A stretch of DNA of 64,000 bases from Escherichia phage PhaxI. The notes beneath the pieces are model-generated. The model was given only the letters and a program-made list of their open reading frames with translations. It did no database searches and had not been told where the DNA came from. Below, in pieces: positions 1 through 64,000 of this stretch (positions within the stretch are counted from its first letter, which is position 1; every line of letters begins with the position of its first letter). The stretch lies in sequence record JN673056; one strand, written 5' to 3'. A program made the translations under genes and the position numbers.

Positions 1-2742
1 ATGAAAATGCGCAAGTCCGAGCATTTCGTGCGCTCTTCTTCTACCATCGTCGGACAGACATTCAATGTCAAGATGACGGATAAATTATTTGAAACATTAT
101 TTTCAAGTCTCTACAAATATAAAGAGGCGGCGTCTTTGCGTGAGACGTTGTGTAATGGTATAGACTCACATAATATGCGTGATCGCCAACAACGCTGGAT
201 GCCATCGCATTATGCTCCTCTCACTCCTATGCCTCAACGATACAGCAAACATCTTGCCCCCAAGGGAACTCCTGTTGTTGTACATTTACCGGATGTTATG
301 GAACCCTGGCTGGAAATTAAAGATTATGGGGTTGGTCTTCCATTAGAAATGATCATCGGCGAGCCTATTACAGCGCGTGAAGATGAAGTGCTGGTTGAAG
401 GTAATATCGTCGTGAAGGAAGACGAAATCCCTGATAGCACTGCTGTTATTGGTACACCTGGTTATTATAATGGGGTACTGGTATTCCGCGCTGAGGATGG
501 CGAGATCATTCGTGGACCTGGTTTGTATACAACACTCTTCCATAGTACAAAAGAGGACGACGACGGGCAAATAGGGGCGTTTGGGCTAGGTTCTAAATCC
601 CCATTTGCTGTATCTGATTCATTTACAGTAGAAAGTCGCTATGAAGGGAAACTGTATCGTTTCCTGATGTATCTGAATGCGGACAGAATCCCAACTGTGG
701 ATCTCATTACCAAGGATTTAGATACCCGTGATCCTAAACCGGAGGACACTGATGAGTTCAACGGCCTGACTGTTAAAGTTCCTGTAAAGAATCAGCGGTT
801 CACCGCCTTTGAACAAGAGTTGGTCCGTTTGGGTCGAGTGATGCGACCTTCAATGCGACCGAAGGTTGAAAACGCCAGTTATTCTTTCCGTTGGTCTGAC
901 ATCAACTTCGAAAACCGTGTAGGCAACACATATATCCAACCGAAGTCAGATTCCGACAACATCCACTATGCTGTCATGGGCGGGGTTTCTTACCCGATAG
1001 ATCTCGACCAATTGGACTCTGAAATATGCACCGTGCTGGAAAAATTCCCGAGTTCCTATACCTTCTTCGAACTTGGAGAATTGAATGTTCCTCCATCACG
1101 TGAAGACTTGTCATATGACGAGTTCACCCGTGAAAGCCTGAACCGAGTGTTCAAATATGTGGCTGACAATATTATGCAGGCGAAGATGTATGAACTTCGC
1201 CAGGCCGAATCTATGGGTCCTCTTATGCTTTATATGAAGAAGGCTCAATTGACCGATATGTTCGGTAGCGGTTTCCGTAAATTAGTGGAGCGAGAATTTC
1301 CTGCAGATAACCGTTTCTACAAAGGCACGTTCCGTTATATCGGAGCGCCGGACGTCGTGCGCGATTACTCTTTGGATGCACCTTTCCGGTCTATTGGTAG
1401 TCCTTACGAAATTGAAGTACACGACAACGGTGTAGTACACGACAGCATTTATGTGAACTCTGTCGGAAATTGGTTGAAATCTAAATCAAAAATTGCTGTT
1501 ATTATTGATAACTCGAATCGTGCTCGAAACCTGAAGATACAAACAGCACGCAATAACTTCAATGTCGTTATCGTCGTCAAACCGAATGAAAATTATTTCA
1601 GTAATCGGAATCAGCTGGCGGCACATAAAGAATCATTTACCAACCATGAGGAATTGAAGTCTTATTTTGAATCATGGATCGGTGTACAAGAAACAACGCC
1701 GGACTACCTGGTCTTTGCCGATAAACTGATCGAGGTCTTTGGCGATTTATTCAATCCGGATGAAGTCTATTTCATGCATGAAATGGAATATGTTCGCCCG
1801 ACCGTTGAAAAAGATCCTGGGATGTTTAGTTTCCATTACAATTCATTTAACTTCGACAGCGTTTATGAATTAGATGGAAAAACCGTTTCAGATATTATTG
1901 ATTCGGGCAAAAAGATCGTATATATCGAAGTATCTGGCCGAGAAGGTATCCATAAAATTCATGGTAATACCTTACGACAATCCACGGCTGGACATTTGCG
2001 TGAAGCGATGGAAAGAACGAAGTTCGGCGAGAATGGAAACGAAAACCTGTTTGATTTGCTGGGAGCACATCCAACAATCGTTCTTGCTCGCCGTAAATCA
2101 GTCCCGATGATGAAGAAATTTCCTGAAGTATTCATCCCCATTGACGCAGTGTTTGATATGTTGCTTGAGCATTATAAAGATGAATTTCAGGCGCTTGAAT
2201 CTAAGAAACTCCTGAAACTTCGCAAGGGCATAAACATCATGTCTCATCGCATTGATTATGGTGCCAAGCTGTTGATTGATTCCCATGGAAAAGTTACGGA
2301 TGGCTATGCCCATCATCAACATAGGGCAAAGGCAATCATCGGTTATGCGAAACAACAAATCACTGAAGAAGAATGGAAGATTGTTCGTATGCTGGCCAAA
2401 CGAAACCCGTCTGGATCGGGGTACGGTTATTTCCGCAAGGCTGTTGAGGAATTACATTATCGCATAGAAATGCCTTTCTCAACTACGAGATTTTTCCGCG
2501 CCTGTAACCAGTTAACTCAAGTTGTTGATTTATTGAATGAAAAATTAACTGCTGAAGGATTTGATGAGATAAAGGTCACTAGCACTATATCTCAAAAGCA
2601 AAAGGCCAAAAACCGATACCGAGTTGAATGTCATCGTTTGGTGAAATTCATGATGTCAACATATCAGCCTTCGGCACACAACGCGATTGAAGATGCCACT
2701 AGGTTTGTGAAGGCTATTTCAAAACGTATTCTCGGGGCATAA
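1..2742 (+). CDS. rIIA: rIIA-like protein (GHKL/Bergerat-fold ATPase domain)
   Basis: 913-aa ORF; ATP-binding motifs DYGVGLP and GAFGLGSKSPF as in the N-terminal domain of T4 rIIA; N-terminal segment FNVKMTDKLFETLFSSLYKYK...NGIDSH aligns with the T4 rIIA N-terminus as recalled; directly followed by rIIB. Confidence 0.8.
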   Translation: MKMRKSEHFVRSSSTIVGQTFNVKMTDKLFETLFSSLYKYKEAASLRETLCNGIDSHNMRDRQQRWMPSHYAPLTPMPQRYSKHLAPKGTPVVVHLPDVMEPWLEIKDYGVGLPLEMIIGEPITAREDEVLVEGNIVVKEDEIPDSTAVIGTPGYYNGVLVFRAEDGEIIRGPGLYTTLFHSTKEDDDGQIGAFGLGSKSPFAVSDSFTVESRYEGKLYRFLMYLNADRIPTVDLITKDLDTRDPKPEDTDEFNGLTVKVPVKNQRFTAFEQELVRLGRVMRPSMRPKVENASYSFRWSDINFENRVGNTYIQPKSDSDNIHYAVMGGVSYPIDLDQLDSEICTVLEKFPSSYTFFELGELNVPPSREDLSYDEFTRESLNRVFKYVADNIMQAKMYELRQAESMGPLMLYMKKAQLTDMFGSGFRKLVEREFPADNRFYKGTFRYIGAPDVVRDYSLDAPFRSIGSPYEIEVHDNGVVHDSIYVNSVGNWLKSKSKIAVIIDNSNRARNLKIQTARNNFNVVIVVKPNENYFSNRNQLAAHKESFTNHEELKSYFESWIGVQETTPDYLVFADKLIEVFGDLFNPDEVYFMHEMEYVRPTVEKDPGMFSFHYNSFNFDSVYELDGKTVSDIIDSGKKIVYIEVSGREGIHKIHGNTLRQSTAGHLREAMERTKFGENGNENLFDLLGAHPTIVLARRKSVPMMKKFPEVFIPIDAVFDMLLEHYKDEFQALESKKLLKLRKGINIMSHRIDYGAKLLIDSHGKVTDGYAHHQHRAKAIIGYAKQQITEEEWKIVRMLAKRNPSGSGYGYFRKAVEELHYRIEMPFSTTRFFRACNQLTQVVDLLNEKLTAEGFDEIKVTSTISQKQKAKNRYRVECHRLVKFMMSTYQPSAHNAIEDATRFVKAISKRILGA

Positions 2743-2774
2743 TAGCCCCATTACCCCACAGTGAGAACTACAAG

Positions 2775-4358
2775 ATGAATGCTATAGAAAAACGTATTCT
2801 CAAGCTGTTGAATGAGAACAGAAGTCAAAGTTCAATAGCCAGTGAATTGGGCGTACCGCGCTCAATGATACAACGCGTGTCGGATAAAGAACTGGGAGTG
2901 GATCCAGCTTCGATTAAGTCTCTGACCACTGAACAGATTCAAGAAATACAAACCAAGAGCAGCAAAGGTGAAAGCAATTCTTCTCTGGCATCAGTTTATG
3001 GCGTCAGTGCCAAAACAATTGCCCGCGCCCTGATGGTTCGTATCATCAAAGAATCTAATAACGTGGTCGTGATTTCGCCAATTAAAGAATTGACTGAAGA
3101 AGGGAAAATCCCCGACACCTATGAAGTTCTGGAAGGTTCGGTGTCTGTCGATTCTGAAGGCGAAGAATGGTATGTTGGCCGTTTCCTGGAAAACCAAACA
3201 GTGTTTATCTGTATGCGTTACGATAGCTCTGCTGCTATTCAGGCCAAACTTTTCAGAAGCGAAGAACTGAAACCGTTAGAAACTCGGTCAAGCCGCTTCA
3301 ATGAAGAAAATATTTCGCCGTTAGCAGAACTGGCGACAGCACTGGTTGATGGCGTTACCAAAGTCAATGACGGCGTGGTAATCAGTGTACAACATGACGG
3401 CGAAACATACCCGATGCGCGGTTCCCTTGATGCCCGTCGGCGCGTGGGTTACTTTGATGTAATTTTAGGCCGTACACTTCGTCTGGCATTGTCATCCGTA
3501 TTATTCGTGGTCAAGACTGTTGCAGTTGTTGGAGAAACAGGCGACAAGCAAACTCAGAATTCATTTAATGAAAAAGATCTGTCTGTGTTCCTGAACGAAC
3601 ACCAGATCATGATTTTGCCGGAAAGTATCGTGATCGTGGTTGATGGTAAACCGGAAACGATCACAACGAGCCACCAGGCGTATGACCGTATTGTTGAAGC
3701 GATTAAAAATCGTGACGTCAAAACAGCGTACACTCTGATGAAACCGCGTGAAGCCATCAAACAATTCACCACAGGCATGGTTGACCTTTCAGACAATCGT
3801 GTTCGCTGGGGTGGCTATGATATCACCGGAACTTCCGTTGCCAAACGCATTTTGGCTTTGGCATTAAAAGGCGATTATCCGAACTTGGAACGCTTGGGTC
3901 GTTTCCTGGACAAAATGTTCCAAAACCCGAGCGCCGCGCTGGTTCAGTCCGGTCGAATCTATGAATTCATGGCATATTCGGATATCGAAATTCATGAAGA
4001 CGGTGATATCATCCTGTATAAATCCGTTCGCGGTAACTACATGGACAAGCGCACAGGAAAAGTTAGTAATGCTCCTGGCACCATTGTTCGAATGGCTCGC
4101 TCATTTGTGAACGATAACAACAAAGATCTGTGCTCCTATGGTCTTCACGTTTGTTCTCTGGCTTATCTGAAACAATGTTTTGGTAGCCTAGGACAACGCG
4201 TTGTCCGTTGCAAACTGAACCCGAAAGATATCGTGTCTATCACTGATGATTATGGCTCCAGTAAAATCCGCTGCTGTGAATATCTGGTATTAGACGATTA
4301 CACCACGGAATACAACCGCCAACATAAATCCATTGATGTTGAAGGTCTATACAAGTAA
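2775..4358 (+). CDS. rIIB: rIIB-like protein
   Basis: 527-aa ORF; N-terminal HTH-like repeats (SIASELGVPRSMIQRV, SLASVYGVSAKTIARAL); C-terminal CSYGLHVCS...RVVRCKLNPKDIVSI...KIRCCEYLV matches the conserved rIIB C-terminus as recalled; immediately downstream of rIIA. Confidence 0.8.
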   Translation: MNAIEKRILKLLNENRSQSSIASELGVPRSMIQRVSDKELGVDPASIKSLTTEQIQEIQTKSSKGESNSSLASVYGVSAKTIARALMVRIIKESNNVVVISPIKELTEEGKIPDTYEVLEGSVSVDSEGEEWYVGRFLENQTVFICMRYDSSAAIQAKLFRSEELKPLETRSSRFNEENISPLAELATALVDGVTKVNDGVVISVQHDGETYPMRGSLDARRRVGYFDVILGRTLRLALSSVLFVVKTVAVVGETGDKQTQNSFNEKDLSVFLNEHQIMILPESIVIVVDGKPETITTSHQAYDRIVEAIKNRDVKTAYTLMKPREAIKQFTTGMVDLSDNRVRWGGYDITGTSVAKRILALALKGDYPNLERLGRFLDKMFQNPSAALVQSGRIYEFMAYSDIEIHEDGDIILYKSVRGNYMDKRTGKVSNAPGTIVRMARSFVNDNNKDLCSYGLHVCSLAYLKQCFGSLGQRVVRCKLNPKDIVSITDDYGSSKIRCCEYLVLDDYTTEYNRQHKSIDVEGLYK

Positions 4359-4377
4359 CCGCGAACTGACATAAAAG

Positions 4378-4403
4378 AGGGGGCTTCGGCCTCCTTTTCT
4401 TTG
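4378..4403 (+). terminator. Rho-independent terminator (UUCG tetraloop hairpin plus U-tract)
   Basis: GAGGGGGC-TTCG-GCCTCCTT followed by TTTTCTTT, just after the rIIB stop. Confidence 0.6.
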
Positions 4404-4411
4404 AGGTCGAT

Positions 4412-4711
4412 ATGGAAACCAGAGATGTTTACTTCGTGTATGAGCAACAGGCATTTGGATCACTGCGCCGAAAAACAAAGTTCCTTGTTGATTCATTCCA
4501 ATTTGATGGAGAACTCAAGGAATACTCGTTCAGGAATTTTCCTCCGAGAGAAGTCATAGGCGACCAGTTCGTGAAATTATTTTGTCGTTGTGGCGGCTGT
4601 GACTTTAACGACGACGGATATTCCATGCATGTTTATTGCTGCAATTGTTGTGGTAAATATATTACAGTCTATAGGAGAACTGATCATGGCGAAGACACAA
4701 AAGAAAATTGA
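4412..4711 (+). CDS. hypothetical Cys-rich small protein
   Basis: 99-aa ORF with CRCGGCDF...CCNCCGK cysteine clusters; starts 9 nt after the terminator. Confidence 0.45.
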   Translation: METRDVYFVYEQQAFGSLRRKTKFLVDSFQFDGELKEYSFRNFPPREVIGDQFVKLFCRCGGCDFNDDGYSMHVYCCNCCGKYITVYRRTDHGEDTKEN

Positions 4712-5099
4712 AAACACCCAAACCATCCAAGAAATCACTGCACAGGAAGAAAATAAACTTCCCAGTTATCTGCAACGCGTGGTGGATAACGTGCCTCAGG
4801 GCGGCGACGGCGGTATTGTCTACGCTGGTGACTACGGTTGGGTGTGTGAATATAAAGACGGCTCTAAGGAGCTTCTAGAGGAACTCACCGGACTTGCCGG
4901 AACTTTGCGCCGTTATGGGTTAGATAAATTCGGTAAGCCGATGAAACCAGGTACTGTGGTATCAACCGATATTACAGTTGAAGTTCTTCTTTTGCTCGAT
5001 ATCAATGATCTTAAAACACTTGCGGAACCCCTGGGTATCGACGCGACTGACCGTAATGAAATAATCTCGCAATTGGCTGAAAAACTGCAGATTAAATAA
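4686..5099 (+). CDS. hypothetical protein
   Basis: ORF 4590..5099 trimmed to ATG at 4686 (MAKTQKK...) preceded by AGGAG; first part of the track ORF overlaps the previous gene. Confidence 0.45.
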   Translation: MAKTQKKIENTQTIQEITAQEENKLPSYLQRVVDNVPQGGDGGIVYAGDYGWVCEYKDGSKELLEELTGLAGTLRRYGLDKFGKPMKPGTVVSTDITVEVLLLLDINDLKTLAEPLGIDATDRNEIISQLAEKLQIK

Positions 5100-5131
5100 T
5101 CCCAGTGTATAACTGCTGATTATAATTCAAT

Positions 5132-5524
5132 ATGGCTATCGTTGACGAAAGCAATTTGATGGAGTACGCTCTAAGACATTATATCACCCCTGGTGTCTCA
5201 AGAGATGATTTGATGGTAGACATTCAGCGAATTTCGCTAATTAATCAATCATTGAAAAGATTTGTGCCAGGGAAAAGTCCTCGAGTACTTATCAATCAAT
5301 TGATTATTCTTTTCAATACCTTTGAAACCGAAGCCGTGTGCCGAATGTTGGTGTTGAAAACGGATAAGAACCAACATCCTCGTCTTAAAGCAGCGCTGTT
5401 GACGTTAGGAGTTTGGCGAGATGATTTATGTTCCGGTTCATACGAACCAGATAATGAGCTGATGATGGCTCTGAACAACGATTTGGATGAGTGGAGGAAA
5501 CCATGCCAACAATCACAGTATTAG
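5132..5524 (+). CDS. hypothetical protein
   Basis: 130-aa ORF in the early plus-strand array. Confidence 0.45.
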   Translation: MAIVDESNLMEYALRHYITPGVSRDDLMVDIQRISLINQSLKRFVPGKSPRVLINQLIILFNTFETEAVCRMLVLKTDKNQHPRLKAALLTLGVWRDDLCSGSYEPDNELMMALNNDLDEWRKPCQQSQY

Positions 5525-6312
5525 TCGCACCGGAAGTTGTCCGCAACAAACCCGAAACCGAACGCAATCATGTCGTGACGGGTGTTGCAAAGGGTTGGCA
5601 AAAGACCAGCCTCAACCAAGATCCTGATGAGATCCTGACCGAATGTAAAGGTCTTGACGCTCTGCTCACCAAGAGCAATTTACAAGCGGACGGTGTCACC
5701 AAAGTGGATCCCACCAAGCCTATCGGCTTTCAAGTATCTTATGAAATCCACGATCCGAATGCTATTTTAACCACCGGACTTGTGATTACTCCAGCTACAG
5801 CCAGCGGAGAGATCGGACAATTTGTTGAATTGCTAGCGACGGTATCCCCTGCCAATGCCACATATCAAGGCGTTAATTGGTATTCTGGTGATATTACGAA
5901 AGCTGTACATGTCGGTGGTGGTAAATTCAAATTGCTGGCTTCAGGAACTGTAACGGTTTATGGTGTCACGGTTGAAGGGAATCACACAGATTCTACGGTT
6001 ATTACAGTTGCAGGCGCTCTATCGCTGTCGACTGATTTACCTGCCACCAAAGACGTGACTTCTGGACAAGACGGAACCTTTAGTGTTGTTGCTGCGGGCG
6101 GTACAACTCCATACACTTATGTGTGGCATTTCTCTGATACTCCTGGGGGTGCGGGGTCAGTTATCGATGCTGGCACTAATGCCACCGCCGCCACTGCTAA
6201 CCTGGTTATCACAGCAGTTGAAGCCGCAAATGAAGGCGAATATTGGTGTGTTGTTTCTGATGCAGATGGCCATTCTGTCACGTCTACTCGTTGTGAAATG
6301 GCTGTGGTGTAA
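5503..6312 (+). CDS. Ig-like domain protein (BIG2-like plus I-set-like domains)
   Basis: ATG at 5503 preceded by GGAGGAAA; segments ATYQGVNWYSGD...VTVYGVTVEGNHTDSTVITV and TPYTYVWHF...NEGEYWCVVSDADGHSVTS resemble bacterial Ig-like/I-set folds (Hoc-like). Confidence 0.5.
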   Translation: MPTITVLVAPEVVRNKPETERNHVVTGVAKGWQKTSLNQDPDEILTECKGLDALLTKSNLQADGVTKVDPTKPIGFQVSYEIHDPNAILTTGLVITPATASGEIGQFVELLATVSPANATYQGVNWYSGDITKAVHVGGGKFKLLASGTVTVYGVTVEGNHTDSTVITVAGALSLSTDLPATKDVTSGQDGTFSVVAAGGTTPYTYVWHFSDTPGGAGSVIDAGTNATAATANLVITAVEAANEGEYWCVVSDADGHSVTSTRCEMAVV

Positions 6313-6315
6313 TTT

Positions 6316-6537
6316 ATGAAGAGCTTCCAGGATTTCCTTGAAGACTCTTCTGCTCCGGCAACCACGACCGCCGATGTGGGGAAACCCGAAGGCGGTATGG
6401 TTAAGGAGCCTGTCAAAAAACCAAAAGATCTTGAAGAAGAGTCTGATTTTAAAAAGATCTTTGGCAGCATTTTCAAAGATTTGGATTTATCCAAGGCGCG
6501 AAAATGGAATTTCAGGACAGGCCAATACGACGATTAA
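6316..6537 (+). CDS. hypothetical acidic/basic small protein
   Basis: 73-aa ORF immediately followed by a strong terminator. Confidence 0.45.
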   Translation: MKSFQDFLEDSSAPATTTADVGKPEGGMVKEPVKKPKDLEEESDFKKIFGSIFKDLDLSKARKWNFRTGQYDD

Positions 6538-6560
6538 AGAGGCTTCGGCCTCTTTTTCAT
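6537..6560 (+). terminator. Rho-independent terminator (UUCG tetraloop)
   Basis: AGAGGC-TTCG-GCCTCT followed by TTTTTCATTT; a TATAAT hexamer lies about 17 nt downstream (possible promoter). Confidence 0.7.
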
Positions 6561-6624
6561 TTCCAGCATTGGGTGTATAATGGACCCGTTCCCCATGAGC
6601 GGAACCTAACTGAGGATATACCAA

Positions 6625-7134
6625 ATGCAATCTATGATCAAACGTAAAATAGAAATCTCCATGAATGCCCATGTCGATATGATCCAGCAGCTTGTGGCAG
6701 ATGCGTATGAGATACAAAAGGAACGTCAAATTAGGGGAGTGATAGACCCTATTTGCTCCGGCAACATGCTCTACTACAGAATGCTCCGCCAGACCGGACA
6801 TACAGCCGCTCTGAAGAAACTACTTTCTAAAAAGTTTCAGGTCGAAAACGACGCATATGTGTTTGGCGTCTTCCATACTTCTCGTGAACGTGATGCATTC
6901 TTCTATCCTTCCCGCAACCCTCAGACGGGCGAAGAATTACTTATCCCTGATGTCGACAAGAAAGAGAGCACGACGACAATCACCCATTTCATGGGGACCA
7001 GGATCGATAAGGCTAACATAATCGTGTTCTCTGACACTCTACATGATGTAAAACGTTTAGCCGCTGCCCGTGAAATGTTGCAGGATGCTCGGACCAGTCT
7101 CACAAATTTGACTTTAGTAGTGTTTCTGGGCTAG
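6625..7134 (+). CDS. hypothetical protein
   Basis: 169-aa ORF; start preceded by GAGGATATACCAAATG; small hairpin GTTCC...GGAAC just upstream of the RBS. Confidence 0.5.
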   Translation: MQSMIKRKIEISMNAHVDMIQQLVADAYEIQKERQIRGVIDPICSGNMLYYRMLRQTGHTAALKKLLSKKFQVENDAYVFGVFHTSRERDAFFYPSRNPQTGEELLIPDVDKKESTTTITHFMGTRIDKANIIVFSDTLHDVKRLAAAREMLQDARTSLTNLTLVVFLG

Positions 7135-7143
7135 ATATCTGTG

Positions 7144-7164
7144 TGGGGAGAGAACTCCCCATTT
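7144..7164 (+). terminator. terminator-like hairpin
   Basis: TGGGGAG-AGAA-CTCCCCA followed by TTTGAATC (weak U-tract). Confidence 0.35.
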
Positions 7165-7180
7165 GAATCGGAGGTGATTT

Positions 7181-7372
7181 ATGCTACGTTGCAAAAGAGG
7201 TTCCAACTCCTTTAAGTTAGGCATGCTGACTGGAGTAACGTTCATGATTGCTTTAGACAGCCTTGTGGGACTGCTTTCCCTTCCTGATTTTAGGATGGAA
7301 CGATTCATATTGTTAGTTCTATTTGGCGGCGTCTCTATTATCTGTACCCTGAAAGCATATAAAAAGATTTGA
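7181..7372 (+). CDS. small hydrophobic (membrane) protein
   Basis: 63-aa ORF with two hydrophobic stretches; RBS GGAGGTGA 5 nt upstream of ATG. Confidence 0.5.
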   Translation: MLRCKRGSNSFKLGMLTGVTFMIALDSLVGLLSLPDFRMERFILLVLFGGVSIICTLKAYKKI

Positions 7373-7412
7373 CCTGATTACACACAGCAATTTTGATTTG
7401 AGACCCTATATC

Positions 7413-7898
7413 ATGCTCCCATTACTCAATGTTCCAAAAGAACGTATGACGCCGGATAGTGAAGGCAAGACACATTACAACATATACAGTCGAAGCCGCA
7501 CCGAACTAGGCAGATTCCTTTCCCATTTTGCATACCATCCCATGGATACTGTTGATGGTAATTTCAACTCAATAGAAAGCTACTGGTATTGGCTAAAATA
7601 TCGCCACGACGACTTGCGTAGTCTTTATGGGAACGACGCCAAGCAATTTGGACAAACCCTGGCCAAGTCACGCATCGTTGTATTGTCCCCTGATGATCCC
7701 AAATTTAAACGAGACATTATCGCAGCAACGAGTCAAAAATTGCTGACAATGCCATCCAAGTTGAGATTCCAATTGGCCCATAGCCGTCTCCCCCTGATTC
7801 ACGCTTATGAACATCAGGGGAAATACAGTTTTCAAAACTCTATGGATTTTATCATACAGCATATTAACCGCTTCCGTCTAGAAGGATATTTGAAATGA
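7413..7898 (+). CDS. NADAR (YbiA/DUF1768)-like protein
   Basis: Segment HYNIYSRSRTELGRFLSHFAYHP...DGNFNSIESYWYWLKY matches the N-terminal signature of YbiA/NADAR proteins (FYS...G.FSNF..P...DG...SEHYFQA.K); the C-terminal NADAR motif was not recognised; the track ORF uses a TTG at 7398, first ATG is 7413. Confidence 0.4.
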   Translation: MLPLLNVPKERMTPDSEGKTHYNIYSRSRTELGRFLSHFAYHPMDTVDGNFNSIESYWYWLKYRHDDLRSLYGNDAKQFGQTLAKSRIVVLSPDDPKFKRDIIAATSQKLLTMPSKLRFQLAHSRLPLIHAYEHQGKYSFQNSMDFIIQHINRFRLEGYLK

Positions 7899-8473
7899 AT
7901 TTTCTAAAAACTATCTTCAACACATCATATGAACTCAGCCAGCGCGATCCTAATCGTTCTCCTGTGTTTGTATATTGCAAACTCGTGGAAGAGTCTTGTG
8001 AACTATCAGATGTGCTTTATGGAATCGCTGCATCCGAACCCCTGAACGGTGAAGTGGCGGACGTTATCATCTCGGCTCTGGATCTATTATATGTTGTGGA
8101 TTATCAACAAGTTCAACAACATGGGTCTATGACCAAAGAAGAAATCTTTGACTCCATGTTGTTTGCTTTGGCTACAGCCAATCACACAACTGATCTCAGC
8201 CAACATACGTTGGAGGATTATTGGTTCTGCAGTGGTGTTGAAACTATAGACAAATATCTTGCGATGGTTAATCATTACAAAGGCCGCATCACTCGTTTAC
8301 TGAACCAACCTCAACGTTCAGAAGATAATATGGTGGACCTGGTTTCAAATCTGATACGCAATACTGCCAAATTGGCGTGTGGATATAATCAAAACCATAT
8401 CAACACGATCGTTAAAGTGGAACATGCCATAGAACACAAAGTGGAAAAATGGCGCACTAAATTTGGTCTATAA
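7895..8473 (+). CDS. MazG-like all-alpha NTP pyrophosphohydrolase
   Basis: Motifs LVEESCELSDVL and EVADVIISALDLLYVV resemble the EExxE and E..D helices of MazG/dimeric dUTPase-type NTP-PPases. Confidence 0.4.
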   Translation: MNFLKTIFNTSYELSQRDPNRSPVFVYCKLVEESCELSDVLYGIAASEPLNGEVADVIISALDLLYVVDYQQVQQHGSMTKEEIFDSMLFALATANHTTDLSQHTLEDYWFCSGVETIDKYLAMVNHYKGRITRLLNQPQRSEDNMVDLVSNLIRNTAKLACGYNQNHINTIVKVEHAIEHKVEKWRTKFGL

Positions 8474-8522
8474 GCCAACCCCATACATAATCTTGTGTGT
8501 TTACCATTGACGGGATAGGCCG

Positions 8523-10436
8523 ATGTCCAACAAAATTGATATTGAACGCAAATACAAAAAGCTCACTCACATAGAGCATATCCTACTTCGCCCAGAGCGT
8601 CATCTGGGCAGTATTCGTTCGTCTGTGGGGACGGTGTGGGTGTATGACCCAACCAAAGACAAAGTCATCTTCCGTGACAACTTTGAGTACTCCCCTGCGC
8701 TGATCAAACAGTTTGATGAAATCATCACCAACTGTGTTGACCACAGCAAGACCTCTGAGGGTAAAGGCTTGACGGAAATCACCGTCACGGTCTCCCCTAT
8801 GAACGGTCAAATCATCGTTTCTGACAACGGGGGTATCCCTGTGGTCAAGCATGGCGTCACCAATGAGTGGCTCCCTGAGATGTTGTTTGGCTCGCTCTAT
8901 GCGGGCAGCAACTTCAACGATGAGGACGAGGAGTACAACAACCAGAAGTCCGGCGGCCAGAACGGTGAAGGGGCTTCGCTCGTCAACGTGTTCTCAAAGT
9001 GGTTCCGCGTTGCTACCAGTGACGGCAAGAAGTCTTATACTCAGCTGTTTGAAGACAACATGAGCAAGAAGTCCAATCCGGTCATCGGCAATACACCGAA
9101 AGAGTTCGGCACCACTATTGCCTGGATCCCTGATTATGCGCGCCTGGGTGTTAAGGGGCTTGACCAGAACAACCTGCTCATGATTTACCGTCGTGCATTC
9201 GAAGTGGCGGCATGCAACCCGCGCCTGAAGGTTGTTCTCAACGGCAAGCAAATCCGCATTGATCGATTTGGTCATTTCGTTGATTACTTCTACGCTGGCT
9301 CGGCTGTTGATGAAACGGATGATTGGTCTGTTGCTATCACTCCCTCATCTGGTGCGTTCATGCATGCATCATACGTGAACTCAATCGCCACGCACATCGG
9401 TGGACCTCACGTTGATTATGTTGCTGACCAGATCGTGGCGGCGATACGCCCTCAGCTGGTTAAGAAGTTCAAGACCGAACTGAAGCCAGCGATGATCAAG
9501 AACCACATGTCATTGTTCATCGCCGCCGACATCAACAACCCTCGCTTTGACAGCCAGACCAAGGAGCGCATGACGACTCCTGTGAGCCAGTTTGGTACGT
9601 CCTACAAGCCCAGCGATAAACTGATTCGCAAGGCGCTTGAGTTCGTGACAGCAGGGCTGAGTAAAGAACTGGCTTCATTACGCAATGAACAAGAAAATGC
9701 CGAATTTGAAAAGGCGAAGAAGGATATCAGCAAACGGGATTATCGTGAGATTGAGAAGTATTATCCGGCGACCGCCAGAGGCGACCGCAGTGGGTGTTCG
9801 CTGCTACTGACAGAAGGTGATAGCGCATCCAACCCTATCCTGAACGCTCGTGATACCAAGAAAATTGGTTTGTTCCCGCTTCGTGGTAAGTTCATCAACT
9901 GCTTGAACGCCCCGCGCTCAAAAGTGATGGCGAACGAAGAATTCAAGAATTTATGCACCATTCACGGCGGTGCTGTGCCAGGCCAGCCGCTTGATATCAG
10001 TCGCTATCCACAGACCGTCGTGGCAACAGACGCGGATGACGACGGCATTCATATCCGTGGGTTGTTAATAACTCTGTATTGTACGTTCTGGCCTGAATAC
10101 GTTCGTCAGGGTAGGCTGAAGCTCCTTCGTACTCCATACATGCGCGTGTGGTGTGGTAATATAATGCACGAATTCATGAACAATGCCGAATATGAGGAGT
10201 TCCTGAAGACACCTGACGCCAAGAAGATCACGAAGAAGAAATATCTGAAAGGTCTTGGCGGTAACAGCACTGAAGACTTCAAGCGTATTCTAAACAACCT
10301 GGATGCGTATACTACGACGGTCACGCTGGACGATGGATACAAGCAGTCACTGAAGAATGGTTTCGGTGATGAGGCTGCTGATTACCGCAAAACCTGGTTT
10401 AGCGATGTTTGCCTATTTGAAACCGAGGATGAATAA
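8523..10436 (+). CDS. 39: DNA topoisomerase II large subunit (gp39 fused with gp60; GyrB-like ATPase plus Toprim)
   Basis: 637-aa ORF; GHKL ATPase region (ITNCVDHS, GASLVNVFS) and Toprim motif LLTEGDSASNPILNARD; length matches unsplit gp39+gp60 of non-T4 relatives. Confidence 0.85.
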   Translation: MSNKIDIERKYKKLTHIEHILLRPERHLGSIRSSVGTVWVYDPTKDKVIFRDNFEYSPALIKQFDEIITNCVDHSKTSEGKGLTEITVTVSPMNGQIIVSDNGGIPVVKHGVTNEWLPEMLFGSLYAGSNFNDEDEEYNNQKSGGQNGEGASLVNVFSKWFRVATSDGKKSYTQLFEDNMSKKSNPVIGNTPKEFGTTIAWIPDYARLGVKGLDQNNLLMIYRRAFEVAACNPRLKVVLNGKQIRIDRFGHFVDYFYAGSAVDETDDWSVAITPSSGAFMHASYVNSIATHIGGPHVDYVADQIVAAIRPQLVKKFKTELKPAMIKNHMSLFIAADINNPRFDSQTKERMTTPVSQFGTSYKPSDKLIRKALEFVTAGLSKELASLRNEQENAEFEKAKKDISKRDYREIEKYYPATARGDRSGCSLLLTEGDSASNPILNARDTKKIGLFPLRGKFINCLNAPRSKVMANEEFKNLCTIHGGAVPGQPLDISRYPQTVVATDADDDGIHIRGLLITLYCTFWPEYVRQGRLKLLRTPYMRVWCGNIMHEFMNNAEYEEFLKTPDAKKITKKKYLKGLGGNSTEDFKRILNNLDAYTTTVTLDDGYKQSLKNGFGDEAADYRKTWFSDVCLFETEDE

Positions 10437-10437
10437 G

Positions 10438-11769
10438 ATGGTTGCTAAAAGTATTACCGTAACAGAATTTATCAACGGGGATCATAAAGAGTTTTCCGTG
10501 GTTAACAGCATCCGTCAAATCCCTCAGCTGATTGACAGCCTGAAGCCAAGCCAGCGCAAGATACTCTTTGCTGCTCTTGAATACAACAAGGAGGAGATTG
10601 TTGACCGCCTTGGCATGTTCGCCGCCGCTCGCACGAATTACAAATCCGGTGGTGAGAACATGAGCGGTACGATCGTGAACATGGCTCAGGGGTTCCCAGG
10701 TACGAATAACATCCCATACTTTGACCGCGACGGACAGTTTGGTTCAATCATGGGGCGCGAAGCGCCTTCCGCTCGTTATATTTCAGTGGCGGTGTCTGAA
10801 GTTATCCGTAAAATCTTCCGAAAGGAGGACGATGGGATATTGGAATACAATTATCTTGGGGAAGAGAAACTGGAGCCGAAATTCTTTTTACCCATCCTGC
10901 CCATGTTTCTCGTGAATGGTATAAATGGTATCGGCTCGGGTTATGCCACCGACCCCCCGTGTCACTGCGTTAAGTCCGTGCTCAGTGCCCTGAGAGCACT
11001 TCTCCGGGGAAAAGACCCGAAGGACTTAAAACCGTACTGGAATGGTTTCAAAGGAGAGACAGGCTATACTGAGGAAGGAAGAGCATACTGTCGTGGTTTG
11101 TTCCCCCGCGTTAATGCAACCACTTTGAACATCACCGAGGTTCCTATTGGTTGGTTCTCTAAAACCTATGAGACCAAAGTGCTGTTGCCCCTGTACAAGG
11201 CGGGAGTCCTCACTGAGTACGCCAACGATACGACCGAAGATGGTTGGGATATCACTGTTGTATTCAAGCGGGGTGAATTGTCTAAGTTGAATGACGAACA
11301 GGTTGAACAGATGTTCCGTCTCTACTCAGCTAATAAGCCCGTGTGGACAGCTTGGGATGAAGATGGTGTTATTCACCGTTATGATGGTTGGAAAGACATG
11401 TTGCTTCCATTTTTCAACTATCGCCTGAGTCGCTATGAAGATAGACGTCAGTATCTTATCAAGGAATTGACCGACAAAATACACCGTTTGAACAATCGTG
11501 CCATATTCATTGGGTGGGCTGTCATTACAGATATGCGCCGGAGCCTCACGGAACTGAAAGCGTTATTCCAGACAGACTATCCTGATTTTGATGGCGATCT
11601 CGATGATTTATTCAAGATGTCTTTATCATCAATTACACTAGATGCCCGTGAACGTTTGTTGAACCAGATAAAGAATTTAGAAGTTCAACGAGAAGAATTA
11701 AATAATAAGCAAGACATCGATCTTTATACTGAAGATTTAGATGATCTTGAAAAGGCATTGGGCCTATAA
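10438..11769 (+). CDS. 52: DNA topoisomerase II medium subunit (GyrA/ParC-like)
   Basis: ATG at 10438, 1 nt after the gp39 stop; N-terminus IDSLKPSQRKILFAA typical of the type II topoisomerase A subunit; about 443 aa like T4 gp52. Confidence 0.8.
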   Translation: MVAKSITVTEFINGDHKEFSVVNSIRQIPQLIDSLKPSQRKILFAALEYNKEEIVDRLGMFAAARTNYKSGGENMSGTIVNMAQGFPGTNNIPYFDRDGQFGSIMGREAPSARYISVAVSEVIRKIFRKEDDGILEYNYLGEEKLEPKFFLPILPMFLVNGINGIGSGYATDPPCHCVKSVLSALRALLRGKDPKDLKPYWNGFKGETGYTEEGRAYCRGLFPRVNATTLNITEVPIGWFSKTYETKVLLPLYKAGVLTEYANDTTEDGWDITVVFKRGELSKLNDEQVEQMFRLYSANKPVWTAWDEDGVIHRYDGWKDMLLPFFNYRLSRYEDRRQYLIKELTDKIHRLNNRAIFIGWAVITDMRRSLTELKALFQTDYPDFDGDLDDLFKMSLSSITLDARERLLNQIKNLEVQREELNNKQDIDLYTEDLDDLEKALGL

Positions 11770-11812
11770 ATCTGGAGGGTGAAATTCCCTCCAAACAAGC
11801 GAGGGGTTCACC

Positions 11813-12091
11813 ATGTTTGTATATTTCCGCAGTCTCTCATTGCTGACTTTCTTCTATTGGTTGTTCGATATCTTATGCCCTCGTTTTATTAAAGAGGAAG
11901 TTGCTTTCGTCAACCATGAAGGCCAACAAGATTTATGGATACCTCTTTGCGCTCTTTCTGATGTAACCGAATGGGATGAAGTGGGTATGGTTGGCACCAT
12001 GCGTTCATTTAATTTGTTTGGATTTGCATTATTCCCTAAGTTAATTGGAGAATTACGCCCATACAATCCTGATGAAGAAGTGGAGGCGTGA
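11813..12091 (+). CDS. hypothetical protein
   Basis: 92-aa ORF; preceded by hairpin GGAGGG...CCCTCC at about 11774-11792. Confidence 0.4.
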   Translation: MFVYFRSLSLLTFFYWLFDILCPRFIKEEVAFVNHEGQQDLWIPLCALSDVTEWDEVGMVGTMRSFNLFGFALFPKLIGELRPYNPDEEVEA

Positions 12092-12092
12092 T

Positions 12093-12398
12093 ATGTCAAA
12101 ATTATTGACTCCAAAATTATTATCAATGGGTGGTTCCATATATTTTCATTGTCCTGGATGTAATATGCTTCATCCTTATCGCATTTCAGGGCAAATGCCT
12201 GGCCCAATATGGCAATGGAATCACGATCTCGAATCACCGACTTTCACTCCTAGTCTGTTGGTGAATCATTCTCATCCGGCGAGTCGTTGTCATTTGTTCT
12301 TGACTGATGGTAAATTACAATTCCTTGGTGACTGTTTCCACGAATTAAAGAATCAAACGGTGGAGATGGTTGATATCCCCGAACTGAAATATGGATAG
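12093..12398 (+). CDS. hypothetical zinc-ribbon protein
   Basis: ATG at 12093 after GGAGGCGTGAT; CPGC...H and C.H cysteine/histidine clusters. Confidence 0.45.
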   Translation: MSKLLTPKLLSMGGSIYFHCPGCNMLHPYRISGQMPGPIWQWNHDLESPTFTPSLLVNHSHPASRCHLFLTDGKLQFLGDCFHELKNQTVEMVDIPELKYG

Positions 12399-12406
12399 AT
12401 TAGATT

Positions 12407-12820
12407 ATGAAATTACTTGGATATTTTCGTTCTTTACCTACTGGATCTCCTAATGGGTGTCAGTTATATTCTGAGGTGAAAGGGGACGTGGACGACACTC
12501 ACATCGCCTTGTATACTCGTGATATACCTGACCCAACCAAGTTTGATCGGCGTGTTGTGGCTGCTGCCAACAAATATGGTGATGTGATCGTTGTAAGCGC
12601 TCGACATCACGACAAATTGATGAACACGCAACTCAAACGATTGAAGGAAGCAGGTATTATCGAAACCACCCACACTCGTGAACAAGGGTTTATTGATAAC
12701 TATGGGCAATGGATGTCCCGTGAAGAGGCCGCTGTGGTCGCTCGTGAAGCCGGACAAACTAATCAGGTCCGTTTGAAGAACACTCCTTTCAAAGAACTCT
12801 TTTCCGAAGACCTCTATTGA
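12407..12820 (+). CDS. hypothetical protein
   Basis: 137-aa ORF; followed by a hairpin GGCGG-TATAATTG-CCGCC. Confidence 0.45.
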   Translation: MKLLGYFRSLPTGSPNGCQLYSEVKGDVDDTHIALYTRDIPDPTKFDRRVVAAANKYGDVIVVSARHHDKLMNTQLKRLKEAGIIETTHTREQGFIDNYGQWMSREEAAVVAREAGQTNQVRLKNTPFKELFSEDLY

Positions 12821-12869
12821 ATAAATTGGCGGTATAATTGCCGCCTAACCCCATAATGAGACAAATAAC

Positions 12870-13094
12870 ATGGCAAATGAAATTGGTGATATTGCCCAGT
12901 TCCGTGCTATTTCACGCCGCCTGAAATCGTATGGACTTGTCATCGAAGAAATAGATGAAGATGTTCAGGGTGTATTGGAAGGGATGTTTGGGAGTACCGT
13001 TGGAACGGAATTATTTGAACTTTTAAAGATGGCAGCTGATAACCAATTCGTTGAATATATTTCTGAACACGCTATTGATGGTCTGAATAAATGA
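12870..13094 (+). CDS. hypothetical protein
   Basis: 74-aa ORF. Confidence 0.4.
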   Translation: MANEIGDIAQFRAISRRLKSYGLVIEEIDEDVQGVLEGMFGSTVGTELFELLKMAADNQFVEYISEHAIDGLNK

Positions 13095-13327
13095 ACGAGT
13101 TATATGAATTTGAACGCGTGTATGAGTCCGCTTCAGTTTCAGGATACATGAAACGATTATATCAAGAAATCTGTGTTCGTTTGATAATGCGAGGAATATC
13201 TGTCAATTGTGTTATGGCACAGACAGACAGTTTTATTATGACACTCACTGACCATCGCCAGAATATGTGTATCATCCAGGTTAGCTGTGTCAACAACGAA
13301 ATTATACAATGGAGACGTTACGCATGA
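13091..13327 (+). CDS. hypothetical protein
   Basis: 78-aa ORF; ATGA start/stop overlaps with neighbours. Confidence 0.4.
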   Translation: MNELYEFERVYESASVSGYMKRLYQEICVRLIMRGISVNCVMAQTDSFIMTLTDHRQNMCIIQVSCVNNEIIQWRRYA

Positions 13328-13929
13328 CCACATATGTTATCACAAACGGCGATTTACTGAAAGCCGCTACGAGTTTTAATCTCATCAATGCTTTCGCTCA
13401 TGGCGCAGATTGTTGGTCTGTGATGGGCGCAGGTATCGCCAACCATGTTCGATTAGATTTCCCAGAAATTTACCGAGCCGACCAATTAGATGAACGTGGT
13501 CCGGAACAACGTTTGGGGAACATGTCCTATGCGTTTGATCATGACACTGGTGTCTGGGGATTCAATTTGTATACTCAGTTCTACCCTGGTCCTAACGCAC
13601 GCATGCCTTCCATTATCAGTTCAGTTCAGATTATGTTTGAACAAGTTCACGATATCATTGAGGCAAAAACTGACGAAACAGTCTATGTTGGTTTACCCGC
13701 CATCGGCTGTGGCATCGGTGGATTAAAACTGTTTCACGTGGTGAGTCAGATTAATAAAATCGCGGAGACTATCTTCGAAGATTCCAGGCGTCGTGTCGTA
13801 CCCGTCTTTTATATCCGACAGGGTGACGGGTTTGAACAAGATTTACAAGAACTTTCCCAGATGGTGGACTACGGAATCTCTGTCGTAGCTAGTGAAGAAG
13901 ATATCATCGAAGAGGAAGGTATTGGATGA
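13324..13929 (+). CDS. Macro domain protein (TARG1/OARD1-like ADP-ribose hydrolase fold)
   Basis: Start ATG at 13324 overlapping the upstream stop (ATGA); motif HGADCWSVMGAGIANHV...FP resembles the TARG1/DarG-type macrodomain signature (C..MGAGIA); second glycine-rich motif LPAIGCGIGGL. Confidence 0.55.
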   Translation: MTTYVITNGDLLKAATSFNLINAFAHGADCWSVMGAGIANHVRLDFPEIYRADQLDERGPEQRLGNMSYAFDHDTGVWGFNLYTQFYPGPNARMPSIISSVQIMFEQVHDIIEAKTDETVYVGLPAIGCGIGGLKLFHVVSQINKIAETIFEDSRRRVVPVFYIRQGDGFEQDLQELSQMVDYGISVVASEEDIIEEEGIG

Positions 13930-14270
13930 AGCGTGAAATAACAGAAGAGATGCTCGCCAAAGCCGTTCTTCATCCCAAGGTGCGTTTTGCATTTATCCCT
14001 ACACGTTTACACGATGGAAATTGGGTATGGCTGGAGCATTATGTTCGCGCTCCTATCGGCCTATATGCCCAACTCCGTTATGGCGGCGAAGTCGAGTTGA
14101 AACAATATCGCGTCGGCGGGGGATTAGGCGGGTTGGATGACGGGGAATATTTCCCACATCGAAATTTCGCCATGAACGATAATTCATATTTCAAAGTCGA
14201 GTATGCCGCCGCTTGTGGGACATATCCTTTGAAACTTCTTTTAGAGAAAGCAGGGGAAACTGATGTATAA
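13926..14270 (+). CDS. hypothetical protein
   Basis: 114-aa ORF, overlaps the upstream stop by 4 nt. Confidence 0.4.
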   Translation: MKREITEEMLAKAVLHPKVRFAFIPTRLHDGNWVWLEHYVRAPIGLYAQLRYGGEVELKQYRVGGGLGGLDDGEYFPHRNFAMNDNSYFKVEYAAACGTYPLKLLLEKAGETDV

Positions 14271-14898
14271 ATCTAATTTCTTGGCCGTCGCTGATAGCGA
14301 AACTCTCGGTCGTTGGGATGATGCTGTCATGTTGTCTTGGGCACAGACTATCGCCGACCTGACCAAGCGTTATACTCTTCAGCAGCTTGTTGTAGAGCGC
14401 ACGACATTTATCAAACTGAATGTCAAAGAACAGATTGAACTTGGCCGTGTGAAAGACCAGGGCACTGTGGAATGGTGGCTGGGTACAGGTAAACGCAACC
14501 CGTGCGACGCCGCCCGAGCTATCAGTCTATATCCGACCGACAAGGATATTTCTATTTTCAAATTGGCCGATGAAATTCGCAAGGGATGCCATCGCCTTGG
14601 GATCGACCCGCGATCGGTTGACTGGTGTGATAGGAATCTGTTTGACCTACGCAAGGCTCAGCACATCATTGAGGTGACGTGTAAGCAAGATTCCAACGAA
14701 CCTTGGGTCTATCACCACACATTTGACATCGTAAGCTGGCTGAAGGGTATTGGGCAGCAGGATCGATATGCTGGTATCAAGGCGTGGGAACTGGAAGGTA
14801 TGATCTATCATGACCCTCGTTATGATGCGGCGCTTGACTGGCTACGCATTCAGAAAACCATGGAAGACCTGATGGGGGCTGAAAGGTGGAAAGGATGA
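14263..14898 (+). CDS. DEDDh-type 3'-5' exonuclease (DexA-like)
   Basis: Exo I-like FLAVADSETLG and Exo III-like YHDPRYDAALD motifs. Confidence 0.45.
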   Translation: MYKSNFLAVADSETLGRWDDAVMLSWAQTIADLTKRYTLQQLVVERTTFIKLNVKEQIELGRVKDQGTVEWWLGTGKRNPCDAARAISLYPTDKDISIFKLADEIRKGCHRLGIDPRSVDWCDRNLFDLRKAQHIIEVTCKQDSNEPWVYHHTFDIVSWLKGIGQQDRYAGIKAWELEGMIYHDPRYDAALDWLRIQKTMEDLMGAERWKG

Positions 14899-14974
14899 AT
14901 CTTTCCTTGTTTCATGGTTGTTTACAATCATAGTTTTCTTCATAGTCTGTGTTCAATATTTTGGAGGTTCTTAA

Positions 14975-15265
14975 ATGTTCTTTCAAATTGTCGGGGTGAT
15001 CACGACCATTGTTTTTGTTGCCATAACGCTTTGGATATTGTATTCTTCATTTATCCATCCGATTTTCAGGGCTCTCAGTATTACACGTTGGCTCACAGCG
15101 TGTTCTTTGAAATCCGGAAGCGAATGTCCTTCTTTATCGTCCAAATGGAAATTCTTCAAATGGGCGTATGAAGTCGGAGGAGTCCGAACAACCAGATATT
15201 CGAATAATGTAGGGGAATGGTTTAGCATCGGCAATTGGCGTTTGTACGAATCTGAAGACAAATAA
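14975..15265 (+). CDS. hypothetical membrane protein
   Basis: 96-aa ORF with N-terminal transmembrane helix (IVGVITTIVFVAITLWILY); followed by a terminator. Confidence 0.4.
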   Translation: MFFQIVGVITTIVFVAITLWILYSSFIHPIFRALSITRWLTACSLKSGSECPSLSSKWKFFKWAYEVGGVRTTRYSNNVGEWFSIGNWRLYESEDK

Positions 15266-15290
15266 GCCCCGAAAGGGGCTTTTCTATTTG
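15265..15290 (+). terminator. Rho-independent terminator (GAAA tetraloop)
   Basis: AGCCCC-GAAA-GGGGCT followed by TTTTCTATTT; TATAAT 12 nt further downstream. Confidence 0.65.
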
Positions 15291-15337
15291 TATAATGTAT
15301 TATCATTGTACCATCATATCTTTATGGCGCACAACAA

Positions 15338-15634
15338 ATGAAAGAGCAAGAAATTATCCAGCATTGTATTCGCTTAGGAACATTAAAACCTCTCTATCAG
15401 GCTTTGCGTTTCAATGCCATTAAATTCAAACCTTTACCAAGAACTATTGCAACGTTCTTTGCCATGCGTTCTGTTGGAAAAACGATTTTCTTTGAGCATG
15501 ACATTTATTTTTATACAAAGATTAATGGCGAAGATTTAGATAAAATGATTTTCGTGAACGACGATAAAAATATGAAGATAAAAGTGGAAAACGAATTGCG
15601 CAGGATAAATGATTCTTTAAGAGGAATATTTTAA
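15338..15634 (+). CDS. hypothetical protein
   Basis: 98-aa ORF. Confidence 0.4.
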   Translation: MKEQEIIQHCIRLGTLKPLYQALRFNAIKFKPLPRTIATFFAMRSVGKTIFFEHDIYFYTKINGEDLDKMIFVNDDKNMKIKVENELRRINDSLRGIF

Positions 15635-16296
15635 TGGAAATTGTTGTCTCAATATCTGATTGTGATTTTGTATACCGTGTTCTTCAAGGGGATGCTCCAT
15701 TGCCGGAGAATAATCAAGAAGTGACGTTGTTCTGGTCTGGTGGGGTGGATAGCACATACATGTTGATTTGGTTGTTATCGAAAGGATATTCAGTTCATAC
15801 TGTGTATTGCCACCTCGAAAATAATAAATTTAAATCTAAACGCGAAAATTGGGCGAGGAATAAAATACACAACTGGATTAATAAAAATGCCCCACTTCTC
15901 ATGTATCGTTGGACACATCATCAAGAACCTATCAGTAGCATCAACGTCCCGAACGGTGGTTTTCGCGCTTGTTTAGCACAAGCCCCGATATGGTTATTAA
16001 ACACGCAATTTAAAGGCAGTGGCTTGCCTTCCACGTATATCTTGGCATATGTTAACGGCGATGACGCAATACACTGGATACCCGCCTTTAATAAAGTTAT
16101 TGAAGGATACAACATGATGACCAGAGACGGGGAAAGATCTATTGAAATTTTATATCCATTGATTAGTCTCAAGAAATCTTGGTTCTATCATCACATGTCC
16201 CCAATACATGACTTAATGACATGGTGTGAATTGCCAATTTTGAAAAAGAATTGTGATTGTCCTGCGTGTGTTCGACATCGCCATGAGTTATCATAG
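15634..16296 (+). CDS. PP-loop ATPase, QueC-like (7-cyano-7-deazaguanine synthase family)
   Basis: PP-loop SGGVDS in LFWSGGVDSTYML; C-terminal cysteine cluster TWCE...NCDCPACVRH resembling the QueC zinc site; about 220 aa like QueC. Confidence 0.5.
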   Translation: MEIVVSISDCDFVYRVLQGDAPLPENNQEVTLFWSGGVDSTYMLIWLLSKGYSVHTVYCHLENNKFKSKRENWARNKIHNWINKNAPLLMYRWTHHQEPISSINVPNGGFRACLAQAPIWLLNTQFKGSGLPSTYILAYVNGDDAIHWIPAFNKVIEGYNMMTRDGERSIEILYPLISLKKSWFYHHMSPIHDLMTWCELPILKKNCDCPACVRHRHELS

Positions 16297-16298
16297 AG

Positions 16299-16640
16299 AT
16301 GAAACGTTCAGTTGTTGTAAATGACATCACGAGATTGATAAATCTTATCAAAGACGTCTTCCCACAACAGGTGGATGTTGAGTATGTTGGGAAGAACGGA
16401 AAGTGCTATCAGGTTGCTCTGGTTCTGAAGCATGTGTATCCTCAAGCAGAGATCCATTACAGTCAGATCGAAGGTCATGTATACACTCTGATTGATGGGA
16501 ATTATTATGACATCGAAGGCATTCACTTCAGTGTTCCTCCCGATACGTGCTTATTGGAACATAATAGAGGTCACAAACCGCATCGCTGGCATAAAGGGTT
16601 TGTGAACGTACCGATTTTAGAATGGCTGAGGAAACCATAA
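16299..16640 (+). CDS. hypothetical protein
   Basis: 113-aa ORF; stop overlaps the next start (TAATG). Confidence 0.4.
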
Positions 16641-17200
16641 TGGCGGGAATTGTAAAGCACCTTGGTGACACTCATCTTGGGCATAAGAAGGTCTTTAAAC
16701 CGCGTGGATTTGATACACAGGAAGCCCATGACGCTGCGGTCATTGACAGTATCTTTCAGGGGTTGAAGTCTCGGGACGTTCTTGAACTGGCTGGTGATAT
16801 ATGCTTCATCGGGGCTGAAGGGTTCATTCGCCTGATGCGGGAGGGTGCCAAGCGAAACATTGATGAGTTTAAGCGACGCCCCGTCCCCGATGACTGGCGT
16901 CCGAACTTTATCATCAGGGTGGCACAGGGCAACCACGATAGCTTTAAGATGCTGTTGTCTTTGTATATGGACGGCTGGATTAGCTCCTTCGGCGCTATGT
17001 ACGAACGTGACACGCCTGTTGGCCGTGTGTTGACAACACATGTTCCTTATCAATTAGACCGTTGGGCGTATAATATCCATGGTCATCTTCACGAAAATAT
17101 TCGCGAAGAGCGCGAATACCTGAACTGCAGTTGGGAACAATTCAAGCGTCCTGTAACCCTGGCTGAGTTGTTATACACAAATTTAGGAATTGTGCTATGA
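16640..17200 (+). CDS. calcineurin-like metallophosphoesterase
   Basis: Metallophosphatase motifs [22 protein letters not shown] and IHGHLHE in the canonical order. Confidence 0.65.
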
Positions 17201-17529
17201 AAATATTCTTTCCTGGTCAGAAAGTACCCGAAGAAATACAAAAGGTCGAGTTATTTGGTTATAAAAGCGGTGATCCGTTCCTGCGATTTTCTTCACCATG
17301 TATCGTGAAGCGCAATCATGAAGGGCATTATGTGCGCCCAATCATCCTCATGGGTTCTGTCATGACGCTGAGAGCTAAAACGGATTCGGTTGTTATTACT
17401 GGAAGTCCCAACATACCCAATGGAAAGACTACGCTAAATTGCAAGCCCATCCTGTCGTCTTGGGTGTTAATTGTATTTCTGTCTATAATCTTGTTTTATC
17501 GTTACCTTACTGACTTGGGGATCTTATGA
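17197..17529 (+). CDS. hypothetical protein with C-terminal TM helix
   Basis: 110-aa ORF; ATGA overlap with upstream gene. Confidence 0.4.
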
Positions 17530-17876
17530 AAAAGCCACGCATCACAGGACATCAACTCTGCGTCCTTTTAGGAATGTTGAATTTTGAAAAAGGTGAAGCC
17601 AGACGCCTTTGTCATTGGTATTTCAATCCCAAATCTTGGACGAACGATAAAGGGAAAACGGTTTGGACTTTTCATGCGCCACCGATATCTGGCGGGTTTC
17701 GTTCTGTAAAGGGTGATCCATGGGATACGCGTTCAGGTCAATCCTTGTTGTCTAAAGGTCTGATAGAACCTGCGTTTACAATGGTTCATGACAACTCTGA
17801 AGAGTATAAGCATTGGCCGAAGTCTGAAGTAACATTCTATAGGCTTACAGACCTCGGTAAAGCATGTACTGAATAA
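17526..17876 (+). CDS. hypothetical protein
   Basis: 116-aa ORF. Confidence 0.4.
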   Translation: MKKPRITGHQLCVLLGMLNFEKGEARRLCHWYFNPKSWTNDKGKTVWTFHAPPISGGFRSVKGDPWDTRSGQSLLSKGLIEPAFTMVHDNSEEYKHWPKSEVTFYRLTDLGKACTE

Positions 17877-17897
17877 TATTTTAGGTTATTGAAGAAA

Positions 17898-17925
17898 GGG
17901 GAAGGTATACTTCCCCTTAATTTAT
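17898..17925 (+). terminator. terminator-like hairpin
   Basis: GGGGAAG-GTATA-CTTCCCC followed by TTAATTTATT. Confidence 0.5.
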
Positions 17926-17939
17926 TGGGAGAGACAAAC

Positions 17940-18281
17940 ATGATTTCATTAAAAGAAATGTACGAACGCCTCGAAGAACTGAAATCTAAAGAACGTCTGT
18001 ATTCAGAAGAGAATGCAGAAATGTCAGATCTTATCGAAAAAATTGCGTTGCGTGAAAAGTATCTTCAACGTTATATCAATCAATCACCTCACATTGTTGA
18101 ACGTGTGAACGTTGAACTGGAAAAACTGTCCCCAATCACGTATGACAAATTGGGTATGGATAAAGTCCACACGGCTATCTCTGGTGTTGTGAACTCTATG
18201 TTGGCGTTGGGACAAGTATTTGGTCGCCAGGACCATGATGATCTTATTTTCTACATTGAGAAAAATGTGGTGGTCAAATGA
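17940..18281 (+). CDS. hypothetical protein
   Basis: Track ORF begins at TTG inside the terminator; first ATG 17940 (MISLKEMY...) preceded by GGGAGAGAC. Confidence 0.4.
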   Translation: MISLKEMYERLEELKSKERLYSEENAEMSDLIEKIALREKYLQRYINQSPHIVERVNVELEKLSPITYDKLGMDKVHTAISGVVNSMLALGQVFGRQDHDDLIFYIEKNVVVK

Positions 18282-18685
18282 AACGTTATCGCCTGAAGTT
18301 TGAGTTAACTCGAAGGGAAGACAACGAACTCATATATGGGGAAATTTTCATATATGATCCTTATGATACGGAATACACTGAATGGCTGAAGATAATATTG
18401 GCTGGTGAAGTCGATAAAGTATACCGTGCCATTGAAAAGGACGCCAAAGGGGTATTAAGTTTTGGTCATCTTCGAGTAGCGGCCATGATTGGTTCAGCTT
18501 TAGAAATAGTGTCTGAAGCGATAGCCATAGATCTACCAGGGGAACATATCTTCATCCGTGAATCTAAAGTTGATATGGCAACGAATTATGTGATGAAATT
18601 GACCTTGACAGAAAATATGGAAAATAACAAACCAAGTATTTTCCGCCGTTTCATGAACAAATTAAAGGGTGTTAAAAATGATTAA
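18278..18685 (+). CDS. hypothetical protein
   Basis: 135-aa ORF. Confidence 0.4.
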   Translation: MKRYRLKFELTRREDNELIYGEIFIYDPYDTEYTEWLKIILAGEVDKVYRAIEKDAKGVLSFGHLRVAAMIGSALEIVSEAIAIDLPGEHIFIRESKVDMATNYVMKLTLTENMENNKPSIFRRFMNKLKGVKND

Positions 18686-19196
18686 ACCACGAATGATGTT
18701 CGCCCATATGCGATCAGCTGCAGCATATGGTGTAACCAGTTATGCTCGGCGTCTGCAAGTCGGTTGTGTTATCGTAAACCCTGAAACTGATCAGCCTGTG
18801 GCTATCGGATGGAACGGAACGCCTCCTGGCATGCCGAATGTTTGTGAGATGGAACAACACGGGCAAATTGTTACAAACCCGTGTGTCATTCATGCGGAGG
18901 AAAATGCTCTAATGCGTATCCCCGAAAATGCAGATGATTTCACAGGGTTGGTTATGTTTGTGACACATAGCCCATGCCCTGATTGCACTCAGAAGATCAT
19001 CGACAATGGCAAGATCGATAAAGTATATTATCAAGAGCCATATCGTATCATGGATGGAATCAAAAGATTGATGAACTCCGGAATTGAAGTTTACCGGATG
19101 GTGGGCGATATGGCAATCCTTAAACACGTTTTCGACGATCAAGGCGAAGTCGGATACGAACAAATCTTATCCAACCCAGACAAAGTAAGGAATTAA
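18678..19196 (+). CDS. cd: dCMP deaminase
   Basis: Zinc-binding deaminase motifs HAEENAL and SPCPDC; ATG 18678 preceded by AAAGGGTG. Confidence 0.75.
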   Translation: MIKPRMMFAHMRSAAAYGVTSYARRLQVGCVIVNPETDQPVAIGWNGTPPGMPNVCEMEQHGQIVTNPCVIHAEENALMRIPENADDFTGLVMFVTHSPCPDCTQKIIDNGKIDKVYYQEPYRIMDGIKRLMNSGIEVYRMVGDMAILKHVFDDQGEVGYEQILSNPDKVRN

Positions 19197-19197
19197 A

Positions 19198-19605
19198 ATG
19201 CGTTATGTAGACCGCATGCTCGGCGAAAATGAACATGTCATCGCTTTCACCCGCCCGACTTGGTGGAGCGGTTTTTGGATTTATGTTCTGGTTATTTTAA
19301 CGATTATCCCAACATTTGGATTCAGTTTGTTATTTCTGATACCAACAATTTTAAATGTATTGACAACTGAATTCGCAGTCACCAACAAGCGTGTTATTGT
19401 CAAACGAGGATTTATTCGTCGTGATGCTGATGAACTCCGTCTTGGTAAAGTAGAAACCATTAAGGTGGACCAGTCTATTACAGGCCGTATCCTGAAGTTT
19501 TCGACCATCAGTGTTATTGGTACGGGCGGTACTCGCCTGTTGGCTACAGGTTGTGCTAAAGGGAACGAATTCCGTCAAAAAATTTATGATCATCTGGGTG
19601 ACTAA
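19198..19605 (+). CDS. membrane protein with bacterial PH-like domain
   Basis: Two N-terminal TM helices followed by a soluble domain resembling YdbS/YdbT-type bPH_2 proteins. Confidence 0.4.
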   Translation: MRYVDRMLGENEHVIAFTRPTWWSGFWIYVLVILTIIPTFGFSLLFLIPTILNVLTTEFAVTNKRVIVKRGFIRRDADELRLGKVETIKVDQSITGRILKFSTISVIGTGGTRLLATGCAKGNEFRQKIYDHLGD

Positions 19606-19824
19606 ATGATTACTGCAGGATACACCGTCGATTTGTATTGTGAGTGTGTTGAATGCAAATCTTGTAATTGGGCTTGGGAAGAACATCACCCCAGATGTGG
19701 GATGAAGTCTTATGCTGGTGAATCTTGGGGAGACTGTGCTAGACAAGCCCGTGCTGATGGGTGGATGATATGCAGGGACAAACAAACTTGCTTTGCCCCT
19801 GGACATCCAAGGAAATCAGGGTAA
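19606..19824 (+). CDS. hypothetical Cys-rich protein
   Basis: 72-aa ORF with CECVECKSC...C...C..C pattern. Confidence 0.4.
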   Translation: MITAGYTVDLYCECVECKSCNWAWEEHHPRCGMKSYAGESWGDCARQARADGWMICRDKQTCFAPGHPRKSG

Positions 19825-20436
19825 TAACAAACCATCATCTTCCGATTGCGTTGGTTGTTTATTAGCAGTTTCCTTCTTCATTTGCTCTTTCAACGCATTA
19901 ATCCTTTGAGCGCGGCGTCGATCTTCCATTTCGACTTCGCGCTTTTTCTTAGAACGAAGAGCAAATTGTTTTTTAACTTCTGGGTCTTCACCTGGCACCA
20001 AATGTTCTTCTGTCCAGATAATGAATTTCCAACCTACCTTTGCGCAATGTTCTTTAGTTGCTGTCCACTTTGCCTGATTTACCAACCAAGTGCGCATTGA
20101 ATTATTGAATGTTGATTCTTTCATCGTTTTAGTTTTTCGAGGTTCTTTAATCTGGTCTTTGGGTTTTATTTCAATAAGAGTAATTTGTAATTCATCAGAA
20201 TCCTGCCGACGAGTCCAAACCTTCAAATCCATGAAATAACGATGGGCGCGGCCATCAACCGGAGATATGTAAGGGATTACAGTTTCTTCTGAAGACCAAT
20301 AGACGATAGCAGGATTCATATCACAAAATTTAAAGGCGACAAGTTCTAGCGAAGAACGAAATACTATTTTGTTCACGTCGCCTTTATATTTCTTGGGATT
20401 TACGGGAACATACTTCCCCTGCAAATACATAGCCAT
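19816..20436 (-). CDS. head completion / DNA end protector protein (gp4/gp2 family)
   Basis: Segment YWSSEETVIPYISPVDGRAHRYFMDL resembles the conserved core of T4 gp4/gp2 as recalled; divergently oriented from the baseplate genes as in T4. Confidence 0.45.
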   Translation of the reverse strand: MAMYLQGKYVPVNPKKYKGDVNKIVFRSSLELVAFKFCDMNPAIVYWSSEETVIPYISPVDGRAHRYFMDLKVWTRRQDSDELQITLIEIKPKDQIKEPRKTKTMKESTFNNSMRTWLVNQAKWTATKEHCAKVGWKFIIWTEEHLVPGEDPEVKKQFALRSKKKREVEMEDRRRAQRINALKEQMKKETANKQPTQSEDDGLLLP

Positions 20437-20444
20437 ATTCTAGT

Positions 20445-20452
20445 CCTAAATA
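20445..20452 (+). promoter_or_regulatory. possible late promoter variant (CCTAAATA)
   Basis: TAAATA core about 35 nt upstream of the ATG at 20490. Confidence 0.3.
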
Positions 20453-20489
20453 GTGTCATCACTCTATTCTAATTAAAGGGCTTCAGACC

Positions 20490-21458
20490 ATGGCGAATTT
20501 CAAGTCGACCATCGATAAGATCAAAGTTCTGAACACAAAAGGCTTGGCCAAGTCTCAGAAGCAATTGGTCTATCCATTAGACATAACAGGGGGTAAAACC
20601 CTCGGTCATTATGTTCTATTCAACATCAACCGAATATCTGGTTCTTCATATGGGGACACCACAACCCAAACCGTCGAAAATCCGATACAAAATCCATTGG
20701 GTAAGACTCCTGTGGTTTATGGTTCTAAATCGGGGTCTATTAGCAAATATGCTTGGGCGCGTCATGTCCGCTCTAACGAGTCAATTGTGTTGTGTATGCC
20801 CGAATCCATTACAACCAACTATGGCGTTGGTTGGAACGGCTCCGAGTTGGGATTAGCAGGTATGGGTGCCCAATTCTTATCACGCGCCGCCCAAGATATG
20901 AGTCAATTCAAACTTGGGGATGCCTTGAATGTTGGAAAAGAAATGGGGAGAATTGCGGCAACAAAGGCCATTCAATCTGCTTCGGAAGCAATTCCTTTTC
21001 TGCCGACAATTAATGCTCATGATACATTAGAATTGTTTACAGGTACAATGACCAACCCGTATGTGGAGATGATTTTCCAAGGGGTGCGCAACCGAGAAAT
21101 CCCGTTCACATTCAAATTCACTCCAAGATCGCAAAAAGAGGCGAAAATGGTGCGGGAGATTATCCGTTTATTCAAGATGCACATGTATCCAGAATACAAA
21201 TACAACAAGAATTCCAGCGCATTCTATCTTCATCCATCCACGTTTGATATCACGTTCATGGTCCAGGGAGAACGCAACAAATGGTTGCATCGGATATCGA
21301 CTTGCGTCCTATCAAATATGTTTGTCAACGAGACGCCTGACTCTTCATATGCCGTACACAAAGATGACAGTATCGTGTCGACACAAATCGACATGACGTT
21401 TATAGAACTAGAACCGTTGCACAAAGGCCGCTTTGATACCGAAGGCGACAGCTTCTAA
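20490..21458 (+). CDS. baseplate/tail-tube junction protein (gp48/gp54 family)
   Basis: 322-aa ORF; segment FTFKFTPRSQKEAKMVREIIRLFK resembles the conserved motif recalled for T4 gp48/gp54; located beside gp53. Confidence 0.4.
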   Translation: MANFKSTIDKIKVLNTKGLAKSQKQLVYPLDITGGKTLGHYVLFNINRISGSSYGDTTTQTVENPIQNPLGKTPVVYGSKSGSISKYAWARHVRSNESIVLCMPESITTNYGVGWNGSELGLAGMGAQFLSRAAQDMSQFKLGDALNVGKEMGRIAATKAIQSASEAIPFLPTINAHDTLELFTGTMTNPYVEMIFQGVRNREIPFTFKFTPRSQKEAKMVREIIRLFKMHMYPEYKYNKNSSAFYLHPSTFDITFMVQGERNKWLHRISTCVLSNMFVNETPDSSYAVHKDDSIVSTQIDMTFIELEPLHKGRFDTEGDSF

Positions 21459-21471
21459 GGAGAAAGATGCC

Positions 21472-22029
21472 ATGAAATATTTTGAGAAATTTCCACTCGT
21501 GTGGCATCAATTAATTGGTGTCAAAGAGGATGACCAAGTCCTGTTGCAGAACTTAACACGACGGGTTATGGTTGTTAAGAAAATTAGGGACATAGAAGGG
21601 CTTCTCCTGCCGTATACTGTTTTCGATGGGGAAACCCCAAGGTCTTTTGCCGAACGCGTCTACGGTTCCTTCGAGCTGTTTTGGATCCCATGTCTTATCA
21701 ATGGTATCATGGACATCACAGAGGACTGGCCAAAACCAGAGCGCCGTATCATTGAAGAACTGACGGCTCGATACGGCCTTGACGGAATGTGGGATGTGAA
21801 ATACTACGTTGACGAATTCGGTCATGAAACAGATCCTAGAGCAATACGTTTAGCATATGGCCTTGGTTCTATGGATGATTCCACGATTATCGCCAACTAT
21901 GGCCTGACAGGTATTACATATCATGATGATGCTATAAACAAAAACGAAGCCAAACGGAATATTCAGGTTCTAGACCCAGATTATGTTTCTTCCTTTGTTA
22001 ATCAGCTAGAACAGGAGCTGACCAAATGA
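21472..22029 (+). CDS. 53: baseplate wedge protein (gp53-like)
   Basis: ATG 21472 after TAAGGAGAAAG; segment TPRSFAERVYGSFELFWIPCLINGI resembles the LysM-like region of T4 gp53. Confidence 0.5.
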   Translation: MKYFEKFPLVWHQLIGVKEDDQVLLQNLTRRVMVVKKIRDIEGLLLPYTVFDGETPRSFAERVYGSFELFWIPCLINGIMDITEDWPKPERRIIEELTARYGLDGMWDVKYYVDEFGHETDPRAIRLAYGLGSMDDSTIIANYGLTGITYHDDAINKNEAKRNIQVLDPDYVSSFVNQLEQELTK

Positions 22030-23414
22030 TCGAAAATAAAGAATCCCAGGACGGAATTTTAACTCCGTCCACAACATTTGATTTGAAATATATGGCGATA
22101 TTACCGCACACGCCTGAAGGCGGTACTCCCAAGCCTTATGACCTTTCATCGTTGTTTCAAGAATTCAACGTATATCAGGATCTTGGTCTGGAAGGGAATG
22201 CATCACCGTCGTTGACAGCTAATATTCTGATCAAAGAAGGCTGGGATATATTGGATACAATGCCAATCCTCGGAGGTGAGGAAGTAGTGGTATCGTTCAA
22301 ATCACCTGCGGCTTCCGACTACACTACGCTTTCATTGCGAGTCAGTCGGGTGGGGAGAGTTGCTGACGAATCGAACTCTTCTTCGAAAAAGGCATTCTGG
22401 TTGCACTTGGTGACAACAGACGCGTATCGAGATAGCATGTTGCGTAAATCTGTTGGATTAAGCGGTTCTTATTCTGAGATGGCAGCTAAAATCTTTGAGC
22501 AACTGAATTCACGCACCAAATTTGAAGACATAGATCCTTCATATGGGATACAAGAAAGGTTCGCTACCCCTCTTTGGCCTGTACTCCGCTCCATAGATTA
22601 TATGGCCAGCCGTGCATATGACGAATTATTCATGCCATTCGTTTTCTATGAAGACTTTACGGGTTATCACTTCAAAAGCATGACGACGTTGTTCAACCAG
22701 GGCAACCAGTCTATGACTGCTGAAGAGAAGCAAGAGGCTTCTATTGAAAAGAAATTCTTCCGAGACCCTCAAGACGCGCCGTTGATGCAGGATAACAATT
22801 TCAACTCAGAACGTTTCATGCGGACTATAATCAAGGCTGAAAAGAAACTGGCGCGTGATCAGTACATGGCGAATTATCGGGATATCTTGGCAGTGAACGA
22901 GCGCGTGTATGACTTTAGTACAAAATCCACGACAGCGACCCAACGCATTTATTCAGAATGGTTTGACAGCACTGCTCACCTTGATCCGTTCCCTTTGTTC
23001 TCGGATCAATTTGATCGTGAAAATGTTCGTTATATCGAGGCACAACCAGATGGAGCTGAACAAATAGATTATGCTCGCCGCGTAATAGAATTCAGTCTAG
23101 CATCTACGGTTATGCGTTTGCTCGTGGTCGGCGATAACCGCCTGAACGTTGGTCAGGTTTATTATATTGAAGATTTGTCGAACCGCCCGAAATCTAATGA
23201 AAACATTGCCGAGTTAAGTAAGTTATCAACAGGCCATTATATCGTCACAAAGATACGCCACAAGATTTCACGCCTGACAAATGATTATCAATGCGTCGCT
23301 GAGATTGCCAAAGATAGTATGATCCAGAAGGTCTTACCGCCTCAGACTGGTCAAACTGTGGCTTCTACACCAACTCCGACGCCAATAGAGAAAGGACAAG
23401 CCCAGAAGGTCTGA
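22026..23414 (+). CDS. putative baseplate hub / structural protein
   Basis: 462-aa ORF inside the morphogenesis operon between gp53 and the tape-measure-like gene; no motif recognised. Confidence 0.3.
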   Translation: MIENKESQDGILTPSTTFDLKYMAILPHTPEGGTPKPYDLSSLFQEFNVYQDLGLEGNASPSLTANILIKEGWDILDTMPILGGEEVVVSFKSPAASDYTTLSLRVSRVGRVADESNSSSKKAFWLHLVTTDAYRDSMLRKSVGLSGSYSEMAAKIFEQLNSRTKFEDIDPSYGIQERFATPLWPVLRSIDYMASRAYDELFMPFVFYEDFTGYHFKSMTTLFNQGNQSMTAEEKQEASIEKKFFRDPQDAPLMQDNNFNSERFMRTIIKAEKKLARDQYMANYRDILAVNERVYDFSTKSTTATQRIYSEWFDSTAHLDPFPLFSDQFDRENVRYIEAQPDGAEQIDYARRVIEFSLASTVMRLLVVGDNRLNVGQVYYIEDLSNRPKSNENIAELSKLSTGHYIVTKIRHKISRLTNDYQCVAEIAKDSMIQKVLPPQTGQTVASTPTPTPIEKGQAQKV

Positions 23415-23424
23415 GAGGTGACAA

Positions 23425-23470
23425 ATGGCAGATAACAATCAACCGACATGGCAGATAACAATCAACCGAC
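23425..23470. repeat. perfect 23-bp tandem duplication (2 copies) containing the start codon of the downstream gene
   Basis: ATGGCAGATAACAATCAACCGAC occurs twice back to back; the first copy carries the RBS (GAGAGGTGA) but is out of frame (23 nt shift). Confidence 0.9.
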
Positions 23471-25388
23471 ACCAGGGCAGCAAGACATCGTCAAGGTTTT
23501 GGATAAAATCAAAAAAGAAATGATGGAGCGCAAGCAATTGCGCGCCCAATCCGAGACGAATAAACAGCTCGCAGATGTCAACAAACAACTGCAATCTCTG
23601 AAGACACGCCAGGCGTCTAATCAGGAGCAGAAAGTCCCGCCAATTAAATTCCCATCGGTGAATGATATTGTTGGTGGGTTTGTCCGCGTCAGTCCTATTT
23701 TCACAAGGGATTACAGCACTTGGATGAAAGACACCGTCAGTCTTTCCAAGGACGGAAATGAAGAACTGATGCGAATCGCAACCAAAATAGAAAAATTTGG
23801 CGAAGCGGCGAATGGTCCGGTTGACGACATGTCAGTTGAATATCTTGACATGATATCAGATCAATTGGGCGCGGCCAACGAAGATAGTCTTGAACGCCTT
23901 GATGGATTAAAGGATAAGCTGGCGTTGGTCGGAGGGGAGATCGTAAACCTGACTGACATAATGCTTCAAACGCATAAGGACACGCTGGATTTCAATAAAG
24001 ATGCCAGTAACGAAACTGTTACCCGCCTCGACAGCATTGATGACAAATTGGGATACATGAACGAAGATCTTAATGATACTCTGACACGTATCTATGAAAG
24101 TGATCAAAAATATAGAGAAGAAGAGAAATTCCGTCGTGGCGAAGAAGGTAAGGAAAACAAGAACAACCCAGAGGCTGGTTCTATCCCTCCGTCTGAGCCT
24201 AAACAAGATGGTCAATCTTCTGGGTTAGGCGCGGCGCTGGGGGCACTCCTTGGACTGGGTGCGTTAAAACTCCTGATGTCCCCATTAAAACTTGTTGGTG
24301 GCTTCATTAAATTATTCATGGGGTTTGGTGCTGGGATCGGCGGGTTACTTGCGCCTCTGAAAGCAGCAACCAAGATGCTTCGAGTTGGACCTCTGGCGTT
24401 AATAACATCTGTATTTGAATTCGGTAAAGGTTTCTTTAATGCTAAAGAAATCCTTGGTAAAGCGCAAGTATCGATCGTTGATCGGGTTCAGGCAGGGATA
24501 ACAGAGCTGGTCGGTAGTTTCGGGGATCTCGCTGATTGGGTTGCTGAAATATTCGGATGGAACAATGCTGGGTTTGGAAAGGCGTTCCGTGAACAAGTGC
24601 TGAAAATGACCGAAGCGCCCGTGCGTTGGTTGAACTCGATTGTTGATTGGGTCACCAACGATTTGTTTGCGGGTATCGGGAAGAGTACATCACTGACCGA
24701 AATCCCTGGTAAACTTGCAGACAACTTACAAGGCCAATTGATAAAATTGGTTGATTGGGTAACGGGCGGGATATCGGGATTGATTGATGATGGCATGGCG
24801 GCTGCAAATAAAGTCGTTGAAGATATGAAGAAAGGATTTGCGGAAAACGTGAAGAAACCATTCTTTAATATGTTGAATGCCATAACCAATGCCATGTTTG
24901 ATATCGTGGATAAATTCGTGAGTATCATACCTGATGCTCTGGGTGGTGAAGCAGCCAGGAACAAAATGGCGGAAGCAAGACAGTCTATGCTAATCAGCCA
25001 AGACGATAAGGCTCCTGAGAATGCGTCTACGCCGCCAAGCAGCCAATCACCAGCACAACCCAATGCCAATATCAGCACGTTAACTCCAATGCCTTCTGGG
25101 GTGTCCTCAGACGCTGTCAACGTTACGGATAGAACTTCACAATTGAAAGACGCATACGCAGGGATTGGGGGAGGTACTCTGGGCGGGGCTTATCCGGTTC
25201 AAGGAAGAGCAGCCAATAACATCGAAGAAGTTAAATCCGCCTATGCTAACCCGCCAGCCAGTGTTGTGGTTCCAGTACAACAAAATGTGGACAACTCGAA
25301 GAAAGTCAGTACGACGAACAACTTCAATAGTTCACAGTTGGAGCCGTCCAACCGTACTGATACAGGGCGCATTCTCTGGGATTGGTAA
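23448..25388 (+). CDS. tail tape-measure-like protein (gp29-like)
   Basis: 646 aa; N-terminal coiled coil, glycine-rich hydrophobic segment (GLGAALGALLGLGALKLL...GFGAGIGGLLAPL) and internal repeats (LADWVAEIFG, IVDWVTNDLFAG, LVDWVTGGISG). Confidence 0.45.
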   Translation: MADNNQPTPGQQDIVKVLDKIKKEMMERKQLRAQSETNKQLADVNKQLQSLKTRQASNQEQKVPPIKFPSVNDIVGGFVRVSPIFTRDYSTWMKDTVSLSKDGNEELMRIATKIEKFGEAANGPVDDMSVEYLDMISDQLGAANEDSLERLDGLKDKLALVGGEIVNLTDIMLQTHKDTLDFNKDASNETVTRLDSIDDKLGYMNEDLNDTLTRIYESDQKYREEEKFRRGEEGKENKNNPEAGSIPPSEPKQDGQSSGLGAALGALLGLGALKLLMSPLKLVGGFIKLFMGFGAGIGGLLAPLKAATKMLRVGPLALITSVFEFGKGFFNAKEILGKAQVSIVDRVQAGITELVGSFGDLADWVAEIFGWNNAGFGKAFREQVLKMTEAPVRWLNSIVDWVTNDLFAGIGKSTSLTEIPGKLADNLQGQLIKLVDWVTGGISGLIDDGMAAANKVVEDMKKGFAENVKKPFFNMLNAITNAMFDIVDKFVSIIPDALGGEAARNKMAEARQSMLISQDDKAPENASTPPSSQSPAQPNANISTLTPMPSGVSSDAVNVTDRTSQLKDAYAGIGGGTLGGAYPVQGRAANNIEEVKSAYANPPASVVVPVQQNVDNSKKVSTTNNFNSSQLEPSNRTDTGRILWDW

Positions 25389-26051
25389 TCAAATTCCGTG
25401 GGCAAGGATTAGCTCACGGAGTTTTCCTTTTGTGTATTCTGTGTTTTCATCAGGAACAACTGAATTGGTTTTCTTTAATAAAAAGGACTCAGAGTTCCAA
25501 TAGATGTCATCCTTGAGTATTGTATCATATAAATGGATGAACCCCACTACTTTATTCAATCCAACTAGAAACCAAATTGGATAGCGTTTAACAATAATAT
25601 CTGTCAGTAAAGGTGGATGCCCATTACCATTTCCTTTGATATATTGGATAAAATTCACGCCTCTTTCTTTTATCTCAGGGATCATATATCTCTCAAAATG
25701 TTCAAGAAAATTATATGAGAAGTTGTCATACAGGCGGCGATATTCATTATAATTTTCTTGAGCCTGACGGGTGAGTAATGTTGTCACCCATGTTTTTGGT
25801 GATTTAACAAAGTTGGCGATGATATAATTTTCCACCACTTCACCCTGGGAAGATTCAAACCGACGAGCAAGTTTGGCAAATTGTTTGGCCACACCCTGTT
25901 TAGAATAGAACGTTTCAAACTTGTAATTGTTCATCGGCCCATACAGGCCATAATCAAAATCTTTGGTGGTGAAATGCAACTTGATCGCCATATATATGCA
26001 ATAAACGTTAAATGCACGTTCGTATTGCATTTTCTCCCACTCAGTTATCAT
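25389..26051 (-). CDS. 59: helicase loader (gp59-like)
   Basis: 220 aa; pattern Y.IY.AIK.H...D...Y and spacing resemble T4 gp59 (217 aa) as recalled. Confidence 0.45.
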   Translation of the reverse strand: MITEWEKMQYERAFNVYCIYMAIKLHFTTKDFDYGLYGPMNNYKFETFYSKQGVAKQFAKLARRFESSQGEVVENYIIANFVKSPKTWVTTLLTRQAQENYNEYRRLYDNFSYNFLEHFERYMIPEIKERGVNFIQYIKGNGNGHPPLLTDIIVKRYPIWFLVGLNKVVGFIHLYDTILKDDIYWNSESFLLKKTNSVVPDENTEYTKGKLRELILAHGI

Positions 26052-26192
26052 GGCGTTTCTCCCTGCTTTTCTGTTTCTGTAATCTGCTGCGTTCAGAACA
26101 GAACTGATTGAACTCCGTCACCAAGCCTTTCTCCTTTATAAAGAGAATGGCGTTTCGAAGCAATTCCAATCTTGGCATATGACGGCGGATTT

Positions 26193-26456
26193 TTACCAAC
26201 CACGTGATCTCTCCTCTGTGCGAACGAAACGTTGAAACTCTTCTGTCTTCCCTTGTCGGTGAATAAAAACCAACGCCAGAATAAAACGCCGAAAAGATTT
26301 TGGGATAAGACGATAACCGTTTGTCCAATTATAGACAACGTCAGAACAATTCATCATCTTCATCATCTGTAATTCAGAAACTCCCAATTCCCTCATAATG
26401 TTTATGAGATTAAGAGAATCATTGTCTTTCCTTGGTTTCTTATCAATAAGTTTCAT
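26193..26456 (-). CDS. HTH DNA-binding protein
   Basis: 87 aa; LINIMRELGVSELQMMKMMN helix-turn-helix-like segment. Confidence 0.4.
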   Translation of the reverse strand: MKLIDKKPRKDNDSLNLINIMRELGVSELQMMKMMNCSDVVYNWTNGYRLIPKSFRRFILALVFIHRQGKTEEFQRFVRTEERSRGW

Positions 26457-26533
26457 AATAACACCTGGTAATGATTTCTTGGAATTATACTGCTACTGTC
26501 TTTATTGAATGGGGTTCCGAAGAACCCCGATTT

Positions 26534-27961
26534 TCATGCCGCTTCCAACAACACCAAAATATTTTCGATATATGCTTTCTGGATAGCATAGACTTCAGCC
26601 AGTGTATTAGCGACTTTCTTGTCTGTGCGTACTTCAACGAGACGTGGAAGGAATAGAGACTTCATGGCGTCATCGGTTTTATCCTGTACGCCATTAGAGA
26701 GCACGGCGGCAATCTTACCAATGAAGTCCTCTTGGTTTTCCCACATTCGTAGTCTCAACTCATCTGAGATCCCCGATACGCCAACAACTAAGAGGCTATC
26801 AGAGGTCTTGCAGAGGAGAGATCCAAATGTCTTGGCGTGCTTCCCTTTCTTATCGGCCTCGTTGAAGCCAACGATTTCAAGGTCACATTCTACTTCCATT
26901 TTTAGCTTTAACCCTTCAGATGATGTTCCATCTTCCCAAGGCATATCTGCGGCCTTACAAATCGTGCCTTCTTCCCGACGAGCCAAAGCGTCTTTGAAGT
27001 GTTCGACAGCTTCTTCAAATGAATGAACAACACGGGTTTCTTGAACCTGAACCAGTCCGTCATCCCCTTCGAACAACTGTTGTATAATATCAAAACGGCG
27101 CTCATATGGGGTGTCCACACGCTGAGCATTGAACCAATTATCATACGGCACAACGTCCCATACCCGATAGATCACCTTGTAACGATCTTCCAGGGGTTCA
27201 CCCGTTTGGATAACACTGTTGAGCTTACCATTGCCGATAGCCCGAGGCAACACTGTATTCGTTTTCAGATCAATGACGAGCAGTTCACCATGGAAGACGC
27301 TTTCACCAATCCCCGCATCGTAGATCAGGTCTTTGAAAACCAATGATAGGTTATCAACGGAACCACCCGCAATAAGAGAACCGGAACGAGAACGAATCTC
27401 TGGGTCTCTTCCATAACGACAGATGATGTTGGCAAACATGCCATCTGACTTCAGCTGGCTGAAGACGCCGCGCTTGAAGTCCATCTTCTTCAGCAAGTCA
27501 ATCGTCATGTTATCATAACGGTGATATGGAAGGATATTAATCAGACGCCCTGTACCACCTGCTGCGTTGAATGCTGCGTTTATACCTTTCTCGGCAATTC
27601 CCGCTTTGATGTCTCTGTCGAGTATAATTTGTATCAGGGTATGGTAATCCGGATGGATGTTGGTCGCGGCCTTCGCAAGTTCTTGATCTGCCTTCATCCC
27701 ACCGATCTTGCGTTCGGCCATCATATCAAGAACGTCATAAACCTGATCCCAGCTACCGACAACGCCGCGCGAGAGCATGCGAGGGAATGCGTTTAGATTG
27801 AATTGAGTGCGGTAATAAGAACGCATCGGATCGTAGACGTATTGAAGGAAATCAACCAATTCTGGGTTGTTTCTGAACGCCTCGGTCAGCACAGCTTTCT
27901 TGGCGTTGGTGCCTTTGGTATCGCGAAGATTTTGAATTATTTCTAAAAGAGGAAGCATCAT
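26534..27961 (-). CDS. 30: ATP-dependent DNA ligase
   Basis: 475 aa; adenylation motif I KSDG (QLKSDGMF), motif IV-like EGTICK, motif V-like LLCK; size like T4 gp30. Confidence 0.75.
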   Translation of the reverse strand: MMLPLLEIIQNLRDTKGTNAKKAVLTEAFRNNPELVDFLQYVYDPMRSYYRTQFNLNAFPRMLSRGVVGSWDQVYDVLDMMAERKIGGMKADQELAKAATNIHPDYHTLIQIILDRDIKAGIAEKGINAAFNAAGGTGRLINILPYHRYDNMTIDLLKKMDFKRGVFSQLKSDGMFANIICRYGRDPEIRSRSGSLIAGGSVDNLSLVFKDLIYDAGIGESVFHGELLVIDLKTNTVLPRAIGNGKLNSVIQTGEPLEDRYKVIYRVWDVVPYDNWFNAQRVDTPYERRFDIIQQLFEGDDGLVQVQETRVVHSFEEAVEHFKDALARREEGTICKAADMPWEDGTSSEGLKLKMEVECDLEIVGFNEADKKGKHAKTFGSLLCKTSDSLLVVGVSGISDELRLRMWENQEDFIGKIAAVLSNGVQDKTDDAMKSLFLPRLVEVRTDKKVANTLAEVYAIQKAYIENILVLLEAA

Positions 27962-28014
27962 GTGTCTCCAGGGTTATTCGTCATGCTATTATAACCCTAG
28001 AGACTTCAATAGAT

Positions 28015-28401
28015 TTATTTGCTGCGTCTTTTTCTGTTGTTCGGTGGTGTGGCAGAGGTGAAAGATTCCTTCCAACTCTTGAATTTTTCAATCAGGGATT
28101 CTTTCCCCATCTCACCGTTGGAAACATCATGGATATAAGCAAATGCGTCATACCCATATCCTGGTAAAGCAGAACAGATTCGAAGGCGAACCAAAGATTC
28201 TCCCACAGAAACCAAATAATGATCGCGACGATCATTCAGAGCATAATGATTGTCATGGAATTTGTCGATAACAACACAGTTCTGGGGTTCGGCGTCAATT
28301 GCCAGCCCGTTGGCTTCGCTACCGCCGCGCCCAAGGGTGCATCCTGGGAATAATGTTTCTACAAGTGTGGTCATAGTCTGATCCTTCTGTAAAGTTCCCA
28401 T
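28015..28401 (-). CDS. hypothetical protein
   Basis: 128-aa ORF; GRGGSEANGLAID glycine-rich segment. Confidence 0.4.
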   Translation of the reverse strand: MGTLQKDQTMTTLVETLFPGCTLGRGGSEANGLAIDAEPQNCVVIDKFHDNHYALNDRRDHYLVSVGESLVRLRICSALPGYGYDAFAYIHDVSNGEMGKESLIEKFKSWKESFTSATPPNNRKRRSK

Positions 28402-28421
28402 GCATTATATGGGTAAATCGT

Positions 28422-28841
28422 TTATTGAAAATCGTGATGGCCGTATGCGCCCTCTTCGGCTTCATCGCGTTCAGCTTCTCTTATCTCAGCCTTTGAAGCC
28501 CCAAGGACTCTGAGCTGGCGAGAACTGAACAGAGGATAGTCCATTCCGTCGAATCGGATATAACCACAACCCGCCTTATTGAGTTTGTCCATCTGCTCTT
28601 CAGTGAGGCCAGCAGAAAGGCGGACAGACTCTTTCCGCAAATCAGAAAGGATTGCCTGCGCCGATTTAGGTCGCTTGCCATTCAGGGACCGGTCTGTTGG
28701 GGTATCTTTACGACACCCAAAGGTCTTCCAGTAGGCGGCGCAAGACTTAGAACAGAACAACCCCCAGCCACGGTCAATGTCGGCCTGGCGAACCATCTTC
28801 TTGTTCGGACAGCATTTGCATTGGATTTCAACTTTTGACAT
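28422..28841 (-). CDS. hypothetical Cys-rich zinc-ribbon protein
   Basis: Start trimmed to ATG at 28841 (MSKVEIQCKCCPNKK...) with GGGGTG upstream; CKCC...C..C clusters. Confidence 0.4.
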   Translation of the reverse strand: MSKVEIQCKCCPNKKMVRQADIDRGWGLFCSKSCAAYWKTFGCRKDTPTDRSLNGKRPKSAQAILSDLRKESVRLSAGLTEEQMDKLNKAGCGYIRFDGMDYPLFSSRQLRVLGASKAEIREAERDEAEEGAYGHHDFQ

Positions 28842-29181
28842 TGTGACACCCCAGAGCTTTGCGGACTTTTTCACGGTCATATGTATCGACCTGAATTGCT
28901 TCACGATTAATCCGACGCCTGTGATGTCGGGTGAGCGCTTTATACACGGCCTTGGCCTCATGGTATGGCAGACAATCGAAACAAAAACCGATATCGACTC
29001 TATACCCTGCGCTGCTATTGACTGTATATGCACATACCCTTACGCCGTTATAGATGACAGCATCGATACCGACAAAGCGTTCACCATTCCATTCAACGTC
29101 ATCAGCGTCGATGGCATCAATAAGACAACGGATTTCGACGCTTAGGGGTTTCCCCAACAACCAGTTAAAATATTTGCGCAT
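28828..29181 (-). CDS. hypothetical protein
   Basis: 117-aa ORF. Confidence 0.4.
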   Translation of the reverse strand: MRKYFNWLLGKPLSVEIRCLIDAIDADDVEWNGERFVGIDAVIYNGVRVCAYTVNSSAGYRVDIGFCFDCLPYHEAKAVYKALTRHHRRRINREAIQVDTYDREKVRKALGCHNVKS

Positions 29182-29182
29182 G

Positions 29183-29395
29183 TCATTTACTCATCAGTGA
29201 AAGAAGATTGACTTTATCTGAACGTGCGTTTGGTGAGTAATGCACGTCCTGAGAGTGCCTCTTACAGCACGGACAATCCTTGGTGGCAATTACACAGGGA
29301 GCCTTATCCACGGCATATCCGGCTTCTTCGGCTTCCTTCACGGTGTTAAATGGCAAGTATGCACTTGTGCCTTGCCCTCCGCATGAACATTCCAT
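29183..29395 (-). CDS. hypothetical Cys-rich protein
   Basis: 70-aa ORF with CSCGG...C...CPCC. Confidence 0.35.
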   Translation of the reverse strand: MECSCGGQGTSAYLPFNTVKEAEEAGYAVDKAPCVIATKDCPCCKRHSQDVHYSPNARSDKVNLLSLMSK

Positions 29396-29595
29396 TAGAA
29401 ATCCTCCTTGGTAATGAAGAGCAAATCAGATTTCAGATTTTGGCGCTTGACACGGCGGACATGTCGATGCTCCTTTTTAATACCGTCTGAACGTTTTGAT
29501 TTAGAGCGGCGATTTTTGTATGTGTCCGCTGGGTACTTGTCATGGCCTGGACAACAAGATCCAGGGTAGTAAACATCCAAGATTTCCCGTTTCAT
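29395..29595 (-). CDS. hypothetical basic protein
   Basis: 66-aa ORF with GSCCPGH and a lysine/arginine-rich tail. Confidence 0.35.
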   Translation of the reverse strand: MKREILDVYYPGSCCPGHDKYPADTYKNRRSKSKRSDGIKKEHRHVRRVKRQNLKSDLLFITKEDF

Positions 29596-29711
29596 TAACG
29601 TTTCCTCTTAAATGGGATGATCAGGGCTATGATTAACAGCATAGCTGTGATCACTCCGCATGCGATAAGACCGAATGCAAATGCTTTCAAAACAAATTGT
29701 AAAAGAATCAT
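29595..29711 (-). CDS. small hydrophobic peptide (about 38 aa, not in ORF track)
   Basis: Hand-translated MILLQFVLKAFAFGLIACGVITAMLLIIALIIPFKRKR; start overlaps the upstream stop (ATGA) and its stop overlaps the next start (TAATG). Confidence 0.3.
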   Translation of the reverse strand: MILLQFVLKAFAFGLIACGVITAMLLIIALIIPFKRKR

Positions 29712-30901
29712 AATTTCCTCAGTTTTGCCCTTGTAATCTGAGTTTGTTTAATACCTTTGAATTCGGTCAATTCTTTGACACGACCTCGAATGATCATATC
29801 GCCTTCTAAAAACTCGGTTTCCATATAGGAAGTCTTCCATGTAATGGTATTGCCTTCCTTGGTTTTGAAAGTATACAGATACGTGTCACCATAATCAGAT
29901 GAATACAGGAAAATCCTTGCTTCAAATTTGACCTGTGCTTCTAACATTTCACCAACTTCACCAACCCAATTTGATACAGTGCGCGTTTGGCGGGGGGTGT
30001 GGATATAATCATAATACTTTGCTGCTCCCCAACGAACTGTTGTTGAGTCTTTAACAAGGTGATAACCAGGTTCGCACATACGTTTCAGCCGGACGTTGAA
30101 ATCGTTATTTTCAGACAACGATGCGATGAAAAGCATCATATGATACATCTCTGATTGAGCATCTTCACGGGCTTTAACAGCCTTGTTATAGAATATATCA
30201 ATGTCAGAACCTTTCTCCGGACGAGTCCCGCTAGAGATATGACCAAGAACTCGACCAAAATCATCACTTTTAATGCTCATTCCCGACAGCAAAACCTGAA
30301 AGCATTTACACAAATATCCTTCTGTGTCAACATAATCTGGTTCATTAACCCGATAAATCCCTTCTGGGTCATCTTCATCGGGGGTAAACATTTCGTGAAT
30401 AGACATGTAATAAGACATAACCGCATCAAGGGATTTCTGATGCGGGACATAATGATGCATACAGCTGCTACCCACGAGCATCTGTGCGCCAGATTGTTCG
30501 TTACGAACGACATATGTGTTATGACGACGCACAGATTTGTTGCAATGCTCGCACCAAGATACGTTTTCAGCTTCAAATCTTTGAATGAAATTTGGGTGGA
30601 TGTCATCTGACAGTTTATTCAGAATGACTTTTGGATACTGGTGGTTGAATTGTCCAATGATACTCCACCCACCATAAGAAACGGGGCGGTCGATGCCTTC
30701 ACCAGTTAGAGTACAATCTTGCCACCAACGATAAAATTTTTCGCCAGTGATAGAATCGCGGTGTTGTGTTTTGTATGGTTCACTGAACTCAACAAGAGGA
30801 AACTCGAGATTCAGGCGGTTTGCCGTTCTTTCAAGTTTGGCAAGACGTTCCTTGACACGACCAATATTATCAATTGGGATGCTGAAGGTCTTGGCTTTCA
30901 T
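29708..30901 (-). CDS. hypothetical protein
   Basis: 397-aa ORF, first gene of a tightly packed minus-strand operon; no motif recognised. Confidence 0.5.
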   Translation of the reverse strand: MKAKTFSIPIDNIGRVKERLAKLERTANRLNLEFPLVEFSEPYKTQHRDSITGEKFYRWWQDCTLTGEGIDRPVSYGGWSIIGQFNHQYPKVILNKLSDDIHPNFIQRFEAENVSWCEHCNKSVRRHNTYVVRNEQSGAQMLVGSSCMHHYVPHQKSLDAVMSYYMSIHEMFTPDEDDPEGIYRVNEPDYVDTEGYLCKCFQVLLSGMSIKSDDFGRVLGHISSGTRPEKGSDIDIFYNKAVKAREDAQSEMYHMMLFIASLSENNDFNVRLKRMCEPGYHLVKDSTTVRWGAAKYYDYIHTPRQTRTVSNWVGEVGEMLEAQVKFEARIFLYSSDYGDTYLYTFKTKEGNTITWKTSYMETEFLEGDMIIRGRVKELTEFKGIKQTQITRAKLRKL

Positions 30902-31018
30902 TTTTGCCTCTCATGATGTAGTGAAACTTTTCAATGTAGGTTAAATGATAGCCGCAAGTTTTATTGAAGTAAAGTTTTATTGAAGTAAAGCCCAACAAAT
31001 GTTGGGCTTTAACCGATA

Positions 31019-31321
31019 TTATTCATCCGTGCGATCAGGCGCGGCGTTAGGATACAGCGACTCATAAAGATCCTGGTATTTGGCGCTGGTCTCGATGGTC
31101 TTGGTATAAGTTCCACCAGCGCGATCGGTAACGACTTTGCGCAGATCAACGGCTTTGATGCCTGTTTCTTTTGCCAATTCAGCCAGGGCTTCGGTAACAA
31201 AGGTCTGTTCAGACTTGATACGGATCTGGGCGGCGCGACAATTTTCTAAAGTCTGCATCATCTTTTGACGCAGTTTTGGATCAGAAGGGAGTTGATAAAA
31301 ACCAATTTGTTCAACTGACAT
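31019..31321 (-). CDS. hypothetical protein
   Basis: 100-aa ORF. Confidence 0.4.
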   Translation of the reverse strand: MSVEQIGFYQLPSDPKLRQKMMQTLENCRAAQIRIKSEQTFVTEALAELAKETGIKAVDLRKVVTDRAGGTYTKTIETSAKYQDLYESLYPNAAPDRTDE

Positions 31322-31333
31322 AATATATCCTCA

Positions 31334-31666
31334 TTAATGACGAGAACCGAGTGGACCGATACTGGTTCCCAAACGGCGCAGGAAGAAATAAACGATACTG
31401 TGAAAACCAAACTTAGGAATAATATCAACGCCTTCAACATTGTAATATTCCTGAGTGTTGGTCTGTACTGGCAACGGAAAAGACGGAAGATCAAGCTGAA
31501 CCAATTCACCTGGTTCGCAATGTATCTTGACATTCTTACCCCAATACCGACGATTCTTATAAAATTCTAGAGTCTGCTCTGTAGTGAGTTTGAGACTGGT
31601 TTCTCCAGACTGGCACACCTGTTGTGCCGCCCGAATCAGGTCAGCTATAAATGCAACATCCGACAT
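31334..31666 (-). CDS. hypothetical protein
   Basis: 110-aa ORF. Confidence 0.4.
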   Translation of the reverse strand: MSDVAFIADLIRAAQQVCQSGETSLKLTTEQTLEFYKNRRYWGKNVKIHCEPGELVQLDLPSFPLPVQTNTQEYYNVEGVDIIPKFGFHSIVYFFLRRLGTSIGPLGSRH

Positions 31667-31729
31667 GATGTGCTCCTGGGTTAATATTCAGATCATAGAG
31701 ATTATACCCTATGATCACCATTATTGAAG

Positions 31730-33160
31730 TTAACCGAAATTCCAATTATTCACGGTCTCGGCTTTCTTGACATCATTTGCGTCGCCTGTTTTGTTTAAGT
31801 CATGTTTGATATGAACATTCTCAACATAACGGGCTTCCTCTTCTGTCAGGTCTCGCTTGACTTCATTCCAATCCAAGTCAAACAATATCTGTTTATCTTG
31901 ATCCATACCGAACAAGAACGATTTGAGTTTCTGTTTATTGGCATAACGGTTTTTCAAGATAGACGCTCGGGCTTTCTTAACAGCCGCCAGTTCATCAGGG
32001 GCATAGAACGCCATGATGAAGTCTGCAACCTTCGGAATACCGATAGCATCTGCCAGGTCGCTAATATCACCATCAGTCGCCGATTGTTTTTCACGGTTAA
32101 ATTGCATACCTGTCCATACAGGGCAATCAAATTCAAATCCAAGCGCACGGAATTCACGCGCCACCGACGTATAATACACGTTGGTGTTCTGCATTAAATG
32201 GGCAGGAAGGCGAGAAGACGCTGATTCACCCAAGTAGTCTATAATAATGACGTCCGGCGTAATTCCCGTGGATGTCGCATAATCAAGGATATCGCGGCGA
32301 TATAGTCCTGTATGCCCAGCGCCTGAAGGATATTCCTTGATAACAATATCACCCTTCATGGAACCGTCTTGACGAGTTCGCAACTTTTGTATCGTGGCGA
32401 CATATTCATGTCGTGAGAGCTTCTCTAAGGACTCGAAGTCCCTGCGCATCATACGGGCATCAAGGCGGTGACGCCAGACGTTCTCAGCCACTTCTAGGGT
32501 GAATACGAATACGTTCAACCCTTGCTCGGAGTAACCAGCAGCCAAATCAATCAGAGTTGTTGTCTTACCCGCATTAATTGCACCCGTCACGATGTTCAGC
32601 GTTTTCTTACCAACACCACCACGAGTCGCTTTGTTGAATATCTCTACAGCGAAAGGAATCTTCGCTTCATTAGAGTTCATGTGGTCGTATTGTTGTTCAG
32701 CCATTTCCCAATAGATATGGCCAAGATAAGAATCAAAACTTATCGCCAACGCCTCTTGTAGGAGAGTTGGAATCGTGTTCATCTCATCTTTACGTTTCTC
32801 ATCACCATAGATGTTGACGGCGTGTTTGATCGCATTATGAACAGCTTTCTGCCGCGCCCAACTTTCTGTTTCTTTTACAAGCCATTCCTGATGGAATGTG
32901 TTGTCATTGATATTCTCAAGAGCAGAAATAGCTTGTTCAAATACGTGTTCGTTGAGCGAAGTCTTTTCCAGCATAATAGACAACGCTTCAACCGAAGGAC
33001 GAGCATTATATTCGCAAGTGTAATGGTCAATGAGACCGAATATAATTTTCTCGCCTTCGTTATCGAAATAATCGGCTTTCAAATACGGCTGGATCTTTCT
33101 TTGATATTCTTCGTTATAGATTAATTGGGAAAGCACGACAGATTCGAGTAACATTGGCAA
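31730..33160 (-). CDS. 41: replicative DNA helicase (DnaB-like, gp41)
   Basis: 476 aa; Walker A GAINAGKTTTL; size and domain order like T4 gp41. Confidence 0.85.
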   Translation of the reverse strand: MPMLLESVVLSQLIYNEEYQRKIQPYLKADYFDNEGEKIIFGLIDHYTCEYNARPSVEALSIMLEKTSLNEHVFEQAISALENINDNTFHQEWLVKETESWARQKAVHNAIKHAVNIYGDEKRKDEMNTIPTLLQEALAISFDSYLGHIYWEMAEQQYDHMNSNEAKIPFAVEIFNKATRGGVGKKTLNIVTGAINAGKTTTLIDLAAGYSEQGLNVFVFTLEVAENVWRHRLDARMMRRDFESLEKLSRHEYVATIQKLRTRQDGSMKGDIVIKEYPSGAGHTGLYRRDILDYATSTGITPDVIIIDYLGESASSRLPAHLMQNTNVYYTSVAREFRALGFEFDCPVWTGMQFNREKQSATDGDISDLADAIGIPKVADFIMAFYAPDELAAVKKARASILKNRYANKQKLKSFLFGMDQDKQILFDLDWNEVKRDLTEEEARYVENVHIKHDLNKTGDANDVKKAETVNNWNFG

Positions 33161-33490
33161 CTACCCCACCAAAATTTTGTTGTAATCCTGAGCATTTTGC
33201 TGTATCAGATCAACTAAGATATCCCCAGACACCACAGTGAACAAGTCATTTTCTTTCAAATTAACAAATAACAAACGCCATGGTTTCTTCAATATATCTG
33301 TTGTAAAGGATAACCGAGGCTCTCCATTGTCTAAATGGACACCCACTTTCCCTATACGAAATTGAACGCCGCGGAATTTGCCTTCCGTTATTTCGATTAT
33401 TGCTAACTGATCAGAACCAGGGTCGATGATTTTGTAATTAACGGGGGAGTCTCCTCCCCCTGCAATATTACTCGGTTGTTTTGATGACAT
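33161..33490 (-). CDS. hypothetical protein
   Basis: 109-aa ORF between uvsX and gene 41. Confidence 0.4.
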   Translation of the reverse strand: MSSKQPSNIAGGGDSPVNYKIIDPGSDQLAIIEITEGKFRGVQFRIGKVGVHLDNGEPRLSFTTDILKKPWRLLFVNLKENDLFTVVSGDILVDLIQQNAQDYNKILVG

Positions 33491-34553
33491 TATCGAGGCG
33501 CTCCAGCATATCTGCAGGCATAACCGAACTCTGAGAGATACCGAACATGTTGTTCACATCGTCAACAAAGTCTGGGTTTTCCAGCAGCGGATACCAGAAG
33601 TCATCCCCCAGCTCTGCCTTACGATATTTCTTTTCTTTTTCTGGATCAAACCCGCCTTTGGCAGTGCGTTGATACCAAGAACCACTCACCAAATCCACAT
33701 ACCCCAGCATGCGCGCAATTTCTAACATACCGGACCAACGGTCAATACCGCCTTCATACAACACAGTGACAGGGAACTTGGCTTTTTCACGGACAAAGCG
33801 GCCTTTCATAATGTTGACTGTAAACTGCCATCCCAAAAGGTCTTTGTCTTCTTTAACTTGAGAACGCGTGATGAACCACAATTGGTTAGAAGACAGGAAC
33901 CCCTGTTTACCGCCTTTGATGTTCGGCTCGGCGTATTGGTTCCCGATTTCATCATAGTACGAGTTGATCCATACCAAAACGAATTTCTTTTCAGTGACCA
34001 ACGGGGTGATAACACGCCAAAAACTATTGAGAGCGCGAGCGCGGGTCATATCTTGCGTGTCTTTGCCCGCGATGGCATCATCAACTTCTTTGGTAGACGG
34101 CAACTGGCTGATTGAGTCAATGAATACGATGATCTTGTCACCTTTCTGTGCATCGTTCAGAAGCTGTGTCAGCTTGATCTTCGTCTTTTCAACGTTTTCA
34201 ATCGGCAGATACAAGACACGGTCCATGTCAATACCCATAGATGTCCAGTAGTTTTCATTCGCACCGCCTTCTGAATCCGCGAAGATACAAATTGCATCAG
34301 GAAACTTATCCATGTAAGCCTTAACATCCACCAGCCCAAACATGGTTTTGAATGTACGAGAATCCCCCACCAACTGTTTGATGCCTGATATCAGACCACC
34401 ATCAATACGACCGGACCAGGCCAAATTCAGAATAGGAATACCCGTACTGCAAATAATGTCAGGCTTCAGCGCATCGGTCTTTGACAGCACTTCGGCATTC
34501 GGGTCCAGTTTCTTTGCTGTCTTGAGCATGCGAGCCATCAATGAATCGGCCAT
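33468..34553 (-). CDS. uvsX: RecA-like recombinase UvsX
   Basis: 361 aa; Walker A-like GDSRTFKT; segments FIDSISQLPSTKE and KFPVTVLYEGGIDRWSGMLEIA resemble T4 UvsX as recalled. Confidence 0.8.
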   Translation of the reverse strand: MADSLMARMLKTAKKLDPNAEVLSKTDALKPDIICSTGIPILNLAWSGRIDGGLISGIKQLVGDSRTFKTMFGLVDVKAYMDKFPDAICIFADSEGGANENYWTSMGIDMDRVLYLPIENVEKTKIKLTQLLNDAQKGDKIIVFIDSISQLPSTKEVDDAIAGKDTQDMTRARALNSFWRVITPLVTEKKFVLVWINSYYDEIGNQYAEPNIKGGKQGFLSSNQLWFITRSQVKEDKDLLGWQFTVNIMKGRFVREKAKFPVTVLYEGGIDRWSGMLEIARMLGYVDLVSGSWYQRTAKGGFDPEKEKKYRKAELGDDFWYPLLENPDFVDDVNNMFGISQSSVMPADMLERLDNVIKTTE

Positions 34554-35068
34554 TTCGTTTCCTCTTGCTTGTTGATCGTAATTAATAAATCGGTGCCCAA
34601 GACTTTCTTGGACAATATATTGATTGCTTCATGAATCGCCATTATTGACGGGAGTTTTTCATCGTTAATTTCGGAACCCCCGCGTTCTGTTAAATACATA
34701 TTACGCAGACGATTGTGCTGTGCCCTGTTGACACAAGAAACATTCAATGCGATATTCAGGATATACATCATTTGTTCAGTTGTAACATCCTTTGGAATAG
34801 CATGAACATAATATATCGCATCTTCAAAATAGATATGCTGTAATGACTCTGGAATTTCTTCCCCGCCAAAAGCAAAATCTTCAATGCGTTTAAAAAGTGT
34901 TTCCGGCTCTGGTGTTGTAATATGTTGCGTTACAGTAGCCGCACCATCTGGTTCTTTGTTGAATTTGGTCGCGATAACGACATGTCTGCCAGGTTTAATA
35001 AACTCAGCAAAGTTCTGTGCCATTTGCGGGGCGTGTTCCGCGTAATATGATACGACGACTGTAAACAT
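34538..35068 (-). CDS. hypothetical protein
   Basis: 176-aa ORF. Confidence 0.4.
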   Translation of the reverse strand: MFTVVVSYYAEHAPQMAQNFAEFIKPGRHVVIATKFNKEPDGAATVTQHITTPEPETLFKRIEDFAFGGEEIPESLQHIYFEDAIYYVHAIPKDVTTEQMMYILNIALNVSCVNRAQHNRLRNMYLTERGGSEINDEKLPSIMAIHEAINILSKKVLGTDLLITINKQEETKWPIH

Positions 35069-35613
35069 TAGAACTCCAGAGTCAAAGGGGTTTCCGCGGA
35101 CTTATCATAGTTCGCACCGCCAGCAGCACGTAGACGATTGCGATCGTTCTTGCGCTTGTGGGCCAGCATGTAGGTCTCAGCATCCAGCCCCAAATATCCG
35201 CAAGCCGCTGCCAAGAAGGTAGCCAAAACATTCCGAAGAGGGTGTGACATGAAATACGTGAACAGTTCAGTCACTTTCCTGAGGTCGTGAGGGGTTTGAA
35301 TTGGCTGCGCCTGAACGAATCTCACCATTTCGGGAATATCGTGTGGTTTGTCTTCCTCCTGCAGGACAGCACAGAGCATGAAGTGAACAACGTCCACCAA
35401 CTCGTATATGGCATCCACTTGTCGCCAATGCTTACCACCCCCATAGATCTTCCAGTCTATGGTTGTTTCGTCTAGAAACTCTGCCCACTCACGATAGATG
35501 GAGTTTGCTATCGCCACTTCGGTCCAGCGCTTCTTCCACTCTTCCCCAAAATAGGCCACGTTGGTGGCCTTTTGAAGTTCGAGCAGACTTTTAATATGCT
35601 CTGCTGTGATCAT
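35068..35613 (-). CDS. all-alpha NTP pyrophosphatase (gp56 dCTPase/dUTPase-like)
   Basis: Segment YELVDVVHFMLCAV resembles the ELVD..HF helix recalled for T4 gp56 / MazG-like NTPases. Confidence 0.45.
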   Translation of the reverse strand: MITAEHIKSLLELQKATNVAYFGEEWKKRWTEVAIANSIYREWAEFLDETTIDWKIYGGGKHWRQVDAIYELVDVVHFMLCAVLQEEDKPHDIPEMVRFVQAQPIQTPHDLRKVTELFTYFMSHPLRNVLATFLAAACGYLGLDAETYMLAHKRKNDRNRLRAAGGANYDKSAETPLTLEF

Positions 35614-36194
35614 TTCCGATCCCTATAAAATTTGACGAACGGTTGCCAACCTTCAAACGGATTGACAAATTCATAATCAACTTCCATCTTATCAATGAAA
35701 GCCTCAATGTCATCCTCTATGATACCACCGCGATCCGCCTTTGAAATGCGGGTGATGGGACATTTAGTGCTCAGCGCCCATTCATATTCCTGAGGGGTGC
35801 GCAAATCACTCACGATATAATGAACGTGTGGGTTCTGTTCCACCAAAGGAAGTTGATATCGTTTAAAGAATGACAGAAACAGGTCTGGTTGTACGTAACG
35901 CAAGCCCGTATCGCTGCCGAGATGAAGCCAGATCTGCCTTGGGGTTAATCCCTTGGGGTTATCTGGGTGAACATATGGCAAGTCCTTGATGTCGTCCTCC
36001 ACCTCCGCTGGTAGCCATGGGTAGATGAAATTGGCGACACGTCGCAGTTCATCTGAGAAAGACAGACGACGAATATCCTTATCACCCTGAATATGATGAA
36101 ACCTGATCAGGGACTCCAAACAGAAGTCCTTGCCGGAGCGCTTGCGCCCCGTGAAGAATTCAAGGTTCTGGTACATCATTCGCCATACCCCCAC
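35610..36194 (-). CDS. 1: deoxynucleoside monophosphate kinase (gp1-like)
   Basis: P-loop FFTGRKRSGKD resembles T4 gp1 LSGVKRSGKD. Confidence 0.65.
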   Translation of the reverse strand: MGVWRMMYQNLEFFTGRKRSGKDFCLESLIRFHHIQGDKDIRRLSFSDELRRVANFIYPWLPAEVEDDIKDLPYVHPDNPKGLTPRQIWLHLGSDTGLRYVQPDLFLSFFKRYQLPLVEQNPHVHYIVSDLRTPQEYEWALSTKCPITRISKADRGGIIEDDIEAFIDKMEVDYEFVNPFEGWQPFVKFYRDRK

Positions 36195-37219
36195 ATAAAT
36201 TTCTGATCAACAGGGGAATGTAGTAATGCAGTACGAAGACCGTCATCAGCGATACGGCGTTTGTCAATTTTGGTATCATTGAGTCGACACCACAGGCAAT
36301 ATGACATATCCATCATCAATCCCGTGTCTGCTTGATATCCTTTCAGATGTTCTCTGATTTTACCAAAATCACTGCCGATGTCACAGTGATGTAACACGCC
36401 GAGGAATAGATTACAAATATCTTTTTGGGACTTCACTTTTTCTGAAGAGAATTCCAGCAAAGAATTATACATCCCAGAAGAAGTTTTGGTCTTCTTAGTG
36501 ATACCCCCGAGTTGTTTCCGACTAACTTCATTGTTGTAATAATGAAGATTGTTAGAAAACAGTTTGTAATACCCAACTTCGACATTCAGCACTTTCGCCA
36601 GAACTTCTTGCAGGATAGAGAATTCAATGAAATTGATTGAACTCATGCCCCACAAGACATCTTGGCTGCGGTTAATGACAGTGATATTCAATCGCCCTTC
36701 TGTTATACTGAACAATAGAGCAAGATTACAGATCATGTCCTTGGTCTTGGCTTCTCCAGTTTCACTATGGGTGGCCAAACCTTCATCTGAGTCCAGCGCC
36801 GGATCATAGATGGTGAGATACGCCTGACGGGTGTTGGGATTATTACGCAGACGGCTGATGACACTATCCAACTGGCCATTATTGTACAGACGTGGGCCAT
36901 ACGCGCCTCGCCAGGTTACACCGTCATCAGAGAAGTTGGCGGCGCGGGGTAAGACTTTCGAAAGGAAACGGATATCATTACGTCCGGACAACACCCAGAA
37001 TGTCTCACCGATGGCAGCAATTGCCGACGAGTTGCGGCCTTCAACGGAAAGCCAACGGTCACGTGGATCTGATACTGTAATTGTTACACCATCAATGAAA
37101 CGAGTGCCGTCAGTGTTAATCTCTGCGTTGCCAGGATCTGACTCAATGCCGTGTTCACGGATGGCCAACACAGCCTTCTTCAGCATATCATTATTGTTTA
37201 AAGCAAAAATTTCCATCAA
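36176..37219 (-). CDS. thymidylate synthase-superfamily pyrimidine hydroxymethylase (gp42-like), with C-terminal extension
   Basis: RQAYLTIYDP (like gp42 RRGIMIYTRP), catalytic-Cys motif DMICN (like gp42 DFMCTN, unlike TS PPCH) and NRSQDVLWG (like gp42 MRSNDVVFG); 347 aa versus 246 aa for T4 gp42. Confidence 0.6.
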   Translation of the reverse strand: MMEIFALNNNDMLKKAVLAIREHGIESDPGNAEINTDGTRFIDGVTITVSDPRDRWLSVEGRNSSAIAAIGETFWVLSGRNDIRFLSKVLPRAANFSDDGVTWRGAYGPRLYNNGQLDSVISRLRNNPNTRQAYLTIYDPALDSDEGLATHSETGEAKTKDMICNLALLFSITEGRLNITVINRSQDVLWGMSSINFIEFSILQEVLAKVLNVEVGYYKLFSNNLHYYNNEVSRKQLGGITKKTKTSSGMYNSLLEFSSEKVKSQKDICNLFLGVLHHCDIGSDFGKIREHLKGYQADTGLMMDMSYCLWCRLNDTKIDKRRIADDGLRTALLHSPVDQKFMWGYGE

Positions 37220-37890
37220 TCAATACTCCCAAAATCACGATTGAGAAACGCAAAAACAGCCTGCTCTATAGTCAGGCCATTGGACTTCATCATACCTGCG
37301 GGAACGGTAGGGAACAAGCCTTTATGCCGTTGGCGGTGGTCATGAACTCTCTCCCACTTCTCGACCACCAGGCTTTCATTGAAGTCTGCGCCGCCGTTGC
37401 GTGATTTCACACGGGAAACACAGGTTTCAAGCGGGGTGTCCATGAAGAGCACGACTAATTCGCGCGGTGGGCGCGTCAGGCGGGGAATCCATGAGCTGAG
37501 CAAAGTTGAAGGGATGATTCCTTCAAACAACACGTCATATTTCAGATATTCCGGCTGATCAGCAATGGACAAGGCGAACAACATCTGCTCGGTATCTTTC
37601 AGGGAATCAACACCTTTAGACTTAGACTTGTCATATTTACCAATACAGATAATGTTATAGGAAGGGCAAACTGTGAGCATGATCTTGCCATTGTAGGTCA
37701 CGACATACGCCTGAGGATCATTCTCCGCCAGATAGGAAGGGACAGTGGACTTGCCGCTACCGTTGGAGCCTTTAACGTAATACAACTCTCCTCGTGCCGG
37801 ATATTCCCCTTCGACAGCAGGTGGTTTTACAAACAGATGTACGGGGCGCTTCAACAACCCTTTGAGCGAATACGACATGGTGTGCTCCAA
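37216..37890 (-). CDS. P-loop kinase (polynucleotide-kinase-like Walker A)
   Basis: Walker A VKGSNGSGKSTV resembles the T4 Pnk kinase domain (GCPGSGKST); no phosphatase domain. Confidence 0.5.
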   Translation of the reverse strand: MEHTMSYSLKGLLKRPVHLFVKPPAVEGEYPARGELYYVKGSNGSGKSTVPSYLAENDPQAYVVTYNGKIMLTVCPSYNIICIGKYDKSKSKGVDSLKDTEQMLFALSIADQPEYLKYDVLFEGIIPSTLLSSWIPRLTRPPRELVVLFMDTPLETCVSRVKSRNGGADFNESLVVEKWERVHDHRQRHKGLFPTVPAGMMKSNGLTIEQAVFAFLNRDFGSID

Positions 37891-37950
37891 TAAACAAAAG
37901 GAGCTGCTATTATAGCAGCCCCTTCATCTATTGAATGCTTCTGAGTTAAA

Positions 37951-38910
37951 TTACGCAGCAGCTTTCGCTTCGGCCAACGCCTGAGGTAGCCATTCGTTGA
38001 TAGCCTTTACCAGAGATTCAGCGTCAGTTTCTTTGATTTTCTGACGCTTGGTGAATGACTTACCATTCACATACAGACTGAAACCCCAGCCGCCGGAAAC
38101 GATAGGCGCCAGATCAACATAGGTGTTAGTGCGGGCATGCGGATTGGCTTCGTCTGCCAATTCAGTGACAGGGAACTGGAACCAGCGCATATCAGGGTTC
38201 ACATAACTCAAATATACTTCAGGAGTAACCCCTGCTTCAACCGCCGCCAGGATTGGACCATAGTTAGAAGCACGAGCCGCTTCAACCATTTCTTCACGCT
38301 TGTTATGACGACGCTTGCGTTCTTCGGTAGAAGATGCAGGGCGCATTTCAGAAGATTTCTTGGCCAGAACCGCCTTCGCGTTCGCTAAAGCCTGATCATC
38401 CTTCGGATTTTCAACGTCGGCGATTGCTTCAGCAACGGTTGTGCCCAGCATGCGACGGCGAACTTCTTCAGCACGGGCTTGCGCTTCTTCGTCAAGAACT
38501 TCTTCGCCTTCAACTACCAGGGAAATGGAACCGTCTTTGTTGACTTCAAGAGAACCGTCTTCGACGGTCTGGGAATTTTGATCACCGACAGGTTGCCCAA
38601 CCGTTTCTTCGGCGTCAATCACCGGATTTGATTCACCGTCGCCCTGTTTAACCCCCGCATCTTCGGTCGGTTTAACTTTTTCGGCTTCAGCGCGGTCAAG
38701 AGCTTCGAGAGTTTCTTCTTTCTCTTCCTGGCTCAGACCTTCAATGAGTTCAAAGCCGTTGGCTGACTGGAGGACGCCTTCCATCATACGGCGTAATGTT
38801 ACATTGCCAATGATAAGGTCTGCACCTTTGATTTCTGCTTGAAGATCAGCAGCGGTTTTACCATCAATTTCAAATTTCAGGCCGGACTCGATATGAAGAA
38901 TATAGGACAT
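37951..38910 (-). CDS. hypothetical acidic protein
   Basis: 319-aa ORF with long Glu/Asp-rich linkers. Confidence 0.45.
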   Translation of the reverse strand: MSYILHIESGLKFEIDGKTAADLQAEIKGADLIIGNVTLRRMMEGVLQSANGFELIEGLSQEEKEETLEALDRAEAEKVKPTEDAGVKQGDGESNPVIDAEETVGQPVGDQNSQTVEDGSLEVNKDGSISLVVEGEEVLDEEAQARAEEVRRRMLGTTVAEAIADVENPKDDQALANAKAVLAKKSSEMRPASSTEERKRRHNKREEMVEAARASNYGPILAAVEAGVTPEVYLSYVNPDMRWFQFPVTELADEANPHARTNTYVDLAPIVSGGWGFSLYVNGKSFTKRQKIKETDAESLVKAINEWLPQALAEAKAAA

Positions 38911-39083
38911 AATAAAAACCCTTTTGTGTAGTAACCTTCTTTGGCAGTCTAATGTTCAACTGTGCGTCTGGAACATTAATATACTGCCTTTTTAGAAGAT
39001 GTAAACCACTTTTTATTGAAAAGTTGGTTAACACTTCTGTGTTAGACAACGGAACGCTGTATCAGCGCGGACTGGCGTGAATA

Positions 39084-39371
39084 TTAACTTTGTATATCAA
39101 TATTGAAAACTGTTTCAGGTGGCCACATGGCAGACAACTCGATCTGTGTGAACTTTGGTTGAACATACTGATCTAACACTTCATCCCAGAGAGCATGTTC
39201 TATGTTAGCAATCAACAATTCGTCGTCCACTATTTCGACGGAATGAACCACTATCCGGTGGTCATAAGTCAAAGCATCGCTCACATGATCATTTTCTGCT
39301 CTCAGGTGCTGCATTATGAAATATTCGATTACAGATTCCAGTACCGTGTTCAGGCGAACATATTTCTTCAT
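39084..39371 (-). CDS. hypothetical protein
   Basis: 95-aa ORF. Confidence 0.4.
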   Translation of the reverse strand: MKKYVRLNTVLESVIEYFIMQHLRAENDHVSDALTYDHRIVVHSVEIVDDELLIANIEHALWDEVLDQYVQPKFTQIELSAMWPPETVFNIDIQS

Positions 39372-39388
39372 ACAGCCCCCTGCTTGTG

Positions 39389-40135
39389 CTACAGATAGAA
39401 ATTAGGAATTTCGCCGGATTCACAACCAAACCCGTTAAAATTCTGCTCAACATGTAAGCGAATTTTGTTCACCACTACCTGACGATGCTCTTCTTCCATA
39501 CAACGTTCAATCAAAGAATACGCTGTATATGACAGACTGTTGAACAATCTGGAAATAACAAGGCAATTCTCTTCATTGTAAACGACTTCAGTATGGATTG
39601 CGAAAGCGTGGTCTTCGTCGGTAAGAATTTTACAGCCTTTGACCACAAATGGTTTTTCAAAGAAATCACGAGCTGAATCAGTGCCAGATTCTGGCATTAA
39701 ACGGAAATCGCCTTCTTCGCCGAAAACCGCTTTCAGATTTTCTTTACTGAATTCCGCTTCCATCTGTATACGTTTGTCGGCAAGATATTTCGCCGCAAAG
39801 TAGAATTTACCCACTGCATCATTAGCAGCGCGGCGGTTCGTAGCGGCCTGGGTATAACCAGAAACGAAGTCTTCAATGAATTCCAATGCTTCTGGTTTGC
39901 CAAAACGAATTTCGTCGCCCAGATCCAAGCTGGCTTCGGAATCAAGTTCAATACCCATAACCTTAAGAAGATCCGTTTCATTCAGCCTGTGCTGATTAAA
40001 CAATTGTTCCTTGGAATATCCCAACTGGCTACCGAGTTCATATCCGGTTTTACCACCCGAATCTTTATGGGTGCGATCATAGCGAACGCAATTAGAACTG
40101 AATTCAATACCAAAAATACGATGTAGCTGTGACAT
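39389..40135 (-). CDS. hypothetical protein
   Basis: 248-aa ORF; no motif recognised. Confidence 0.45.
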   Translation of the reverse strand: MSQLHRIFGIEFSSNCVRYDRTHKDSGGKTGYELGSQLGYSKEQLFNQHRLNETDLLKVMGIELDSEASLDLGDEIRFGKPEALEFIEDFVSGYTQAATNRRAANDAVGKFYFAAKYLADKRIQMEAEFSKENLKAVFGEEGDFRLMPESGTDSARDFFEKPFVVKGCKILTDEDHAFAIHTEVVYNEENCLVISRLFNSLSYTAYSLIERCMEEEHRQVVVNKIRLHVEQNFNGFGCESGEIPNFYL

Positions 40136-40196
40136 ATCATAACCTCATGTTTATAGAAAGCCGTTCGCGAATTATCACGTAGAACGGCTTTTAGAA

Positions 40197-40901
40197 CTAA
40201 CCATTTTTGTGTTTACGACGTGCGTCCTTCCAAACAGACATCTGACTCTGTTTCTGGAATCGAGCAGTACGCATAAACAAAACGACCTCCCAATATTGCG
40301 GTTCAATTTCATAAAGTTGTGAACGAAATTGATCTGCGCGGTATAATTTGACACAATGATTGTACAAAGGGTGATTCGCAAACCGCTTTAGCGCATCCCA
40401 GGTAAGTCTCAAACGTGTTTTAGAACGATACGCCCGTTCATTTCTCAATTTAATGAGATCTTCAAATACCAACAATCTGAGTTTAGGCGGTAAATAATGG
40501 AGGTTTAGGCCATAAAGATAGGTTACACCACGTTCACCGAATTTCACCCCATCCCCCTTCACAAAATTGAAGAAGAACACCAGAGGATACATATCCCAAT
40601 ACGGGAGTTCATCTTTAGTCAGCGCATCATATTTGAAATAATACATGCGACCAACAATATAACGCACACCCTGAACAGGACGTTTATTTTCAGCGAATGC
40701 TTTCATCATGTGATTCGGAGATAAGTTAGCATCTTTCGACACGCGCTCCATAAACCACACATGAGAACGACGGATATTACGCTTCGCTTCCGGCCCAAAA
40801 TGTTGACGATATTTGCGGATGTAACGCTTGACCAGTTCTGGGGCGTCCATCTCGGCGGGAAGCAACAACGGGTCTTCTTCACCCATAGCGTTCTTAGCCA
40901 T
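40197..40901 (-). CDS. hypothetical basic protein
   Basis: 234-aa ORF; RBS AAGGAG upstream of ATG. Confidence 0.45.
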   Translation of the reverse strand: MAKNAMGEEDPLLLPAEMDAPELVKRYIRKYRQHFGPEAKRNIRRSHVWFMERVSKDANLSPNHMMKAFAENKRPVQGVRYIVGRMYYFKYDALTKDELPYWDMYPLVFFFNFVKGDGVKFGERGVTYLYGLNLHYLPPKLRLLVFEDLIKLRNERAYRSKTRLRLTWDALKRFANHPLYNHCVKLYRADQFRSQLYEIEPQYWEVVLFMRTARFQKQSQMSVWKDARRKHKNG

Positions 40902-40913
40902 TTGTCAACTCCT

Positions 40914-40921
40914 TATAAATA
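40914..40921 (+). promoter_or_regulatory. T4-type late promoter (TATAAATA)
   Basis: Exact TATAAATA in the 54-bp divergent intergenic region, about 35 nt upstream of the GTG start at 40956. Confidence 0.55.
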
Positions 40922-40955
40922 TCAACAGATATATTATTTAAATGGAGTCCTCATC

Positions 40956-41900
40956 GTGGAAGACTATCGCAATTTTCTAACGCAACTGCTTCAACGGGGT
41001 ATTTCCCGCAAGAACAGATTTCGTGTTACAATTCCGTTGCCGCCTGGGATATTTGATTCCAATGCAACACTAGCAAATGATGGGAACGCGTATCCTTCAT
41101 CTTCATCATTTGGGGATCTGTTCAAACAAAGCGCCCGTATTGTAAACGCATTCTTTGGAGGGACAAACCAAACATCTCGTTCCCTGCAAATGATGTGTAT
41201 GGTCGCATCTTTACCTGGTACAGGGATTGACACTACTCCCATGACCAACAACGGCAACCACATTAAAATGCCGAACAACAAGACGAACATTGATCTGGAG
41301 TTGTCGTTCCTCCTCGCCAACGATTATTATGAAAAGTCGGTCATGGACAAATGGAAGAATCTGATATTCGACCCATACACAACCAAGATGGGTTATTATG
41401 AAGATTTCGTGACCGATATTTGTATAGAACAAATGGATACAGAAGATCAGGTTGTTCATCGCGTTTATGTGACTGAGGCTCACCCCATCAACTTCAGTTC
41501 TATAGACCTGGATAAAAGCGCCGCCGATCAATTTAATCAGTACAACATTTCCTTTTCTTATAACAAAGTATTATCGGAGACTGAATATGAAACGCGCAGC
41601 CTCGCCAGCGATTTTCTTCCTTTGGGTATTACTGATGCTCTTGCTTCCGGAGACTGGGAAACCGCTGCGTCAAAAGCCGGACAGCTGTATAAAAAGATCA
41701 AAGAAGGAAACTTCACAGGTGAAGCCCTGCTGGCTTATAAGCAACTCGATCAGCTTGTAAACAATCTGGCTGGTATCAGCTTGGCTGATTTCGAAAGGAT
41801 CTCTATCGGCATCCAGAGGGATATATTAGGCAATGATAACCTGACGGCGTCTGAGAAGAGTAGTCTGTTGGGATTGTTACAGGATGTTGTCAAAAACTAA
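40956..41900 (+). CDS. late-expressed protein, probably structural
   Basis: Track ORF 40761..41900 overlaps the divergent gene; in-frame GTG at 40956 preceded by GGAG (9-nt spacing) and a TATAAATA late promoter. Confidence 0.45.
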   Translation: MEDYRNFLTQLLQRGISRKNRFRVTIPLPPGIFDSNATLANDGNAYPSSSSFGDLFKQSARIVNAFFGGTNQTSRSLQMMCMVASLPGTGIDTTPMTNNGNHIKMPNNKTNIDLELSFLLANDYYEKSVMDKWKNLIFDPYTTKMGYYEDFVTDICIEQMDTEDQVVHRVYVTEAHPINFSSIDLDKSAADQFNQYNISFSYNKVLSETEYETRSLASDFLPLGITDALASGDWETAASKAGQLYKKIKEGNFTGEALLAYKQLDQLVNNLAGISLADFERISIGIQRDILGNDNLTASEKSSLLGLLQDVVKN

Positions 41901-41902
41901 AA

Positions 41903-41920
41903 AGCCCCCGAAGGGGCTTT
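41903..41920. terminator. bidirectional terminator hairpin between convergent genes
   Basis: AGCCCC-CGAA-GGGGCT flanked by A/T runs, between the 41900 stop (+) and the gp32 stop (-). Confidence 0.55.
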
Positions 41921-41927
41921 AGTGAAA

Positions 41928-42959
41928 TTAGTCTTGCTTCAGGAACTGCTCGAACTCATCAATGGAAGCCGTCTGTTTCGCATCGGCACCACCATTATTG
42001 GCTGGAACAGATTGCTGTGCATTAGAAGGCTGAGATTGTTGTTGGTTCAGACTTTCCTGCGCTGTTGGGCGCTGGGGTTCCTGAGACTGGGTAGGCGCAT
42101 GTGCCATAGTAGAAGCACCACCTTCAACCAGAGGCTGATTATCAGGGATGGCCAGAACTTTGCGCAAACGTTTTTCCAGATCTTCATACGATTTGAAGTT
42201 GGCCGGATTAAAGAACTCAAACAAGCTGTGCTCTTTTTCCCAGATCTCTTCAATGTATTCGTCGGTTCCCAGCGGTGCTGGATTATCCCACTTCACGTTG
42301 GTGAAGTTGGCAACCAGGCCTTTCCAGTTTCCGAACTCTTTCTCTTCGCCGTACAGATTCAGAATCAGATTCGCGCCTTCCCACATATCGAACGGGTCGA
42401 ATTTCGGGTCGGTTGAGAACTTAGGATTCTGAGCCGAATCCAGGATTTTCTTGACGGCATTACCGAACTCAAGCAAGAAGACCTTGCCGTTGTTTTCCGG
42501 ATTGTTGCCATCTTTGATCACCAGGATGTTGGCGTAGTATTTGGTGTCCGGCAGACGTTTTTTGAGAACTGTTTTCAGCTTTTCATCATTCGTTTCTTTC
42601 TGTTGTGCCCACAGAGGACGGTCATGGTCACGAACAGGATCATCGTTACCGAAAGTCTGCGGAGAGTTTTCGATATACCAACCACCAGCGCCCTGGAATG
42701 CGTGTTTCATGATCATGGCACACGGAGTTAACACAGCATCTTCAGGGATGGTGCCTTCTTCTTTAGCCTTCATGTCCACCAAAGGGATCGACAGGAAACG
42801 AATGATGTTTTCAGAAGTACCCTTGTCATTCCAGGTCCACTTCCAGATGCGTGGGTCACGACCGCCACCAACACGCTGGCCTTGCTGAGCGAGTCGCTGT
42901 TGCATAGCTTCGGCTTGTTGGCCACGAGATTGTTTAAGACGATCAAATAAATTACCCAT
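41928..42959 (-). CDS. 32: single-stranded DNA-binding protein gp32
   Basis: Segment YANILVIKDGNNPENNGKVFLLEFG closely resembles T4 gp32 (ANILVVKDPAAPENEGKVF); acidic C-terminal tail; about 343 aa. Confidence 0.85.
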   Translation of the reverse strand: MGNLFDRLKQSRGQQAEAMQQRLAQQGQRVGGGRDPRIWKWTWNDKGTSENIIRFLSIPLVDMKAKEEGTIPEDAVLTPCAMIMKHAFQGAGGWYIENSPQTFGNDDPVRDHDRPLWAQQKETNDEKLKTVLKKRLPDTKYYANILVIKDGNNPENNGKVFLLEFGNAVKKILDSAQNPKFSTDPKFDPFDMWEGANLILNLYGEEKEFGNWKGLVANFTNVKWDNPAPLGTDEYIEEIWEKEHSLFEFFNPANFKSYEDLEKRLRKVLAIPDNQPLVEGGASTMAHAPTQSQEPQRPTAQESLNQQQSQPSNAQQSVPANNGGADAKQTASIDEFEQFLKQD

Positions 42960-43055
42960 TTTAATATTCCTCTATAATCCGCCCCTTCGGGCTATTCTGT
43001 AAATGTATTTGTCAATTATTCCGACGGTGTAATTATACTGCGTTTTGCTATTGAG

Positions 43056-43295
43056 TTAACCCGCAATCATTTGTTTTGCTGGGTCTATTTCAATAATGTC
43101 GTACACATCCGAGAAGGTTTTGTGTCCTTCCAAGAATGTATGGTATTCGATGACATAGGATTTACCTTCCGGCGTCGTGTAACGTACACGATCCATATCA
43201 TCAGCATGTTCATTGAGGCTACCGTGACGCCAGCGGATAGAACCTGGCAGATACTCTTGCGCCTTCAACATTTTATAGATTTGCTCTTTGCTCAT
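43056..43295 (-). CDS. hypothetical protein
   Basis: 79-aa ORF upstream of gene 32. Confidence 0.4.
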   Translation of the reverse strand: MSKEQIYKMLKAQEYLPGSIRWRHGSLNEHADDMDRVRYTTPEGKSYVIEYHTFLEGHKTFSDVYDIIEIDPAKQMIAG

Positions 43296-43304
43296 GTTAC
43301 AACC

Positions 43305-43547
43305 TTAAATGAGTTTTTTAGATTTCAATTCACCCTTCAACAACCGAGCATCAGAACATTCAGCTGTTAGCCTTGACAGAAGAGGAGGCGTGATCAATTT
43401 TTTGACCTTTGCTTCTTCGATGTCATACTCTTCACAAACACTGGCCATCGTTTCAAGGATTGATTCCTTGCGTTGGCTTGCTCTCATCAACACCAATTCG
43501 GAAAAAGAATCTGGTGTGAGCACTTGTGCTATTTGTTGATCAGACAT
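43305..43547 (-). CDS. hypothetical protein
   Basis: Start trimmed to ATG 43547 (MSDQQIAQ...), 8-nt overlap with upstream stop. Confidence 0.4.
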   Translation of the reverse strand: MSDQQIAQVLTPDSFSELVLMRASQRKESILETMASVCEEYDIEEAKVKKLITPPLLSRLTAECSDARLLKGELKSKKLI

Positions 43548-43785
43548 CGATTGTATTCCCCTTCCCTGATTGCTTCTTAATATGACGCAAAACGTCTTTG
43601 AAGCCATCAGGCGCGGACTGAGGACCACGAACACCAGATACGATCTTTGGTGCTCCGATAATCATTTTTATTTCGCCGCCACATTCAGAACATGGCTCTA
43701 ATTCAGGCGTGTGACGTTCAGCACAAGATTTTCGAGCACTAAACGAATTTCCACAACCTGTACAGGCATAATCATAAAACGGCAT
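43540..43785 (-). CDS. FmdB-family zinc-ribbon protein
   Basis: Start ATG 43785 after GGAGG; MPFYDYACTGCGNSF...CSECGG matches the FmdB pattern (Y.Y.C..CG..F...C..CG). Confidence 0.5.
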   Translation of the reverse strand: MPFYDYACTGCGNSFSARKSCAERHTPELEPCSECGGEIKMIIGAPKIVSGVRGPQSAPDGFKDVLRHIKKQSGKGNTIDV

Positions 43786-44068
43786 GAATCGCCTCCAATA
43801 CGTGTCGTAGAAATATAATAACTGCTCCCACCAGCGTAGAAAACAGGACAATCCTGCTTGCTTTATCACGCAGCAAAACATATTCGGCCAACATATCAGA
43901 TTGATTTGCAGCTCTTACATTGACGTCACTATGTGGTGAAACCGCATAGAAAGATACCATGGCACTTAATGAATGAAGGAATGTCAAGAATCCCTTAATC
44001 CAAACAAACGCCGTCATCAACAGCAAGGCGAAAAGCAGTATATCTGCCAGCAGCCAGTAGTTAATCAT
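43772..44068 (-). CDS. hypothetical membrane protein
   Basis: 98-aa ORF with two hydrophobic helices. Confidence 0.35.
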   Translation of the reverse strand: MINYWLLADILLFALLLMTAFVWIKGFLTFLHSLSAMVSFYAVSPHSDVNVRAANQSDMLAEYVLLRDKASRIVLFSTLVGAVIIFLRHVLEAIHAVL

Positions 44069-44672
44069 TTCTTACACCTCTATTGAAATCAGGATAATTT
44101 TCTATGAAGTAAGGACCAGAAACCATATTTGCAAACGAATCCACGAGGTCATCGATTGGCTTTGGATCCTTCACATCCAACATGTCCATTATACCGCGCA
44201 TCTTAACGTTGAACAGCTTCTCAAAGTGATCTATCATGACCAATTTGTCGGCATTTCCTTTACCACAAAAATGTTTCTTAACAAAAGACGGGGTAACAAT
44301 CTGAAATTCCATATTGTTACGGCGCATCGCTTGTTTCAATAGAGATGTGTTCTCGGCGGTTTGGCATATGTTGTTGGAGTTTTTTGAATTCCCCATAGCA
44401 TAGCCTTCTAGGGTGATGAAATCCGGCTTCTCTGTAAGAAGTACGGCTTCAGCCCATTTGGAAATGTTATAAAACCGTTCTTCGGGGGATTCATATTTGG
44501 GTTGACGTAAAATAAGAATATTGTGTCGCACTTGACGACAGTGCTTCTCAACGGTATGATGTGCATAGAAATGAAGATGATCAAAATCCAGAGGATCTTT
44601 GTCGTCCCAGAAGCACATGGCTGGACAGCCGTAAGAATAGTCGATTCCGCAAAATTTCATAAAAATACCCAT
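44061..44672 (-). CDS. hypothetical protein, possible RuvC/RNase H-fold nuclease
   Basis: N-terminal FCGIDYSYG resembles the first catalytic Asp strand of RuvC-like resolvases; weak. Confidence 0.3.
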   Translation of the reverse strand: MGIFMKFCGIDYSYGCPAMCFWDDKDPLDFDHLHFYAHHTVEKHCRQVRHNILILRQPKYESPEERFYNISKWAEAVLLTEKPDFITLEGYAMGNSKNSNNICQTAENTSLLKQAMRRNNMEFQIVTPSFVKKHFCGKGNADKLVMIDHFEKLFNVKMRGIMDMLDVKDPKPIDDLVDSFANMVSGPYFIENYPDFNRGVRND

Positions 44673-44709
44673 AACGAAGTTTCATTGTGTTATGGGTATT
44701 TAGACCGGA

Positions 44710-45195
44710 TTATCTGGTGACGATTTTGCTTTCCGGTAAAATCAGGCGAGGTTTGGAGTCCATTTCTTCTTGCATCTGACGTATCTGTTGCAGTAATGCA
44801 GAAGTGTCCACATGACGTTTGATCCCCCGCGCTTCATCACCATATGACACATGGCCGTTGGCGTCCACATAATGCGCGGTGCAAACCATCAAAACATAAC
44901 CCAACTCACCAACGGCAACCGTTAAATCAACCACTTCGGAAGCCAAAGATTCTCCGTCAACACTGAGATTGGGCGAATAATGGATTTTACCATCAGCCAT
45001 AAATTCGCTATTCAGCATAATCATGCCAGCGATCGTTTGTACAACGGGGTTCCCCTGATCATCAGCAACGAAACCGTCGAATGCGCCTTCAAACCCTGGC
45101 GCAATTTCTCCCTTTTCATTTGTGATCACAGCGCGAAGGCGTTGAAGGATGACGTCTTGTACCTGCTGAATATCAGCGCGTTCTACGTTTGGCAT
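44710..45195 (-). CDS. hypothetical protein
   Basis: Start trimmed to ATG 45195 (MPNVERADIQ...) with GGAGAA upstream. Confidence 0.4.
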   Translation of the reverse strand: MPNVERADIQQVQDVILQRLRAVITNEKGEIAPGFEGAFDGFVADDQGNPVVQTIAGMIMLNSEFMADGKIHYSPNLSVDGESLASEVVDLTVAVGELGYVLMVCTAHYVDANGHVSYGDEARGIKRHVDTSALLQQIRQMQEEMDSKPRLILPESKIVTR

Positions 45196-45697
45196 TATTG
45201 TTCTCCAGTTCATAATCCCGTTCTTTAACATATTCATAAAGACGAGAAGTAATTCGGTCGGCATTGCCTGTGGTATTCTTCACAACCCAACCGCTCGTAA
45301 GGACATCCATTTTATATCCACAATCATTATCTTGAAAATAACTTTTAATTGTTTCAAGGCGACGACGTTTATGAAAATACGGTATTAATTCGCCAATGAT
45401 GACACAATCGGGATAATGCTTATCCAGAGTGTTTATGTCTCGTTGAACCCAAACTGGAATAACATCTTCCTCGTCAATTGGGCTGTACGTTGGATCAACG
45501 ATAATCACATTGAATCCATAATTCAATAAATCTTTAACTCCCAGCCACCCGAATTTCATATCGGACACGGTCATGGCGACATTCTTTATCCCCAATTTAT
45601 TTGCAAAATCTGTGAGTAATACAAAAAAGTCCGTGTTTGCATCCGGATAATTAATTGCGAGTTGCTCCCCCACTTTACTGAAACAGAACGCGTGCAT
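45173..45697 (-). CDS. hypothetical protein
   Basis: 174-aa ORF; contains IIVDPTYSP (DPPY-like) but no recognisable SAM-binding motif. Confidence 0.4.
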   Translation of the reverse strand: MHAFCFSKVGEQLAINYPDANTDFFVLLTDFANKLGIKNVAMTVSDMKFGWLGVKDLLNYGFNVIIVDPTYSPIDEEDVIPVWVQRDINTLDKHYPDCVIIGELIPYFHKRRRLETIKSYFQDNDCGYKMDVLTSGWVVKNTTGNADRITSRLYEYVKERDYELENNNAKRRTR

Positions 45698-45710
45698 TTT
45701 CAGTCCTCGT

Positions 45711-45718
45711 TATAAATA
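45711..45718 (+). promoter_or_regulatory. T4-type late promoter (TATAAATA)
   Basis: Exact TATAAATA 29 nt upstream of the ATG at 45747. Confidence 0.55.
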
Positions 45719-45746
45719 CAATTACAATATACCGTGGAGATACATT

Positions 45747-46553
45747 ATGAATTTACCATCATTGCCCAAAACTGAGAGAACACATAAAAGTGATTTCTGG
45801 CCGACTGTGATCAAATACCGCGCCTTTACAGCAGGGCAACAGACCATGTTACTTCAGGTTGCTGATCCGAACACTCCTATGAGTGAGCGCGTGGCAACAT
45901 TGGAGCAACTATTTGACAGTTGTGTTGATGCTGGCGTTCCCTTTAGTAAACTGCCAATCGGTGTTACTGAAGAAGTATTTTTAAAGATGCGCTGTATATC
46001 TATCGGCGAGGTCATGAAGATACGTTACAAATGTAATAACAAAGTTCAAGCCGAAACCAATGAAGGTGGTGAAGAACCAGTTTCTGGCCTTAAAGATTGT
46101 GGTCAAGAGCTTGTGTTACCGATCCCGCTCAATCAAGTAAAATGCGTGTCCCCAGAAGGCTTCAGGGAGACGTTTGATCTACCAGGTGGTTATCATATAA
46201 AGATGCGCCAGCCGTCCTTCTCGGATGCCTCAGTGCTTAATGAAGCATCCTCTGTTGAACAAATGATTGCCACCTTTATCGATTGTCTGTATGACGACGA
46301 TGGTCAGGTTTGGAAGGTGGAAAATCCGGCTGAACCTGGTATCGATCCAGAAGTTGCTAAAGAACGCCAACGCATTAAGGATGAATTTGTCAAATGGGTC
46401 GGGGACAATATTGAATCTGAGATTGTTCAGGACATTTCGAATGATTTCTTTAAAAAGATTCCGCGTATTCGTTACGCGACAAAAATTAAATGCCCTTCGT
46501 GTGGGAAAGAACACGAAGTCAAATTTAACAGTGTCACCGAGATTTTCATTTAA
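45747..46553 (+). CDS. late-expressed protein with C-terminal zinc ribbon, probably structural
   Basis: 268-aa ORF behind a late promoter; CPSCGKEHEV C-terminal motif. Confidence 0.5.
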   Translation: MNLPSLPKTERTHKSDFWPTVIKYRAFTAGQQTMLLQVADPNTPMSERVATLEQLFDSCVDAGVPFSKLPIGVTEEVFLKMRCISIGEVMKIRYKCNNKVQAETNEGGEEPVSGLKDCGQELVLPIPLNQVKCVSPEGFRETFDLPGGYHIKMRQPSFSDASVLNEASSVEQMIATFIDCLYDDDGQVWKVENPAEPGIDPEVAKERQRIKDEFVKWVGDNIESEIVQDISNDFFKKIPRIRYATKIKCPSCGKEHEVKFNSVTEIFI

Positions 46554-46704
46554 TTTTTGAAATTGATTTACTCTCCTATTTTGTGATGTGTGACGAATTA
46601 AAGGCACACGGCTATAGCATATTTGAAATCAGTGAATCGATGCCGTGGCATCTTGATTTGCTTACCGAGACACTGAAAATTAGATTGTCTAAGAAATCTT
46701 CCAA

Positions 46705-46729
46705 CCCCACGTAATGTGGGGTTTTCTTT
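46705..46729 (+). terminator. Rho-independent terminator
   Basis: CCCCAC-GTAAT-GTGGGG followed by TTTTCTTT, about 150 nt after the stop at 46553. Confidence 0.6.
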
Positions 46730-47030
46730 GCTTACATGTTTTATAGGTTAAGACAGGAACGTTTAACCTTAAATTGCTATAACACCGTTGTTGCTGAAGT
46801 AAGTGTTGTGTAATTGGGGTTTGAATTTGTTTTGAAGCAAAAATAATCCTTTTCTACGCATGTTCTGAGGTGTACAGTATTTTCCTCGCCTTTATGCCTC
46901 CATGGCATTGGAATGGGACTGCCTGTCAAGGCGGTGTTACGAGCTTCAGCGAGTAGGAACGAAAAGAATAAAGGTTGAACGGAAGCAGAGCTTCCTATAA
47001 TATATTATTCGACAGATTTCAAATCCCCGC

Positions 47031-47038
47031 CATAAATA
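47031..47038 (+). promoter_or_regulatory. late promoter-like element (CATAAATA)
   Basis: ATAAATA core 22-35 nt upstream of the two candidate gp5 ATGs. Confidence 0.35.
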
Positions 47039-47059
47039 TCACATGATTCTAATTGACTA

Positions 47060-48685
47060 ATGGGTTTCAATATGTTAGACAACTTGCGTTGGTTTTACGG
47101 GCGCGTTGAAGACGTGAATGATCCCGATCAAAACGGGCGCGTCGCAGTACGCATCTATGGGGTACAACACGAGGATACCACTCTCCTGCCTACAGAATTA
47201 TTGCCTTGGGGTAAAATGCTTATGCCAGCATCTAACGCCTCCTCGGCAGGTTTAGGCTGGTCTCCGACGGGTATCACTGTCGGCTCTGACGTCATGGGGT
47301 TTGCTTTGGATGAAGCATATCAGAACATCCGTATTGCATGGGTATGGCCAGCAGCAACACCAACAGATGGGTCAGATACAAACCCATTGGCGCTGGGTCA
47401 GGTCGTTCAATCTATAGAAAGGCAGAAGTATAATGCCGTCGAGAATGTTCCTGTTAAGATTGAGGATGAACCGCAACCGGATCCACAACCACCAGTAGAC
47501 GGATATGATCCTGAGAAGTGGATGACCGTGGCTCGTGGGGAATTGGGTGTCAAAGAATATTCTGGTAAGTTCAATAACAACCCAAGGATATTGGAATATC
47601 ATAAGACAACTTCCCTGGGGGCTTCAGAAGATGAAGTTAGTTGGTGTGCGTCGTTTGTTGGATGGGTTCTGATACAGGCCGGATATACATCAACACGTTC
47701 TGCTTTGGCTCGTTCATATTTACAATGGGGGTCTCCTCTGTCAGAACCACGTTACGGCGCTGTTGTAGTGTTCCGGCGCGGGAACAACCCGACATTCGGT
47801 CACGTTGCATTCGTTCAGAAATTTGACGCCAACTACGTTTGGTGTATCGGGGGAAACCAATCCGATTCTGTGAAGGTGAGCCGTTTTAGCCGCTCATCCG
47901 TGTTGGGTTATCGTTGGCCAGGTCCAGCAACTACAGCTTCAGCAGCTCCGGCACAACAAAACGGTAAATGGTCTGAACCTATTCCAGATCGTACCCCGAA
48001 AGTCCAAGAAACACCGCCTCCTTCTGGTCGTGTTCAGGATATTGACAATACAGGAGAGGTATCGGTTCCTTCGGCTGGGGGGTCTCGTTATCCATACAAC
48101 AATGTTATGGCTTCTCGCGCTGGGCATATTATGGAGGTCGATGACACTCCAGGCGGGGAACGTTTGCATTGGATGCACTCTTCTGGGTCTTACAAGCAAA
48201 TGCTTCCTGACGGTGATGTTGTTAATAAATCAGTCAAAGATCATTATGACCTGACGATGTTCGACAAACGTTATTATGTGGGGGGTGATCATAACCTGAC
48301 AATTGGTGGGACTGAAGTACAGCGTAAGAAAGGAGAAGTTTACCACTTACACTCTTCTAACTATTCCAATGTGGTCGCTGGAACAGCGTTGATGAAATTT
48401 TCCCAATTGGCTGAGATACAGGCACAGAACGTGTTGCGTCTCATCTGTGAAATGTTTGAAGTGTCTAACACTTTGAAGGTTCCTAAGATACTGGCAACTG
48501 AAATAATTTGTGATAAATTATCGGTCGCACAGACTATTGAAGGCAACATCAAATATGCTGAAGGCGCTGGTCGCGCCGCCTCACGTGCGGGGGCAACTCC
48601 TGTAACAACTACAGGCCCAGGTCCAATTGATATAAAACCGGAGTTAGAGGATAACGGTGGCAATTTTGGTGGTAAAGGCGCATGA
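47060..48685 (+). CDS. 5: baseplate central spike / hub protein gp5-like with CHAP peptidase domain
   Basis: N-terminal OB-fold signature NLRWFYGRVEDVNDPDQNGRVAVRIYG like T4 gp5; central Cys/His domain (SWCASFVGW ... TFGHVAFV) typical of CHAP/NlpC-P60 hydrolases; Gly-rich C-terminus. Confidence 0.7.
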   Translation: MGFNMLDNLRWFYGRVEDVNDPDQNGRVAVRIYGVQHEDTTLLPTELLPWGKMLMPASNASSAGLGWSPTGITVGSDVMGFALDEAYQNIRIAWVWPAATPTDGSDTNPLALGQVVQSIERQKYNAVENVPVKIEDEPQPDPQPPVDGYDPEKWMTVARGELGVKEYSGKFNNNPRILEYHKTTSLGASEDEVSWCASFVGWVLIQAGYTSTRSALARSYLQWGSPLSEPRYGAVVVFRRGNNPTFGHVAFVQKFDANYVWCIGGNQSDSVKVSRFSRSSVLGYRWPGPATTASAAPAQQNGKWSEPIPDRTPKVQETPPPSGRVQDIDNTGEVSVPSAGGSRYPYNNVMASRAGHIMEVDDTPGGERLHWMHSSGSYKQMLPDGDVVNKSVKDHYDLTMFDKRYYVGGDHNLTIGGTEVQRKKGEVYHLHSSNYSNVVAGTALMKFSQLAEIQAQNVLRLICEMFEVSNTLKVPKILATEIICDKLSVAQTIEGNIKYAEGAGRAASRAGATPVTTTGPGPIDIKPELEDNGGNFGGKGA

Positions 48686-48749
48686 TTACACTGGTGAGGG
48701 CAGATAATGCCCTCTCGTGCTGGAGAGGCAATATCCAAAGGGGTTTAAC

Positions 48750-49124
48750 ATGAAAGAGTACAAAGACATTGACCTGAAGTTTGGCATGCATCCGGTCACC
48801 AAAGATGTCACTAAGAAAACAGGCATTTATGCTGTACTACAATCTGTGCGAAATATCGTGATGTCTACAGTAGTGATTGGGCCGACGTATCCGAGTATTG
48901 GGGCGGGGTTGTATACCATGCTGGGAGAAAATACAAATCCCACGATTACAGTCGACGTGAGACAAAGTGAAGATGCCATGCTCTTTGAGCCAAGAGCTGA
49001 ATTGCAATCTGTTGATGTATCATTGTCTGACGATTATCATTCTCTGGGCGTAACCATCACGTTCTATGTGGTCAACAACCCAGAGCCGATAACAGACACC
49101 ATATGGTTAAAACGCACAAACTGA
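48750..49124 (+). CDS. 25: baseplate wedge protein (gp25/GPW/TssE family)
   Basis: Start ATG 48750 after AAAGGGG; pattern VLQSVRNIVMST..G...P..G......EN......V...........EPRAELQSVDV matches gp25/TssE. Confidence 0.55.
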   Translation: MKEYKDIDLKFGMHPVTKDVTKKTGIYAVLQSVRNIVMSTVVIGPTYPSIGAGLYTMLGENTNPTITVDVRQSEDAMLFEPRAELQSVDVSLSDDYHSLGVTITFYVVNNPEPITDTIWLKRTN

Positions 49125-49463
49125 TTAAGGTGCGTTGGTATTGGAGCGGTTGGTAATTATTTCAAAATGCGTCAGTAAACGGTACAGTAATTTCCCACCT
49201 ATTCTATGGACTATGGTGGTTGGCTTTAGGTTAACCACCACCCCATCTAGTCTCCCCGTCAACACAAATGTTAAACGAATGCGAAGGATATCACTGCCTT
49301 CAGAACGCATTATTTGACAGTCATGGCTGTACCCTATTTCTTTCCCTTTGAGGACAAGAGGAACATGTGCGCTTTCCTTTAACAGGGTATCTAAATTTTC
49401 AAATAAAGGTTCTTCTTTGTTATTGACGGAATACACCGTCTCTAATATCGGGAATTTATACAT
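49125..49463 (-). CDS. hypothetical protein
   Basis: 112-aa ORF. Confidence 0.4.
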   Translation of the reverse strand: MYKFPILETVYSVNNKEEPLFENLDTLLKESAHVPLVLKGKEIGYSHDCQIMRSEGSDILRIRLTFVLTGRLDGVVVNLKPTTIVHRIGGKLLYRLLTHFEIITNRSNTNAP

Positions 49464-49464
49464 A

Positions 49465-49926
49465 TCATGGCACCAACGTAATCACAATCATGTTGAGTAC
49501 CGTATCAACCGCGACACCAGAATCCTCTTCATGTATGGTTGAGGCGCGCAAGTGGATATCTGAAATATAATTGTCTATATGCATCGACGTCAAATAAGGA
49601 CGGTGTTGATACACAGGACGGTTGACCTGAACATATTCACGCAGAATGCTGAATGAAAAGTCTTCACATTGAGTGGTGTCAATGCGCAAAAATCTTTGAG
49701 CATGGCAGGTCTTTAACTCGGTCACTTTCCCCAAATAATGGAGGTCTCCGGATGAACCGATACGGAACATTACGTCTACTTCAGATTTGAAAATTTCGCG
49801 TTCAATAAGGGTCGCTGGTGCCCAACAAACTTCTTCCTTGTCTTCAGCAAACAACGTATCGATCACTTCTGGTAATTGGATATAACCAAAGTTGTGGCGG
49901 GGGTTGGTGAGTAATTTGTTGGACAT
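49465..49926 (-). CDS. hypothetical protein
   Basis: 153-aa ORF. Confidence 0.4.
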   Translation of the reverse strand: MSNKLLTNPRHNFGYIQLPEVIDTLFAEDKEEVCWAPATLIEREIFKSEVDVMFRIGSSGDLHYLGKVTELKTCHAQRFLRIDTTQCEDFSFSILREYVQVNRPVYQHRPYLTSMHIDNYISDIHLRASTIHEEDSGVAVDTVLNMIVITLVP

Positions 49927-49927
49927 G

Positions 49928-50161
49928 TTATGCTCCTATTACGTGCTGTTTGGCTTGTTCATAGGCTGTGCGGAGTTCAAGATAAGAATCTGCCAACAAC
50001 GGTGATTTGTCGTTTTTCCGATTCATGATTATTTGGTGGTTAACGACAGCACGGCGTAATCTGAGTTCTGCCACCCAGAATGCTTTTTGTTTTGCGTGTC
50101 CTGGACGGGCGCGTAGGTCGTGATAATGCATAGAAGCATGATATATTTCAGAGTTGGTCAT
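49928..50161 (-). CDS. hypothetical protein
   Basis: Start trimmed to the ATG inside the conserved AGGAACTATATCATG context (MTNSEIYH...). Confidence 0.4.
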   Translation of the reverse strand: MTNSEIYHASMHYHDLRARPGHAKQKAFWVAELRLRRAVVNHQIIMNRKNDKSPLLADSYLELRTAYEQAKQHVIGA

Positions 50162-50202
50162 GATATAGTTCCTGCTATTCAATTTGTGGCGTTGGCCAAT
50201 GA

Positions 50203-50231
50203 ATTACTGGGAAGTATAGGTGGGAAGGTTT
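50203..50231 (-). promoter_or_regulatory. sigma70-type (T4 early-like) promoter
   Basis: Minus strand TTTACT - 17 nt - TATACT, directly after the upstream terminator. Confidence 0.45.
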
Positions 50232-50248
50232 CAAAAGTAAAGCCCCTC
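50226..50248 (-). terminator. Rho-independent terminator
   Basis: GCCCCTC-AAT-GAGGGGC hairpin followed on the minus strand by UUUACUUUU, after the glutaredoxin gene stop. Confidence 0.55.
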
Positions 50249-50267
50249 ATTGAGGGGCTTTGAAAGA

Positions 50268-50492
50268 TCAGCGTTTCAAACTTGCGGCGAGTCCAGTAAC
50301 GTCGGTCACGGTTTGGTCAGCCAGAACAATCACGGGCATAGACATGCGTTGCTTACCAGTGATTTTCTGTAATTCTTCCAGCTTGTAGTCTTTGTCTAGC
50401 TTCAGAATTTGGTGTTCAATACCGCGAATGCGACAGATGTTTTCAGCTTGTAAACATTGCGCACAACCTTGTTTGGAATAAATCGTAATCAT
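50268..50492 (-). CDS. glutaredoxin/thioredoxin-like protein (NrdC/NrdH-like)
   Basis: 74 aa; redox motif YSKQGCAQC; last gene of the nrdA-nrdB operon. Confidence 0.65.
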   Translation of the reverse strand: MITIYSKQGCAQCLQAENICRIRGIEHQILKLDKDYKLEELQKITGKQRMSMPVIVLADQTVTDVTGLAASLKR

Positions 50493-50501
50493 TTCTCACC
50501 T

Positions 50502-51605
50502 TTAGGCAAATTTCAGACCGTCGGAGACTGATCCAGTAAGGACACCAGTCAGATAATCAGGGGCTTCCGCTTCCTGTAATGCATATTGCATTGTTTTATT
50601 ATCTAGCCACTCATTTATCCATGGCACTGGATTGTCTTTACGGGCTTGTCCTGGATATGGGTGGCCAATAGCTCCCATACGGTGTGTTGCCAACCAGTCC
50701 ACCATTTGATGAAGGATATTGGCATTCAGTCCCAGCATTGAGCCGTCTTTGAACAGATAATTTGCCCATTCTTTTTCTTGGTTGACAACGTCGACATACA
50801 CCTGGGTCATTTCGCCGCGCAGTTCTTCTCTAATAATGGCAAAATCAGGGTCCATTAGTGGCAGACGGTTCAGGAAAGTCTGGGTCAGGATGAGGTGATC
50901 TTGCTCATCACAAGCAATCTGGCGGATGATTTTAGCGTTCCCTTCCATTTTGTTAAGGAATTGCATGAATGCCCAAGAACACGCAAATGAAACATAGAAA
51001 CGGACGCCTTCGAGGGAGTTAGCAGCAAATAGAGCACGCCAGAATGCACGCTTGGCGTTCATGATGTCTTCACGGGTGAACGCGCGTCCAGCCATACGCA
51101 TCCCGCTGTAACGCACCATGTCGTCGTAGTATACACTGATCTGTCCGGCGCAATCGACGATCTCCTGAACGTCCAGAACATGGTCAAAAACGATACCAGG
51201 ATCATTCACTGTGTTACGAAGGATATGCGTATAAGATAGTGAGTGGATGGCTTCTTGGCGCGTCCACTCCAGAATAGCAAATTGCGCTTCTGGTGTTGAT
51301 GCCCATGGGCCAAACGCTTCGAACGGAGCAGCGCCCTGAATAGAATCCAGCATGGTCTGTCGTTTCAAATTGCTGAAGTAAATGTGTTGTTCTGCTGCGG
51401 AGAGCGTGGCGAAGTCGGCTTTGTCTTTGGTCACGTCTACTTCTTCCGGACGCCAGAATTGACTAAGACCTTTTTCATACCATTTCTGTACAAAAGGCCA
51501 TGCGACTTTGTCATAGCGTTGAATGCTCACAGGGTCGCCAAAGAACGGCAAACCTGTATTATCTGAAGATGGGTCAAATACTGAAAATTGCTTTTGTTCG
51601 TTCAT
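50502..51605 (-). CDS. nrdB: ribonucleotide reductase small subunit (class Ia beta)
   Basis: 367 aa; di-iron ferritin-like core (EAIHSLSYTHI, E..H ligands); directly downstream of nrdA. Confidence 0.85.
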   Translation of the reverse strand: MNEQKQFSVFDPSSDNTGLPFFGDPVSIQRYDKVAWPFVQKWYEKGLSQFWRPEEVDVTKDKADFATLSAAEQHIYFSNLKRQTMLDSIQGAAPFEAFGPWASTPEAQFAILEWTRQEAIHSLSYTHILRNTVNDPGIVFDHVLDVQEIVDCAGQISVYYDDMVRYSGMRMAGRAFTREDIMNAKRAFWRALFAANSLEGVRFYVSFACSWAFMQFLNKMEGNAKIIRQIACDEQDHLILTQTFLNRLPLMDPDFAIIREELRGEMTQVYVDVVNQEKEWANYLFKDGSMLGLNANILHQMVDWLATHRMGAIGHPYPGQARKDNPVPWINEWLDNKTMQYALQEAEAPDYLTGVLTGSVSDGLKFA

Positions 51606-51675
51606 GTTTCTTTCCTGATGAATAAGGGGTGACGAATCACCCCTGATATTAAACGTTTGTGTTGTATAGACCTAA

Positions 51676-53952
51676 TCAAACAACACAGGTGTCACAAATT
51701 TCTTCAACTTGTTTCAGCTCCTCGTCTTCCTTGGAGTCTTTGTTGGTGTTGTAATACAGAGTTTTACCACCCCACATGTAGAAAGACAGAATATCCTGCA
51801 TCATAAGAGAGCGCGGGATCTTGCCTTCTGGATATTTCTCTGGGTCATACCATGTGTTGGTGCTGATGGATTGATCTACCCAACGTTGTATGACCGCCGC
51901 CGTCTTCAGGTATTCAATACAATCCAGATTCCATTTCAGGTCATATAGAGGACCAAGGGTTTCTACATCCGGAACGATCTGTTTATAGACGCCGTCCTTG
52001 CTGCCTTTGATGCTGATGAGACCTTTTGGTGGCTCTATACCGTTCGTTGCGTTCAGCACCTGAGAGGAGCTTTCAGTTGGTGCTACGGCTAACAACGTGG
52101 CGTTACGGATCCCATACTCGGATAGGTTCTGCTTCAGACCTTCCCAGTCAAGACCATAGGCTTGCCCAACAGGCTTTTTGCCATTGGGTAGGATGTCCAG
52201 CGGGAGAGGCTGAAGGTCGGCTGTCACAAATCCAGAATCATGGATAGTTGACTTCTTACAAGATCCGAAACGCATGGCCAGACGGTTGGACGCTTTGACC
52301 AAGTAGAAATGAAGATGCGCCATCCACTTGTCTAGAAGTTCTAATCCGATAGGCGATCCATAACCCGTGAAATTCTTGGCCAGGAAATGTGCGACGTTGA
52401 CGATACCGATACCCAGAGGACGATATTCTTCTACGGCCAAACGGGCTTGGCGAGCTGGGTAGTCCTGATATTCCAACAACATATCCAAAGCTGAAACCAG
52501 AACGAAAGCAACATCTTCCATTTCTGTTGGATCTTCAAACGCCGTCAGGTTAAATGATGCGAGTGTACATAGGGCAATGCGACCATCTTCATCATCATAC
52601 TGTTGGAACTCACGAGTCGGAAGCGCGATTTCTAAACACAGATTAGAGCTATAAATCGTGTCCAAATTGAACGGACTATACTCGTTCATGTGATCAACGA
52701 ATGCGATGTAGATCCGTCCAGTGTCAGAACGCTGGTCTAGTAGCATTTGGAACACTTCTTCAGCTTGCAGCTTTTTGGAACGACATAACCCGGCGTCGGC
52801 AGCCTTGATCATATTGTCGTACATTTCGCGGAATTTATTGACGTCTGCGAAAAATGCTTCATACATTTCGCGGTTGTCTTTTGGATCAAACAGGTATAGA
52901 GGCTGTTTGTTCACCAGGCGCTCGAACATGACGCGGTTAATCTGAATCCCATAGTCGATACGGCGTTCACGGTTCTCTTCCAATCCACGGTTGTTTTTGA
53001 GAACAACGACATCATCAAATTGATAATGCCAGATGGGAACATAGCATGTTGCCGATCCACCACGGATACCGCCTTGAGAGCAAGACTTCAGGGCACCAGT
53101 CAAATACTTGATGAATGGAACCAGACCTGTATGGACCATTTCCCCTTTACGGATAGGGCTACCGATGCCACGAATTGCCCCAACATCGAATCCAATGCCA
53201 GCACGTTTGGAAACATAATCCACGATGCTTTTCGCAGTGGCATTAATTGAGTCCAATGTATCACCAGTTTTGATCAATACACAAGAGCTGAACTGTCGGG
53301 TCGGGGTGCGGACGCCGGACATAATAGGTGTTGGAAGACTGAATTTGCCTGTACTGGCGTATTCATAGAACTTCTTCACCATTGTCAGTCTGCTTTCTTT
53401 ATCCCACGCTGAGAATAATGCCATAGCGATTGCCATGTACATGACTTGAGGGGTTTCATAATACACTTTGCTGTCAGAAGAACGATCACGCAAAAGATAT
53501 TTTTGAGTCAGCTGGCCCATTGCTGCCCAAGTGAAATTCTTGTCGCGTTTGTGGTTGATGACTGTGTTAAGTTCTTCGAATTCTTCTTTAGAGTAAAGTT
53601 CGAGGAATTCACGATCATAAACGCCCTGCTTGATGTTTTTAGCGAAGATATCAAGCAAATGAGGTGGTTTGTACCGCCCATAGACGACTTTGCGCAGGTC
53701 ATACGATTTCAGGCGGGCAGCAACATATTGGTAGTTGGGTTTTTCTACGGAAATCAATGTAGCCGCCGCTTGGATGATAATATCCTGAATGCGTTCGGTT
53801 TTCATATTGTCTGTGAACTGAATCTTCGATGCTGCTTCTACCTCAGACACTGAAACTCCTTCTAAACCTTCACATGCACGTTCAAGAACAGTGTGGAGTT
53901 TTTCAATGTCAAAGGGGACAGAAGATCCGTCCCGCTTTATGATGTTAATCAT
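51676..53952 (-). CDS. nrdA: ribonucleotide reductase large subunit (class Ia alpha)
   Basis: 758 aa; N-terminal ATP-cone, active-site motif NLCLEIALP, C-terminal CDTC redox pair. Confidence 0.9.
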   Translation of the reverse strand: MINIIKRDGSSVPFDIEKLHTVLERACEGLEGVSVSEVEAASKIQFTDNMKTERIQDIIIQAAATLISVEKPNYQYVAARLKSYDLRKVVYGRYKPPHLLDIFAKNIKQGVYDREFLELYSKEEFEELNTVINHKRDKNFTWAAMGQLTQKYLLRDRSSDSKVYYETPQVMYMAIAMALFSAWDKESRLTMVKKFYEYASTGKFSLPTPIMSGVRTPTRQFSSCVLIKTGDTLDSINATAKSIVDYVSKRAGIGFDVGAIRGIGSPIRKGEMVHTGLVPFIKYLTGALKSCSQGGIRGGSATCYVPIWHYQFDDVVVLKNNRGLEENRERRIDYGIQINRVMFERLVNKQPLYLFDPKDNREMYEAFFADVNKFREMYDNMIKAADAGLCRSKKLQAEEVFQMLLDQRSDTGRIYIAFVDHMNEYSPFNLDTIYSSNLCLEIALPTREFQQYDDEDGRIALCTLASFNLTAFEDPTEMEDVAFVLVSALDMLLEYQDYPARQARLAVEEYRPLGIGIVNVAHFLAKNFTGYGSPIGLELLDKWMAHLHFYLVKASNRLAMRFGSCKKSTIHDSGFVTADLQPLPLDILPNGKKPVGQAYGLDWEGLKQNLSEYGIRNATLLAVAPTESSSQVLNATNGIEPPKGLISIKGSKDGVYKQIVPDVETLGPLYDLKWNLDCIEYLKTAAVIQRWVDQSISTNTWYDPEKYPEGKIPRSLMMQDILSFYMWGGKTLYYNTNKDSKEDEELKQVEEICDTCVV

Positions 53953-54036
53953 AGCGATCCTCGGTTTGTGTTAATGCAGGCTGTTATTATACGTCGCCTC
54001 CATGGATTGAAGGCGACGGGGAAGTTCGTGTGGTAT

Positions 54037-54912
54037 TTAAATGTTGTACAGGTCGTTAATTTCTAACATCAGGCGGGTGAAGTTGCCGCGACCATTACGA
54101 TCAGACTTATCGAATTCGATGATGCTGAATGGTTGAACCCACTCTGGATATTCATCTCCGATTTCTACACCGTCAATTTGCAAGGAACCTGTTTCCAGCT
54201 TGTTGTTGAAGTCTTTAAAGGAATCCACATACGTCTGTAACGCACTATCACGCAGTCGCTTGTTGGACTGTTTGATATCTCCATTCACGAAGATGTACGA
54301 AGAATCTGAAGCGCGAGTCAACAAGTTTTTCAGCTGCTCCATATCGCATTCCTGCGCTTCTTCGATAATCAGGAAACACTCATCGAAAGTCATCCCCTTT
54401 ACAGTTTCAAGGTCTTGAATTTCTATGATGCGTTTCTCCCACAGATAGTTGAAGAAACCGTCGGAACCCGTATCTGTTTTGAGAACCTTTTTGAATGTCT
54501 GTATGAGCGGCATCAAATAAGGCATCAGCTTTTCATATGTGTCACCAGGCCGGAACCCTGCTGTGGTGCCAGTTGGAAGGGGAGAACGCGTGATGATAAT
54601 CTTGTTGATGGTTTTGTCAATCAGATGTTTTGCTGCAGCAGATGCACCACAATAGGATTTGCCTGTACCTGCCGGACCGATAGCGATAGTGAGATGTTCA
54701 TTGAGTGCGGATTGATATGCGAGGTTCTGATTTTCTGAGAGGCCATTGAACGGAGCAATTTTGAAATCGCCTTTGGAAAACTTCATCCAGTCTTCTTCCT
54801 TCTGGATGGTGTCTTTCTTACGAGCAGATTTTGTCTTCGCTGGCTTCATGGATACAACTTTAGACGCAGATTGCATGTTGAACCTTCCTATATCTACAGG
54901 GGTTGTCGACAC
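54037..54912 (-). CDS. phoH: PhoH-family ATPase
   Basis: 291 aa; Walker A GPAGTGKSY and overall PhoH-like layout. Confidence 0.8.
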   Translation of the reverse strand: MSTTPVDIGRFNMQSASKVVSMKPAKTKSARKKDTIQKEEDWMKFSKGDFKIAPFNGLSENQNLAYQSALNEHLTIAIGPAGTGKSYCGASAAAKHLIDKTINKIIITRSPLPTGTTAGFRPGDTYEKLMPYLMPLIQTFKKVLKTDTGSDGFFNYLWEKRIIEIQDLETVKGMTFDECFLIIEEAQECDMEQLKNLLTRASDSSYIFVNGDIKQSNKRLRDSALQTYVDSFKDFNNKLETGSLQIDGVEIGDEYPEWVQPFSIIEFDKSDRNGRGNFTRLMLEINDLYNI

Positions 54913-54950
54913 CTTTAATTAAGCGACACGCCCAGCATACCTGTATATCA

Positions 54951-54978
54951 GATAAAGAAAAAGGCCGTTTCCGGCCTT
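54951..54978 (-). terminator. Rho-independent terminator
   Basis: AAGGCCG-TTTC-CGGCCTT hairpin followed on the minus strand by UUUCUUUAUC, after the endolysin stop. Confidence 0.6.
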
Positions 54979-54983
54979 GAGAA

Positions 54984-55796
54984 TTAGCAGAAACTCTTGT
55001 ATGCTGCCGCCAGTTTAGTATCATACTGGTTTTTCGCATATGCCGGACCATTGTACCGACGAGCAAACTCGGCCCAATTCTTATTCTTCAGGGCTTTCCA
55101 CATATTGGCGTCAGCTTTGATGAATTTCACAAATGCCAGAAGATGAGCGCGTTCACCAGTCAGGAAATCAGTGAACATCTCTTTGGCATTTGAATAGCCA
55201 CAGATTTGGCAGTTGAACCCCATGATCTGGAATAGGCCGTAGGAAGCACTCTCGTAAGCGCAGTCCTCGTCAAGGGCGATTGCACCCTGAAGGCGTTCCA
55301 ACTCCGCGTCTCCGCCGATATACCCGCCAGAATTGGGGTTAACCAATGTTGGGTAGAGTTGGTACAGAGCATTGGCTCTTGCTTGCCCGAATTTGGCCGT
55401 CACCTTTTTGTACATGATGTGGCGCTCAAACAGAGTTTTGATCTTGCCAGTTTTGGTAAAACCCGTGCCACGGGATTCTACCTGATTCACAGCTTTCATA
55501 CTGGCCAGTTCAACACCAAGTTCACGTGCTGCGTCAACCAAGTCCGCTTCGGTCAGATGTTCCTGATGAGCGTCTCCAGCGTTGCGGATAGCATAGAAGG
55601 TCTTTGGCCCAGCAATACCATCAATAACCAATCCAGCACCTGCCTGAACGGATTTGACAGCATTCTCTGTTGCCTTACCAAATATGCCATCGGCTGTAAG
55701 GGAGAAACCGATTTTGTTGAGGCTTTGTTGAAGCGCTTTGACTTCAGAACCTCGGTTTCCAAGTTTTAGAATGGCCATAAGAAAATACCTCCGCAA
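54984..55796 (-). CDS. endolysin (peptidoglycan-binding domain plus N-acetylmuramidase-like domain)
   Basis: N-terminal PG_binding_1-like repeat (GSEVKALQQSLNKIGF...DGIFGKATENAV); C-terminal GLFQIMGFN motif typical of phage muramidase domains. Confidence 0.7.
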   Translation of the reverse strand: MRRYFLMAILKLGNRGSEVKALQQSLNKIGFSLTADGIFGKATENAVKSVQAGAGLVIDGIAGPKTFYAIRNAGDAHQEHLTEADLVDAARELGVELASMKAVNQVESRGTGFTKTGKIKTLFERHIMYKKVTAKFGQARANALYQLYPTLVNPNSGGYIGGDAELERLQGAIALDEDCAYESASYGLFQIMGFNCQICGYSNAKEMFTDFLTGERAHLLAFVKFIKADANMWKALKNKNWAEFARRYNGPAYAKNQYDTKLAAAYKSFC

Positions 55797-55847
55797 TGTA
55801 TGCGAAGGTATTTAAAGTGAAAGTCGAACTTGAGGATTTAGTGTCGA

Positions 55848-56036
55848 TTATCTGACTACGACGACAGGCATGATTTCTTTGAAGGAAGTCCTAACTTCGG
55901 AATCATACCCATATTTTTCAAATATTTTCAACATCGCTTGTTCCAGTTCCTCTTGGAACTGAGGAAAGTGCGCGTTGGGAATTCGGTCGGCAACCCATAG
56001 AGCGCCAGGAGAGGCTTGGATAATTGCTCTACTCAT
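55848..56036 (-). CDS. hypothetical protein
   Basis: 62-aa ORF. Confidence 0.35.
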   Translation of the reverse strand: MSRAIIQASPGALWVADRIPNAHFPQFQEELEQAMLKIFEKYGYDSEVRTSFKEIMPVVVVR

Positions 56037-56060
56037 GTCTCATTCTCCTACCAAAACTTT

Positions 56061-56083
56061 GAAAGGGGGAGGTTTCCCCCTTG
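56061..56083 (-). terminator. Rho-independent terminator
   Basis: GGGGGA-AACC-UCCCCC followed by UUUC on the minus strand, after the 56087 stop. Confidence 0.55.
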
Positions 56084-56086
56084 CGG

Positions 56087-56572
56087 TTAAGCCAATTTGT
56101 TCACCAGAGTTTCTACTGCCTCGGCGCTCAGTTTACCCATTTTGACATACTGGGATTTCGCTTCACCGCCAGCGGCTTTCACGATATCGCTGTTGTCATA
56201 ACCCTTTTTCGGGAATACCATCACGGAGAAGGTTCCGTTGTTCAGCGGGTTCAGCTGAATGCGACCTTTACCGACTACGATGGTGCCGTAAGTTTCGGTG
56301 TTCGCTTCGACAACGTGGATGTCATGGCCCAGGTCTTTCAGCATGCCAACCTTGTCAGCAGTCTTGGCAACCACGGCTTTGTCTACGACAACCTGCTCTA
56401 CCAGGGTGAAGCCGTTGGTCGCTTTCACTTTGCCGTTCAGCAGATTCATGAAGGAAGTTTTGCCACCAGTGAAGCCAGCTGCCTGAGCGATGCGGAACAT
56501 TTCAACTTTTGCAACTTCGGTGTTCAGTTCAAAAGAGATGGTGCCGTTGGTGATCAGAGTTTTGGTAGTAGC
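56087..56572 (-). CDS. hypothetical protein (candidate abundant protein)
   Basis: Start trimmed to ATG in AGGAATTACATCATG context (MATTKTLITNG...); own promoter-like element upstream and terminator downstream; beta-rich Gly/Val/Thr composition. Confidence 0.45.
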   Translation of the reverse strand, partial: ATTKTLITNGTISFELNTEVAKVEMFRIAQAAGFTGGKTSFMNLLNGKVKATNGFTLVEQVVVDKAVVAKTADKVGMLKDLGHDIHVVEANTETYGTIVVGKGRIQLNPLNNGTFSVMVFPKKGYDNSDIVKAAGGEAKSQYVKMGKLSAEAVETLVNKLA

Positions 56573-56652
56573 CATGATGTAATTCCTCATAATGTAGTTG
56601 GGTCGTTTCACTTTTCATTCGGCGGGGTGTTGTGTACCGCCCTATGTGAACT

Positions 56653-56681
56653 ATAATAGTGCATGATTATTGAAGAGTAAA
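56653..56681 (-). promoter_or_regulatory. sigma70-type (T4 early-like) promoter
   Basis: Minus strand TTTACT - 17 nt - TATTAT, directly after a terminator hairpin. Confidence 0.45.
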
Positions 56682-56718
56682 GTCTTTTTCAATAAATTTT
56701 TAAATTATTTTTGAAGTA

Positions 56719-56746
56719 TTTTAAAAGGCCTCGTAGAATGAGGCCT
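56719..56746 (-). terminator. Rho-independent terminator
   Basis: AGGCCUC-AUUCUAC-GAGGCCU followed by UUUUAAAA on the minus strand. Confidence 0.55.
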
Positions 56747-56774
56747 AGAGAGAAGGTTTTTGAGTTAAAAAGTT

Positions 56775-56984
56775 TTAGGTCGGCTTCTTTTTCAAATACT
56801 GGCGAGCCAAATCCATTTGTTCTTCAGTGATAGGACAACCGCCGAAGTCCACCATTCCATTCCTCCAACCATGGATGAAACTCTTAGATTCTAAGCCAGA
56901 TAGGACATATCCTTCACGGGCTTGCATATACCCGCGAAGAATCTCTTCATCGTCCATACTATTCAGTTCTTTCAAATCCATCAT
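56775..56984 (-). CDS. hypothetical protein
   Basis: 69-aa ORF overlapping the primase stop (ATGA). Confidence 0.4.
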   Translation of the reverse strand: MMDLKELNSMDDEEILRGYMQAREGYVLSGLESKSFIHGWRNGMVDFGGCPITEEQMDLARQYLKKKPT

Positions 56985-58045
56985 ATCTTCCTCAAGTCAG
57001 AAAATCGTAAGGACGCCGACAGTCCCTGATATACGTTCTTGGCTATGATCTGAAGCAGATCACGTATCGGGATATTTCCCTTATCGGGGTGAACCATATC
57101 ATTGATATCCTTCCACGGTATTTCCGGTGGAAACAGAACGACTTTGACTCCGCTGTCTATCATCTTCTGTATACCGTCACAAACTTGTTTGTTCCTGTAT
57201 TGGTAATCGGGGATATAGATGTCTCCCTTAGCACTTAATAAGTCGGCATCGGCAGTCGCAAGACAATTGGGTAGAAACAAGCTATCAATTGGACCTTCTA
57301 CTACCAACTTTGTTTTGTTCCAAATGATGCGCTCTTCCCCGTAGATCTTAGTATCTTCGTTCTTAGGCTTGACAGTGGCATACCGTAATACCCCATCAGG
57401 AAGGTTATCGCCGAATGCGCGCCCCTGAACTATCTTCATGCGCCCGTCTTGGGTCCAGAATGGGATTACCAGCCGCTCATCTTCGGGTATCTTCTTCTGC
57501 TTCTCAACATCCGTTTCGAAACTCAGAAGATCTTGACGAAAATTCCTGCTGTAATACAACAAAGATAACGTGCTCTCCGGCATACCCCTGCCTTCAACAT
57601 AACGACGGGCGATATGATCACGGTCAAGAAGATCAAGGCGTATCATATTCCCAAGGTGCTCTTCATCCCGTTTGGCGACCTGAGAACCGATACGTGCTGT
57701 CTGGGTCAGGCGCTGTAGTGGTTTGAGTTTTTGTAACGGGCGGGAACTGGTATCCCCCATGATCCTGAATTTTTCAAGGTTGTATTCATTATACAGACGC
57801 TCGTCAAACTTCTTCAACCAGAATTCAAACGCCCAACCGCTCATTTCATTACAGTTGTGGCACTTGAAACGAAACACATCGTCATCACGATCATAAAAGA
57901 AGTGACCACGACGCTTGTTGGCACTCTTCTTAGAATCCCCACATAATGGGCAACGAAATTTGGCGACAGCGCCAACACGTTCCCAACTGAATTTATCAAG
58001 TCGGGGGGCGAGAAAATTGATGTATTGTTCGTCCAAGAATTTCAT
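56981..58045 (-). CDS. 61: DNA primase (gp61-like; zinc ribbon plus Toprim)
   Basis: 354 aa; zinc ribbon CPLCGDSKK...CHNC; Toprim motif LVVEGPIDSLFL; size like T4 gp61. Confidence 0.8.
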   Translation of the reverse strand: MKFLDEQYINFLAPRLDKFSWERVGAVAKFRCPLCGDSKKSANKRRGHFFYDRDDDVFRFKCHNCNEMSGWAFEFWLKKFDERLYNEYNLEKFRIMGDTSSRPLQKLKPLQRLTQTARIGSQVAKRDEEHLGNMIRLDLLDRDHIARRYVEGRGMPESTLSLLYYSRNFRQDLLSFETDVEKQKKIPEDERLVIPFWTQDGRMKIVQGRAFGDNLPDGVLRYATVKPKNEDTKIYGEERIIWNKTKLVVEGPIDSLFLPNCLATADADLLSAKGDIYIPDYQYRNKQVCDGIQKMIDSGVKVVLFPPEIPWKDINDMVHPDKGNIPIRDLLQIIAKNVYQGLSASLRFSDLRKI

Positions 58046-58662
58046 TAGATATTTGGCCTCTGGAACACTTCTGTCACATTATAATCCACCCCGCGACTTT
58101 GAGCTATGCAAAGCTGTCGCCAAGCCCCATACAGAATATTTTGTTCCGCAACCTGATTGCGTTCAAAGTTGGCAAATTCTTCCAGCATCTGTTTGTACCC
58201 TAATAGATAAGGAGGGATATCTGTAGGACTCTTGCCAAAGATGGCCAAAGACAAATATGATGCATAATGTTCCGGTGAAGACAAAGAGGAAATATGCATA
58301 TTCGGAACGTGAACGGGCTTCAAAGATTTTCTAGGGGTGAAGTACAACAAACCCCCATTTGGAGGGAGGTCTTCAATTTTAATAACATCTGCTGGGCAAA
58401 CATAGAAACGATATGCTCCCATGCCTATGGAAGGATTCATGCGATGAGGTTTCTTTTTGTCTGTCAGGAAGTCGGCGCGGGAGACTTTAACTTCCATTAA
58501 TATAGAACAACCCCCAGGTCTGAACCCGATGGCGTCAGGGGATTCACGATTATCGAATGAATTTGGTTCTACGAACACAGCACCACAATTCATTTGTTTG
58601 TGTAGAAATTTTGCAGCGATTTGACAACCTTCTGAGTGAGAAGGTATAAAGATTTTGCCCAT
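58045..58662 (-). CDS. hypothetical protein, possible PD-(D/E)XK nuclease fold
   Basis: Segment DAIGFRPGGCSILMEVKVSRADF has D...E.K spacing reminiscent of PD-(D/E)XK nucleases; weak. Confidence 0.3.
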   Translation of the reverse strand: MGKIFIPSHSEGCQIAAKFLHKQMNCGAVFVEPNSFDNRESPDAIGFRPGGCSILMEVKVSRADFLTDKKKPHRMNPSIGMGAYRFYVCPADVIKIEDLPPNGGLLYFTPRKSLKPVHVPNMHISSLSSPEHYASYLSLAIFGKSPTDIPPYLLGYKQMLEEFANFERNQVAEQNILYGAWRQLCIAQSRGVDYNVTEVFQRPNI

Positions 58663-58725
58663 TGTTATCTGTATCCTATTGATGACGAATGGGCAAAATT
58701 ATAACCTGACGATGATCCTATTGAG

Positions 58726-59079
58726 TTAGGACAATTGCTTCAGTTTGTAAATCGTTTGATAGCACAAAGTTTTGATTTCATCAAGCGTATTTTGAAGATG
58801 GCTGTCGCATTGACCATAAATTCCGTTTACGTCGATAACAACACTGTTGACATACGATATAGGATCTGGGTTGTACAGTTTAATATTCTCAAACCCTGGG
58901 ACATATACACCACCCGCGCCGATATATGCCTCTGTGAAGGTATCCAGCAAGTCCTCCAGTTCCCCGTAGAACTCCCCGAGTGCCTTGTGCTTGGCATAGG
59001 ACGTTGTAACGAAGTGGAGGGCATGGGAGTGGGCTATAGCAAGCAGTCCACGGTTGATGAATATACTCGCATTGACCAT
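58726..59079 (-). CDS. hypothetical protein
   Basis: Start trimmed to ATG 59079 (MVNASIFINRG...) after AGGGG; track ORF start overlaps the upstream terminator. Confidence 0.4.
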   Translation of the reverse strand: MVNASIFINRGLLAIAHSHALHFVTTSYAKHKALGEFYGELEDLLDTFTEAYIGAGGVYVPGFENIKLYNPDPISYVNSVVIDVNGIYGQCDSHLQNTLDEIKTLCYQTIYKLKQLS

Positions 59080-59100
59080 GATATTTACCCCTAAAAAGAA

Positions 59101-59125
59101 AATCCCCCTGTATTTAGGGGGATTG
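59101..59125 (-). terminator. Rho-independent terminator
   Basis: AAUCCCCCU-AAAUACA-GGGGGAUU followed by UUCUUUUU on the minus strand. Confidence 0.5.
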
Positions 59126-59135
59126 TATTTTATAA

Positions 59136-59681
59136 TCACTTTTTACCAAAAAACGATTTTAATAAATTATCAGGAATTTTTGGAAGACCTAATTTTGCCG
59201 CCAGTTCTTCTGGGGAATTACCCAAAATTTTTCTACCGTTGATGAGACCACCAACAAATTTGGTTCGATCTGTTGGACTGCGAAGGATAGTGGAGGCACC
59301 GCCAACTTTTGCGTCATACATCAGAATATGAGCGCCACGGTCACCGACGAAACGCCAGCCTTCCGCTTCAGTAACCTGACCTTTGTCAGCTGACTTGCCG
59401 AAGAAAAATTCAAAACCATCATGGACGGCAACAACTTCTTGGCCTTGGGTAATGCCGTGGGTCTGGTCTGGAGTTAGCTTCACTTTGATGGTGTTGCCAT
59501 TAGTCAATTCCAGATTATAGATGTCGGCCTGATTATCTGGAGTGATCTGGGTCACGGTGGCACCAGTACACCATTGGGTTCCGTCGGCCTGTTTGGTGAT
59601 GGTTACACTTTTGCCTTGTATGCCGCCATGAGTTTGCGGTTGTTGAGCTTGTTCTTTAAAATATTCGATAAACGGTTTCAT
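59136..59681 (-). CDS. hypothetical protein, candidate capsid-packaged (internal) protein; paralog of a segment of the 795-aa neighbour
   Basis: N-terminus MKPFIEYFKEQ resembles T4 capsid-targeting sequences (MKTYQEFIAEA); C-terminal 120 aa align with residues about 170-300 of ORF 59733..62120 (shared ...SP...LGLP(K/Q)IP.N.L..F). Confidence 0.4.
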   Translation of the reverse strand: MKPFIEYFKEQAQQPQTHGGIQGKSVTITKQADGTQWCTGATVTQITPDNQADIYNLELTNGNTIKVKLTPDQTHGITQGQEVVAVHDGFEFFFGKSADKGQVTEAEGWRFVGDRGAHILMYDAKVGGASTILRSPTDRTKFVGGLINGRKILGNSPEELAAKLGLPKIPDNLLKSFFGKK

Positions 59682-59732
59682 CGTGGATCTCCTAAGGATT
59701 TTGATGTATTTAGCCCCCGAAGGGGCTATGAC

Positions 59733-62120
59733 TTATTTCAGACTAATCTGAAGATTACCACCCAGCGATTGTTCATATTCACTGTATGCACTATCACCAT
59801 TACTCATAGCCCATTCGTCGGATTGGCGAGCGCGTTCAAGAGTCATGAGATTTGGCTCGGTAGGATTATAGCCTTTAGATTTCGCGTCGTTGTATACCGT
59901 TTGCAGGTATTGGTTGGCACGGTTGATCTGATCCTTGAATTCACGATATGCTCCTTCGGTCGTATTGCGACGGAAAGTGATATCCCAGGCAACATTCAGA
60001 ACTGTACCATTACTGGCTGTGTATACCTGCCAATCCAGATCTCGTCCATTAGGAGCGCTATCACGAATGGATCCGGCATAGGTGGCCAGATCGCCTGCAT
60101 TCTTACCACCAGCGACCTGATCTTTCGCCCGAGCCAAAGCATCAATGACTGCCGTGCGGTTTTTGGACTGTGCCAGATCTTTGTCTTGGAACATAATTGC
60201 ACCAAACTTACTGACGGTGATATCATTCAGGAACAGCTTGTTCGGGTTATAGTTTGATGAACCAAGATGGCTCAATTGAGCCGCAGCGTCTTTCAGGCGT
60301 TGTGAAGTCTCATTCAATGCATCTTGCACAGACTTGACAGATAACTGAATGTCATATCCGCTGCTATTGACTACATTTCGGCCATTTTCTGTCAGCATGG
60401 TCGTGATGTTGGCCTTATTACGATCGAAGTCGTAAGTCACGTTCGTAACGAACCGTGCGGCTTGCAGCTGGCTACCCGCAGGGAACTGGAAGTCCCAAGC
60501 CACAGAGAACCCATGAACGGTTTCACCAAATATCTTCGCATTGCTTGGGGCTTTCAGGTTCGCAGTGATGACAGCGTTATCACTGGAATTTGTGTTGATT
60601 TCGCCGAAGATAGTCTTCCCATCAGAAGACTGGACCATCAGAGTATCTTTGCTGCGCCAGTCATAACGAACAATAAACGTCGTTCGAGGGAACTCTTTTA
60701 TCAGATCGAGTTTGACTGCCTTACCCAGAGTAAATCGATTTAACAATGCATCGGCGATCTTCAAAGTAAACGAAATACAATCGACATAAGAATAACCCTG
60801 AGAACGGGAAACCTTTTGAATCGGGTATGGGGCACCGTTGATCGGAACAACACGACATTCCACTTCACCGTTGAACTGAGAATCAGCAGCACGGGATATC
60901 GCACTGACGATTTCAAAAGCAGCGTTTTTCACGTCGCCTTCCAGCATCAGCTGTTCATTGCCAGATAAATCAGAAACCACTTCTACAGAAAGTTTTCCGT
61001 TGACAATTCCCCAGAAATAAACCTGAATGTCCAGACCACCCGAAGTACGATATTTGCCCGCGCCGATTCGTGTTAGTTTCTCACCTGCATACATACCGAC
61101 CTGTTGTGGAGCATATGTGTCTACAATCCCCAGAAGGCGAGCAATATAACCCTGATTTCGTAAGTCATCCACAGATCCTGTTTTTGGCAAAGTCTGCATG
61201 TCTATTTTTCCAGAATCCCCCGTCATCTCTTTCCAGAAGATGGACGACTGCTTGGTGAAATCATTCAGAATATTCACAGGGATCTGCGGTAATCCCAGTT
61301 GGCGTACAATAGCGTCTGGGGATTGAGCGCGGATCCGTTTCTCGTTCATGATACTACCAGCATACACACCAGGTTCATTCGCGTGAGGTGCGATATTGGC
61401 GGTAATAGTCCGCCCACGTTCTTTACCAGACCAGACCAGCATAGGCTGAGTATGATCAGCTTTGGTCAGAATCCAGCGAGAATCGGCATTTATGGATTGG
61501 CTCAAATCATCCATGTCACCTTGTAGTGCGGCGTCACGAGCAGCCTGGTCAGGAACGTCACCGACTTTGTCTGGGTCGTCCCAAGTCACGCCTTTCATTT
61601 TCGGACCATCGAATACCTGAGCAGGATCCTTACCTTTACGCACAACCCATACGAATGCACGATCAGGGATAGGGGTATACGTCAGGTCCATGACATTGAG
61701 CTTCTGCTTCAGGCCGGACTGACGGATGATCTTCGGCAGGAGGGTAACACCACGTTCCAATGCTTTCTTGGAGAAGTTAATTGCAAAGCCGTCAATGGTT
61801 TTCCCCAAAGGCGTCGCCATGAATTGCTTTGTTGCTTCGATCATGGATGCGATGACACGCATTGGGTTTTTGAAACGACCGATTGCGTCTGGATAGGTCG
61901 AACCACGTTTCTGGCCTATGAAGACCTGACGAACGTTCTTGCCCAGCCCCTGCGGGGTATAAAATTGGATGCGGAATTCTTTTTCGTCTTCATCAACAAA
62001 TGTGAAGAAAATGTCACCAGCGTTCTTCTTACCGAATGTCAATTCATACGGGGATGAGTTAAACGCTTCGTCTAATTGTTTAGACTCTTCAAGAAAGTTC
62101 AAGAAAGATGGGATGGCCAT
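59733..62120 (-). CDS. large hypothetical protein, candidate capsid-packaged/injected protein
   Basis: 795 aa; N-terminus MAIPSFLNFLEESKQLDEA contains L-x-E motifs typical of prohead-protease-cleaved targeting peptides; internal domain paralogous to ORF 59136..59681. Confidence 0.45.
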   Translation of the reverse strand: MAIPSFLNFLEESKQLDEAFNSSPYELTFGKKNAGDIFFTFVDEDEKEFRIQFYTPQGLGKNVRQVFIGQKRGSTYPDAIGRFKNPMRVIASMIEATKQFMATPLGKTIDGFAINFSKKALERGVTLLPKIIRQSGLKQKLNVMDLTYTPIPDRAFVWVVRKGKDPAQVFDGPKMKGVTWDDPDKVGDVPDQAARDAALQGDMDDLSQSINADSRWILTKADHTQPMLVWSGKERGRTITANIAPHANEPGVYAGSIMNEKRIRAQSPDAIVRQLGLPQIPVNILNDFTKQSSIFWKEMTGDSGKIDMQTLPKTGSVDDLRNQGYIARLLGIVDTYAPQQVGMYAGEKLTRIGAGKYRTSGGLDIQVYFWGIVNGKLSVEVVSDLSGNEQLMLEGDVKNAAFEIVSAISRAADSQFNGEVECRVVPINGAPYPIQKVSRSQGYSYVDCISFTLKIADALLNRFTLGKAVKLDLIKEFPRTTFIVRYDWRSKDTLMVQSSDGKTIFGEINTNSSDNAVITANLKAPSNAKIFGETVHGFSVAWDFQFPAGSQLQAARFVTNVTYDFDRNKANITTMLTENGRNVVNSSGYDIQLSVKSVQDALNETSQRLKDAAAQLSHLGSSNYNPNKLFLNDITVSKFGAIMFQDKDLAQSKNRTAVIDALARAKDQVAGGKNAGDLATYAGSIRDSAPNGRDLDWQVYTASNGTVLNVAWDITFRRNTTEGAYREFKDQINRANQYLQTVYNDAKSKGYNPTEPNLMTLERARQSDEWAMSNGDSAYSEYEQSLGGNLQISLK

Positions 62121-62198
62121 TGTAATTCTCCTGATTATAAAATCGGTGCGGTTTCCCTTAATTAGCGAAAAGAAAGGGATGCTAACACCCCTTTATTC

Positions 62199-62474
62199 TT
62201 AACGACGGAACGGGCGAGACGCGTTTTGGCGATTGTTGTAATTCTTATCAAATTGTGCCAACGCCGCCGGACTCCATTCGCGTTCCCATTCTTTGTCAAC
62301 TTCGGTTTGGTTGGCAGGTTCAATCATTTCAGCAGTAGGAAAATCGCGTTTCATAATTTCACGCAATTGTTCAGAAGGGGCGGTTTGGGCGTGGACTAAT
62401 TCTTCACCGTCGTAAACTTTGGCCATCAACCATTTGCTGCCGTAACGGATATATGCGTCGAGGATGATTTTCAT
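62199..62474 (-). CDS. hypothetical protein
   Basis: Start trimmed to ATG inside the conserved AGGAACTACATTATG context (MKIILDAYIRY...). Confidence 0.4.
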   Translation of the reverse strand: MKIILDAYIRYGSKWLMAKVYDGEELVHAQTAPSEQLREIMKRDFPTAEMIEPANQTEVDKEWEREWSPAALAQFDKNYNNRQNASRPFRR

Positions 62475-62522
62475 AATGTAGTTCCTGCTTTTCAAGTTGG
62501 TGTCGTACTGCTTATGTTTAGA

Positions 62523-62550
62523 ATTATACGTGGGTTATTGAAGAAGTAAA
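62523..62550 (-). promoter_or_regulatory. sigma70-type (T4 early-like) promoter
   Basis: Minus strand TTTACT - 16 nt - TATAAT, directly after a terminator hairpin. Confidence 0.45.
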
Positions 62551-62568
62551 GGGGCTTTTGCCCCTTTT
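62545..62568 (-). terminator. Rho-independent terminator
   Basis: GGGGC-AAAA-GCCCC followed by UUUACUUCUUC on the minus strand. Confidence 0.55.
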
Positions 62569-62578
62569 ATTGAATATT

Positions 62579-63217
62579 TTAAGGTGTTGGATTGACAACG
62601 GGAATATGGAACCTGATTCCAGAGACAATGTCCTTCAGCTGAGGCTTCCAGCCGTCCACCAGGCGGGACAACGCGTTAGAACCAGGATAGACAATAATGA
62701 TGTCGCTTCCGGTTACATTATGTTGAGGGAATTGTGACATGTATTGCTCCATCGTCACCCCTGGGTCTATCAACACAGGACCGACATCCGAAGATGCATA
62801 TGTTGCCCCCAAACCGTCGACGCCCCATGCTAGTATTCCATAATCAGGAATATTGGCTTCAGAAGTTATGGTGAATCCGAAGATACGATTCAGCGCAGAA
62901 AAATCATACACGCCGTGAGCACTGTCATATGTCAGATAACCCTTTGACAGCATATCAGCGAATATCGCGTCTGTGTCACCAGTTGCCGGAGTCGGTATGG
63001 TAAACAATAACTCACCAGCAGGAGGGGATGGATACGTGCCGAGCGCATAAAGGCACCAAGCGTCAATGCATTTCTTGATGAATGCTTCAGGCGCGACATA
63101 ATCCGCAAGGCGCATTGTACCGGAATATTCTGAAGTAATGATCCCTTCCTTCGCGCCCTGAATGGCCAGAAATACCATTATGTGTTCATATCCGGTCTGA
63201 GATGGAGTGATATTCAT
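62579..63217 (-). CDS. hypothetical protein
   Basis: 212-aa ORF; overlaps upstream stop by 1 nt. Confidence 0.45.
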   Translation of the reverse strand: MNITPSQTGYEHIMVFLAIQGAKEGIITSEYSGTMRLADYVAPEAFIKKCIDAWCLYALGTYPSPPAGELLFTIPTPATGDTDAIFADMLSKGYLTYDSAHGVYDFSALNRIFGFTITSEANIPDYGILAWGVDGLGATYASSDVGPVLIDPGVTMEQYMSQFPQHNVTGSDIIIVYPGSNALSRLVDGWKPQLKDIVSGIRFHIPVVNPTP

Positions 63218-63834
63218 TATCTGGTCCTCTTGAGTTTCTCAATCGTGCGCTTATTCATGGCGATCACTCCTGGGTCGACCTTTGGGTTTATTGCCATGCC
63301 TTTGAAAGACACACATCGTTGAAGATATTTAGCCTTCTTCACGACGTCGGCTGCATAAGAATTGGATTTCTGGTTACGATTGAACCCAGCATTGTAAGAG
63401 GAAAGGGATTTGCGGATGTTTTGGTTGTGATATTCTAGCCAGAAATTCATTTCATCAAGGGCAGCATTGGCAGCATATTCTTGATTGACCAGTAATTTGA
63501 TCGCGACATTGGCGTAACACTTCTGTGTTTTGCATCCCTCCCGTTTCCCGACGGTTTGGACGCGATTTTGAAATGCCCCCATATTAGCCGATTTGAGGTT
63601 ATTCCGCATGGATACAACATCTTCTCCGGCGCGGCTTTCCCTCCATGATATTGCGGCGAGGGTGAAACCAAGGTCTTGTTGTTTTCCCACGTGATAGGCT
63701 GTGGCCATGGTTGAAAGTTGTTGATCAGAAAACCCATAATCACATTGGGTGGTACTTTGGGAAGCGTGCACACTCCCGCTGGCAATGGTAAAGGTCACGG
63801 ACAAGGCCATGGCCTTCAACGTTGTCATCGTCAT
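63217..63834 (-). CDS. secreted lytic-transglycosylase-like protein (SLT domain) with signal peptide
   Basis: N-terminal signal peptide MTMTTLKAMALSVTFTIASGSVHA (AxA site); SLT-like catalytic region ISWRESRAGEDVVSMRNNLKSANMGAFQ (E-S ... GA.G..Q). Confidence 0.45.
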   Translation of the reverse strand: MTMTTLKAMALSVTFTIASGSVHASQSTTQCDYGFSDQQLSTMATAYHVGKQQDLGFTLAAISWRESRAGEDVVSMRNNLKSANMGAFQNRVQTVGKREGCKTQKCYANVAIKLLVNQEYAANAALDEMNFWLEYHNQNIRKSLSSYNAGFNRNQKSNSYAADVVKKAKYLQRCVSFKGMAINPKVDPGVIAMNKRTIEKLKRTR

Positions 63835-64000
63835 GATGGCGTTCCTTATGTGTTTGTCGACTTGCAGCTCGCTGGAGCCTCCTGACAGGGTTAAAAGATA
63901 AAGGGCACGTGATATTTAGTGCCCTTCACCTTATTCGTAGATCAGATGGTATGATTCCTCGATGCATTCCAACCAACCGTAGACAAATTCCATAGGATCA

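Follow-up and report, generated by a model that had tools for sequence, protein, structure and literature searches.

What occupies the interval between the baseplate hub gene gp26 and gp5 in Escherichia phage PhaxI? An earlier note had singled out positions 46554–47059 of the window (the whole 64,000-nt stretch of the phage genome analysed here, to which our coordinates refer) as an unusually long non-coding region. It had proposed a structured small RNA, a long 5′ UTR of gp5, a replication origin, or remnants of a mobile element or intron. Neither strand of this interval contains an ORF of at least 60 amino acids beginning with ATG, GTG or TTG, and every sequence feature listed in the note was found in place. 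The length is indeed unusual: the corresponding gap of ~518 nt is one of the four largest in ~103 kb of CBA120 annotation, the other three lying in the tRNA region (2170 nt), ahead of gp45 (710 nt) and ahead of gp6 (352 nt).

The window phage is a Kuttervirus (Ackermannviridae, CBA120/ViI-like). The 506-nt query matched many Kuttervirus genomes (CBA120, SFP10, Det7-type) at 99.8% identity and Taipeivirus, Limestonevirus and Agtrevirus at ~73% identity over ~450 nt; in CBA120 the equivalent is an unannotated gap from gp26 to gp5. A gap of ~370–520 nt occurs here in every genus examined, measuring ~500 nt in the enteric genera and Miltonvirus and ~370–460 nt in the Vibrio phages examined (200–400 nt as annotated there). 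The gp26 gene ends at 46553. The gene for gp5 (baseplate hub and tail lysozyme; 47072–48685, + strand) most likely starts at 47072, where all genera share a ATGTTAGAC start that the CBA120 and BSP101 annotations also adopt, and the gap consequently runs from 46554 to 47071 rather than ending at 47059.

We conclude that this gap is a composite regulatory region made up of a gene, a terminator, a structured RNA and a late promoter. It is partly ordinary (gene, terminator and late promoter) and partly a new family of conserved RNA motifs. The term non-coding is wrong for the first third and right for the ~340 nt from 46730 to 47071. A small protein gene covering the region had been named as evidence that would overturn the earlier description; a conserved gene does exist, but it takes up the first 160 nt only.

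A small gp51-like gene and its terminator

The first third of the gap holds a small gene of 53 codons plus stop on the + strand (46553–46714), identified by profile match and conservation as a gp51-like member of the phrog_9633 family. Its start codon is ATT (46553–46555), the A of which is shared with the gp26 stop (TAATT), and it has a conserved internal ATG at 46586. The 42-codon ORF that had previously been considered doubtful turns out to be the 3′ part of this gene. In an alignment across genera, the third-position substitution pattern starts exactly at the codon overlapping the gp26 stop. This codon is ATG in Aglimvirinae, where the gene is annotated as a 49-aa ORF, and in four Vibrio Ackermannviridae; it is ATT in Kuttervirus and Taipeivirus and ATC in Miltonvirus. 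The N-terminal stretch is the most conserved 80 nt of the gp26–gp5 region (identity 0.85–0.95). Its pN/pS over codons 2–11 is 0–0.35, no higher than over codons 12–44, which indicates purifying selection on codons 2–11, also in the ATT genera. The N-terminal segment is therefore part of the protein, given this conservation and low pN/pS, the lack of an internal Met in the Vibrio members of the family, and an end-to-end match to the phrog_9633 profile (E about 2e-36 to 6e-37). An ATGCC/GGCAT inverted repeat within the small ORF, at 46640/46647, is a second copy of one discussed below.

Six of eight family members also match phrog_634, “baseplate hub assembly catalyst”, which we take to be the T4 gp51 family (best E 5e-8; 1.6e-3 for the PhaxI protein). 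The match covers only profile positions 60–107 of 121 and thus falls short of full-length likeness to T4 gp51; a Pfam search with the small protein gave no match. In T4, gene 51 follows gene 26, and the small gene likewise adjoins gp26 downstream, differing in that it encodes 53 aa as against the 249 aa of T4 gp51. A small gp51-like baseplate-assembly gene is thus present at this locus. It is unannotated in most Kuttervirus records examined, and BSP101 carries only the 42-aa ATG version.

The gene lacks the ATG, GTG or TTG start with Shine-Dalgarno sequence of a canonical gene, its conserved N-terminus beginning at ATT. AUU is a rare but known bacterial start codon, used for example by E. coli infC. 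From the comparative data we infer its use here, by termination and reinitiation at UAAUU coupled to gp26 translation. The protein might instead arise as a −1 frameshift extension of gp26, or from the internal AUG only (42 aa). The small-gene frame is already open before the gp26 stop, by 4–12 codons in the −1 frame, and a TTTTCAT is invariant, but a slippery heptamer is lacking. In the enteric genera the internal ATG never varies, and BSP101 annotates it as the start, but it has no Shine-Dalgarno sequence and the Vibrio phages do without it. Against both routes, relatives have an ATG exactly at the overlap position, and codons 2–11 appear to be under purifying selection in the ATT genera. We therefore consider these routes unlikely, a −1 frameshift being possible but less likely than AUU reinitiation. 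Read as a reinitiation gene, the locus is a clear example from nature of a stop-start overlap at which the start codon has switched between AUG and AUU or AUC.

The gene runs into an intrinsic terminator on the + strand (46703–46729), AACCCCAC-GTAAT-GTGGGGTT followed by TTCTTT. A terminator scan recovered it as previously described, with a stem of 8–9 bp at 46703–46723, and the stop codon of the small gene (46712–46714) lies inside its loop. Its sequence is that of a Rho-independent terminator, at which transcripts are predicted to end. The stem is replaced in a compensatory manner by AACCCCGC/GCGGGGTT in Taipeivirus and by AATCCCGC/GCGGGATT in Aglimvirinae, and the annotations of Magnus, KWBSE43-6 and LIMEstone1 list a terminator here. 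Adjoining it, a five-genus alignment revealed a conserved block on the + strand (46730–46783) comprising GCTTACATGTTTTATAGGT (46730–46748) and a possible extended −10 box, TGcTATAAC (46775–46783). Within it, TGT...A.AGGT and TATAAY are near-invariant across the five genera; a GTTTAAC 10 nt upstream of the possible −10 box has the wrong spacing for a −35 element. Identity is 0.4–0.6 over 46747–46866 and 0.70–0.88 over 46867–46943.

A covarying RNA core between promoter-like signals

The latter stretch overlaps the structured core of the region (46885–46957, + strand), which we delineated by a covariance model and by covariation and which we call copy A, since it has paralogs B and C elsewhere in the genome. 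Identity of the core between genera (70–88% over 46867–46943) compares with ~65% for the gp26 coding sequence, and its loops are strongly conserved in primary sequence, as CCUCC(A/C)U and GGAA(U/G)GG. The inverted repeats listed earlier are part of its helices: ATGCC/GGCAT forms P2 (46894–46898/46904–46908), and GCCTG...AGGC, as CTGCCTG/AAGGCGG at 46919/46928, belongs to P3 (46919–46924/46929–46934). In P4 (46937–46944/46949–46956), CGAGC (46940–46944) and GCGAG (46949–46953) pair with two central tandem G·A pairs. The P2 loop (46900–46903) additionally pairs, as CCAU, with an AUGG four bases downstream (46913–46916).

Among 17 distinct sequences of copies A and B, each of the 306 pair cells holds a standard pair (100%), compared with 25–51% in slid controls with partners moved by one to three columns. 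Six of the 18 pairs changed on both sides, and every helix contains a compensatory change; independent covariation events are few. The P2 stem is AUGCC/GGCAU in copy A and GCAGCC/GGCUGC or GGCUGU in copy B, with AU/UA replaced by CG/AU between the paralogs. The loop pairing changes from A-U to C-G in both Taipeivirus paralogs (CCCU/AGGG), which supports an H-type pseudoknot in which both stems are backed by covariation and all cells are paired. Among copies A and B, P3 combines an invariant U·G pair with a C-G to U-A change and a U-A/U·G/C-G variation. The closing C-G pair of P4 becomes U-A in Aglimvirinae; such a C-G to U-A change beside tandem G·A pairs is seen in three helices, namely P4 of copies A and C and P1 of copy B. 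The U·G and G-C/G·U wobble variants fit the + strand only and thereby point to it as the structured one. One B copy (L031) carries the P3 sequence of the A copy of its own genome, and the paralogs thus appear to exchange sequence. Judged by these comparative data, the conserved + strand structure and its paralogs are real.

Folding energy, which had been suggested as a check, is unremarkable (z = −1.56, with a similar value for the other strand), and it is covariation that supports the structure. The minimum-energy fold contains a 5′ CUCGC/GCGAG pairing, which we rejected because it shows no covariation and a deletion in IME250 disrupts it. The core does not encode protein, since indels break every frame and the ATG of the short ORFs is absent from paralog B. 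We accordingly discarded two potential leader peptides, MPPWHWNG... (from 46894) and MALEWDCL... (from 46902), whose frames are interrupted by indels between genera; the first ATG is missing from paralog B and the second from Taipeivirus. The symmetric CGAGC/GCGAG of P4, which has no bulge, does not make a kink-turn. A hammerhead ribozyme was rejected as well: CUGAUGA occurs in only one Aglimvirinae variant, the same position reading UUGAUGA or GUGAUGA in others and GUUACGA in Kuttervirus, and Rfam returned no such match. The covariance-model scan proposed earlier likewise yielded no known RNA family, copies A, B and C giving only noise against Rfam 15 at a permissive threshold (E ~1 or higher) and ARAGORN finding nothing in the window. 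We searched the literature and found no such element described for these phages. The core RNA is thus a motif that matches no described family and has a candidate function only. The proposal of a structured small RNA or regulatory 5′ region stands in modified form, as a structure conserved by covariation.

Upstream of the core lies a promoter-like module on the + strand (46839–46878), consisting of an A-tract (46839–46843), TTTTCTAC (46850–46857), 15 nt and TACAGT (46873–46878). In all enteric genera it directly precedes each A, B and C copy, always in the order A-tract, T-rich box TTTTCTAC, 15–17 nt of variable sequence ending in G, and hexamer. Comparing copies and genera, we found ten hexamer variants (TACAGT, TATGGT, TATCTT, TATCGT, TATGCT, TATCCT, TAATAT, TATTAT, TACTAT and TACACT), in which T1, A2 and T6 never change and the inner bases vary. 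All ten conform to TAnnnT, the sigma-70-type −10 pattern, and from this pattern of information transcription would start at ~46885, ~9 nt ahead of P2. The T-rich box agrees with the −35 consensus TTGACA at 2–3 of six positions, and a generic promoter scan of the window did not report the site. A GAGG/CCUC hairpin around TGTACAGT is better explained as a −10 box. Genome-wide, a search with the motif returned three sites only, which argues for a dedicated promoter; we rejected a general early promoter class on the same grounds. In the literature we found no transcript data for any Ackermannviridae.

An A-rich linker joins the core to a further hairpin, P5 (46981–46995), GGAAGC-AGA-GCTTCC, which is followed directly by TATAATAT (UAUAAUAU), the whole element spanning 46981–47003 on the + strand and being backed by covariation. 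P5 is 100% paired, with two of its six pairs changed on both sides. Its stem is GGATGC/GCATCC in Taipeivirus and GGCGGC/GCCGCC in the B region of Erwinia phage Bue1, and its loop is 3 or 4 nt long; the flanks AACG and TATA(A/G)TAT are fixed across the variants. The U-tract after P5 is interrupted. P5 may act as a leaky terminator or attenuator, or it may simply stand ahead of a second −10 box. The GAGCTTC direct repeat reported earlier is present at 46941 and 46988, and in Kuttervirus only, the GAGCUUC copies would permit an alternative pairing of P4 versus P5, of the mutually exclusive kind known from riboswitch-type attenuators.

The CGAG repeats and palindromes could also be protein binding sites at the DNA level, acting as operators or enhancer-like sites through which a phage regulator would control baseplate and clamp genes. 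CGAG occurs four to six times per element, in direct repeats, and the P5 palindrome is placed between TTGAAC and the TATAAT box. Such sites fit the covariation poorly: changes are correlated as pairing predicts (the first base of one motif with the last of the other), wobble pairs are present, the P5 loop varies between 3 and 4 nt, and the Bue1 stem is almost fully replaced between the same flanks. We consider this explanation highly improbable.

The CATAAATA element that had been called late-promoter-like is a T4-type late promoter for gp5 (47031–47038, + strand), invariant in 11 aligned genomes and located 41 nt ahead of the gp5 start. The motif (C/A)TAAATA(C/T)C recurs 30–45 nt upstream of at least 10 late genes in the same type of phage, including gp26, gp22, gp18, gp14, gp6, TSP3, TSP4, orf211 and orf209. 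By sequence it belongs with the TATAAATA-like octamers of the gp55/gp33/gp45-dependent class, and homologs of gp55, gp33 and gp45 are annotated in CBA120. Because of this promoter, the late gp5 mRNA would start downstream of the structure.

That position bears on three remaining proposals for the gap, namely a long 5′ UTR of the late gp5 mRNA, an intron or mobile-element remnant, and unconserved filler, for which the length of the gap is the sole argument. The structure lies upstream of the late promoter and so falls outside the 5′ UTR of the late gp5 mRNA. The region is alignable by sequence in Kuttervirus, Taipeivirus, Limestonevirus and Agtrevirus and syntenic in seven enteric-lineage genera, and this conservation across genera speaks against both a remnant and filler. 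Neither an Rfam intron or ribozyme match nor an endonuclease ORF was found. We see next to no likelihood in any of the three.

Paralogs and related hairpins

BLAST revealed a second matching place in each genome, copy B, which is a full copy in the divergent intergenic region upstream of the baseplate wedge gene gp6. This gene heads an operon encoding the wedge, a structural protein and the tailspikes TSP1–4. The core covariance model scored 82 bits on copy A and 82 bits on copy B. It also detected a third copy, C, which is incomplete and lies in the 710-nt gap that precedes gp45, the sliding clamp gene; within the window it found no further copies even with filters off. In CBA120 the family occupies sites at ~46.5, 90.7 and 133.2 kb, the latter two on the − strand.

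The copies differ in composition. In Kuttervirus copy B, an insertion placed exactly in the P4 loop adds a 22-nt hairpin, and across genera copy B shows no conserved hairpin after P4. Copy C consists of the promoter-like module, P4 and a long hairpin in which the tandem-G·A motif occurs twice and which is also the 5′ hairpin of copy B; it lacks the pseudoknot and P3. It is kept in Limestonevirus and Taipeivirus, with compensatory changes, and no hairpin stands between it and gp45 in Klebsiella phage PWKp5. The B copy of Klebsiella phage Menlow contributes a new P3 variant, in which U·G is replaced by C-G. Upstream of gp6, Erwinia phage Bue1 combines the promoter-like module with a P5-like hairpin and two hairpins that contain tandem G·A pairs, but the pseudoknot core is missing. 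In the Vibrio relatives, TATAAT boxes before gp5 and upstream of gp6 are closely followed by GGGG-UGAGC-GAA-GCGAA-CCCC hairpins, and a GAGCGAAGCGA hairpin is found there between the TATAAT box and the gp5 ribosome binding site.

A pattern scan of IMG/VR yielded 35 real copies, all in contigs of Ackermannviridae size and mostly two per genome; a gp26-based scan of the same resource added no new genera. Scans of metagenome and genome collections with the GCCTCCNTGGCNNNGGAANGG pattern gave, among the matches listed, only chance ones in G+C-rich bacteria, and do not address distribution.

Possible roles of the RNA and comparison with known systems

We tentatively favour a promoter-proximal, cis-acting leader or attenuator of a pre-late transcript as the role of the core RNA. 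In this scheme, the small gene would be translated by coupling to gp26 via UAAUU and its transcript would end at the intrinsic terminator. About 130 nt further on, the sigma-70-type module would start a + strand RNA at ~46885, upstream of the late promoter that serves gp5 and independently of it. Over its first 70 nt, this RNA would fold into the H-type pseudoknot (P2 plus the loop pairing), P3 and P4 with its tandem G·A pairs, followed by the A-rich linker, P5 and UAUAAUAU. Such a folded 5′ domain may serve as a platform for a protein or RNA polymerase, also shielding the 5′ end, and may decide between a stop at P5 and read-through into gp5. Copies A, B and C would then form one small regulon (gp5, gp6/tailspikes and gp45), with late gp5 expression proceeding separately from CATAAATA at 47031. 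The leader is favoured by copy C, where the pre-late gene gp45 needs a promoter, by PWKp5, with no hairpin between copy C and gp45, and by the Vibrio hairpins, which lie inside the gp5 leader. Points against it are the poor −35 box, the unremarkable folding energy, the small number of independent covariation events, the interrupted U-tract after P5, the possibility that TATAAT is itself a −10 box and the restriction of the P4/P5 switch to Kuttervirus; given the strong late promoter between the element and gp5, a leader would also be superfluous for late expression.

The same elements could produce stand-alone small RNAs of ~115–125 nt that end at P5 (~47005) and act in trans on a host or phage target. 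The order of promoter, structure, hairpin and U/A-rich tail suits such RNAs, the downstream late promoter makes read-through unnecessary, and the strongly conserved loops would expose CCUCC or GGA motifs as candidate target contacts. The tail of P5, however, is a poor U-tract, no conserved hairpin follows P4 in copy B and none is present in PWKp5 copy C, the Vibrio relatives use a hairpin within an mRNA leader, and no target was found. Weighing these points, we regard stand-alone RNAs as possible but doubtful.

Replication origins, at which the promoter transcript would prime DNA synthesis or form an R-loop like those of T4 oriF/oriG or the T7 primary origin, with the hairpins forming in RNA or in the displaced + strand DNA, seem distinctly unlikely to us. 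They would account for a module that occurs only three times per genome and precedes genes of unrelated function, among them two with late promoters of their own. The stretch after P4 is also rich in A and in A+T, and GCGAAGC is present in many copies; Hirao and colleagues reportedly found that this sequence forms an unusually stable DNA mini-hairpin and occurs at phage origins. On the other side, we saw no iterons or marked unwinding element, the stretch after P4 being only ~62% A+T, and neither Kuttervirus nor Taipeivirus keeps the GAA loop in copy A. T4 origins, moreover, need no conserved RNA structure.

In the CBA120 genome paper, the early and middle signals of these phages were left unidentified, and ViI-like phages were described as having no MotA or AsiA and few recognisable promoters (PMC3184105). 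The three-site module might be the missing pre-late control of Ackermannviridae, working either through an RNA that reprograms host RNA polymerase to pass terminators without factors of the MotA/AsiA type or through origin-defining primer RNAs; this wider reading is speculative and, in our estimate, unlikely. The module, placed before a baseplate hub gene, the wedge/tailspike operon and the sliding clamp gene, nevertheless provides a concrete entry to the question of early and middle control. ViI-like phages are also widely developed for biocontrol and engineering, and the module matters for the engineering of tailspike cassettes.

Among known systems, the promoter-early stem-loop cassettes (PeSL/PmSL) of T4-like phages (PMC2839356, Arbiol 2010; PMC4122927, Comeau 2014) are similar in being a repeated composite, found at several genome sites, in which a sigma-70-like promoter is combined with a stem-loop and an upstream region rich in A/T. 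The likeness is strongest in the Vibrio Ackermannviridae modules, where TATAAT precedes a GGGG...CCCC hairpin. PeSLs are numerous, however, and lie in hyperplastic regions beside ORFans, and the stem-loop in them precedes the promoter and serves to terminate transcription (PMC2839356, PMC4122927). Here, three copies stand before the core genes gp5, gp6 and gp45, and the structure is downstream of the promoter, measures ~70 nt and contains a pseudoknot and G·A helices; the three-copy module is thus not a PeSL cassette.

HK022 put and the lambda nut boxB are RNAs of processive antitermination. Like them, the element has few genome copies, sits between a promoter-like module directly before it and a hairpin resembling a terminator after it, and has stems that covary between paralogs. 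For terminator resistance, its position alone (promoter, element, hairpin) would be compatible; sequence and architecture are dissimilar, Rfam gave no match, and no N-like protein was identified. At the T4 origins oriF (uvsY) and oriG (34), the transcripts of pre-late promoters have a role beyond expressing the downstream gene. The few sites and the promoter are shared with the present module, and by analogy only copy number and promoter would be compatible. T4 origins combine a MotA-dependent promoter with an unwinding element and have no conserved RNA fold, whereas the phages considered here lack MotA and AsiA. In the T4 gene 32 leader, an H-type pseudoknot at the 5′ end is followed by an A/U-rich stretch and serves as a protein nucleation site. 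The core RNA resembles this leader in having an H-type pseudoknot at its 5′ end and an A/U-rich stretch after it, and differs in its downstream gene, in the additional P3 and P4 and in its place upstream of the main (late) promoter. The element is distinct from PeSL cassettes, put/nut and the gene 32 pseudoknot in architecture, copy number and position.

Possible exchange between the copies upstream of gp5 and gp6

The structured RNA upstream of gp5 (copy A) has a paralog upstream of gp6 and the tailspikes (copy B). In one IMG/VR sequence (3300045988_107072; L031), hairpin P3 of copy B reads CUGCCCGCAUAGGGCGG, the sequence found in copy A of the same genome (L040), whereas the B copies of Kuttervirus, Limestonevirus, Agtrevirus and IME250 carry CUGCCUGUCAAGGCGG at P3. 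Because this B copy has the P3 of its own genome's A copy, the sequences suggest gene conversion between the two paralogs.

Surroundings of copy A

Directly 3′ of the intrinsic terminator (46703-46729), within 46730-46783, the two motifs GCTTACATGTTTTATAGGT and TGcTATAAC are near-invariant between genera; A(T/C)AGGT is present upstream of copy B too. The ORF finder called the gp5 start at 47060 (47060-47074); the ATG at 47072 (ATGTTAGAC) is the start kept in all genera, and the CBA120 and BSP101 annotations use the same one.

The small gp51-like gene (46553-46714) contains an inverted repeat at its M-P-W-H codons (ATGCCGTGGCAT; 46640-46651) similar to hairpin P2 of copy A (ATGCC-TCCAT-GGCAT, 46894-46908), a likeness that is probably coincidental. 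In Enterobacter phage EspM4VN (L007, about 1620), this ORF has lost 1 nt and so gains a frameshifted 59-aa tail; the deletion may be a genuine variant or may reflect an error in sequencing. At the C-terminus of gp26 (46487-46520), a zinc-ribbon-like motif, CPxCG...H, is conserved; this region gave only weak, sub-threshold matches to zinc-ribbon families in Pfam and PHROG.

Across the gp26-gp5 interval, records labeled Enterococcus phage Efm 3-10 (OR844942/OR844944) and Pseudomonas phage Pa-sanjiao (MN871475) are 94-100% identical to Kuttervirus, and look either wrongly labeled as to host or derived from contaminated assemblies.

Copy C and the Vibrio modules

The partial copy C lies in the unannotated 710-nt uvsW-gp45 gap of CBA120 (90508-91217, minus strand; 27509-28218 of the piece L081). 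An opposite-strand ORF in this gap, unannotated in CBA120, is annotated as ORF121 in LIMEstone1.

Vibrio Ackermannviridae carry repeated promoter-hairpin modules of two types, TATAAT...GGGGUGAGCGAAGCGAACCCC-AUAAUCCCCUUU and CTATATT-GGGUUACGAAGUAACCC-AUA(A/G)UCCCUU, found at several loci (L329 100-160 and 285-320; L052 3565-3625; L077 2330-2385; L078 2255-2290). These modules look like the promoter-early stem-loop (PeSL) cassettes of T4-like phages.

Follow-up and report, generated by a model that had tools for sequence, protein, structure and literature searches.

Three minus-strand genes in the 64,000-nt stretch of phage DNA analysed here (the window) are each preceded by much the same succession of hairpin, promoter-like sequence and translation-initiation region, which raises the question of what this repeated arrangement is and what it does. 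The phage is a ViI-like Kuttervirus of the Ackermannviridae; Kuttervirus DNA has hypermodified thymidine, which could bear on how promoters are recognised. Our analysis suggests that the sites are probably copies of an Ackermannviridae composite regulatory cassette that works like the promoter-early stem-loop (PeSL) cassettes of T4-like phages. The repeats are homologous and strongly conserved across the family, ORFs are swapped with junctions at the ATG and the hairpin, and ectopic copies exist.

The shared motifs exceed chance expectation. Exact AGGAAYTAYATYATG was found three times by pattern search of the window, each time on the minus strand (50173-50159, 56587-56573 and 62486-62472), versus ~0.001 exact matches expected by our own arithmetic in 128 kb of two-strand sequence. 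The promoter-like pattern TTTACT-N15-18-TAWWMT occurs four times in the window versus 0.40 expected, a count reached in 0 of 100 shuffles, and three of the four matches are those of sites 1-3 (Table 1), with -35/-10 spacers of 17, 17 and 16 nt and distances of 39, 65 and 36 nt from the -10 to AGGAA, respectively. A looser pattern, TTTAC[AT]-N16-18-TAnnnT, has seven matches versus 3.0 ± 1.6 and is not significant alone; significance comes instead from the stricter pattern, from intergenic placement on the coding strand and from a profile search. Together, the exact-pattern and promoter-pattern counts and the nhmmer E-values given below rule out a chance origin of the three sites. This agrees with an earlier note on this DNA, which had described TTTACT, a 16/17-nt spacer, TATACT, TATTAT or TATAAT and a near-identical initiation context as common to all three sites.

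Table 1. Coordinates of the cassettes and related features in the window
Feature	Positions	Strand	Details
Site 1 hairpin	50239..50261	-	AAAGCCCCTC-AAT-GAGGGGCTTT; RNAfold dG -16.6 kcal/mol
Site 1 promoter-like sequence	50213..50241	-	TTTACT 50241-50236, 17-nt spacer, TATACT 50218-50213
Site 1 leader and initiation region	50159..50212	-	AGGAA 50173-50169, ATG 50161-50159; A-rich, unstructured, MFE z = -0.4
Site 2 hairpin	56726..56746	-	AGGCCTC...GAGGCCT, then TTTTAAAA; dG -11.2
Site 2 promoter-like sequence	56653..56681	-	TTTACT, 17-nt spacer with TTCAATAA, TATTAT
Site 2 leader	56573..56652	-	5'-UTR hairpin GGGCGG...CCCGCC at 56642-56621
Site 3 hairpin	62548..62567	-	AAAGGGGC-AAAA-GCCCCTTT; 3' arm overlaps -35; dG -13.6
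Site 3 promoter-like sequence	62523..62550	-	TTTACT, 16-nt spacer TCTTCAATAACCCACG, TATAAT
Site 3 leader and initiation region	62472..62522	-	CATAAGCAGTACGACACCAACTTGAAA... and AGGAACTACATTATG; ATG 62474-62472
Site 3 replaceable cassette	62173..62471	-	91-aa ORF 62474-62199 and its own terminator-like hairpin 62194-62173
Site 4, module-like	30899..31011	-	Hairpin 31011-30986, dG -16.5, overlaps -35
Site 5, promoter-type relative only	38908..39005	-	GGTTTACA, 16-nt spacer, TATATT 38983-38978
Initiation context alone	7388..7415	+	TTTTGATTTGAGACCCTATATCATG; real ATG 7413; mechanical ORF over-extends from TTG 7398

At all three sites AGGAA is separated by 8 nt from an ATG whose use as the start is backed by full-length PHROG matches (1-77 of 78, 1-162 of 162 and 1-91 of 91 for the proteins of sites 1, 2 and 3). 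The mechanical ORF starts lie further upstream (TTG 50182, GTG 56611 and TTG 62495) and add an N-terminal NYIM peptide. The suspicion that this extension is an artefact was borne out, since the PHROG profiles align full-length from the ATG, RefSeq annotates the ATG start, and one copy in the related phage bering has an in-frame TGA within the "extension". The site 1, 2 and 3 ORFs (77, 162 and 91 aa) match PHROGs 5206, 3764 and 5704; no Pfam domains were found in the cassette-driven ORFs, and their PHROGs are all of unknown function.

Likeness among the sites extends well past these motifs. For nhmmer, we made a profile from which sites 1 and 2 were left out; it comprised site-3 orthologues of other phages, the PC3 copy and two copies that bering has outside the window region. 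This profile recovers site 1 with E=3.5e-8 (50246-50158) and site 2 with E=2.5e-4 (56698-56587); the three sites are therefore homologous over ~90-110 nt. The alignment at site 2 stops at the first of two tandem initiation contexts, an SD-less ACTACATTATG (56598-56588) followed by AGGAATTACATCATG with the real ATG (56575-56573), and this double arrangement is also present in LIMEstone1. At E<1e-3 the search finds three copies in the window and five in bering (38263, 73860, 79836, 86288 and 148578), while a 103-nt module query (blastn) matches 770 places in 281 phage records, with 2-4 per genome and with hosts that include Salmonella, Klebsiella, Escherichia, Dickeya, Serratia and Shigella. A scan of viral_contigs with the 16-mer TTTACTTCTTCAATAA returned mostly chance matches in unrelated contigs and was not used.

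Between subfamilies, the module is better conserved (86-90%) than typical neighbouring genes (74-77%): window and LIMEstone1 share 90.2% identity at the site 2 module and 86.4% at the site 3 module, versus 73.5% for the primase, 77.1% for the endolysin and 76.6% for the DUF7270 gene. Across genera, the site 3 module shows 80-86% identity versus 69-76% in the adjacent CDS. Conservation spans the whole leader and not only the functional hexamers. TTTACT, the -10, TTCAATA, CATAAGCAGTAC and the ATG context are invariant in aligned orthologues (at site 3, TTTACT and TTCAATA are unchanged across eight aligned phages), and the 8-bp stem of the site 3 hairpin is 100% paired in eight phages of at least four genera, with one compensatory G:C to A:T change and variation at all four loop positions.

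In bering, this initiation context is found ahead of at least 13 genes, and the co-regulated gene set proposed in the earlier note is plausible. It also occurs at genes without such a promoter, so its conservation may owe something to translational function rather than recombination. It is possible, though on balance we doubt it, that the initiation region TTGAAA..AGGAACTAYATYATG serves chiefly as an operator in the RNA, where a phage translational repressor would bind or a nuclease would cut, so that its genes would form a post-transcriptionally co-regulated early regulon; this would be compatible with the cassette explanation. Consistent with such an operator, the motif occurs 21 times in bering versus 6.3 ± 2.0 in shuffles, its annotated starts include those of rIIA, a gene annotated as RNA-polymerase ADP-ribosylase and many ORFans, a 38-nt identical block lies ahead of gp062 and gp063, and a RegA-like translation repressor is annotated in bering (gp049). 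The RegA protein of T4 recognises A/U-rich initiation regions, those of rIIB and gene 44 among them. However, the clamp, clamp-loader and regA-like TIRs, which are RegA targets in T4, are without the motif here. The gene beside site 3 annotated "RegB" (63217-63834) has no RegB match and only a marginal SLT-domain Pfam match, and a link to the RegB nuclease was rejected.

The promoter/RBS layout resembles that of T4 early genes, as had been proposed. In T4/PST cassettes, the promoter reads TTTACW-N17-TAYWAT (Comeau et al. 2014, PMC4122927); its -35 is present at all five sites of Table 1 and its -10 at sites 2 and 3, the -10 sequences of sites 1, 4 and 5 being each one position off. TTTACT agrees with TTGACA at only 4 of 6 positions. 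Like the sites described here, T4 early promoters combine a GTTTAC-type -35, a TATAAT-type -10 and A/T-rich upstream DNA, and their genes share a style of RBS, but they belong to a different phage family, and the early class is putative here. Liebig & Rueger (1989) are said to have described T4 early promoters with consensus ribosome-binding regions.

Alternatively, these could be activator-dependent middle promoters rather than immediate-early, sigma-70-only ones, with the TTCAATAA box as the activator site; we consider this unlikely. The LIMEstone1 record does label the intergenic regions orthologous to sites 2 and 3 "putative middle promoter", TTCAATAA is enriched (20 versus 4.8 expected), TTCAATA is invariant in the site 3 spacer, and a separate TTCAAT-N14-16-TATAAT class is found in the window (5 versus 0.06 expected). 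Nevertheless, the TTTACT of the cassettes is conserved and is spaced 16-17 nt from the -10, which is the canonical distance and resembles T4 early promoters, and the box lies 6-10 nt from the -10 in the cassettes versus 12-14 nt in the TTCAAT class. Furthermore, ViI-like phages were reported to lack homologues of Alt, Mod, MotA and AsiA (2011 CBA120 genome paper), and sites 1-3 contain no TGCTT box, which in T4 MotA-dependent middle promoters takes the place of the -35 at about -30.

The position of the hairpin varies among sites. The earlier note had the U-tract of each hairpin merge into the -35; of the three sites, only sites 1 and 3 have a hairpin that abuts or overlaps the -35, and at site 2 it lies 44 nt upstream and is separated from the -35 by an A/T-rich, UP-like stretch (56725-56682). 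Where they overlap the -35 (sites 1, 3 and 4), the hairpins have dG values of -13.6 to -16.6; at site 1, the 3' arm shares 3 nt with the -35, and the hairpin, a putative terminator or attenuator, sits after the glutaredoxin gene. Their tails, UUUACUU(U/C)U, are AC-interrupted, the U-tracts being broken as in UUUACUUCUU, and on the minus strand the hairpins of sites 1 and 3 escaped a scan for consensus terminators, which picked up the one that follows the site 3 ORF. Terminators are annotated in these regions in LIMEstone1 and other records, and the site 2 hairpin is kept in LIMEstone1, whose record places a terminator in that intergenic region. The leaders contain 33-42% A and 13-18% G and show no more structure than shuffled sequences do (z = -0.4 to +1.2). 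A structured RNA element was rejected: the leaders fold no better than shuffles, and there is no Rfam match anywhere in the window.

Read from its sequence, the cassette has four parts. The G/C stem-loop would end or attenuate transcription arriving from the upstream gene. A host sigma-70-type promoter of T4-early flavour (TTTACT, 16-17 nt, TATAMT/TATTAT), to which an A/T-rich UP-like stretch is added in some copies, would start it anew, and an A-rich, G-poor, unstructured leader of ~40-70 nt would lead to the fixed initiation region TTGAAA..(A)AGGAACTAYATYATG. In this way, the cassette may insulate and re-start transcription ahead of small accessory genes, with promoter activity, terminator activity and early timing all predicted. 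Our literature search found no transcriptome or TSS data for Ackermannviridae and no experimental evidence on promoters, terminators or timing.

Exchange of the ORFs behind the cassettes is evident at site 3, where at least four unrelated ORFs occur among different phages. Those of the window (91 aa), bering (123 aa), barely (122 aa) and allotria (111 aa) are unalignable and belong to different PHROGs, and homology breaks off exactly at the ATG and starts again at TTTCGCTAATTAAGG, past the hairpin that each ORF carries. The window's allele is present in only 94 of 191 records, and the alleles are at odds with taxonomy: Klebsiella phage 0507-KN2-1 has the window's allele, and that of allotria is common to Dickeya phages, Serratia phage IME250 and Escherichia phage LHE287. 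At site 1, two hairpin-TTTACT-promoter-ACTAYATCATG modules enclose an additional 128-aa ORF in pSC20, allotria and others, and the hairpin and -35 (31 nt, 50229-50259) form a direct repeat that flanks this ORF in allotria and pSC20. In pertopsoe, a precise deletion has removed the 77-aa ORF and fused the module's ATG to the next ORF, and Det7 has a homing endonuclease gene between hairpin and promoter, with TTTACTTT on either side. The site 4 module is absent from allotria together with its gene. Near-identical modules with an ORF also occur ectopically, just after the tail-sheath terminator, in PC3 (Aglimvirinae) and maane (Kuttervirus); bering has no insert at that position. The ORF family of this ectopic module recurs in T4-like Straboviridae, where its members have a GTTTACA-N16-TATTAT promoter before and a terminator after them.

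Since copies of the block recur within and between related phages, they offer homology for recombination, which the hairpin and -35 provide at one end and the initiation region at the opposite end. Homology at both cassette ends would therefore allow ORFs between the ATG and the next hairpin to be inserted, deleted and exchanged, probably by general homologous recombination, and the cassettes may cause these exchanges rather than merely mark permissive sites. Between the window and allotria, 3 of ~11 indels fall at modules, which make up ~1% of the window. About 8 of 11 indels (window versus bering or allotria) lie away from modules, and several involve homing endonucleases; thus, the cassettes are one of several sources of plasticity.

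That most indels are located elsewhere, that the context occurs at many genes without this promoter and that site 2, in front of a highly conserved gene, is itself stable could all be taken to favour independent moron-like units, whose resemblance would reflect convergence on the preferences of host polymerase and ribosome, with no role in recombination. We regard this as quite unlikely. The likeness reaches spacer and leader positions of no known function, the ectopic PC3 module differs from the bering site 3 module by 1 nt in 79 despite their different subfamilies, the duplicated hairpin/-35 flanks insertions, and junctions fall exactly at the ATG. Lambdoid morons are likewise small accessory ORFs, each equipped with a promoter and a terminator and inserted between conserved genes, but they share no conserved flanks, in contrast to the homologous repeat flanks and precise junctions here. 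Also improbable is a dedicated start-codon-anchored, integron-like exchange platform, in which hairpin-ended single ORFs would be swapped behind a fixed promoter, leader and ATG, and the leader/initiation region and TTCAATAA would be operators through which one phage factor turns the accessory set off as the TTCAAT-N14-16-TATAAT class turns on. Integron gene cassettes, too, are exchangeable units of one ORF that end in an imperfect hairpin and are expressed from a fixed platform, but no integrase or attC-type site was identified here, and the promoter either travels with each ORF or lies immediately before it.

The PeSL-like cassette remains our preferred explanation. A dispersed, family-wide cassette at ORF-exchange hotspots, with the ATG context as the left junction, has its closest known counterpart in PeSLs and not in a mere promoter class. 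PeSLs consist of a stop codon in an A/T-rich stretch, a -35 and -10, a GGGG..CCCC stem-loop and, 3'-terminally, an SD with its ATG; crossovers have been reported within the stem-loop or in the interval from the -10 to the ATG (Arbiol et al. 2010, PMC2839356; Comeau et al. 2014, PMC4122927). The elements and junctions found here are the same, with a stem-loop by or overlapping the -35 of a sigma-70-type promoter, SD and ATG, and an upstream stop codon in an A/T-rich stretch (AAAATAATTTAAAAATTTATTGAAAAAG at site 2, TAA within TAAAATATTCAATAAAA at site 3, TTTTCAATAAAAAG at site 5, weak at site 1). In both systems, a genome has several copies that resemble one another and lie beside ORFans by which close relatives differ, and -35 copies may be degenerate or duplicated, as at site 4. 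The bering copy at 38280 has a GGGG..CCCC stem that spans the -35 to -10 spacer. PeSLs are known from T4-like Straboviridae, whereas the copies here are in Ackermannviridae and are fewer (~5 full and ~9 promoter-type per 156 kb); their leader and initiation region are far more strictly conserved and are reused also without the promoter, and in at least one case (site 2) the cassette stays fixed ahead of a conserved gene. PeSLs favour hyperplastic regions over core modules; in bering, four of the nine TTTACT-type promoters precede ORFs without a similarity note, but the copies are few and the gene behind site 2 is highly conserved. We found no paper mentioning both PeSLs and Ackermannviridae.

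Each single element (hairpin, promoter, RBS) is ordinary, and LIMEstone1 already had terminators and promoters annotated at two orthologous sites. The early promoters of ViI-like phages were described as not identifiable by informatics in the 2011 CBA120 genome paper, and a 2024 Ackermannviridae review does not mention promoters or transcription. The cassettes supply a testable early-type promoter and leader consensus for a family widely used in Salmonella and E. coli biocontrol and engineering, and they would extend the PeSL idea, that of regulatory cassettes doubling as recombination linkers, beyond T4-like phages. Site 1, site 3 and the post-tail-sheath site are putative natural "landing pads", where foreign ORFs are tolerated and putatively expressed, and could be useful for reporter or payload insertion.

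The window also holds relatives that the earlier note had not listed. At site 4, which precedes a 397-aa ORF (PHROG 2319), CTTTACTTCAATAAAA occurs twice in tandem (30990-30959; annotated repeat_region in bering), giving TTTACT at 30989 and 30973, followed by TATCAT (30950-30945), a relic context ACTACATCATG (30922-30912), GAGG and ATG 30901-30899. Site 5 has no match to the cassette profile by nhmmer; TTTTCAATAAAAAG lies upstream of its promoter-type sequence, and the leader runs to ATG 38910 of a 319-aa ORF (PHROG 3905).

Sites 1, 2 and 3 read essentially as the earlier note described them, each minus-strand gene being preceded by a hairpin, a TTTACT-type promoter, a leader and a common initiation context, and the feature is real. 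Exact AGGAAYTAYATYATG occurs in the window only at these three gene starts, and TTTACT-N15-18-TAWWMT is non-random (four occurrences versus 0.40 expected, three of them at sites 1–3). Site 1 combines a 17-nt spacer with the −10 hexamer TATACT, site 2 a 17-nt spacer with TATTAT and site 3 a 16-nt spacer with TATAAT. Hairpin and −35 merge, as proposed, at sites 1 and 3 alone; the site 2 hairpin lies 44 nt upstream, separated from the −35 by an A/T-rich tract, and this site has in addition a hairpin in its leader and the initiation context twice in tandem. The mechanical ORFs, which begin 21–36 nt upstream at TTG or GTG codons, would encode ..NYIM; since PHROG (phage protein family) profiles cover the proteins end-to-end from the ATG and RefSeq records annotate that ATG, this extension is an artefact, as the note stated. 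The fuller account, absent from that note, is that to judge from their sequences the sites are a cassette family resembling the promoter-early stem-loops (PeSLs) of T4-like phages, conserved across Ackermannviridae and marking sites of ORF exchange.

Exchange is seen at site 3, where the window and Kuttervirus bering modules are identical up to the ATG and are followed by unrelated ORFs (91 aa and 123 aa, respectively), each with its own hairpin, before homology resumes at TTTCGCTAATTAAGG. Two more unrelated ORFs occupy this slot in phages barely (122 aa) and allotria (111 aa), and the four belong to four different PHROGs. These alleles cut across taxonomy: the window's, present in only 94 of 191 records, is common to Klebsiella phage 0507-KN2-1, while that of allotria is common to Dickeya, Serratia IME250 and Escherichia LHE287 phages. 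At site 1, pSC20 and allotria carry an additional 128-aa ORF between two hairpin-TTTACTTTT-promoter-ACTAYATCATG modules, with a 31-nt repeat (hairpin plus −35) at the insertion junction; in pertopsoe the 77-aa ORF of this site is deleted and the module ATG fused to the next gene; and in Det7 a homing endonuclease gene lies between hairpin and promoter, with TTTACTTT on either side. Allotria lacks the site 4 module together with its 397-aa gene. Between the window and allotria, three of about 11 indels fall at modules, which represent about 1% of the sequence; the remainder lie elsewhere, and several involve homing endonucleases. Of the further breakpoints against bering and allotria that lack a TTTACT cassette, some fall at homing-endonuclease genes or gene fragments of the other phage and others at intergenic hairpins that are not those of the cassettes.

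The cassettes also occur ectopically. Escherichia phage PC3 (Aglimvirinae) and the Kuttervirus phage maane both carry a promoter-leader-ATG block with its ORF in the late structural cluster, directly behind the terminator of the tail-sheath gene, whereas bering has the same terminator and no insert. By our comparison, the PC3 block differs from the bering site 3 block at 1 base in 79 despite the different subfamilies. This ORF family also fills site 3 in some Kutterviruses and occurs in T4-like Straboviridae, there between a GTTTACA-N16-TATTAT promoter and a terminator. A profile built from site 3 orthologues, the bering copies at 38280 and 148593 and the PC3 copy recovered window sites 1 (E=3.5e-8) and 2 (E=2.5e-4) near full length, so sites 1–3 are homologous cassettes. 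An intergenic survey and TTTAC[AT] scan found two more minus-strand sites in the window (sites 4 and 5), which have the promoter style alone in common with sites 1–3; the complete bering genome has nine intergenic TTTACT-type promoters, all on one strand. The tandem in-frame contexts of site 2, also kept in Dickeya phage LIMEstone1, and the relic context of site 4 look like scars of past ORF replacements.

Coordinates of cassettes and associated features (window positions unless stated)
Feature	Coordinates	Strand	Detail
Site 1 initiation context	50173-50159	minus	
Site 2 initiation context	56587-56573	minus	
Site 3 initiation context	62486-62472	minus	
Site 2 tandem contexts	56573-56598	minus	ACTACATTATG without SD, then AGGAATTACATCATG
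Same, LIMEstone1 (L139)	about 7350-7385		
Site 4	31011-30899	minus	hairpin; tandem CTTTACTTCAATAAAA x2; TATCAT; relic ATG context ACTACATCATG; then new SD and ATG
Site 5	39005-38908	minus	GGTTTACA-N16-TATATT
Gene behind site 2 (162 aa)	56087-56575	minus	
Breakpoints versus bering/allotria	10443-10452, 12846-13286, 15341-15595, 18103-18681, 28375-29244, 55838-55850, 58044-58049, 59126-59367		no TTTACT cassette
TTCAAT-N14-16-TATAAT	26484-26509, 28404-28429, 31701-31728, 37909-37935, 53986-54011	minus	pattern count
Octamer TTCAATAA, examples	62535-62542, 62567-62574, 56667-56674, 30961-30984, 39013-39020		
gp062/gp063 blocks, bering (L004)	7640-7740, 8200-8300		bering record 57640-57740, 58200-58300
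LIMEstone1 HE600015 (L139) annotations	13691-13731, 7429-7498		terminator, -35, -10
'RegB'-labelled gene	63217-63834	minus	neighbour of site 3
T4-late-type box	~45700-45746	plus	TATAAATA (cgTTATAAATAcaatt)

A 103-nt module query matched 770 places in 281 phage records (2–4 per genome) from Salmonella, Klebsiella, Escherichia, Dickeya, Serratia and Shigella hosts. In orthologous alignments across genera, the stop-to-ATG module is 80–86% identical versus 69–76% for the adjacent coding gene. Against LIMEstone1, of another subfamily, sites 2 and 3 are 90.2% and 86.4% identical, while the primase, endolysin and DUF7270 genes are 73.5–77.1% identical. Across the aligned orthologues nothing varies in TTTACT, the −10, the TTCAATA of the spacer, CATAAGCAGTAC, TTGAAA or AGGAACTAYATYATGA. 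All eight sequences keep the 8-bp hairpin paired, with freely varying loops and one compensatory change, covariation evidence that is weak but consistent. The leaders, rich in A and poor in G, show no more structure than shuffled controls, and an Rfam search matched no family. Behind site 2 lies the gene of a 162-aa protein (PHROG 3764, no Pfam domain); its DNA is 89% identical between Kuttervirus and Limestonevirus (typical genes, about 75%), and the UP-like tract and the leader of its module are the longest in the set.

In a PeSL, a stop codon within an A/T-rich stretch, an early promoter of sigma-70 type and a G-run/C-run stem-loop are joined to an SD and ATG, which form the 3' end; genomes carry repeated copies beside ORFan indels, with crossovers mapped to the stem-loop or between −10 and ATG (Arbiol 2010, PMC2839356; Comeau 2014, PMC4122927). 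The T4/PST promoter is TTTACW-N17-TAYWAT (PMC4122927). The Ackermannviridae cassettes share every sequence-level feature; they would act as early promoters and terminators and might have a causal role in recombination. Our literature search found no paper treating PeSLs together with Ackermannviridae, and the CBA120 paper considered early promoters not findable by informatics. The spacers orthologous to sites 2 and 3 already carry a terminator and a 'putative middle promoter' as annotations in the LIMEstone1 record, so the individual signals had been noticed, but not their cassette nature. These annotations do not coincide with the sequence hairpin and hexamers, and appear offset by roughly 21–26 nt.

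The initiation context is part of the repeated block, yet is found alone too. In bering, a degenerate form occurs 21 times versus 6.3 expected, at no fewer than 13 annotated starts, including those of rIIA and of adjacent gp062 (annotated RNA polymerase ADP-ribosylase) and gp063; the latter two have an identical 38-nt upstream block, ACCCCGCCTATTTGAAATTGCAGGAACTATATCATGAC, which holds the context without a TTTACT promoter. One more window copy precedes the ATG at 7413 (+). Such occurrences apart from the block leave room for a tentative, rather doubtful additional translational role, either as an efficient unstructured TIR or as a putative operator for the annotated RegA-like repressor.

TTCAAT-N14-16-TATAAT defines a second promoter-like class, present five times in the window versus 0.06 expected, always in an intergenic region and ahead of a minus-strand gene, nrdA being one of these. 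At several of these sites the TATAAT or box lies inside a hairpin loop (e.g., GATCATAGGGTATAATCTCTATGATC, GGGGCTGCTATAATAGCAGCTCC). This geometry recalls the MotA-box middle promoters of T4 and the 'PmSL' elements, yet ViI-like phages reportedly lack MotA and AsiA. The octamer TTCAATAA, fourfold enriched in the window (20 versus 4.8 expected), lies both within TTTACT-promoter spacers and upstream of their hairpins; a DNA-binding factor might recognise it.

Window 49000-57000 is 98–99% identical to phages of Kuttervirus (ViI-like, family Ackermannviridae) such as pSC20, bering and SJ3 (megablast), and its minus-strand genes include nrdA, nrdB, glutaredoxin, phoH, endolysin, primase and many hypotheticals. 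A gene that several related records label 'RegB' or 'RegB family endoribonuclease' looks doubtfully annotated: its product had no RegB match in Pfam, only a marginal SLT transglycosylase domain match (E=2e-4). The T4-late-type box lies just 5' of the baseplate hub gene, whose start is at 45747, and the gene at 47060 likewise has an ATAAATA upstream.

Follow-up and report, generated by a model that had tools for sequence, protein, structure and literature searches.

Two adjacent Kuttervirus genes probably encoding head-packaged, DNA-co-delivered proteins comparable to the internal proteins and Alt of phage T4

The closest described systems for the two genes considered here are the internal proteins (IPs) and the Alt protein of phage T4, and the polyvalent proteins (Iyer et al. 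2017), such as DarA and DarB of P1 and the MuF-fusion toxins. The T4 IPs are small proteins in which a conserved ten-residue capsid-targeting sequence (CTS) precedes a highly variable mature part. In IPII and IPIII this sequence is MKTYQEFIAE (taken from NC_000866), with residues 4 and 7 acting in targeting and residues 8 and 10 in processing (PMC9026906). Alt is a head-packaged, injected ADP-ribosyltransferase (ART) that combines an N-terminal Alt-N domain (PF26846) with an ADPrib_exo_Tox domain (PF03496); six residues are removed from it at the site MELITE/L (annotation of X15811; here and below a slash marks the point of cleavage). Polyvalent proteins couple a conserved head-incorporation module to variable delivered effectors.

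The 64-kb stretch of DNA analysed here (the window) is assigned to Kuttervirus (Ackermannviridae), and over the locus of interest it is 98.8% identical to the E. coli phage CBA120. The locus comprises two adjacent genes on the (-) strand, both annotated "hypothetical", whose extents and N-termini are as the preliminary description had them:

59136..59681, (-) strand: gene of the 181-aa (small) protein, stop codon included; an ORF orthologous to CBA120 orf109 / gp085, with a PHROG match to phrog_4048
59733..62120, (-) strand: gene of the 795-aa (large) protein, stop codon included; an ORF orthologous to CBA120 orf111 / gp086, matching phrog_3867
59707..59726, (-) strand: hairpin GCCCC-TTCG-GGGGC and, after it, CTAAATA; some 30 nt before the start of the small-protein gene

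The large protein is 100% identical to the product of CBA120 orf111 and matches phrog_3867 over its full length. We consider it likely that the products of both genes are packaged in the head and delivered together with the DNA, and that the locus, a variable one, is the Ackermannviridae equivalent of the internal proteins and Alt of T4; the preliminary description had interpreted them in this way, and its interpretation is supported. For both proteins we infer a location in the capsid interior, cleavage by the prohead protease, ejection, and an early role in host takeover or anti-defence.

A prohead protease of the T4 gp21 type is encoded by CBA120 orf190 (36% identity to T4 gp21, E 1e-21), with a gp22-like scaffold gene adjoining it; both genes lie outside the window and were identified in CBA120 as its 98.8%-identical relative. 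The locus keeps its position as far away as Vibrio phage K369, where two tandem proteins carry the N-terminal module of the large protein (N-module). The neighboring virion proteins, one Dps-like and the other with a DUF7270, are devoid of CTS-like leaders, and therefore the virion-protein cluster is not uniformly CTS-dependent. The hairpin with its CTAAATA might possibly be a late-promoter element: many structural genes of CBA120 have C-TAAATA 25-45 nt ahead of them, and four of the six CTAAATA copies in the window cluster within 59111-63919 on the gene strand. No overall enrichment of CTAAATA was found in the window, and the T4-type late promoter TATAAATA has two matches against two expected, none of them near or upstream of the two genes.

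The preliminary description took a lack of both proteins in purified virions as its refutation, and orthologs of both are in fact present there. In the whole-virion proteomes of Sajous1 and LIMEstone1, which do not distinguish between capsid interior, capsid surface, neck and tail, the CsCl-purified Sajous1 particles gave 196 spectra for gp214, the ortholog of the large protein, thereby exceeding portal and sheath (89 and 89), along with 32 for gp215, the ortholog of the small protein, and 20 for gp216. In LIMEstone1, ORF78, 80, 81, 82 and 85 form a cluster of virion proteins beside the primase, of which ORF80, 81 and 82 are MS-confirmed, ORF81 with 55% coverage and 23 peptides. The masses of ORF81 and ORF82 add up to that of the large-protein ortholog of Limestonevirus (531 aa), while ORF80 is assigned as the small-protein ortholog by size and gene order. 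The Vi01 orthologs of both proteins carry the label 'phage associated protein'.

The small protein can be divided into three parts:

59652..59681, (-) strand: IP-type capsid-targeting sequence, residues 1-10, MKPFIEYFKE/Q, identified by family consensus and likeness to the T4 CTS
59367..59651, (-) strand: conserved N-domain, residues 11-105, ending in GQVTE/A with an invariant E105 in an alignment of 18 homologs
59139..59366, (-) strand: swappable C-terminal cargo module of type A, residues 106-181, homologous to residues 212-289 of the large protein

To judge from its sequence, the small protein begins with a T4-type CTS, as had been proposed for it at the outset. The family consensus is MKxFxEF[LF]xE/QA, in which M1, F4 and E10 are invariant, position 7 is F, Y or H in most members and position 8 is F or L. 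It thus shares with the T4 decapeptide the aromatic residues at 4 and 7, the hydrophobic residue at 8 and the Glu at 10 (MKTYQEFIAE/A in T4), the determinants of targeting and processing. A first motif expression had been derived partly from the small-protein family itself and was superseded by a scan with the T4 CTS alone, in which the small-protein N-terminus ranks 6 among 2002 ATG-started ORFs; the strict motif is matched by 2 of the 2002, compared with 0 in shuffles. As a predictive check, another CTS-like ORF, CBA120 orf229, proved to be a leader followed by an ART-PolyVal domain (PF18760, 41.9 bits), and several records, that of Limestonevirus XF4 among them, label it as structural. The predicted site of the small-protein CTS itself is F-K-E, with Phe rather than Leu or Ile at P3.

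The N-domain that follows is conserved in all 18 aligned homologs and occurs alone, ending at Glu, in P0146. A TOBE-like/molybdate match in this domain (E 0.01) fell below the cut-off and was not used, and the AF2 model of the whole protein is of low confidence (pLDDT 56). V103-T-E105, the sole [LIV]xE site in the small protein, is kept in 17 of 18 homologs, and what follows VTE/A is one of at least three alternative cargo modules. The basic, 76-aa type A module (pI 10.1) is present in only three of 26 homolog clusters, the VTE junction being followed by type B or type C in the rest. Type C corresponds to the standalone Sajous1 gp216 (z 25-28). In the fused form its junction reads VTE/AKIDHR, and in the standalone form it stands behind a leader of its own, MKGFPDFLKE/AKVDHR, so that both versions start with AK[VI]DHR. 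Hence, the cargo modules exchange exactly at Glu/Ala junctions, which lends indirect support to a removal of the leader by the prohead protease.

The two proteins share a single module of about 75 aa, rather than the C-terminal 120 residues of the small protein that had been suggested initially. The similarity as such is real and significant in formal pairwise alignment: BLASTP returns a single significant HSP, which pairs 36 aa of the small protein (142-177) with residues 253-288 of the large protein at 39% identity (E 7e-8), and profile-profile comparison with hhalign aligns residues 105-178 of the small protein with 212-289 of the large one (probability 93%, E 2.8e-7). Its extent is limited to about 75 aa because the hhalign match spans 74 columns and because, in Smith-Waterman comparisons with 300 shuffles, the score is high only for small-protein residues 105-181 (z = 10.9, against 0.8 for residues 1-104). 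The motifs that the preliminary description listed all lie within this module. Its term "paralogous pair" captures the one shuffled module that they have in common but overstates the relationship, as nothing is shared beyond it.

The large protein has the following parts:

62067..62120, (-) strand: predicted propeptide, residues 1-18, MAIPSFLNFLEESKQLDE, with a predicted prohead-protease site L16-D17-E18/A19 (alternative predicted site, L10-E11-E12/S13)
61590..62066, (-) strand: Alt-N-like delivery module, residues 19-177, identified by hhalign against Alt-N, Foldseek and conservation
61485..61589, (-) strand: linker, residues 178-212, predicted to be disordered (AF2 pLDDT below 50 for 173-212)
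61254..61484, (-) strand: the ~75-aa module common to the small protein, residues 213-289, identified by hhalign and BLASTP
60054..61253, (-) strand: variable central cargo region, residues 290-689, with beta-rich sandwiches and helices
59736..60053, (-) strand: C-terminal module, residues 690-795, also widespread alone (HMMER matches)

[quoted passage not shown] An hhalign comparison of the N-module (75 sequences) with Alt-N (9 sequences) yields a probability of 95.1% and a P of 3.4e-8 over 158 colinear columns (residues 15-177), with a score of 56.2, whereas 100 column shuffles reached no more than 19.3; an earlier two-sequence Alt profile had been suggestive only (P 0.0027, probability 11%), which the nine-sequence profile resolved. 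Foldseek likewise matches the N-module to the Alt proteins of phiAS5, SP18 and HY03 (probability 0.97-1.0), and the processing site of T4 Alt aligns with L16-D17-E18/A19. L16-x-E18 is kept in 33 of 33 close homologs and in 74 of 75 members of the wider N-module family, and AF2 predicts a helix at residues 6-19 with low confidence. The proposal that this N-terminus resembles a T4 CTS has therefore to be modified: its first 12 residues show no match in register to the IP-type CTS (rank 1883), and what stands is an Alt-type N-terminus with an aligned L-x-E site. The relationship is too remote for BLASTP or for detection by an HMM against a sequence: BLASTP of the large protein against T4 Alt is not significant (E 0.58) and finds no similarity to the ART region, the N-module HMM gives T4 Alt a non-significant 5 bits and a stronger chance hit on T4 cd.1, and PF26846 is absent from the precomputed annotation of homologs of the large protein.

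The N-module is basic (pI 9.7), nearly invariant across Ackermannviridae and always N-terminal, and it stands at the start of phage proteins of 276-1677 aa in more than 70 representative clusters (at 50% identity). An ART domain (PF03496) is present in four of 63 N-module proteins, and P0215 and P0226 join phrog_3867-N to the phrog_802 Alt ART; by fold matches the module also occurs on Zeta-toxin, deaminase and ParB/Srx proteins. [quoted passage not shown] The large protein is not itself among those with an ART, and the absence of an ART signature noted in the preliminary description is confirmed by Pfam, in which T4 Alt as a control recovers PF03496 at E 6e-36, and by BLASTP. Downstream of the N-module, residues 173-212 are acidic (pI 4.05), and the cargo of the family is a mosaic, with phage-to-phage variants of 689-986 aa. 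About 55 of 130 HMMER hits are confined to residues ~660-795; they fall for the most part in proteins of 110-300 aa and map to positions ~640-787 of the phrog_3867 profile. Searches of the cargo in Pfam and beyond yielded neither a catalytic nor a binding function, and no enzymatic domain. An LPD3 match (E 0.031; 14.9 bits, with the cut-off at 27) was not used; it is the only effector or LPD domain that came up, where a polyvalent protein would have at least two.

Taken together, these features suggest a mechanism in which the decapeptide MKPFIEYFKE would direct the small protein into the prohead scaffolding core, where the gp21-like protease would cut it after E10 and probably also after E105 (VTE/A), which would separate the carrier domain (95 aa, acidic) from the cargo module (76 aa, basic). 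The large protein would enter by way of a short leader, an L-D-E/A protease site and an Alt-N domain of ~160 aa, followed by the putatively disordered linker and by a non-ART cargo made up of the ~75-aa shared module, the beta-rich central region and the widespread C-terminal module. The predicted mature N-termini would be Q11 and A106 in the small protein and A19 or S13 in the large one, and the leader peptides MKPFIEYFK and MAIPSFLNFLEESK should be missing from mature particles if the proteins are indeed packaged in the head.

Alternatively, the two proteins might be structural components of the tail or baseplate. The large protein goes by 'tail completion protein' or 'tail fiber protein' in some database records (the 'tail completion' label of the Sajous1 paper was mapped to its family via FrontPhageNews P0021), and Harris et al. 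(2024) regard gp214-217 as a tail-borne 'ferrojan horse' operon for iron and molybdate entry. However, a tail completion protein is recognized by similarity to gp3 or gp15 and by a position in the tail module, neither of which is seen here: Pfam, PHROG and NCBIfam yield no tail-family match, the true gp3-like tail completion and gp15-like sheath stabilizer genes are located elsewhere in the genome (orf169 and orf202 of CBA120), and the locus sits amid replication and early genes, remote from the tail module. Moreover, a CTS-like leader, an Alt-N domain and cargo swapping at Glu/Ala are not usual for tail components, and the abstract of Harris et al. reports no dependence on TonB or FeoB. We hence reject the 'ferrojan horse' reading on the basis of this finding, the lack of tail-family matches and the Alt-N and CTS features, and regard a tail function in general as quite unlikely.

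That the proteins are associated with the head without being ejected, be it as remnants of the scaffold core, as internal proteins that condense DNA, or as accessory proteins bound to the capsid whose role is solely one of structure or packaging, has somewhat more to recommend it, but we consider it unlikely. The T4 CTS and gp21 processing serve core proteins too, the basic 76-aa fragment and the basic N-module could bind DNA, the extreme conservation of the N-module is what a structural interaction would predict, and no enzymatic domain was found. In contrast, the cargo mosaic, with its size variants, three C-module types and presence or absence of gp216, bears the signature of arms-race effectors, the same N-module precedes an ART in some proteins and, according to fold matches, a Zeta-toxin, a deaminase or ParB/Srx in others, and ejection is known for the closest characterized relatives, Alt and the IPs (PMC9026906). 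Finally, the low counts of the non-structural proteins rIIB, ligase and PhoH in the same proteomes raise the prospect of abundant late non-structural proteins that co-purify with virions and resemble CTS-bearing proteins by coincidence. This is very improbable, given independent studies in different genera with different purification methods, the 196 spectra and the 55% coverage; nor does chance explain the motif statistics or the Alt-N homology.

Head packaging and co-delivery being the preferred reading, the small protein resembles the T4 IPs in its size, its conserved tag and highly variable mature part, the gp21-type protease in the genome and its presence in virions. It differs from them in that the mature parts lack sequence similarity and that a conserved carrier of ~95 aa with a second predicted site, VTE/A, is not known in T4 IPs; furthermore, the phages belong to Ackermannviridae as against Straboviridae, and cleavage and ejection are predictions here. 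The large protein is comparable to Alt in being a large virion protein with a homologous N-terminal domain and a predicted L-x-E/ site that aligns with the experimentally known one of Alt, and the partial gene duplicates next to alt in T4 (alt.-1, alt.-2) parallel the shared module. Unlike Alt, it is devoid of an ART or R-S-E signature, its C-terminal ~600 aa are unrelated, and its predicted leader is of 18 rather than six residues. With the polyvalent proteins the locus shares the general plan of a conserved incorporation module and variable effectors, and the Zeta-toxin, deaminase, ParB/Srx and ART domains linked to the N-module by fold matches fit their repertoire. In this case, however, the incorporation module is Alt-N-like, as opposed to MuF or DarA-N, and in the large protein none of the recognized polyvalent-protein domains passes threshold (LPD3, E 0.03).

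A more tentative extension, which we hold possible rather than probable, is that the prohead-protease sites serve at the same time as cassette boundaries that tolerate recombination and that Alt-N is a general head-delivery domain for a far larger, largely uncharacterized set of injected proteins acting in anti-defence or takeover, with more than 70 representative clusters at 50% identity and proteins of up to 1677 aa. Any module placed behind a leader or carrier ending in hydrophobic-x-Glu would then be packaged and subsequently freed by the cut. The pool of small delivered effectors might take in the 75-aa module common to both proteins, the module of gp216, type B and ART-PolyVal, and Ackermannviridae and related phages could shuffle them among standalone genes, the small carrier and the large Alt-N protein.

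The Ackermannviridae (CBA120, Vi01, Det7, LIMEstone and relatives) have been studied widely with biocontrol and therapy in mind, and 50-60% of their genomes is still hypothetical; the words internal, ejected, injected and ADP-ribosyl are absent from a 2024 review of the family. A reading in terms of T4-style packaged effectors would supplant the misleading 'tail completion protein' and 'ferrojan horse operon' labels, and would define Alt-N as a portable delivery module on many different cargos. By analogy with T4 CTS fusions, it also points to a practical way of loading Kuttervirus heads with foreign proteins. That cassette boundaries fall on predicted protease sites offers a simple, testable idea for how effector repertoires evolve, and the locus provides candidates for proteins acting in host takeover or anti-defence in the first minute of infection, the variation of which may shape host range.

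The stretch was assigned to Kuttervirus (Ackermannviridae). Over the 3.8 kb around the two genes under study, identity is 98.8% to CBA120, a phage of E. coli O157, and 92-97% to many Kutterviruses of Salmonella. Both ORFs were recovered exactly as placed in the preliminary description, and the locus can be laid out as follows:

59136-59681, minus strand: small-protein ORF, 181 aa, corresponding to CBA120 orf109
59733-62120, minus strand: large-protein ORF, 795 aa, protein sequence identical to CBA120 orf111
59736-60053, minus strand: C-terminal module of the large protein (residues 690-795, ~105 aa), which travels independently in HMMER searches
59111, 59707, 63326 and 63913: copies of the C-TAAATA motif in the locus

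Nearly every record annotates the two proteins as 'hypothetical protein'. Neither of their PHROG families (phrog_4048 for the small and phrog_3867 for the large protein) has a known function, and neither protein has a significant sequence match in Pfam, NCBIfam or PDB. Their genes lie between those for gp46/gp47-like recombination nucleases and the primase, amid early and replication genes, a position kept as far as Vibrio phage K369. In that phage (positions 6424-12408 of the stretch L010) a tandem of 737-aa and 1138-aa proteins occupies the syntenic position downstream of SbcCD-like genes, both members bearing an Alt-N-like module and a site of the L-x-E/AFN type (...LIAE/AFN and ...LLTE/AFN; here and below the slash marks a known or predicted cleavage point). 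The locus is both old and prone to duplication.

The small protein begins with a leader of the kind found on T4 internal proteins (IPs). In T4 (NC_000866) IPII and IPIII start with MKTYQEFIAE/A, IPI with MKTFKEF...ITE/A and Alt with MELITE/LFDE, while the homolog alignment of the small-protein family gives the consensus MKxFxEF[LF]xE/QA with M1, F4 and E10 invariant. The first ten residues of T4 IPIII are enough for head incorporation, and in the T4 capsid-targeting sequence (CTS) positions 4 and 7 contribute to targeting and positions 8 and 10 to processing (PMC9026906); these determinants at positions 4, 7, 8 and 10 are conserved in the small-protein family. A non-circular scan took the T4 decapeptide as its sole reference and scored the first ten residues of all 2002 ATG-started ORFs from the window and the remainder of CBA120; the small protein ranked 6th, and the top three were other small ORFs. 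The suggestion that both N-termini resemble a T4 CTS thus stands for the small protein, the large one having an Alt-type end instead. CBA120 also encodes a homolog of the T4 prohead protease gp21 (36% identity, E 1e-21).

The conserved domain following the leader closes with an invariant Glu at residue 105 (GQVTE/A). No other [LIV]xE site occurs in the protein, and it is exactly here that C-terminal modules, of at least three unrelated types, are joined on. The module shared with the large protein (type A) is present in only 3 of 26 homolog clusters, so that the 181-aa form is a minority allele; the other clusters have residues 1-105 in common and then a different module, and the homolog P0146 ends at that very Glu. 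The type-C module is equivalent to the standalone Sajous1 gp216 (z = 25-28) and starts at the same residues right after hydrophobic-x-Glu whether fused (...VTE/AKIDHR) or standalone (MKGFPDFLKE/AKVDHR). If the junctions were protease sites freeing a cargo, just such a shared module start would be expected. Cleavage of the small protein would yield a 95-aa domain that is acidic (pI 5.2) and a 76-aa module that is basic (pI 10.1); its AF2 model is poor (pLDDT 56), yet agrees on a disordered junction at residues 96-108. The gene for gp216, encoding 79 aa with its own leader MKGFPDFLKE/AK, lies as an extra gene between the small-protein and Dps-like genes in Sajous1 (L003:14659-14898), Coodle (L005:7232-7471) and many other relatives; it is absent from the window, and its module is fused to the carrier domain of the small protein in the homologs P0143 and P0145.

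Among the other ORFs with CTS-like leaders, CBA120 orf229 (outside the window at L008:30369-30818, record positions 141368-141817; 149 aa) is in the top three of the scan, with MKTFLEFYRE/S followed by an ADP-ribosyltransferase domain of the ART-PolyVal type (PF18760), which scores 41.9 bits where the cut-off is 31.2. Its homologs are labelled 'unknown structural protein' (Limestonevirus XF4), 'structural protein' (D5lw) and 'ADP-ribose transferase' (SeF6a). Given this combination of leader, domain and labels, a CTS-like leader in this phage family is predictive of an effector-type domain and of presence in the virion, and orf229 is probably a capsid-targeted mini-ADP-ribosyltransferase, a functional analogue of Alt in the family. 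The best CTS match in the genome is the 65-aa CBA120 orf223 (L008:25923-26120, outside the window; MKTFGEFLTE/W), which is located within the tRNA gene cluster and preceded by C-TAAATA; T4 ipI likewise adjoins a tRNA cluster. The second-best genome match to the IPII/III decapeptide is a 73-aa ORF at 6316-6537(+) of the window, starting MKSFQDFLEDSS; all 276 phage records in which this member of phrog_4805 (function unknown) is conserved label it hypothetical (identities mostly >=80%, 17 at 60-80% and one lower), and it is a candidate for a further small internal head protein. Proteins 98.6-100% identical to Kuttervirus orf229 and this 73-aa ORF are encoded in OR844942.1 ('Enterococcus phage Efm 3-10', 111 kb), and such near-identical Kuttervirus genes suggest a mislabelled or contaminated assembly rather than an Enterococcus phage.

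When 1.8 billion cluster representatives were searched exhaustively with HMMER, 130 relatives of the large protein were recovered, among which two modules travel independently. Residues ~5-190 always form the extreme N-terminus, in proteins of 276-1677 aa; the C-terminal module stands alone in ~55 representative clusters, whose proteins are mostly 110-300 aa long, and is found too at the C-terminus of unrelated longer proteins. Within Ackermannviridae (homologs of 531-986 aa) residues 15-190 are almost invariant and the remainder is mosaic. Neither the large protein nor its N-terminal module significantly matched T4 Alt by BLASTP or HMM. Against a profile built from nine N-termini of Alt proteins across diverse Straboviridae, the profile of the module aligned over 158 colinear columns (large 15-177 with Alt 3-178; probability 95.1%, P 3.4e-8, score 56.2), while 100 column-shuffled controls scored at most 19.3. 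The AF2 model (pLDDT 73) recovered from BFVD the Alt proteins of phiAS5, SP18 and HY03 (probability 0.97-1.0), and also phage proteins with Zeta-toxin, deaminase and ParB/Srx domains. T4 Alt loses six residues by cleavage (GenBank X15811), and its site MELITE/L aligns with L16-D17-E18/A19 of the large protein, a motif kept in 33 of 33 close homologs and 74 of 75 members of the wider family, in which the preceding leaders are mostly 7-21 residues long. The ADP-ribosyltransferase (ART) domain of T4 Alt, PF03496, is present in 4 of 63 proteins with the N-terminal module, and in P0215 and P0226, two family members, the N-part of phrog_3867 is joined to phrog_802, 'Alt-like RNA polymerase ADP-ribosyltransferase'. 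The large protein had been called Alt-like, with no ART signature recognised: it is indeed Alt-like at the delivery end, on the strength of the profile alignment, shuffles and model matches, but unlike T4 Alt it is without an ART domain, no Pfam ART match being found. Its cargo region gave nothing in Foldseek against PDB at E <= 1e-3 and a weak, unlocalised GNAT-like signal.

The two proteins had further been described as a paralogous pair alignable over 120 C-terminal residues of the small one. The similarity is real, but BLASTP gave a single significant HSP (36 aa, E 7e-8), profile-profile comparison aligned 74 columns (small 105-178 with large 212-289; probability 93%, E 2.8e-7), and in shuffle tests against the large protein residues 105-181 of the small one reached z = 10.9 as against 0.8 for residues 1-104. 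Hence they have one ~75-aa module in common and are not paralogs over their whole length. By the RefSeq note, the T4 genes alt.-1 and alt.-2 (L004:18066-18451), adjoining alt, are the decayed remains of a partial duplication of the N-terminal region of Alt, which parallels this module common to adjacent genes.

The T4 late promoter TATAAATA is absent upstream of both genes. Many CBA120 structural genes are preceded, at a distance of 25-45 nt, by C-TAAATA; here the motif lies upstream of the 181-aa gene, not of the 795-aa gene. It is not enriched across the window, but of its six copies there four fall within this locus, on the same strand as the genes, a pattern that is a weak sign of late expression. 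Often, as ahead of the CBA120 tailspike genes, the motif abuts a GC-rich hairpin or is contained in one, and it may be this family's late promoter or belong to a terminator-promoter unit. Two TAAATA motifs, one in a hairpin loop, precede the Dps-like gene. The copy at 63326-63332 is near a point that the annotation of CBA120 orf114 gives as a 'possible alternate site of translation initiation'; the orf114-like protein (63217-63834, minus strand), variously annotated RegB, RNA endonuclease or Vs.1, has a signal-peptide-like N-terminus and only a borderline SLT transglycosylase match (E 2e-4), and the RegB label appears doubtful.

Orthologs of both proteins are present in virions, as the preliminary description had anticipated. 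Proteomics on CsCl-purified Sajous1 virions (Harris et al. 2024, PMC10892097) placed gp214 among the five most represented proteins with 196 spectra, the portal and sheath having 89 each, and gp215, gp216 and gp217 had 32, 20 and 10; in GenBank MW021757 Sajous1_214 is the 795-aa ortholog and Sajous1_215 that of the small protein. LIMEstone1 ORF81 (40.85 kDa) was detected in the virion proteome with 23 peptides at 55% coverage (Adriaenssens et al.), and the mass of the 531-aa Limestonevirus ortholog equals that of ORF81 plus ORF82. The Vi01 orthologs are labelled 'phage associated protein'; the Pickard 2010 analysis, as described by Kutter et al. 2011, comprised 41 particle-associated proteins. 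On the Sajous1 and LIMEstone1 proteomes and the Vi01 label, virion association across genera is well supported. Two neighbors lack a CTS-like leader: a Dps/ferritin-like DUF5856 protein (58726-59139, minus strand, CDS probably 58726-59079; RefSeq 'starvation-inducible transcriptional regulator'), present in two virion proteomes as LIMEstone1 ORF78 and Sajous1 gp217, and a DUF7270 protein (62579-63217, minus strand; full-length Pfam match, E 5e-120), whose ortholog, named 'unknown structural protein [Limestone]' in the bering record, corresponds by size and gene order to LIMEstone1 ORF85 (22.75 kDa).

On the most probable reading, for which T4 with its CTS-targeted internal proteins and Alt provides the precedent, both proteins would lie in the interior of the head, be cleaved, be ejected and act as effectors. 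What the data show is that orthologs are present in virions, that tags and sites are conserved, that the N-terminal module is homologous to Alt-N and that modules are exchanged at the junctions; interior position, cleavage, ejection and effector function are inferred. That they serve inside the head without being ejected is unlikely, though it keeps some weight. A role in the tail or baseplate, including the 'ferrojan horse' proposal, is less probable still; the 'tail completion protein' of Harris et al. 2024 is the same group's label on the FrontPhageNews ortholog (P0021). That the orthologs are mere co-purifying contaminants is very improbable.

A 2024 review of the family Ackermannviridae uses none of the words internal, ejected, injected and ADP-ribosyl, and the recognition of a T4-type packaged-protein system in this family appears to be new. 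The same appears to be true of the two-step carrier-plus-cargo design of the small protein, of the observation that cassette boundaries fall on predicted protease sites, and of the putative role of Alt-N, at the N-terminus of proteins from many phages, as a general module delivering non-ART cargo.
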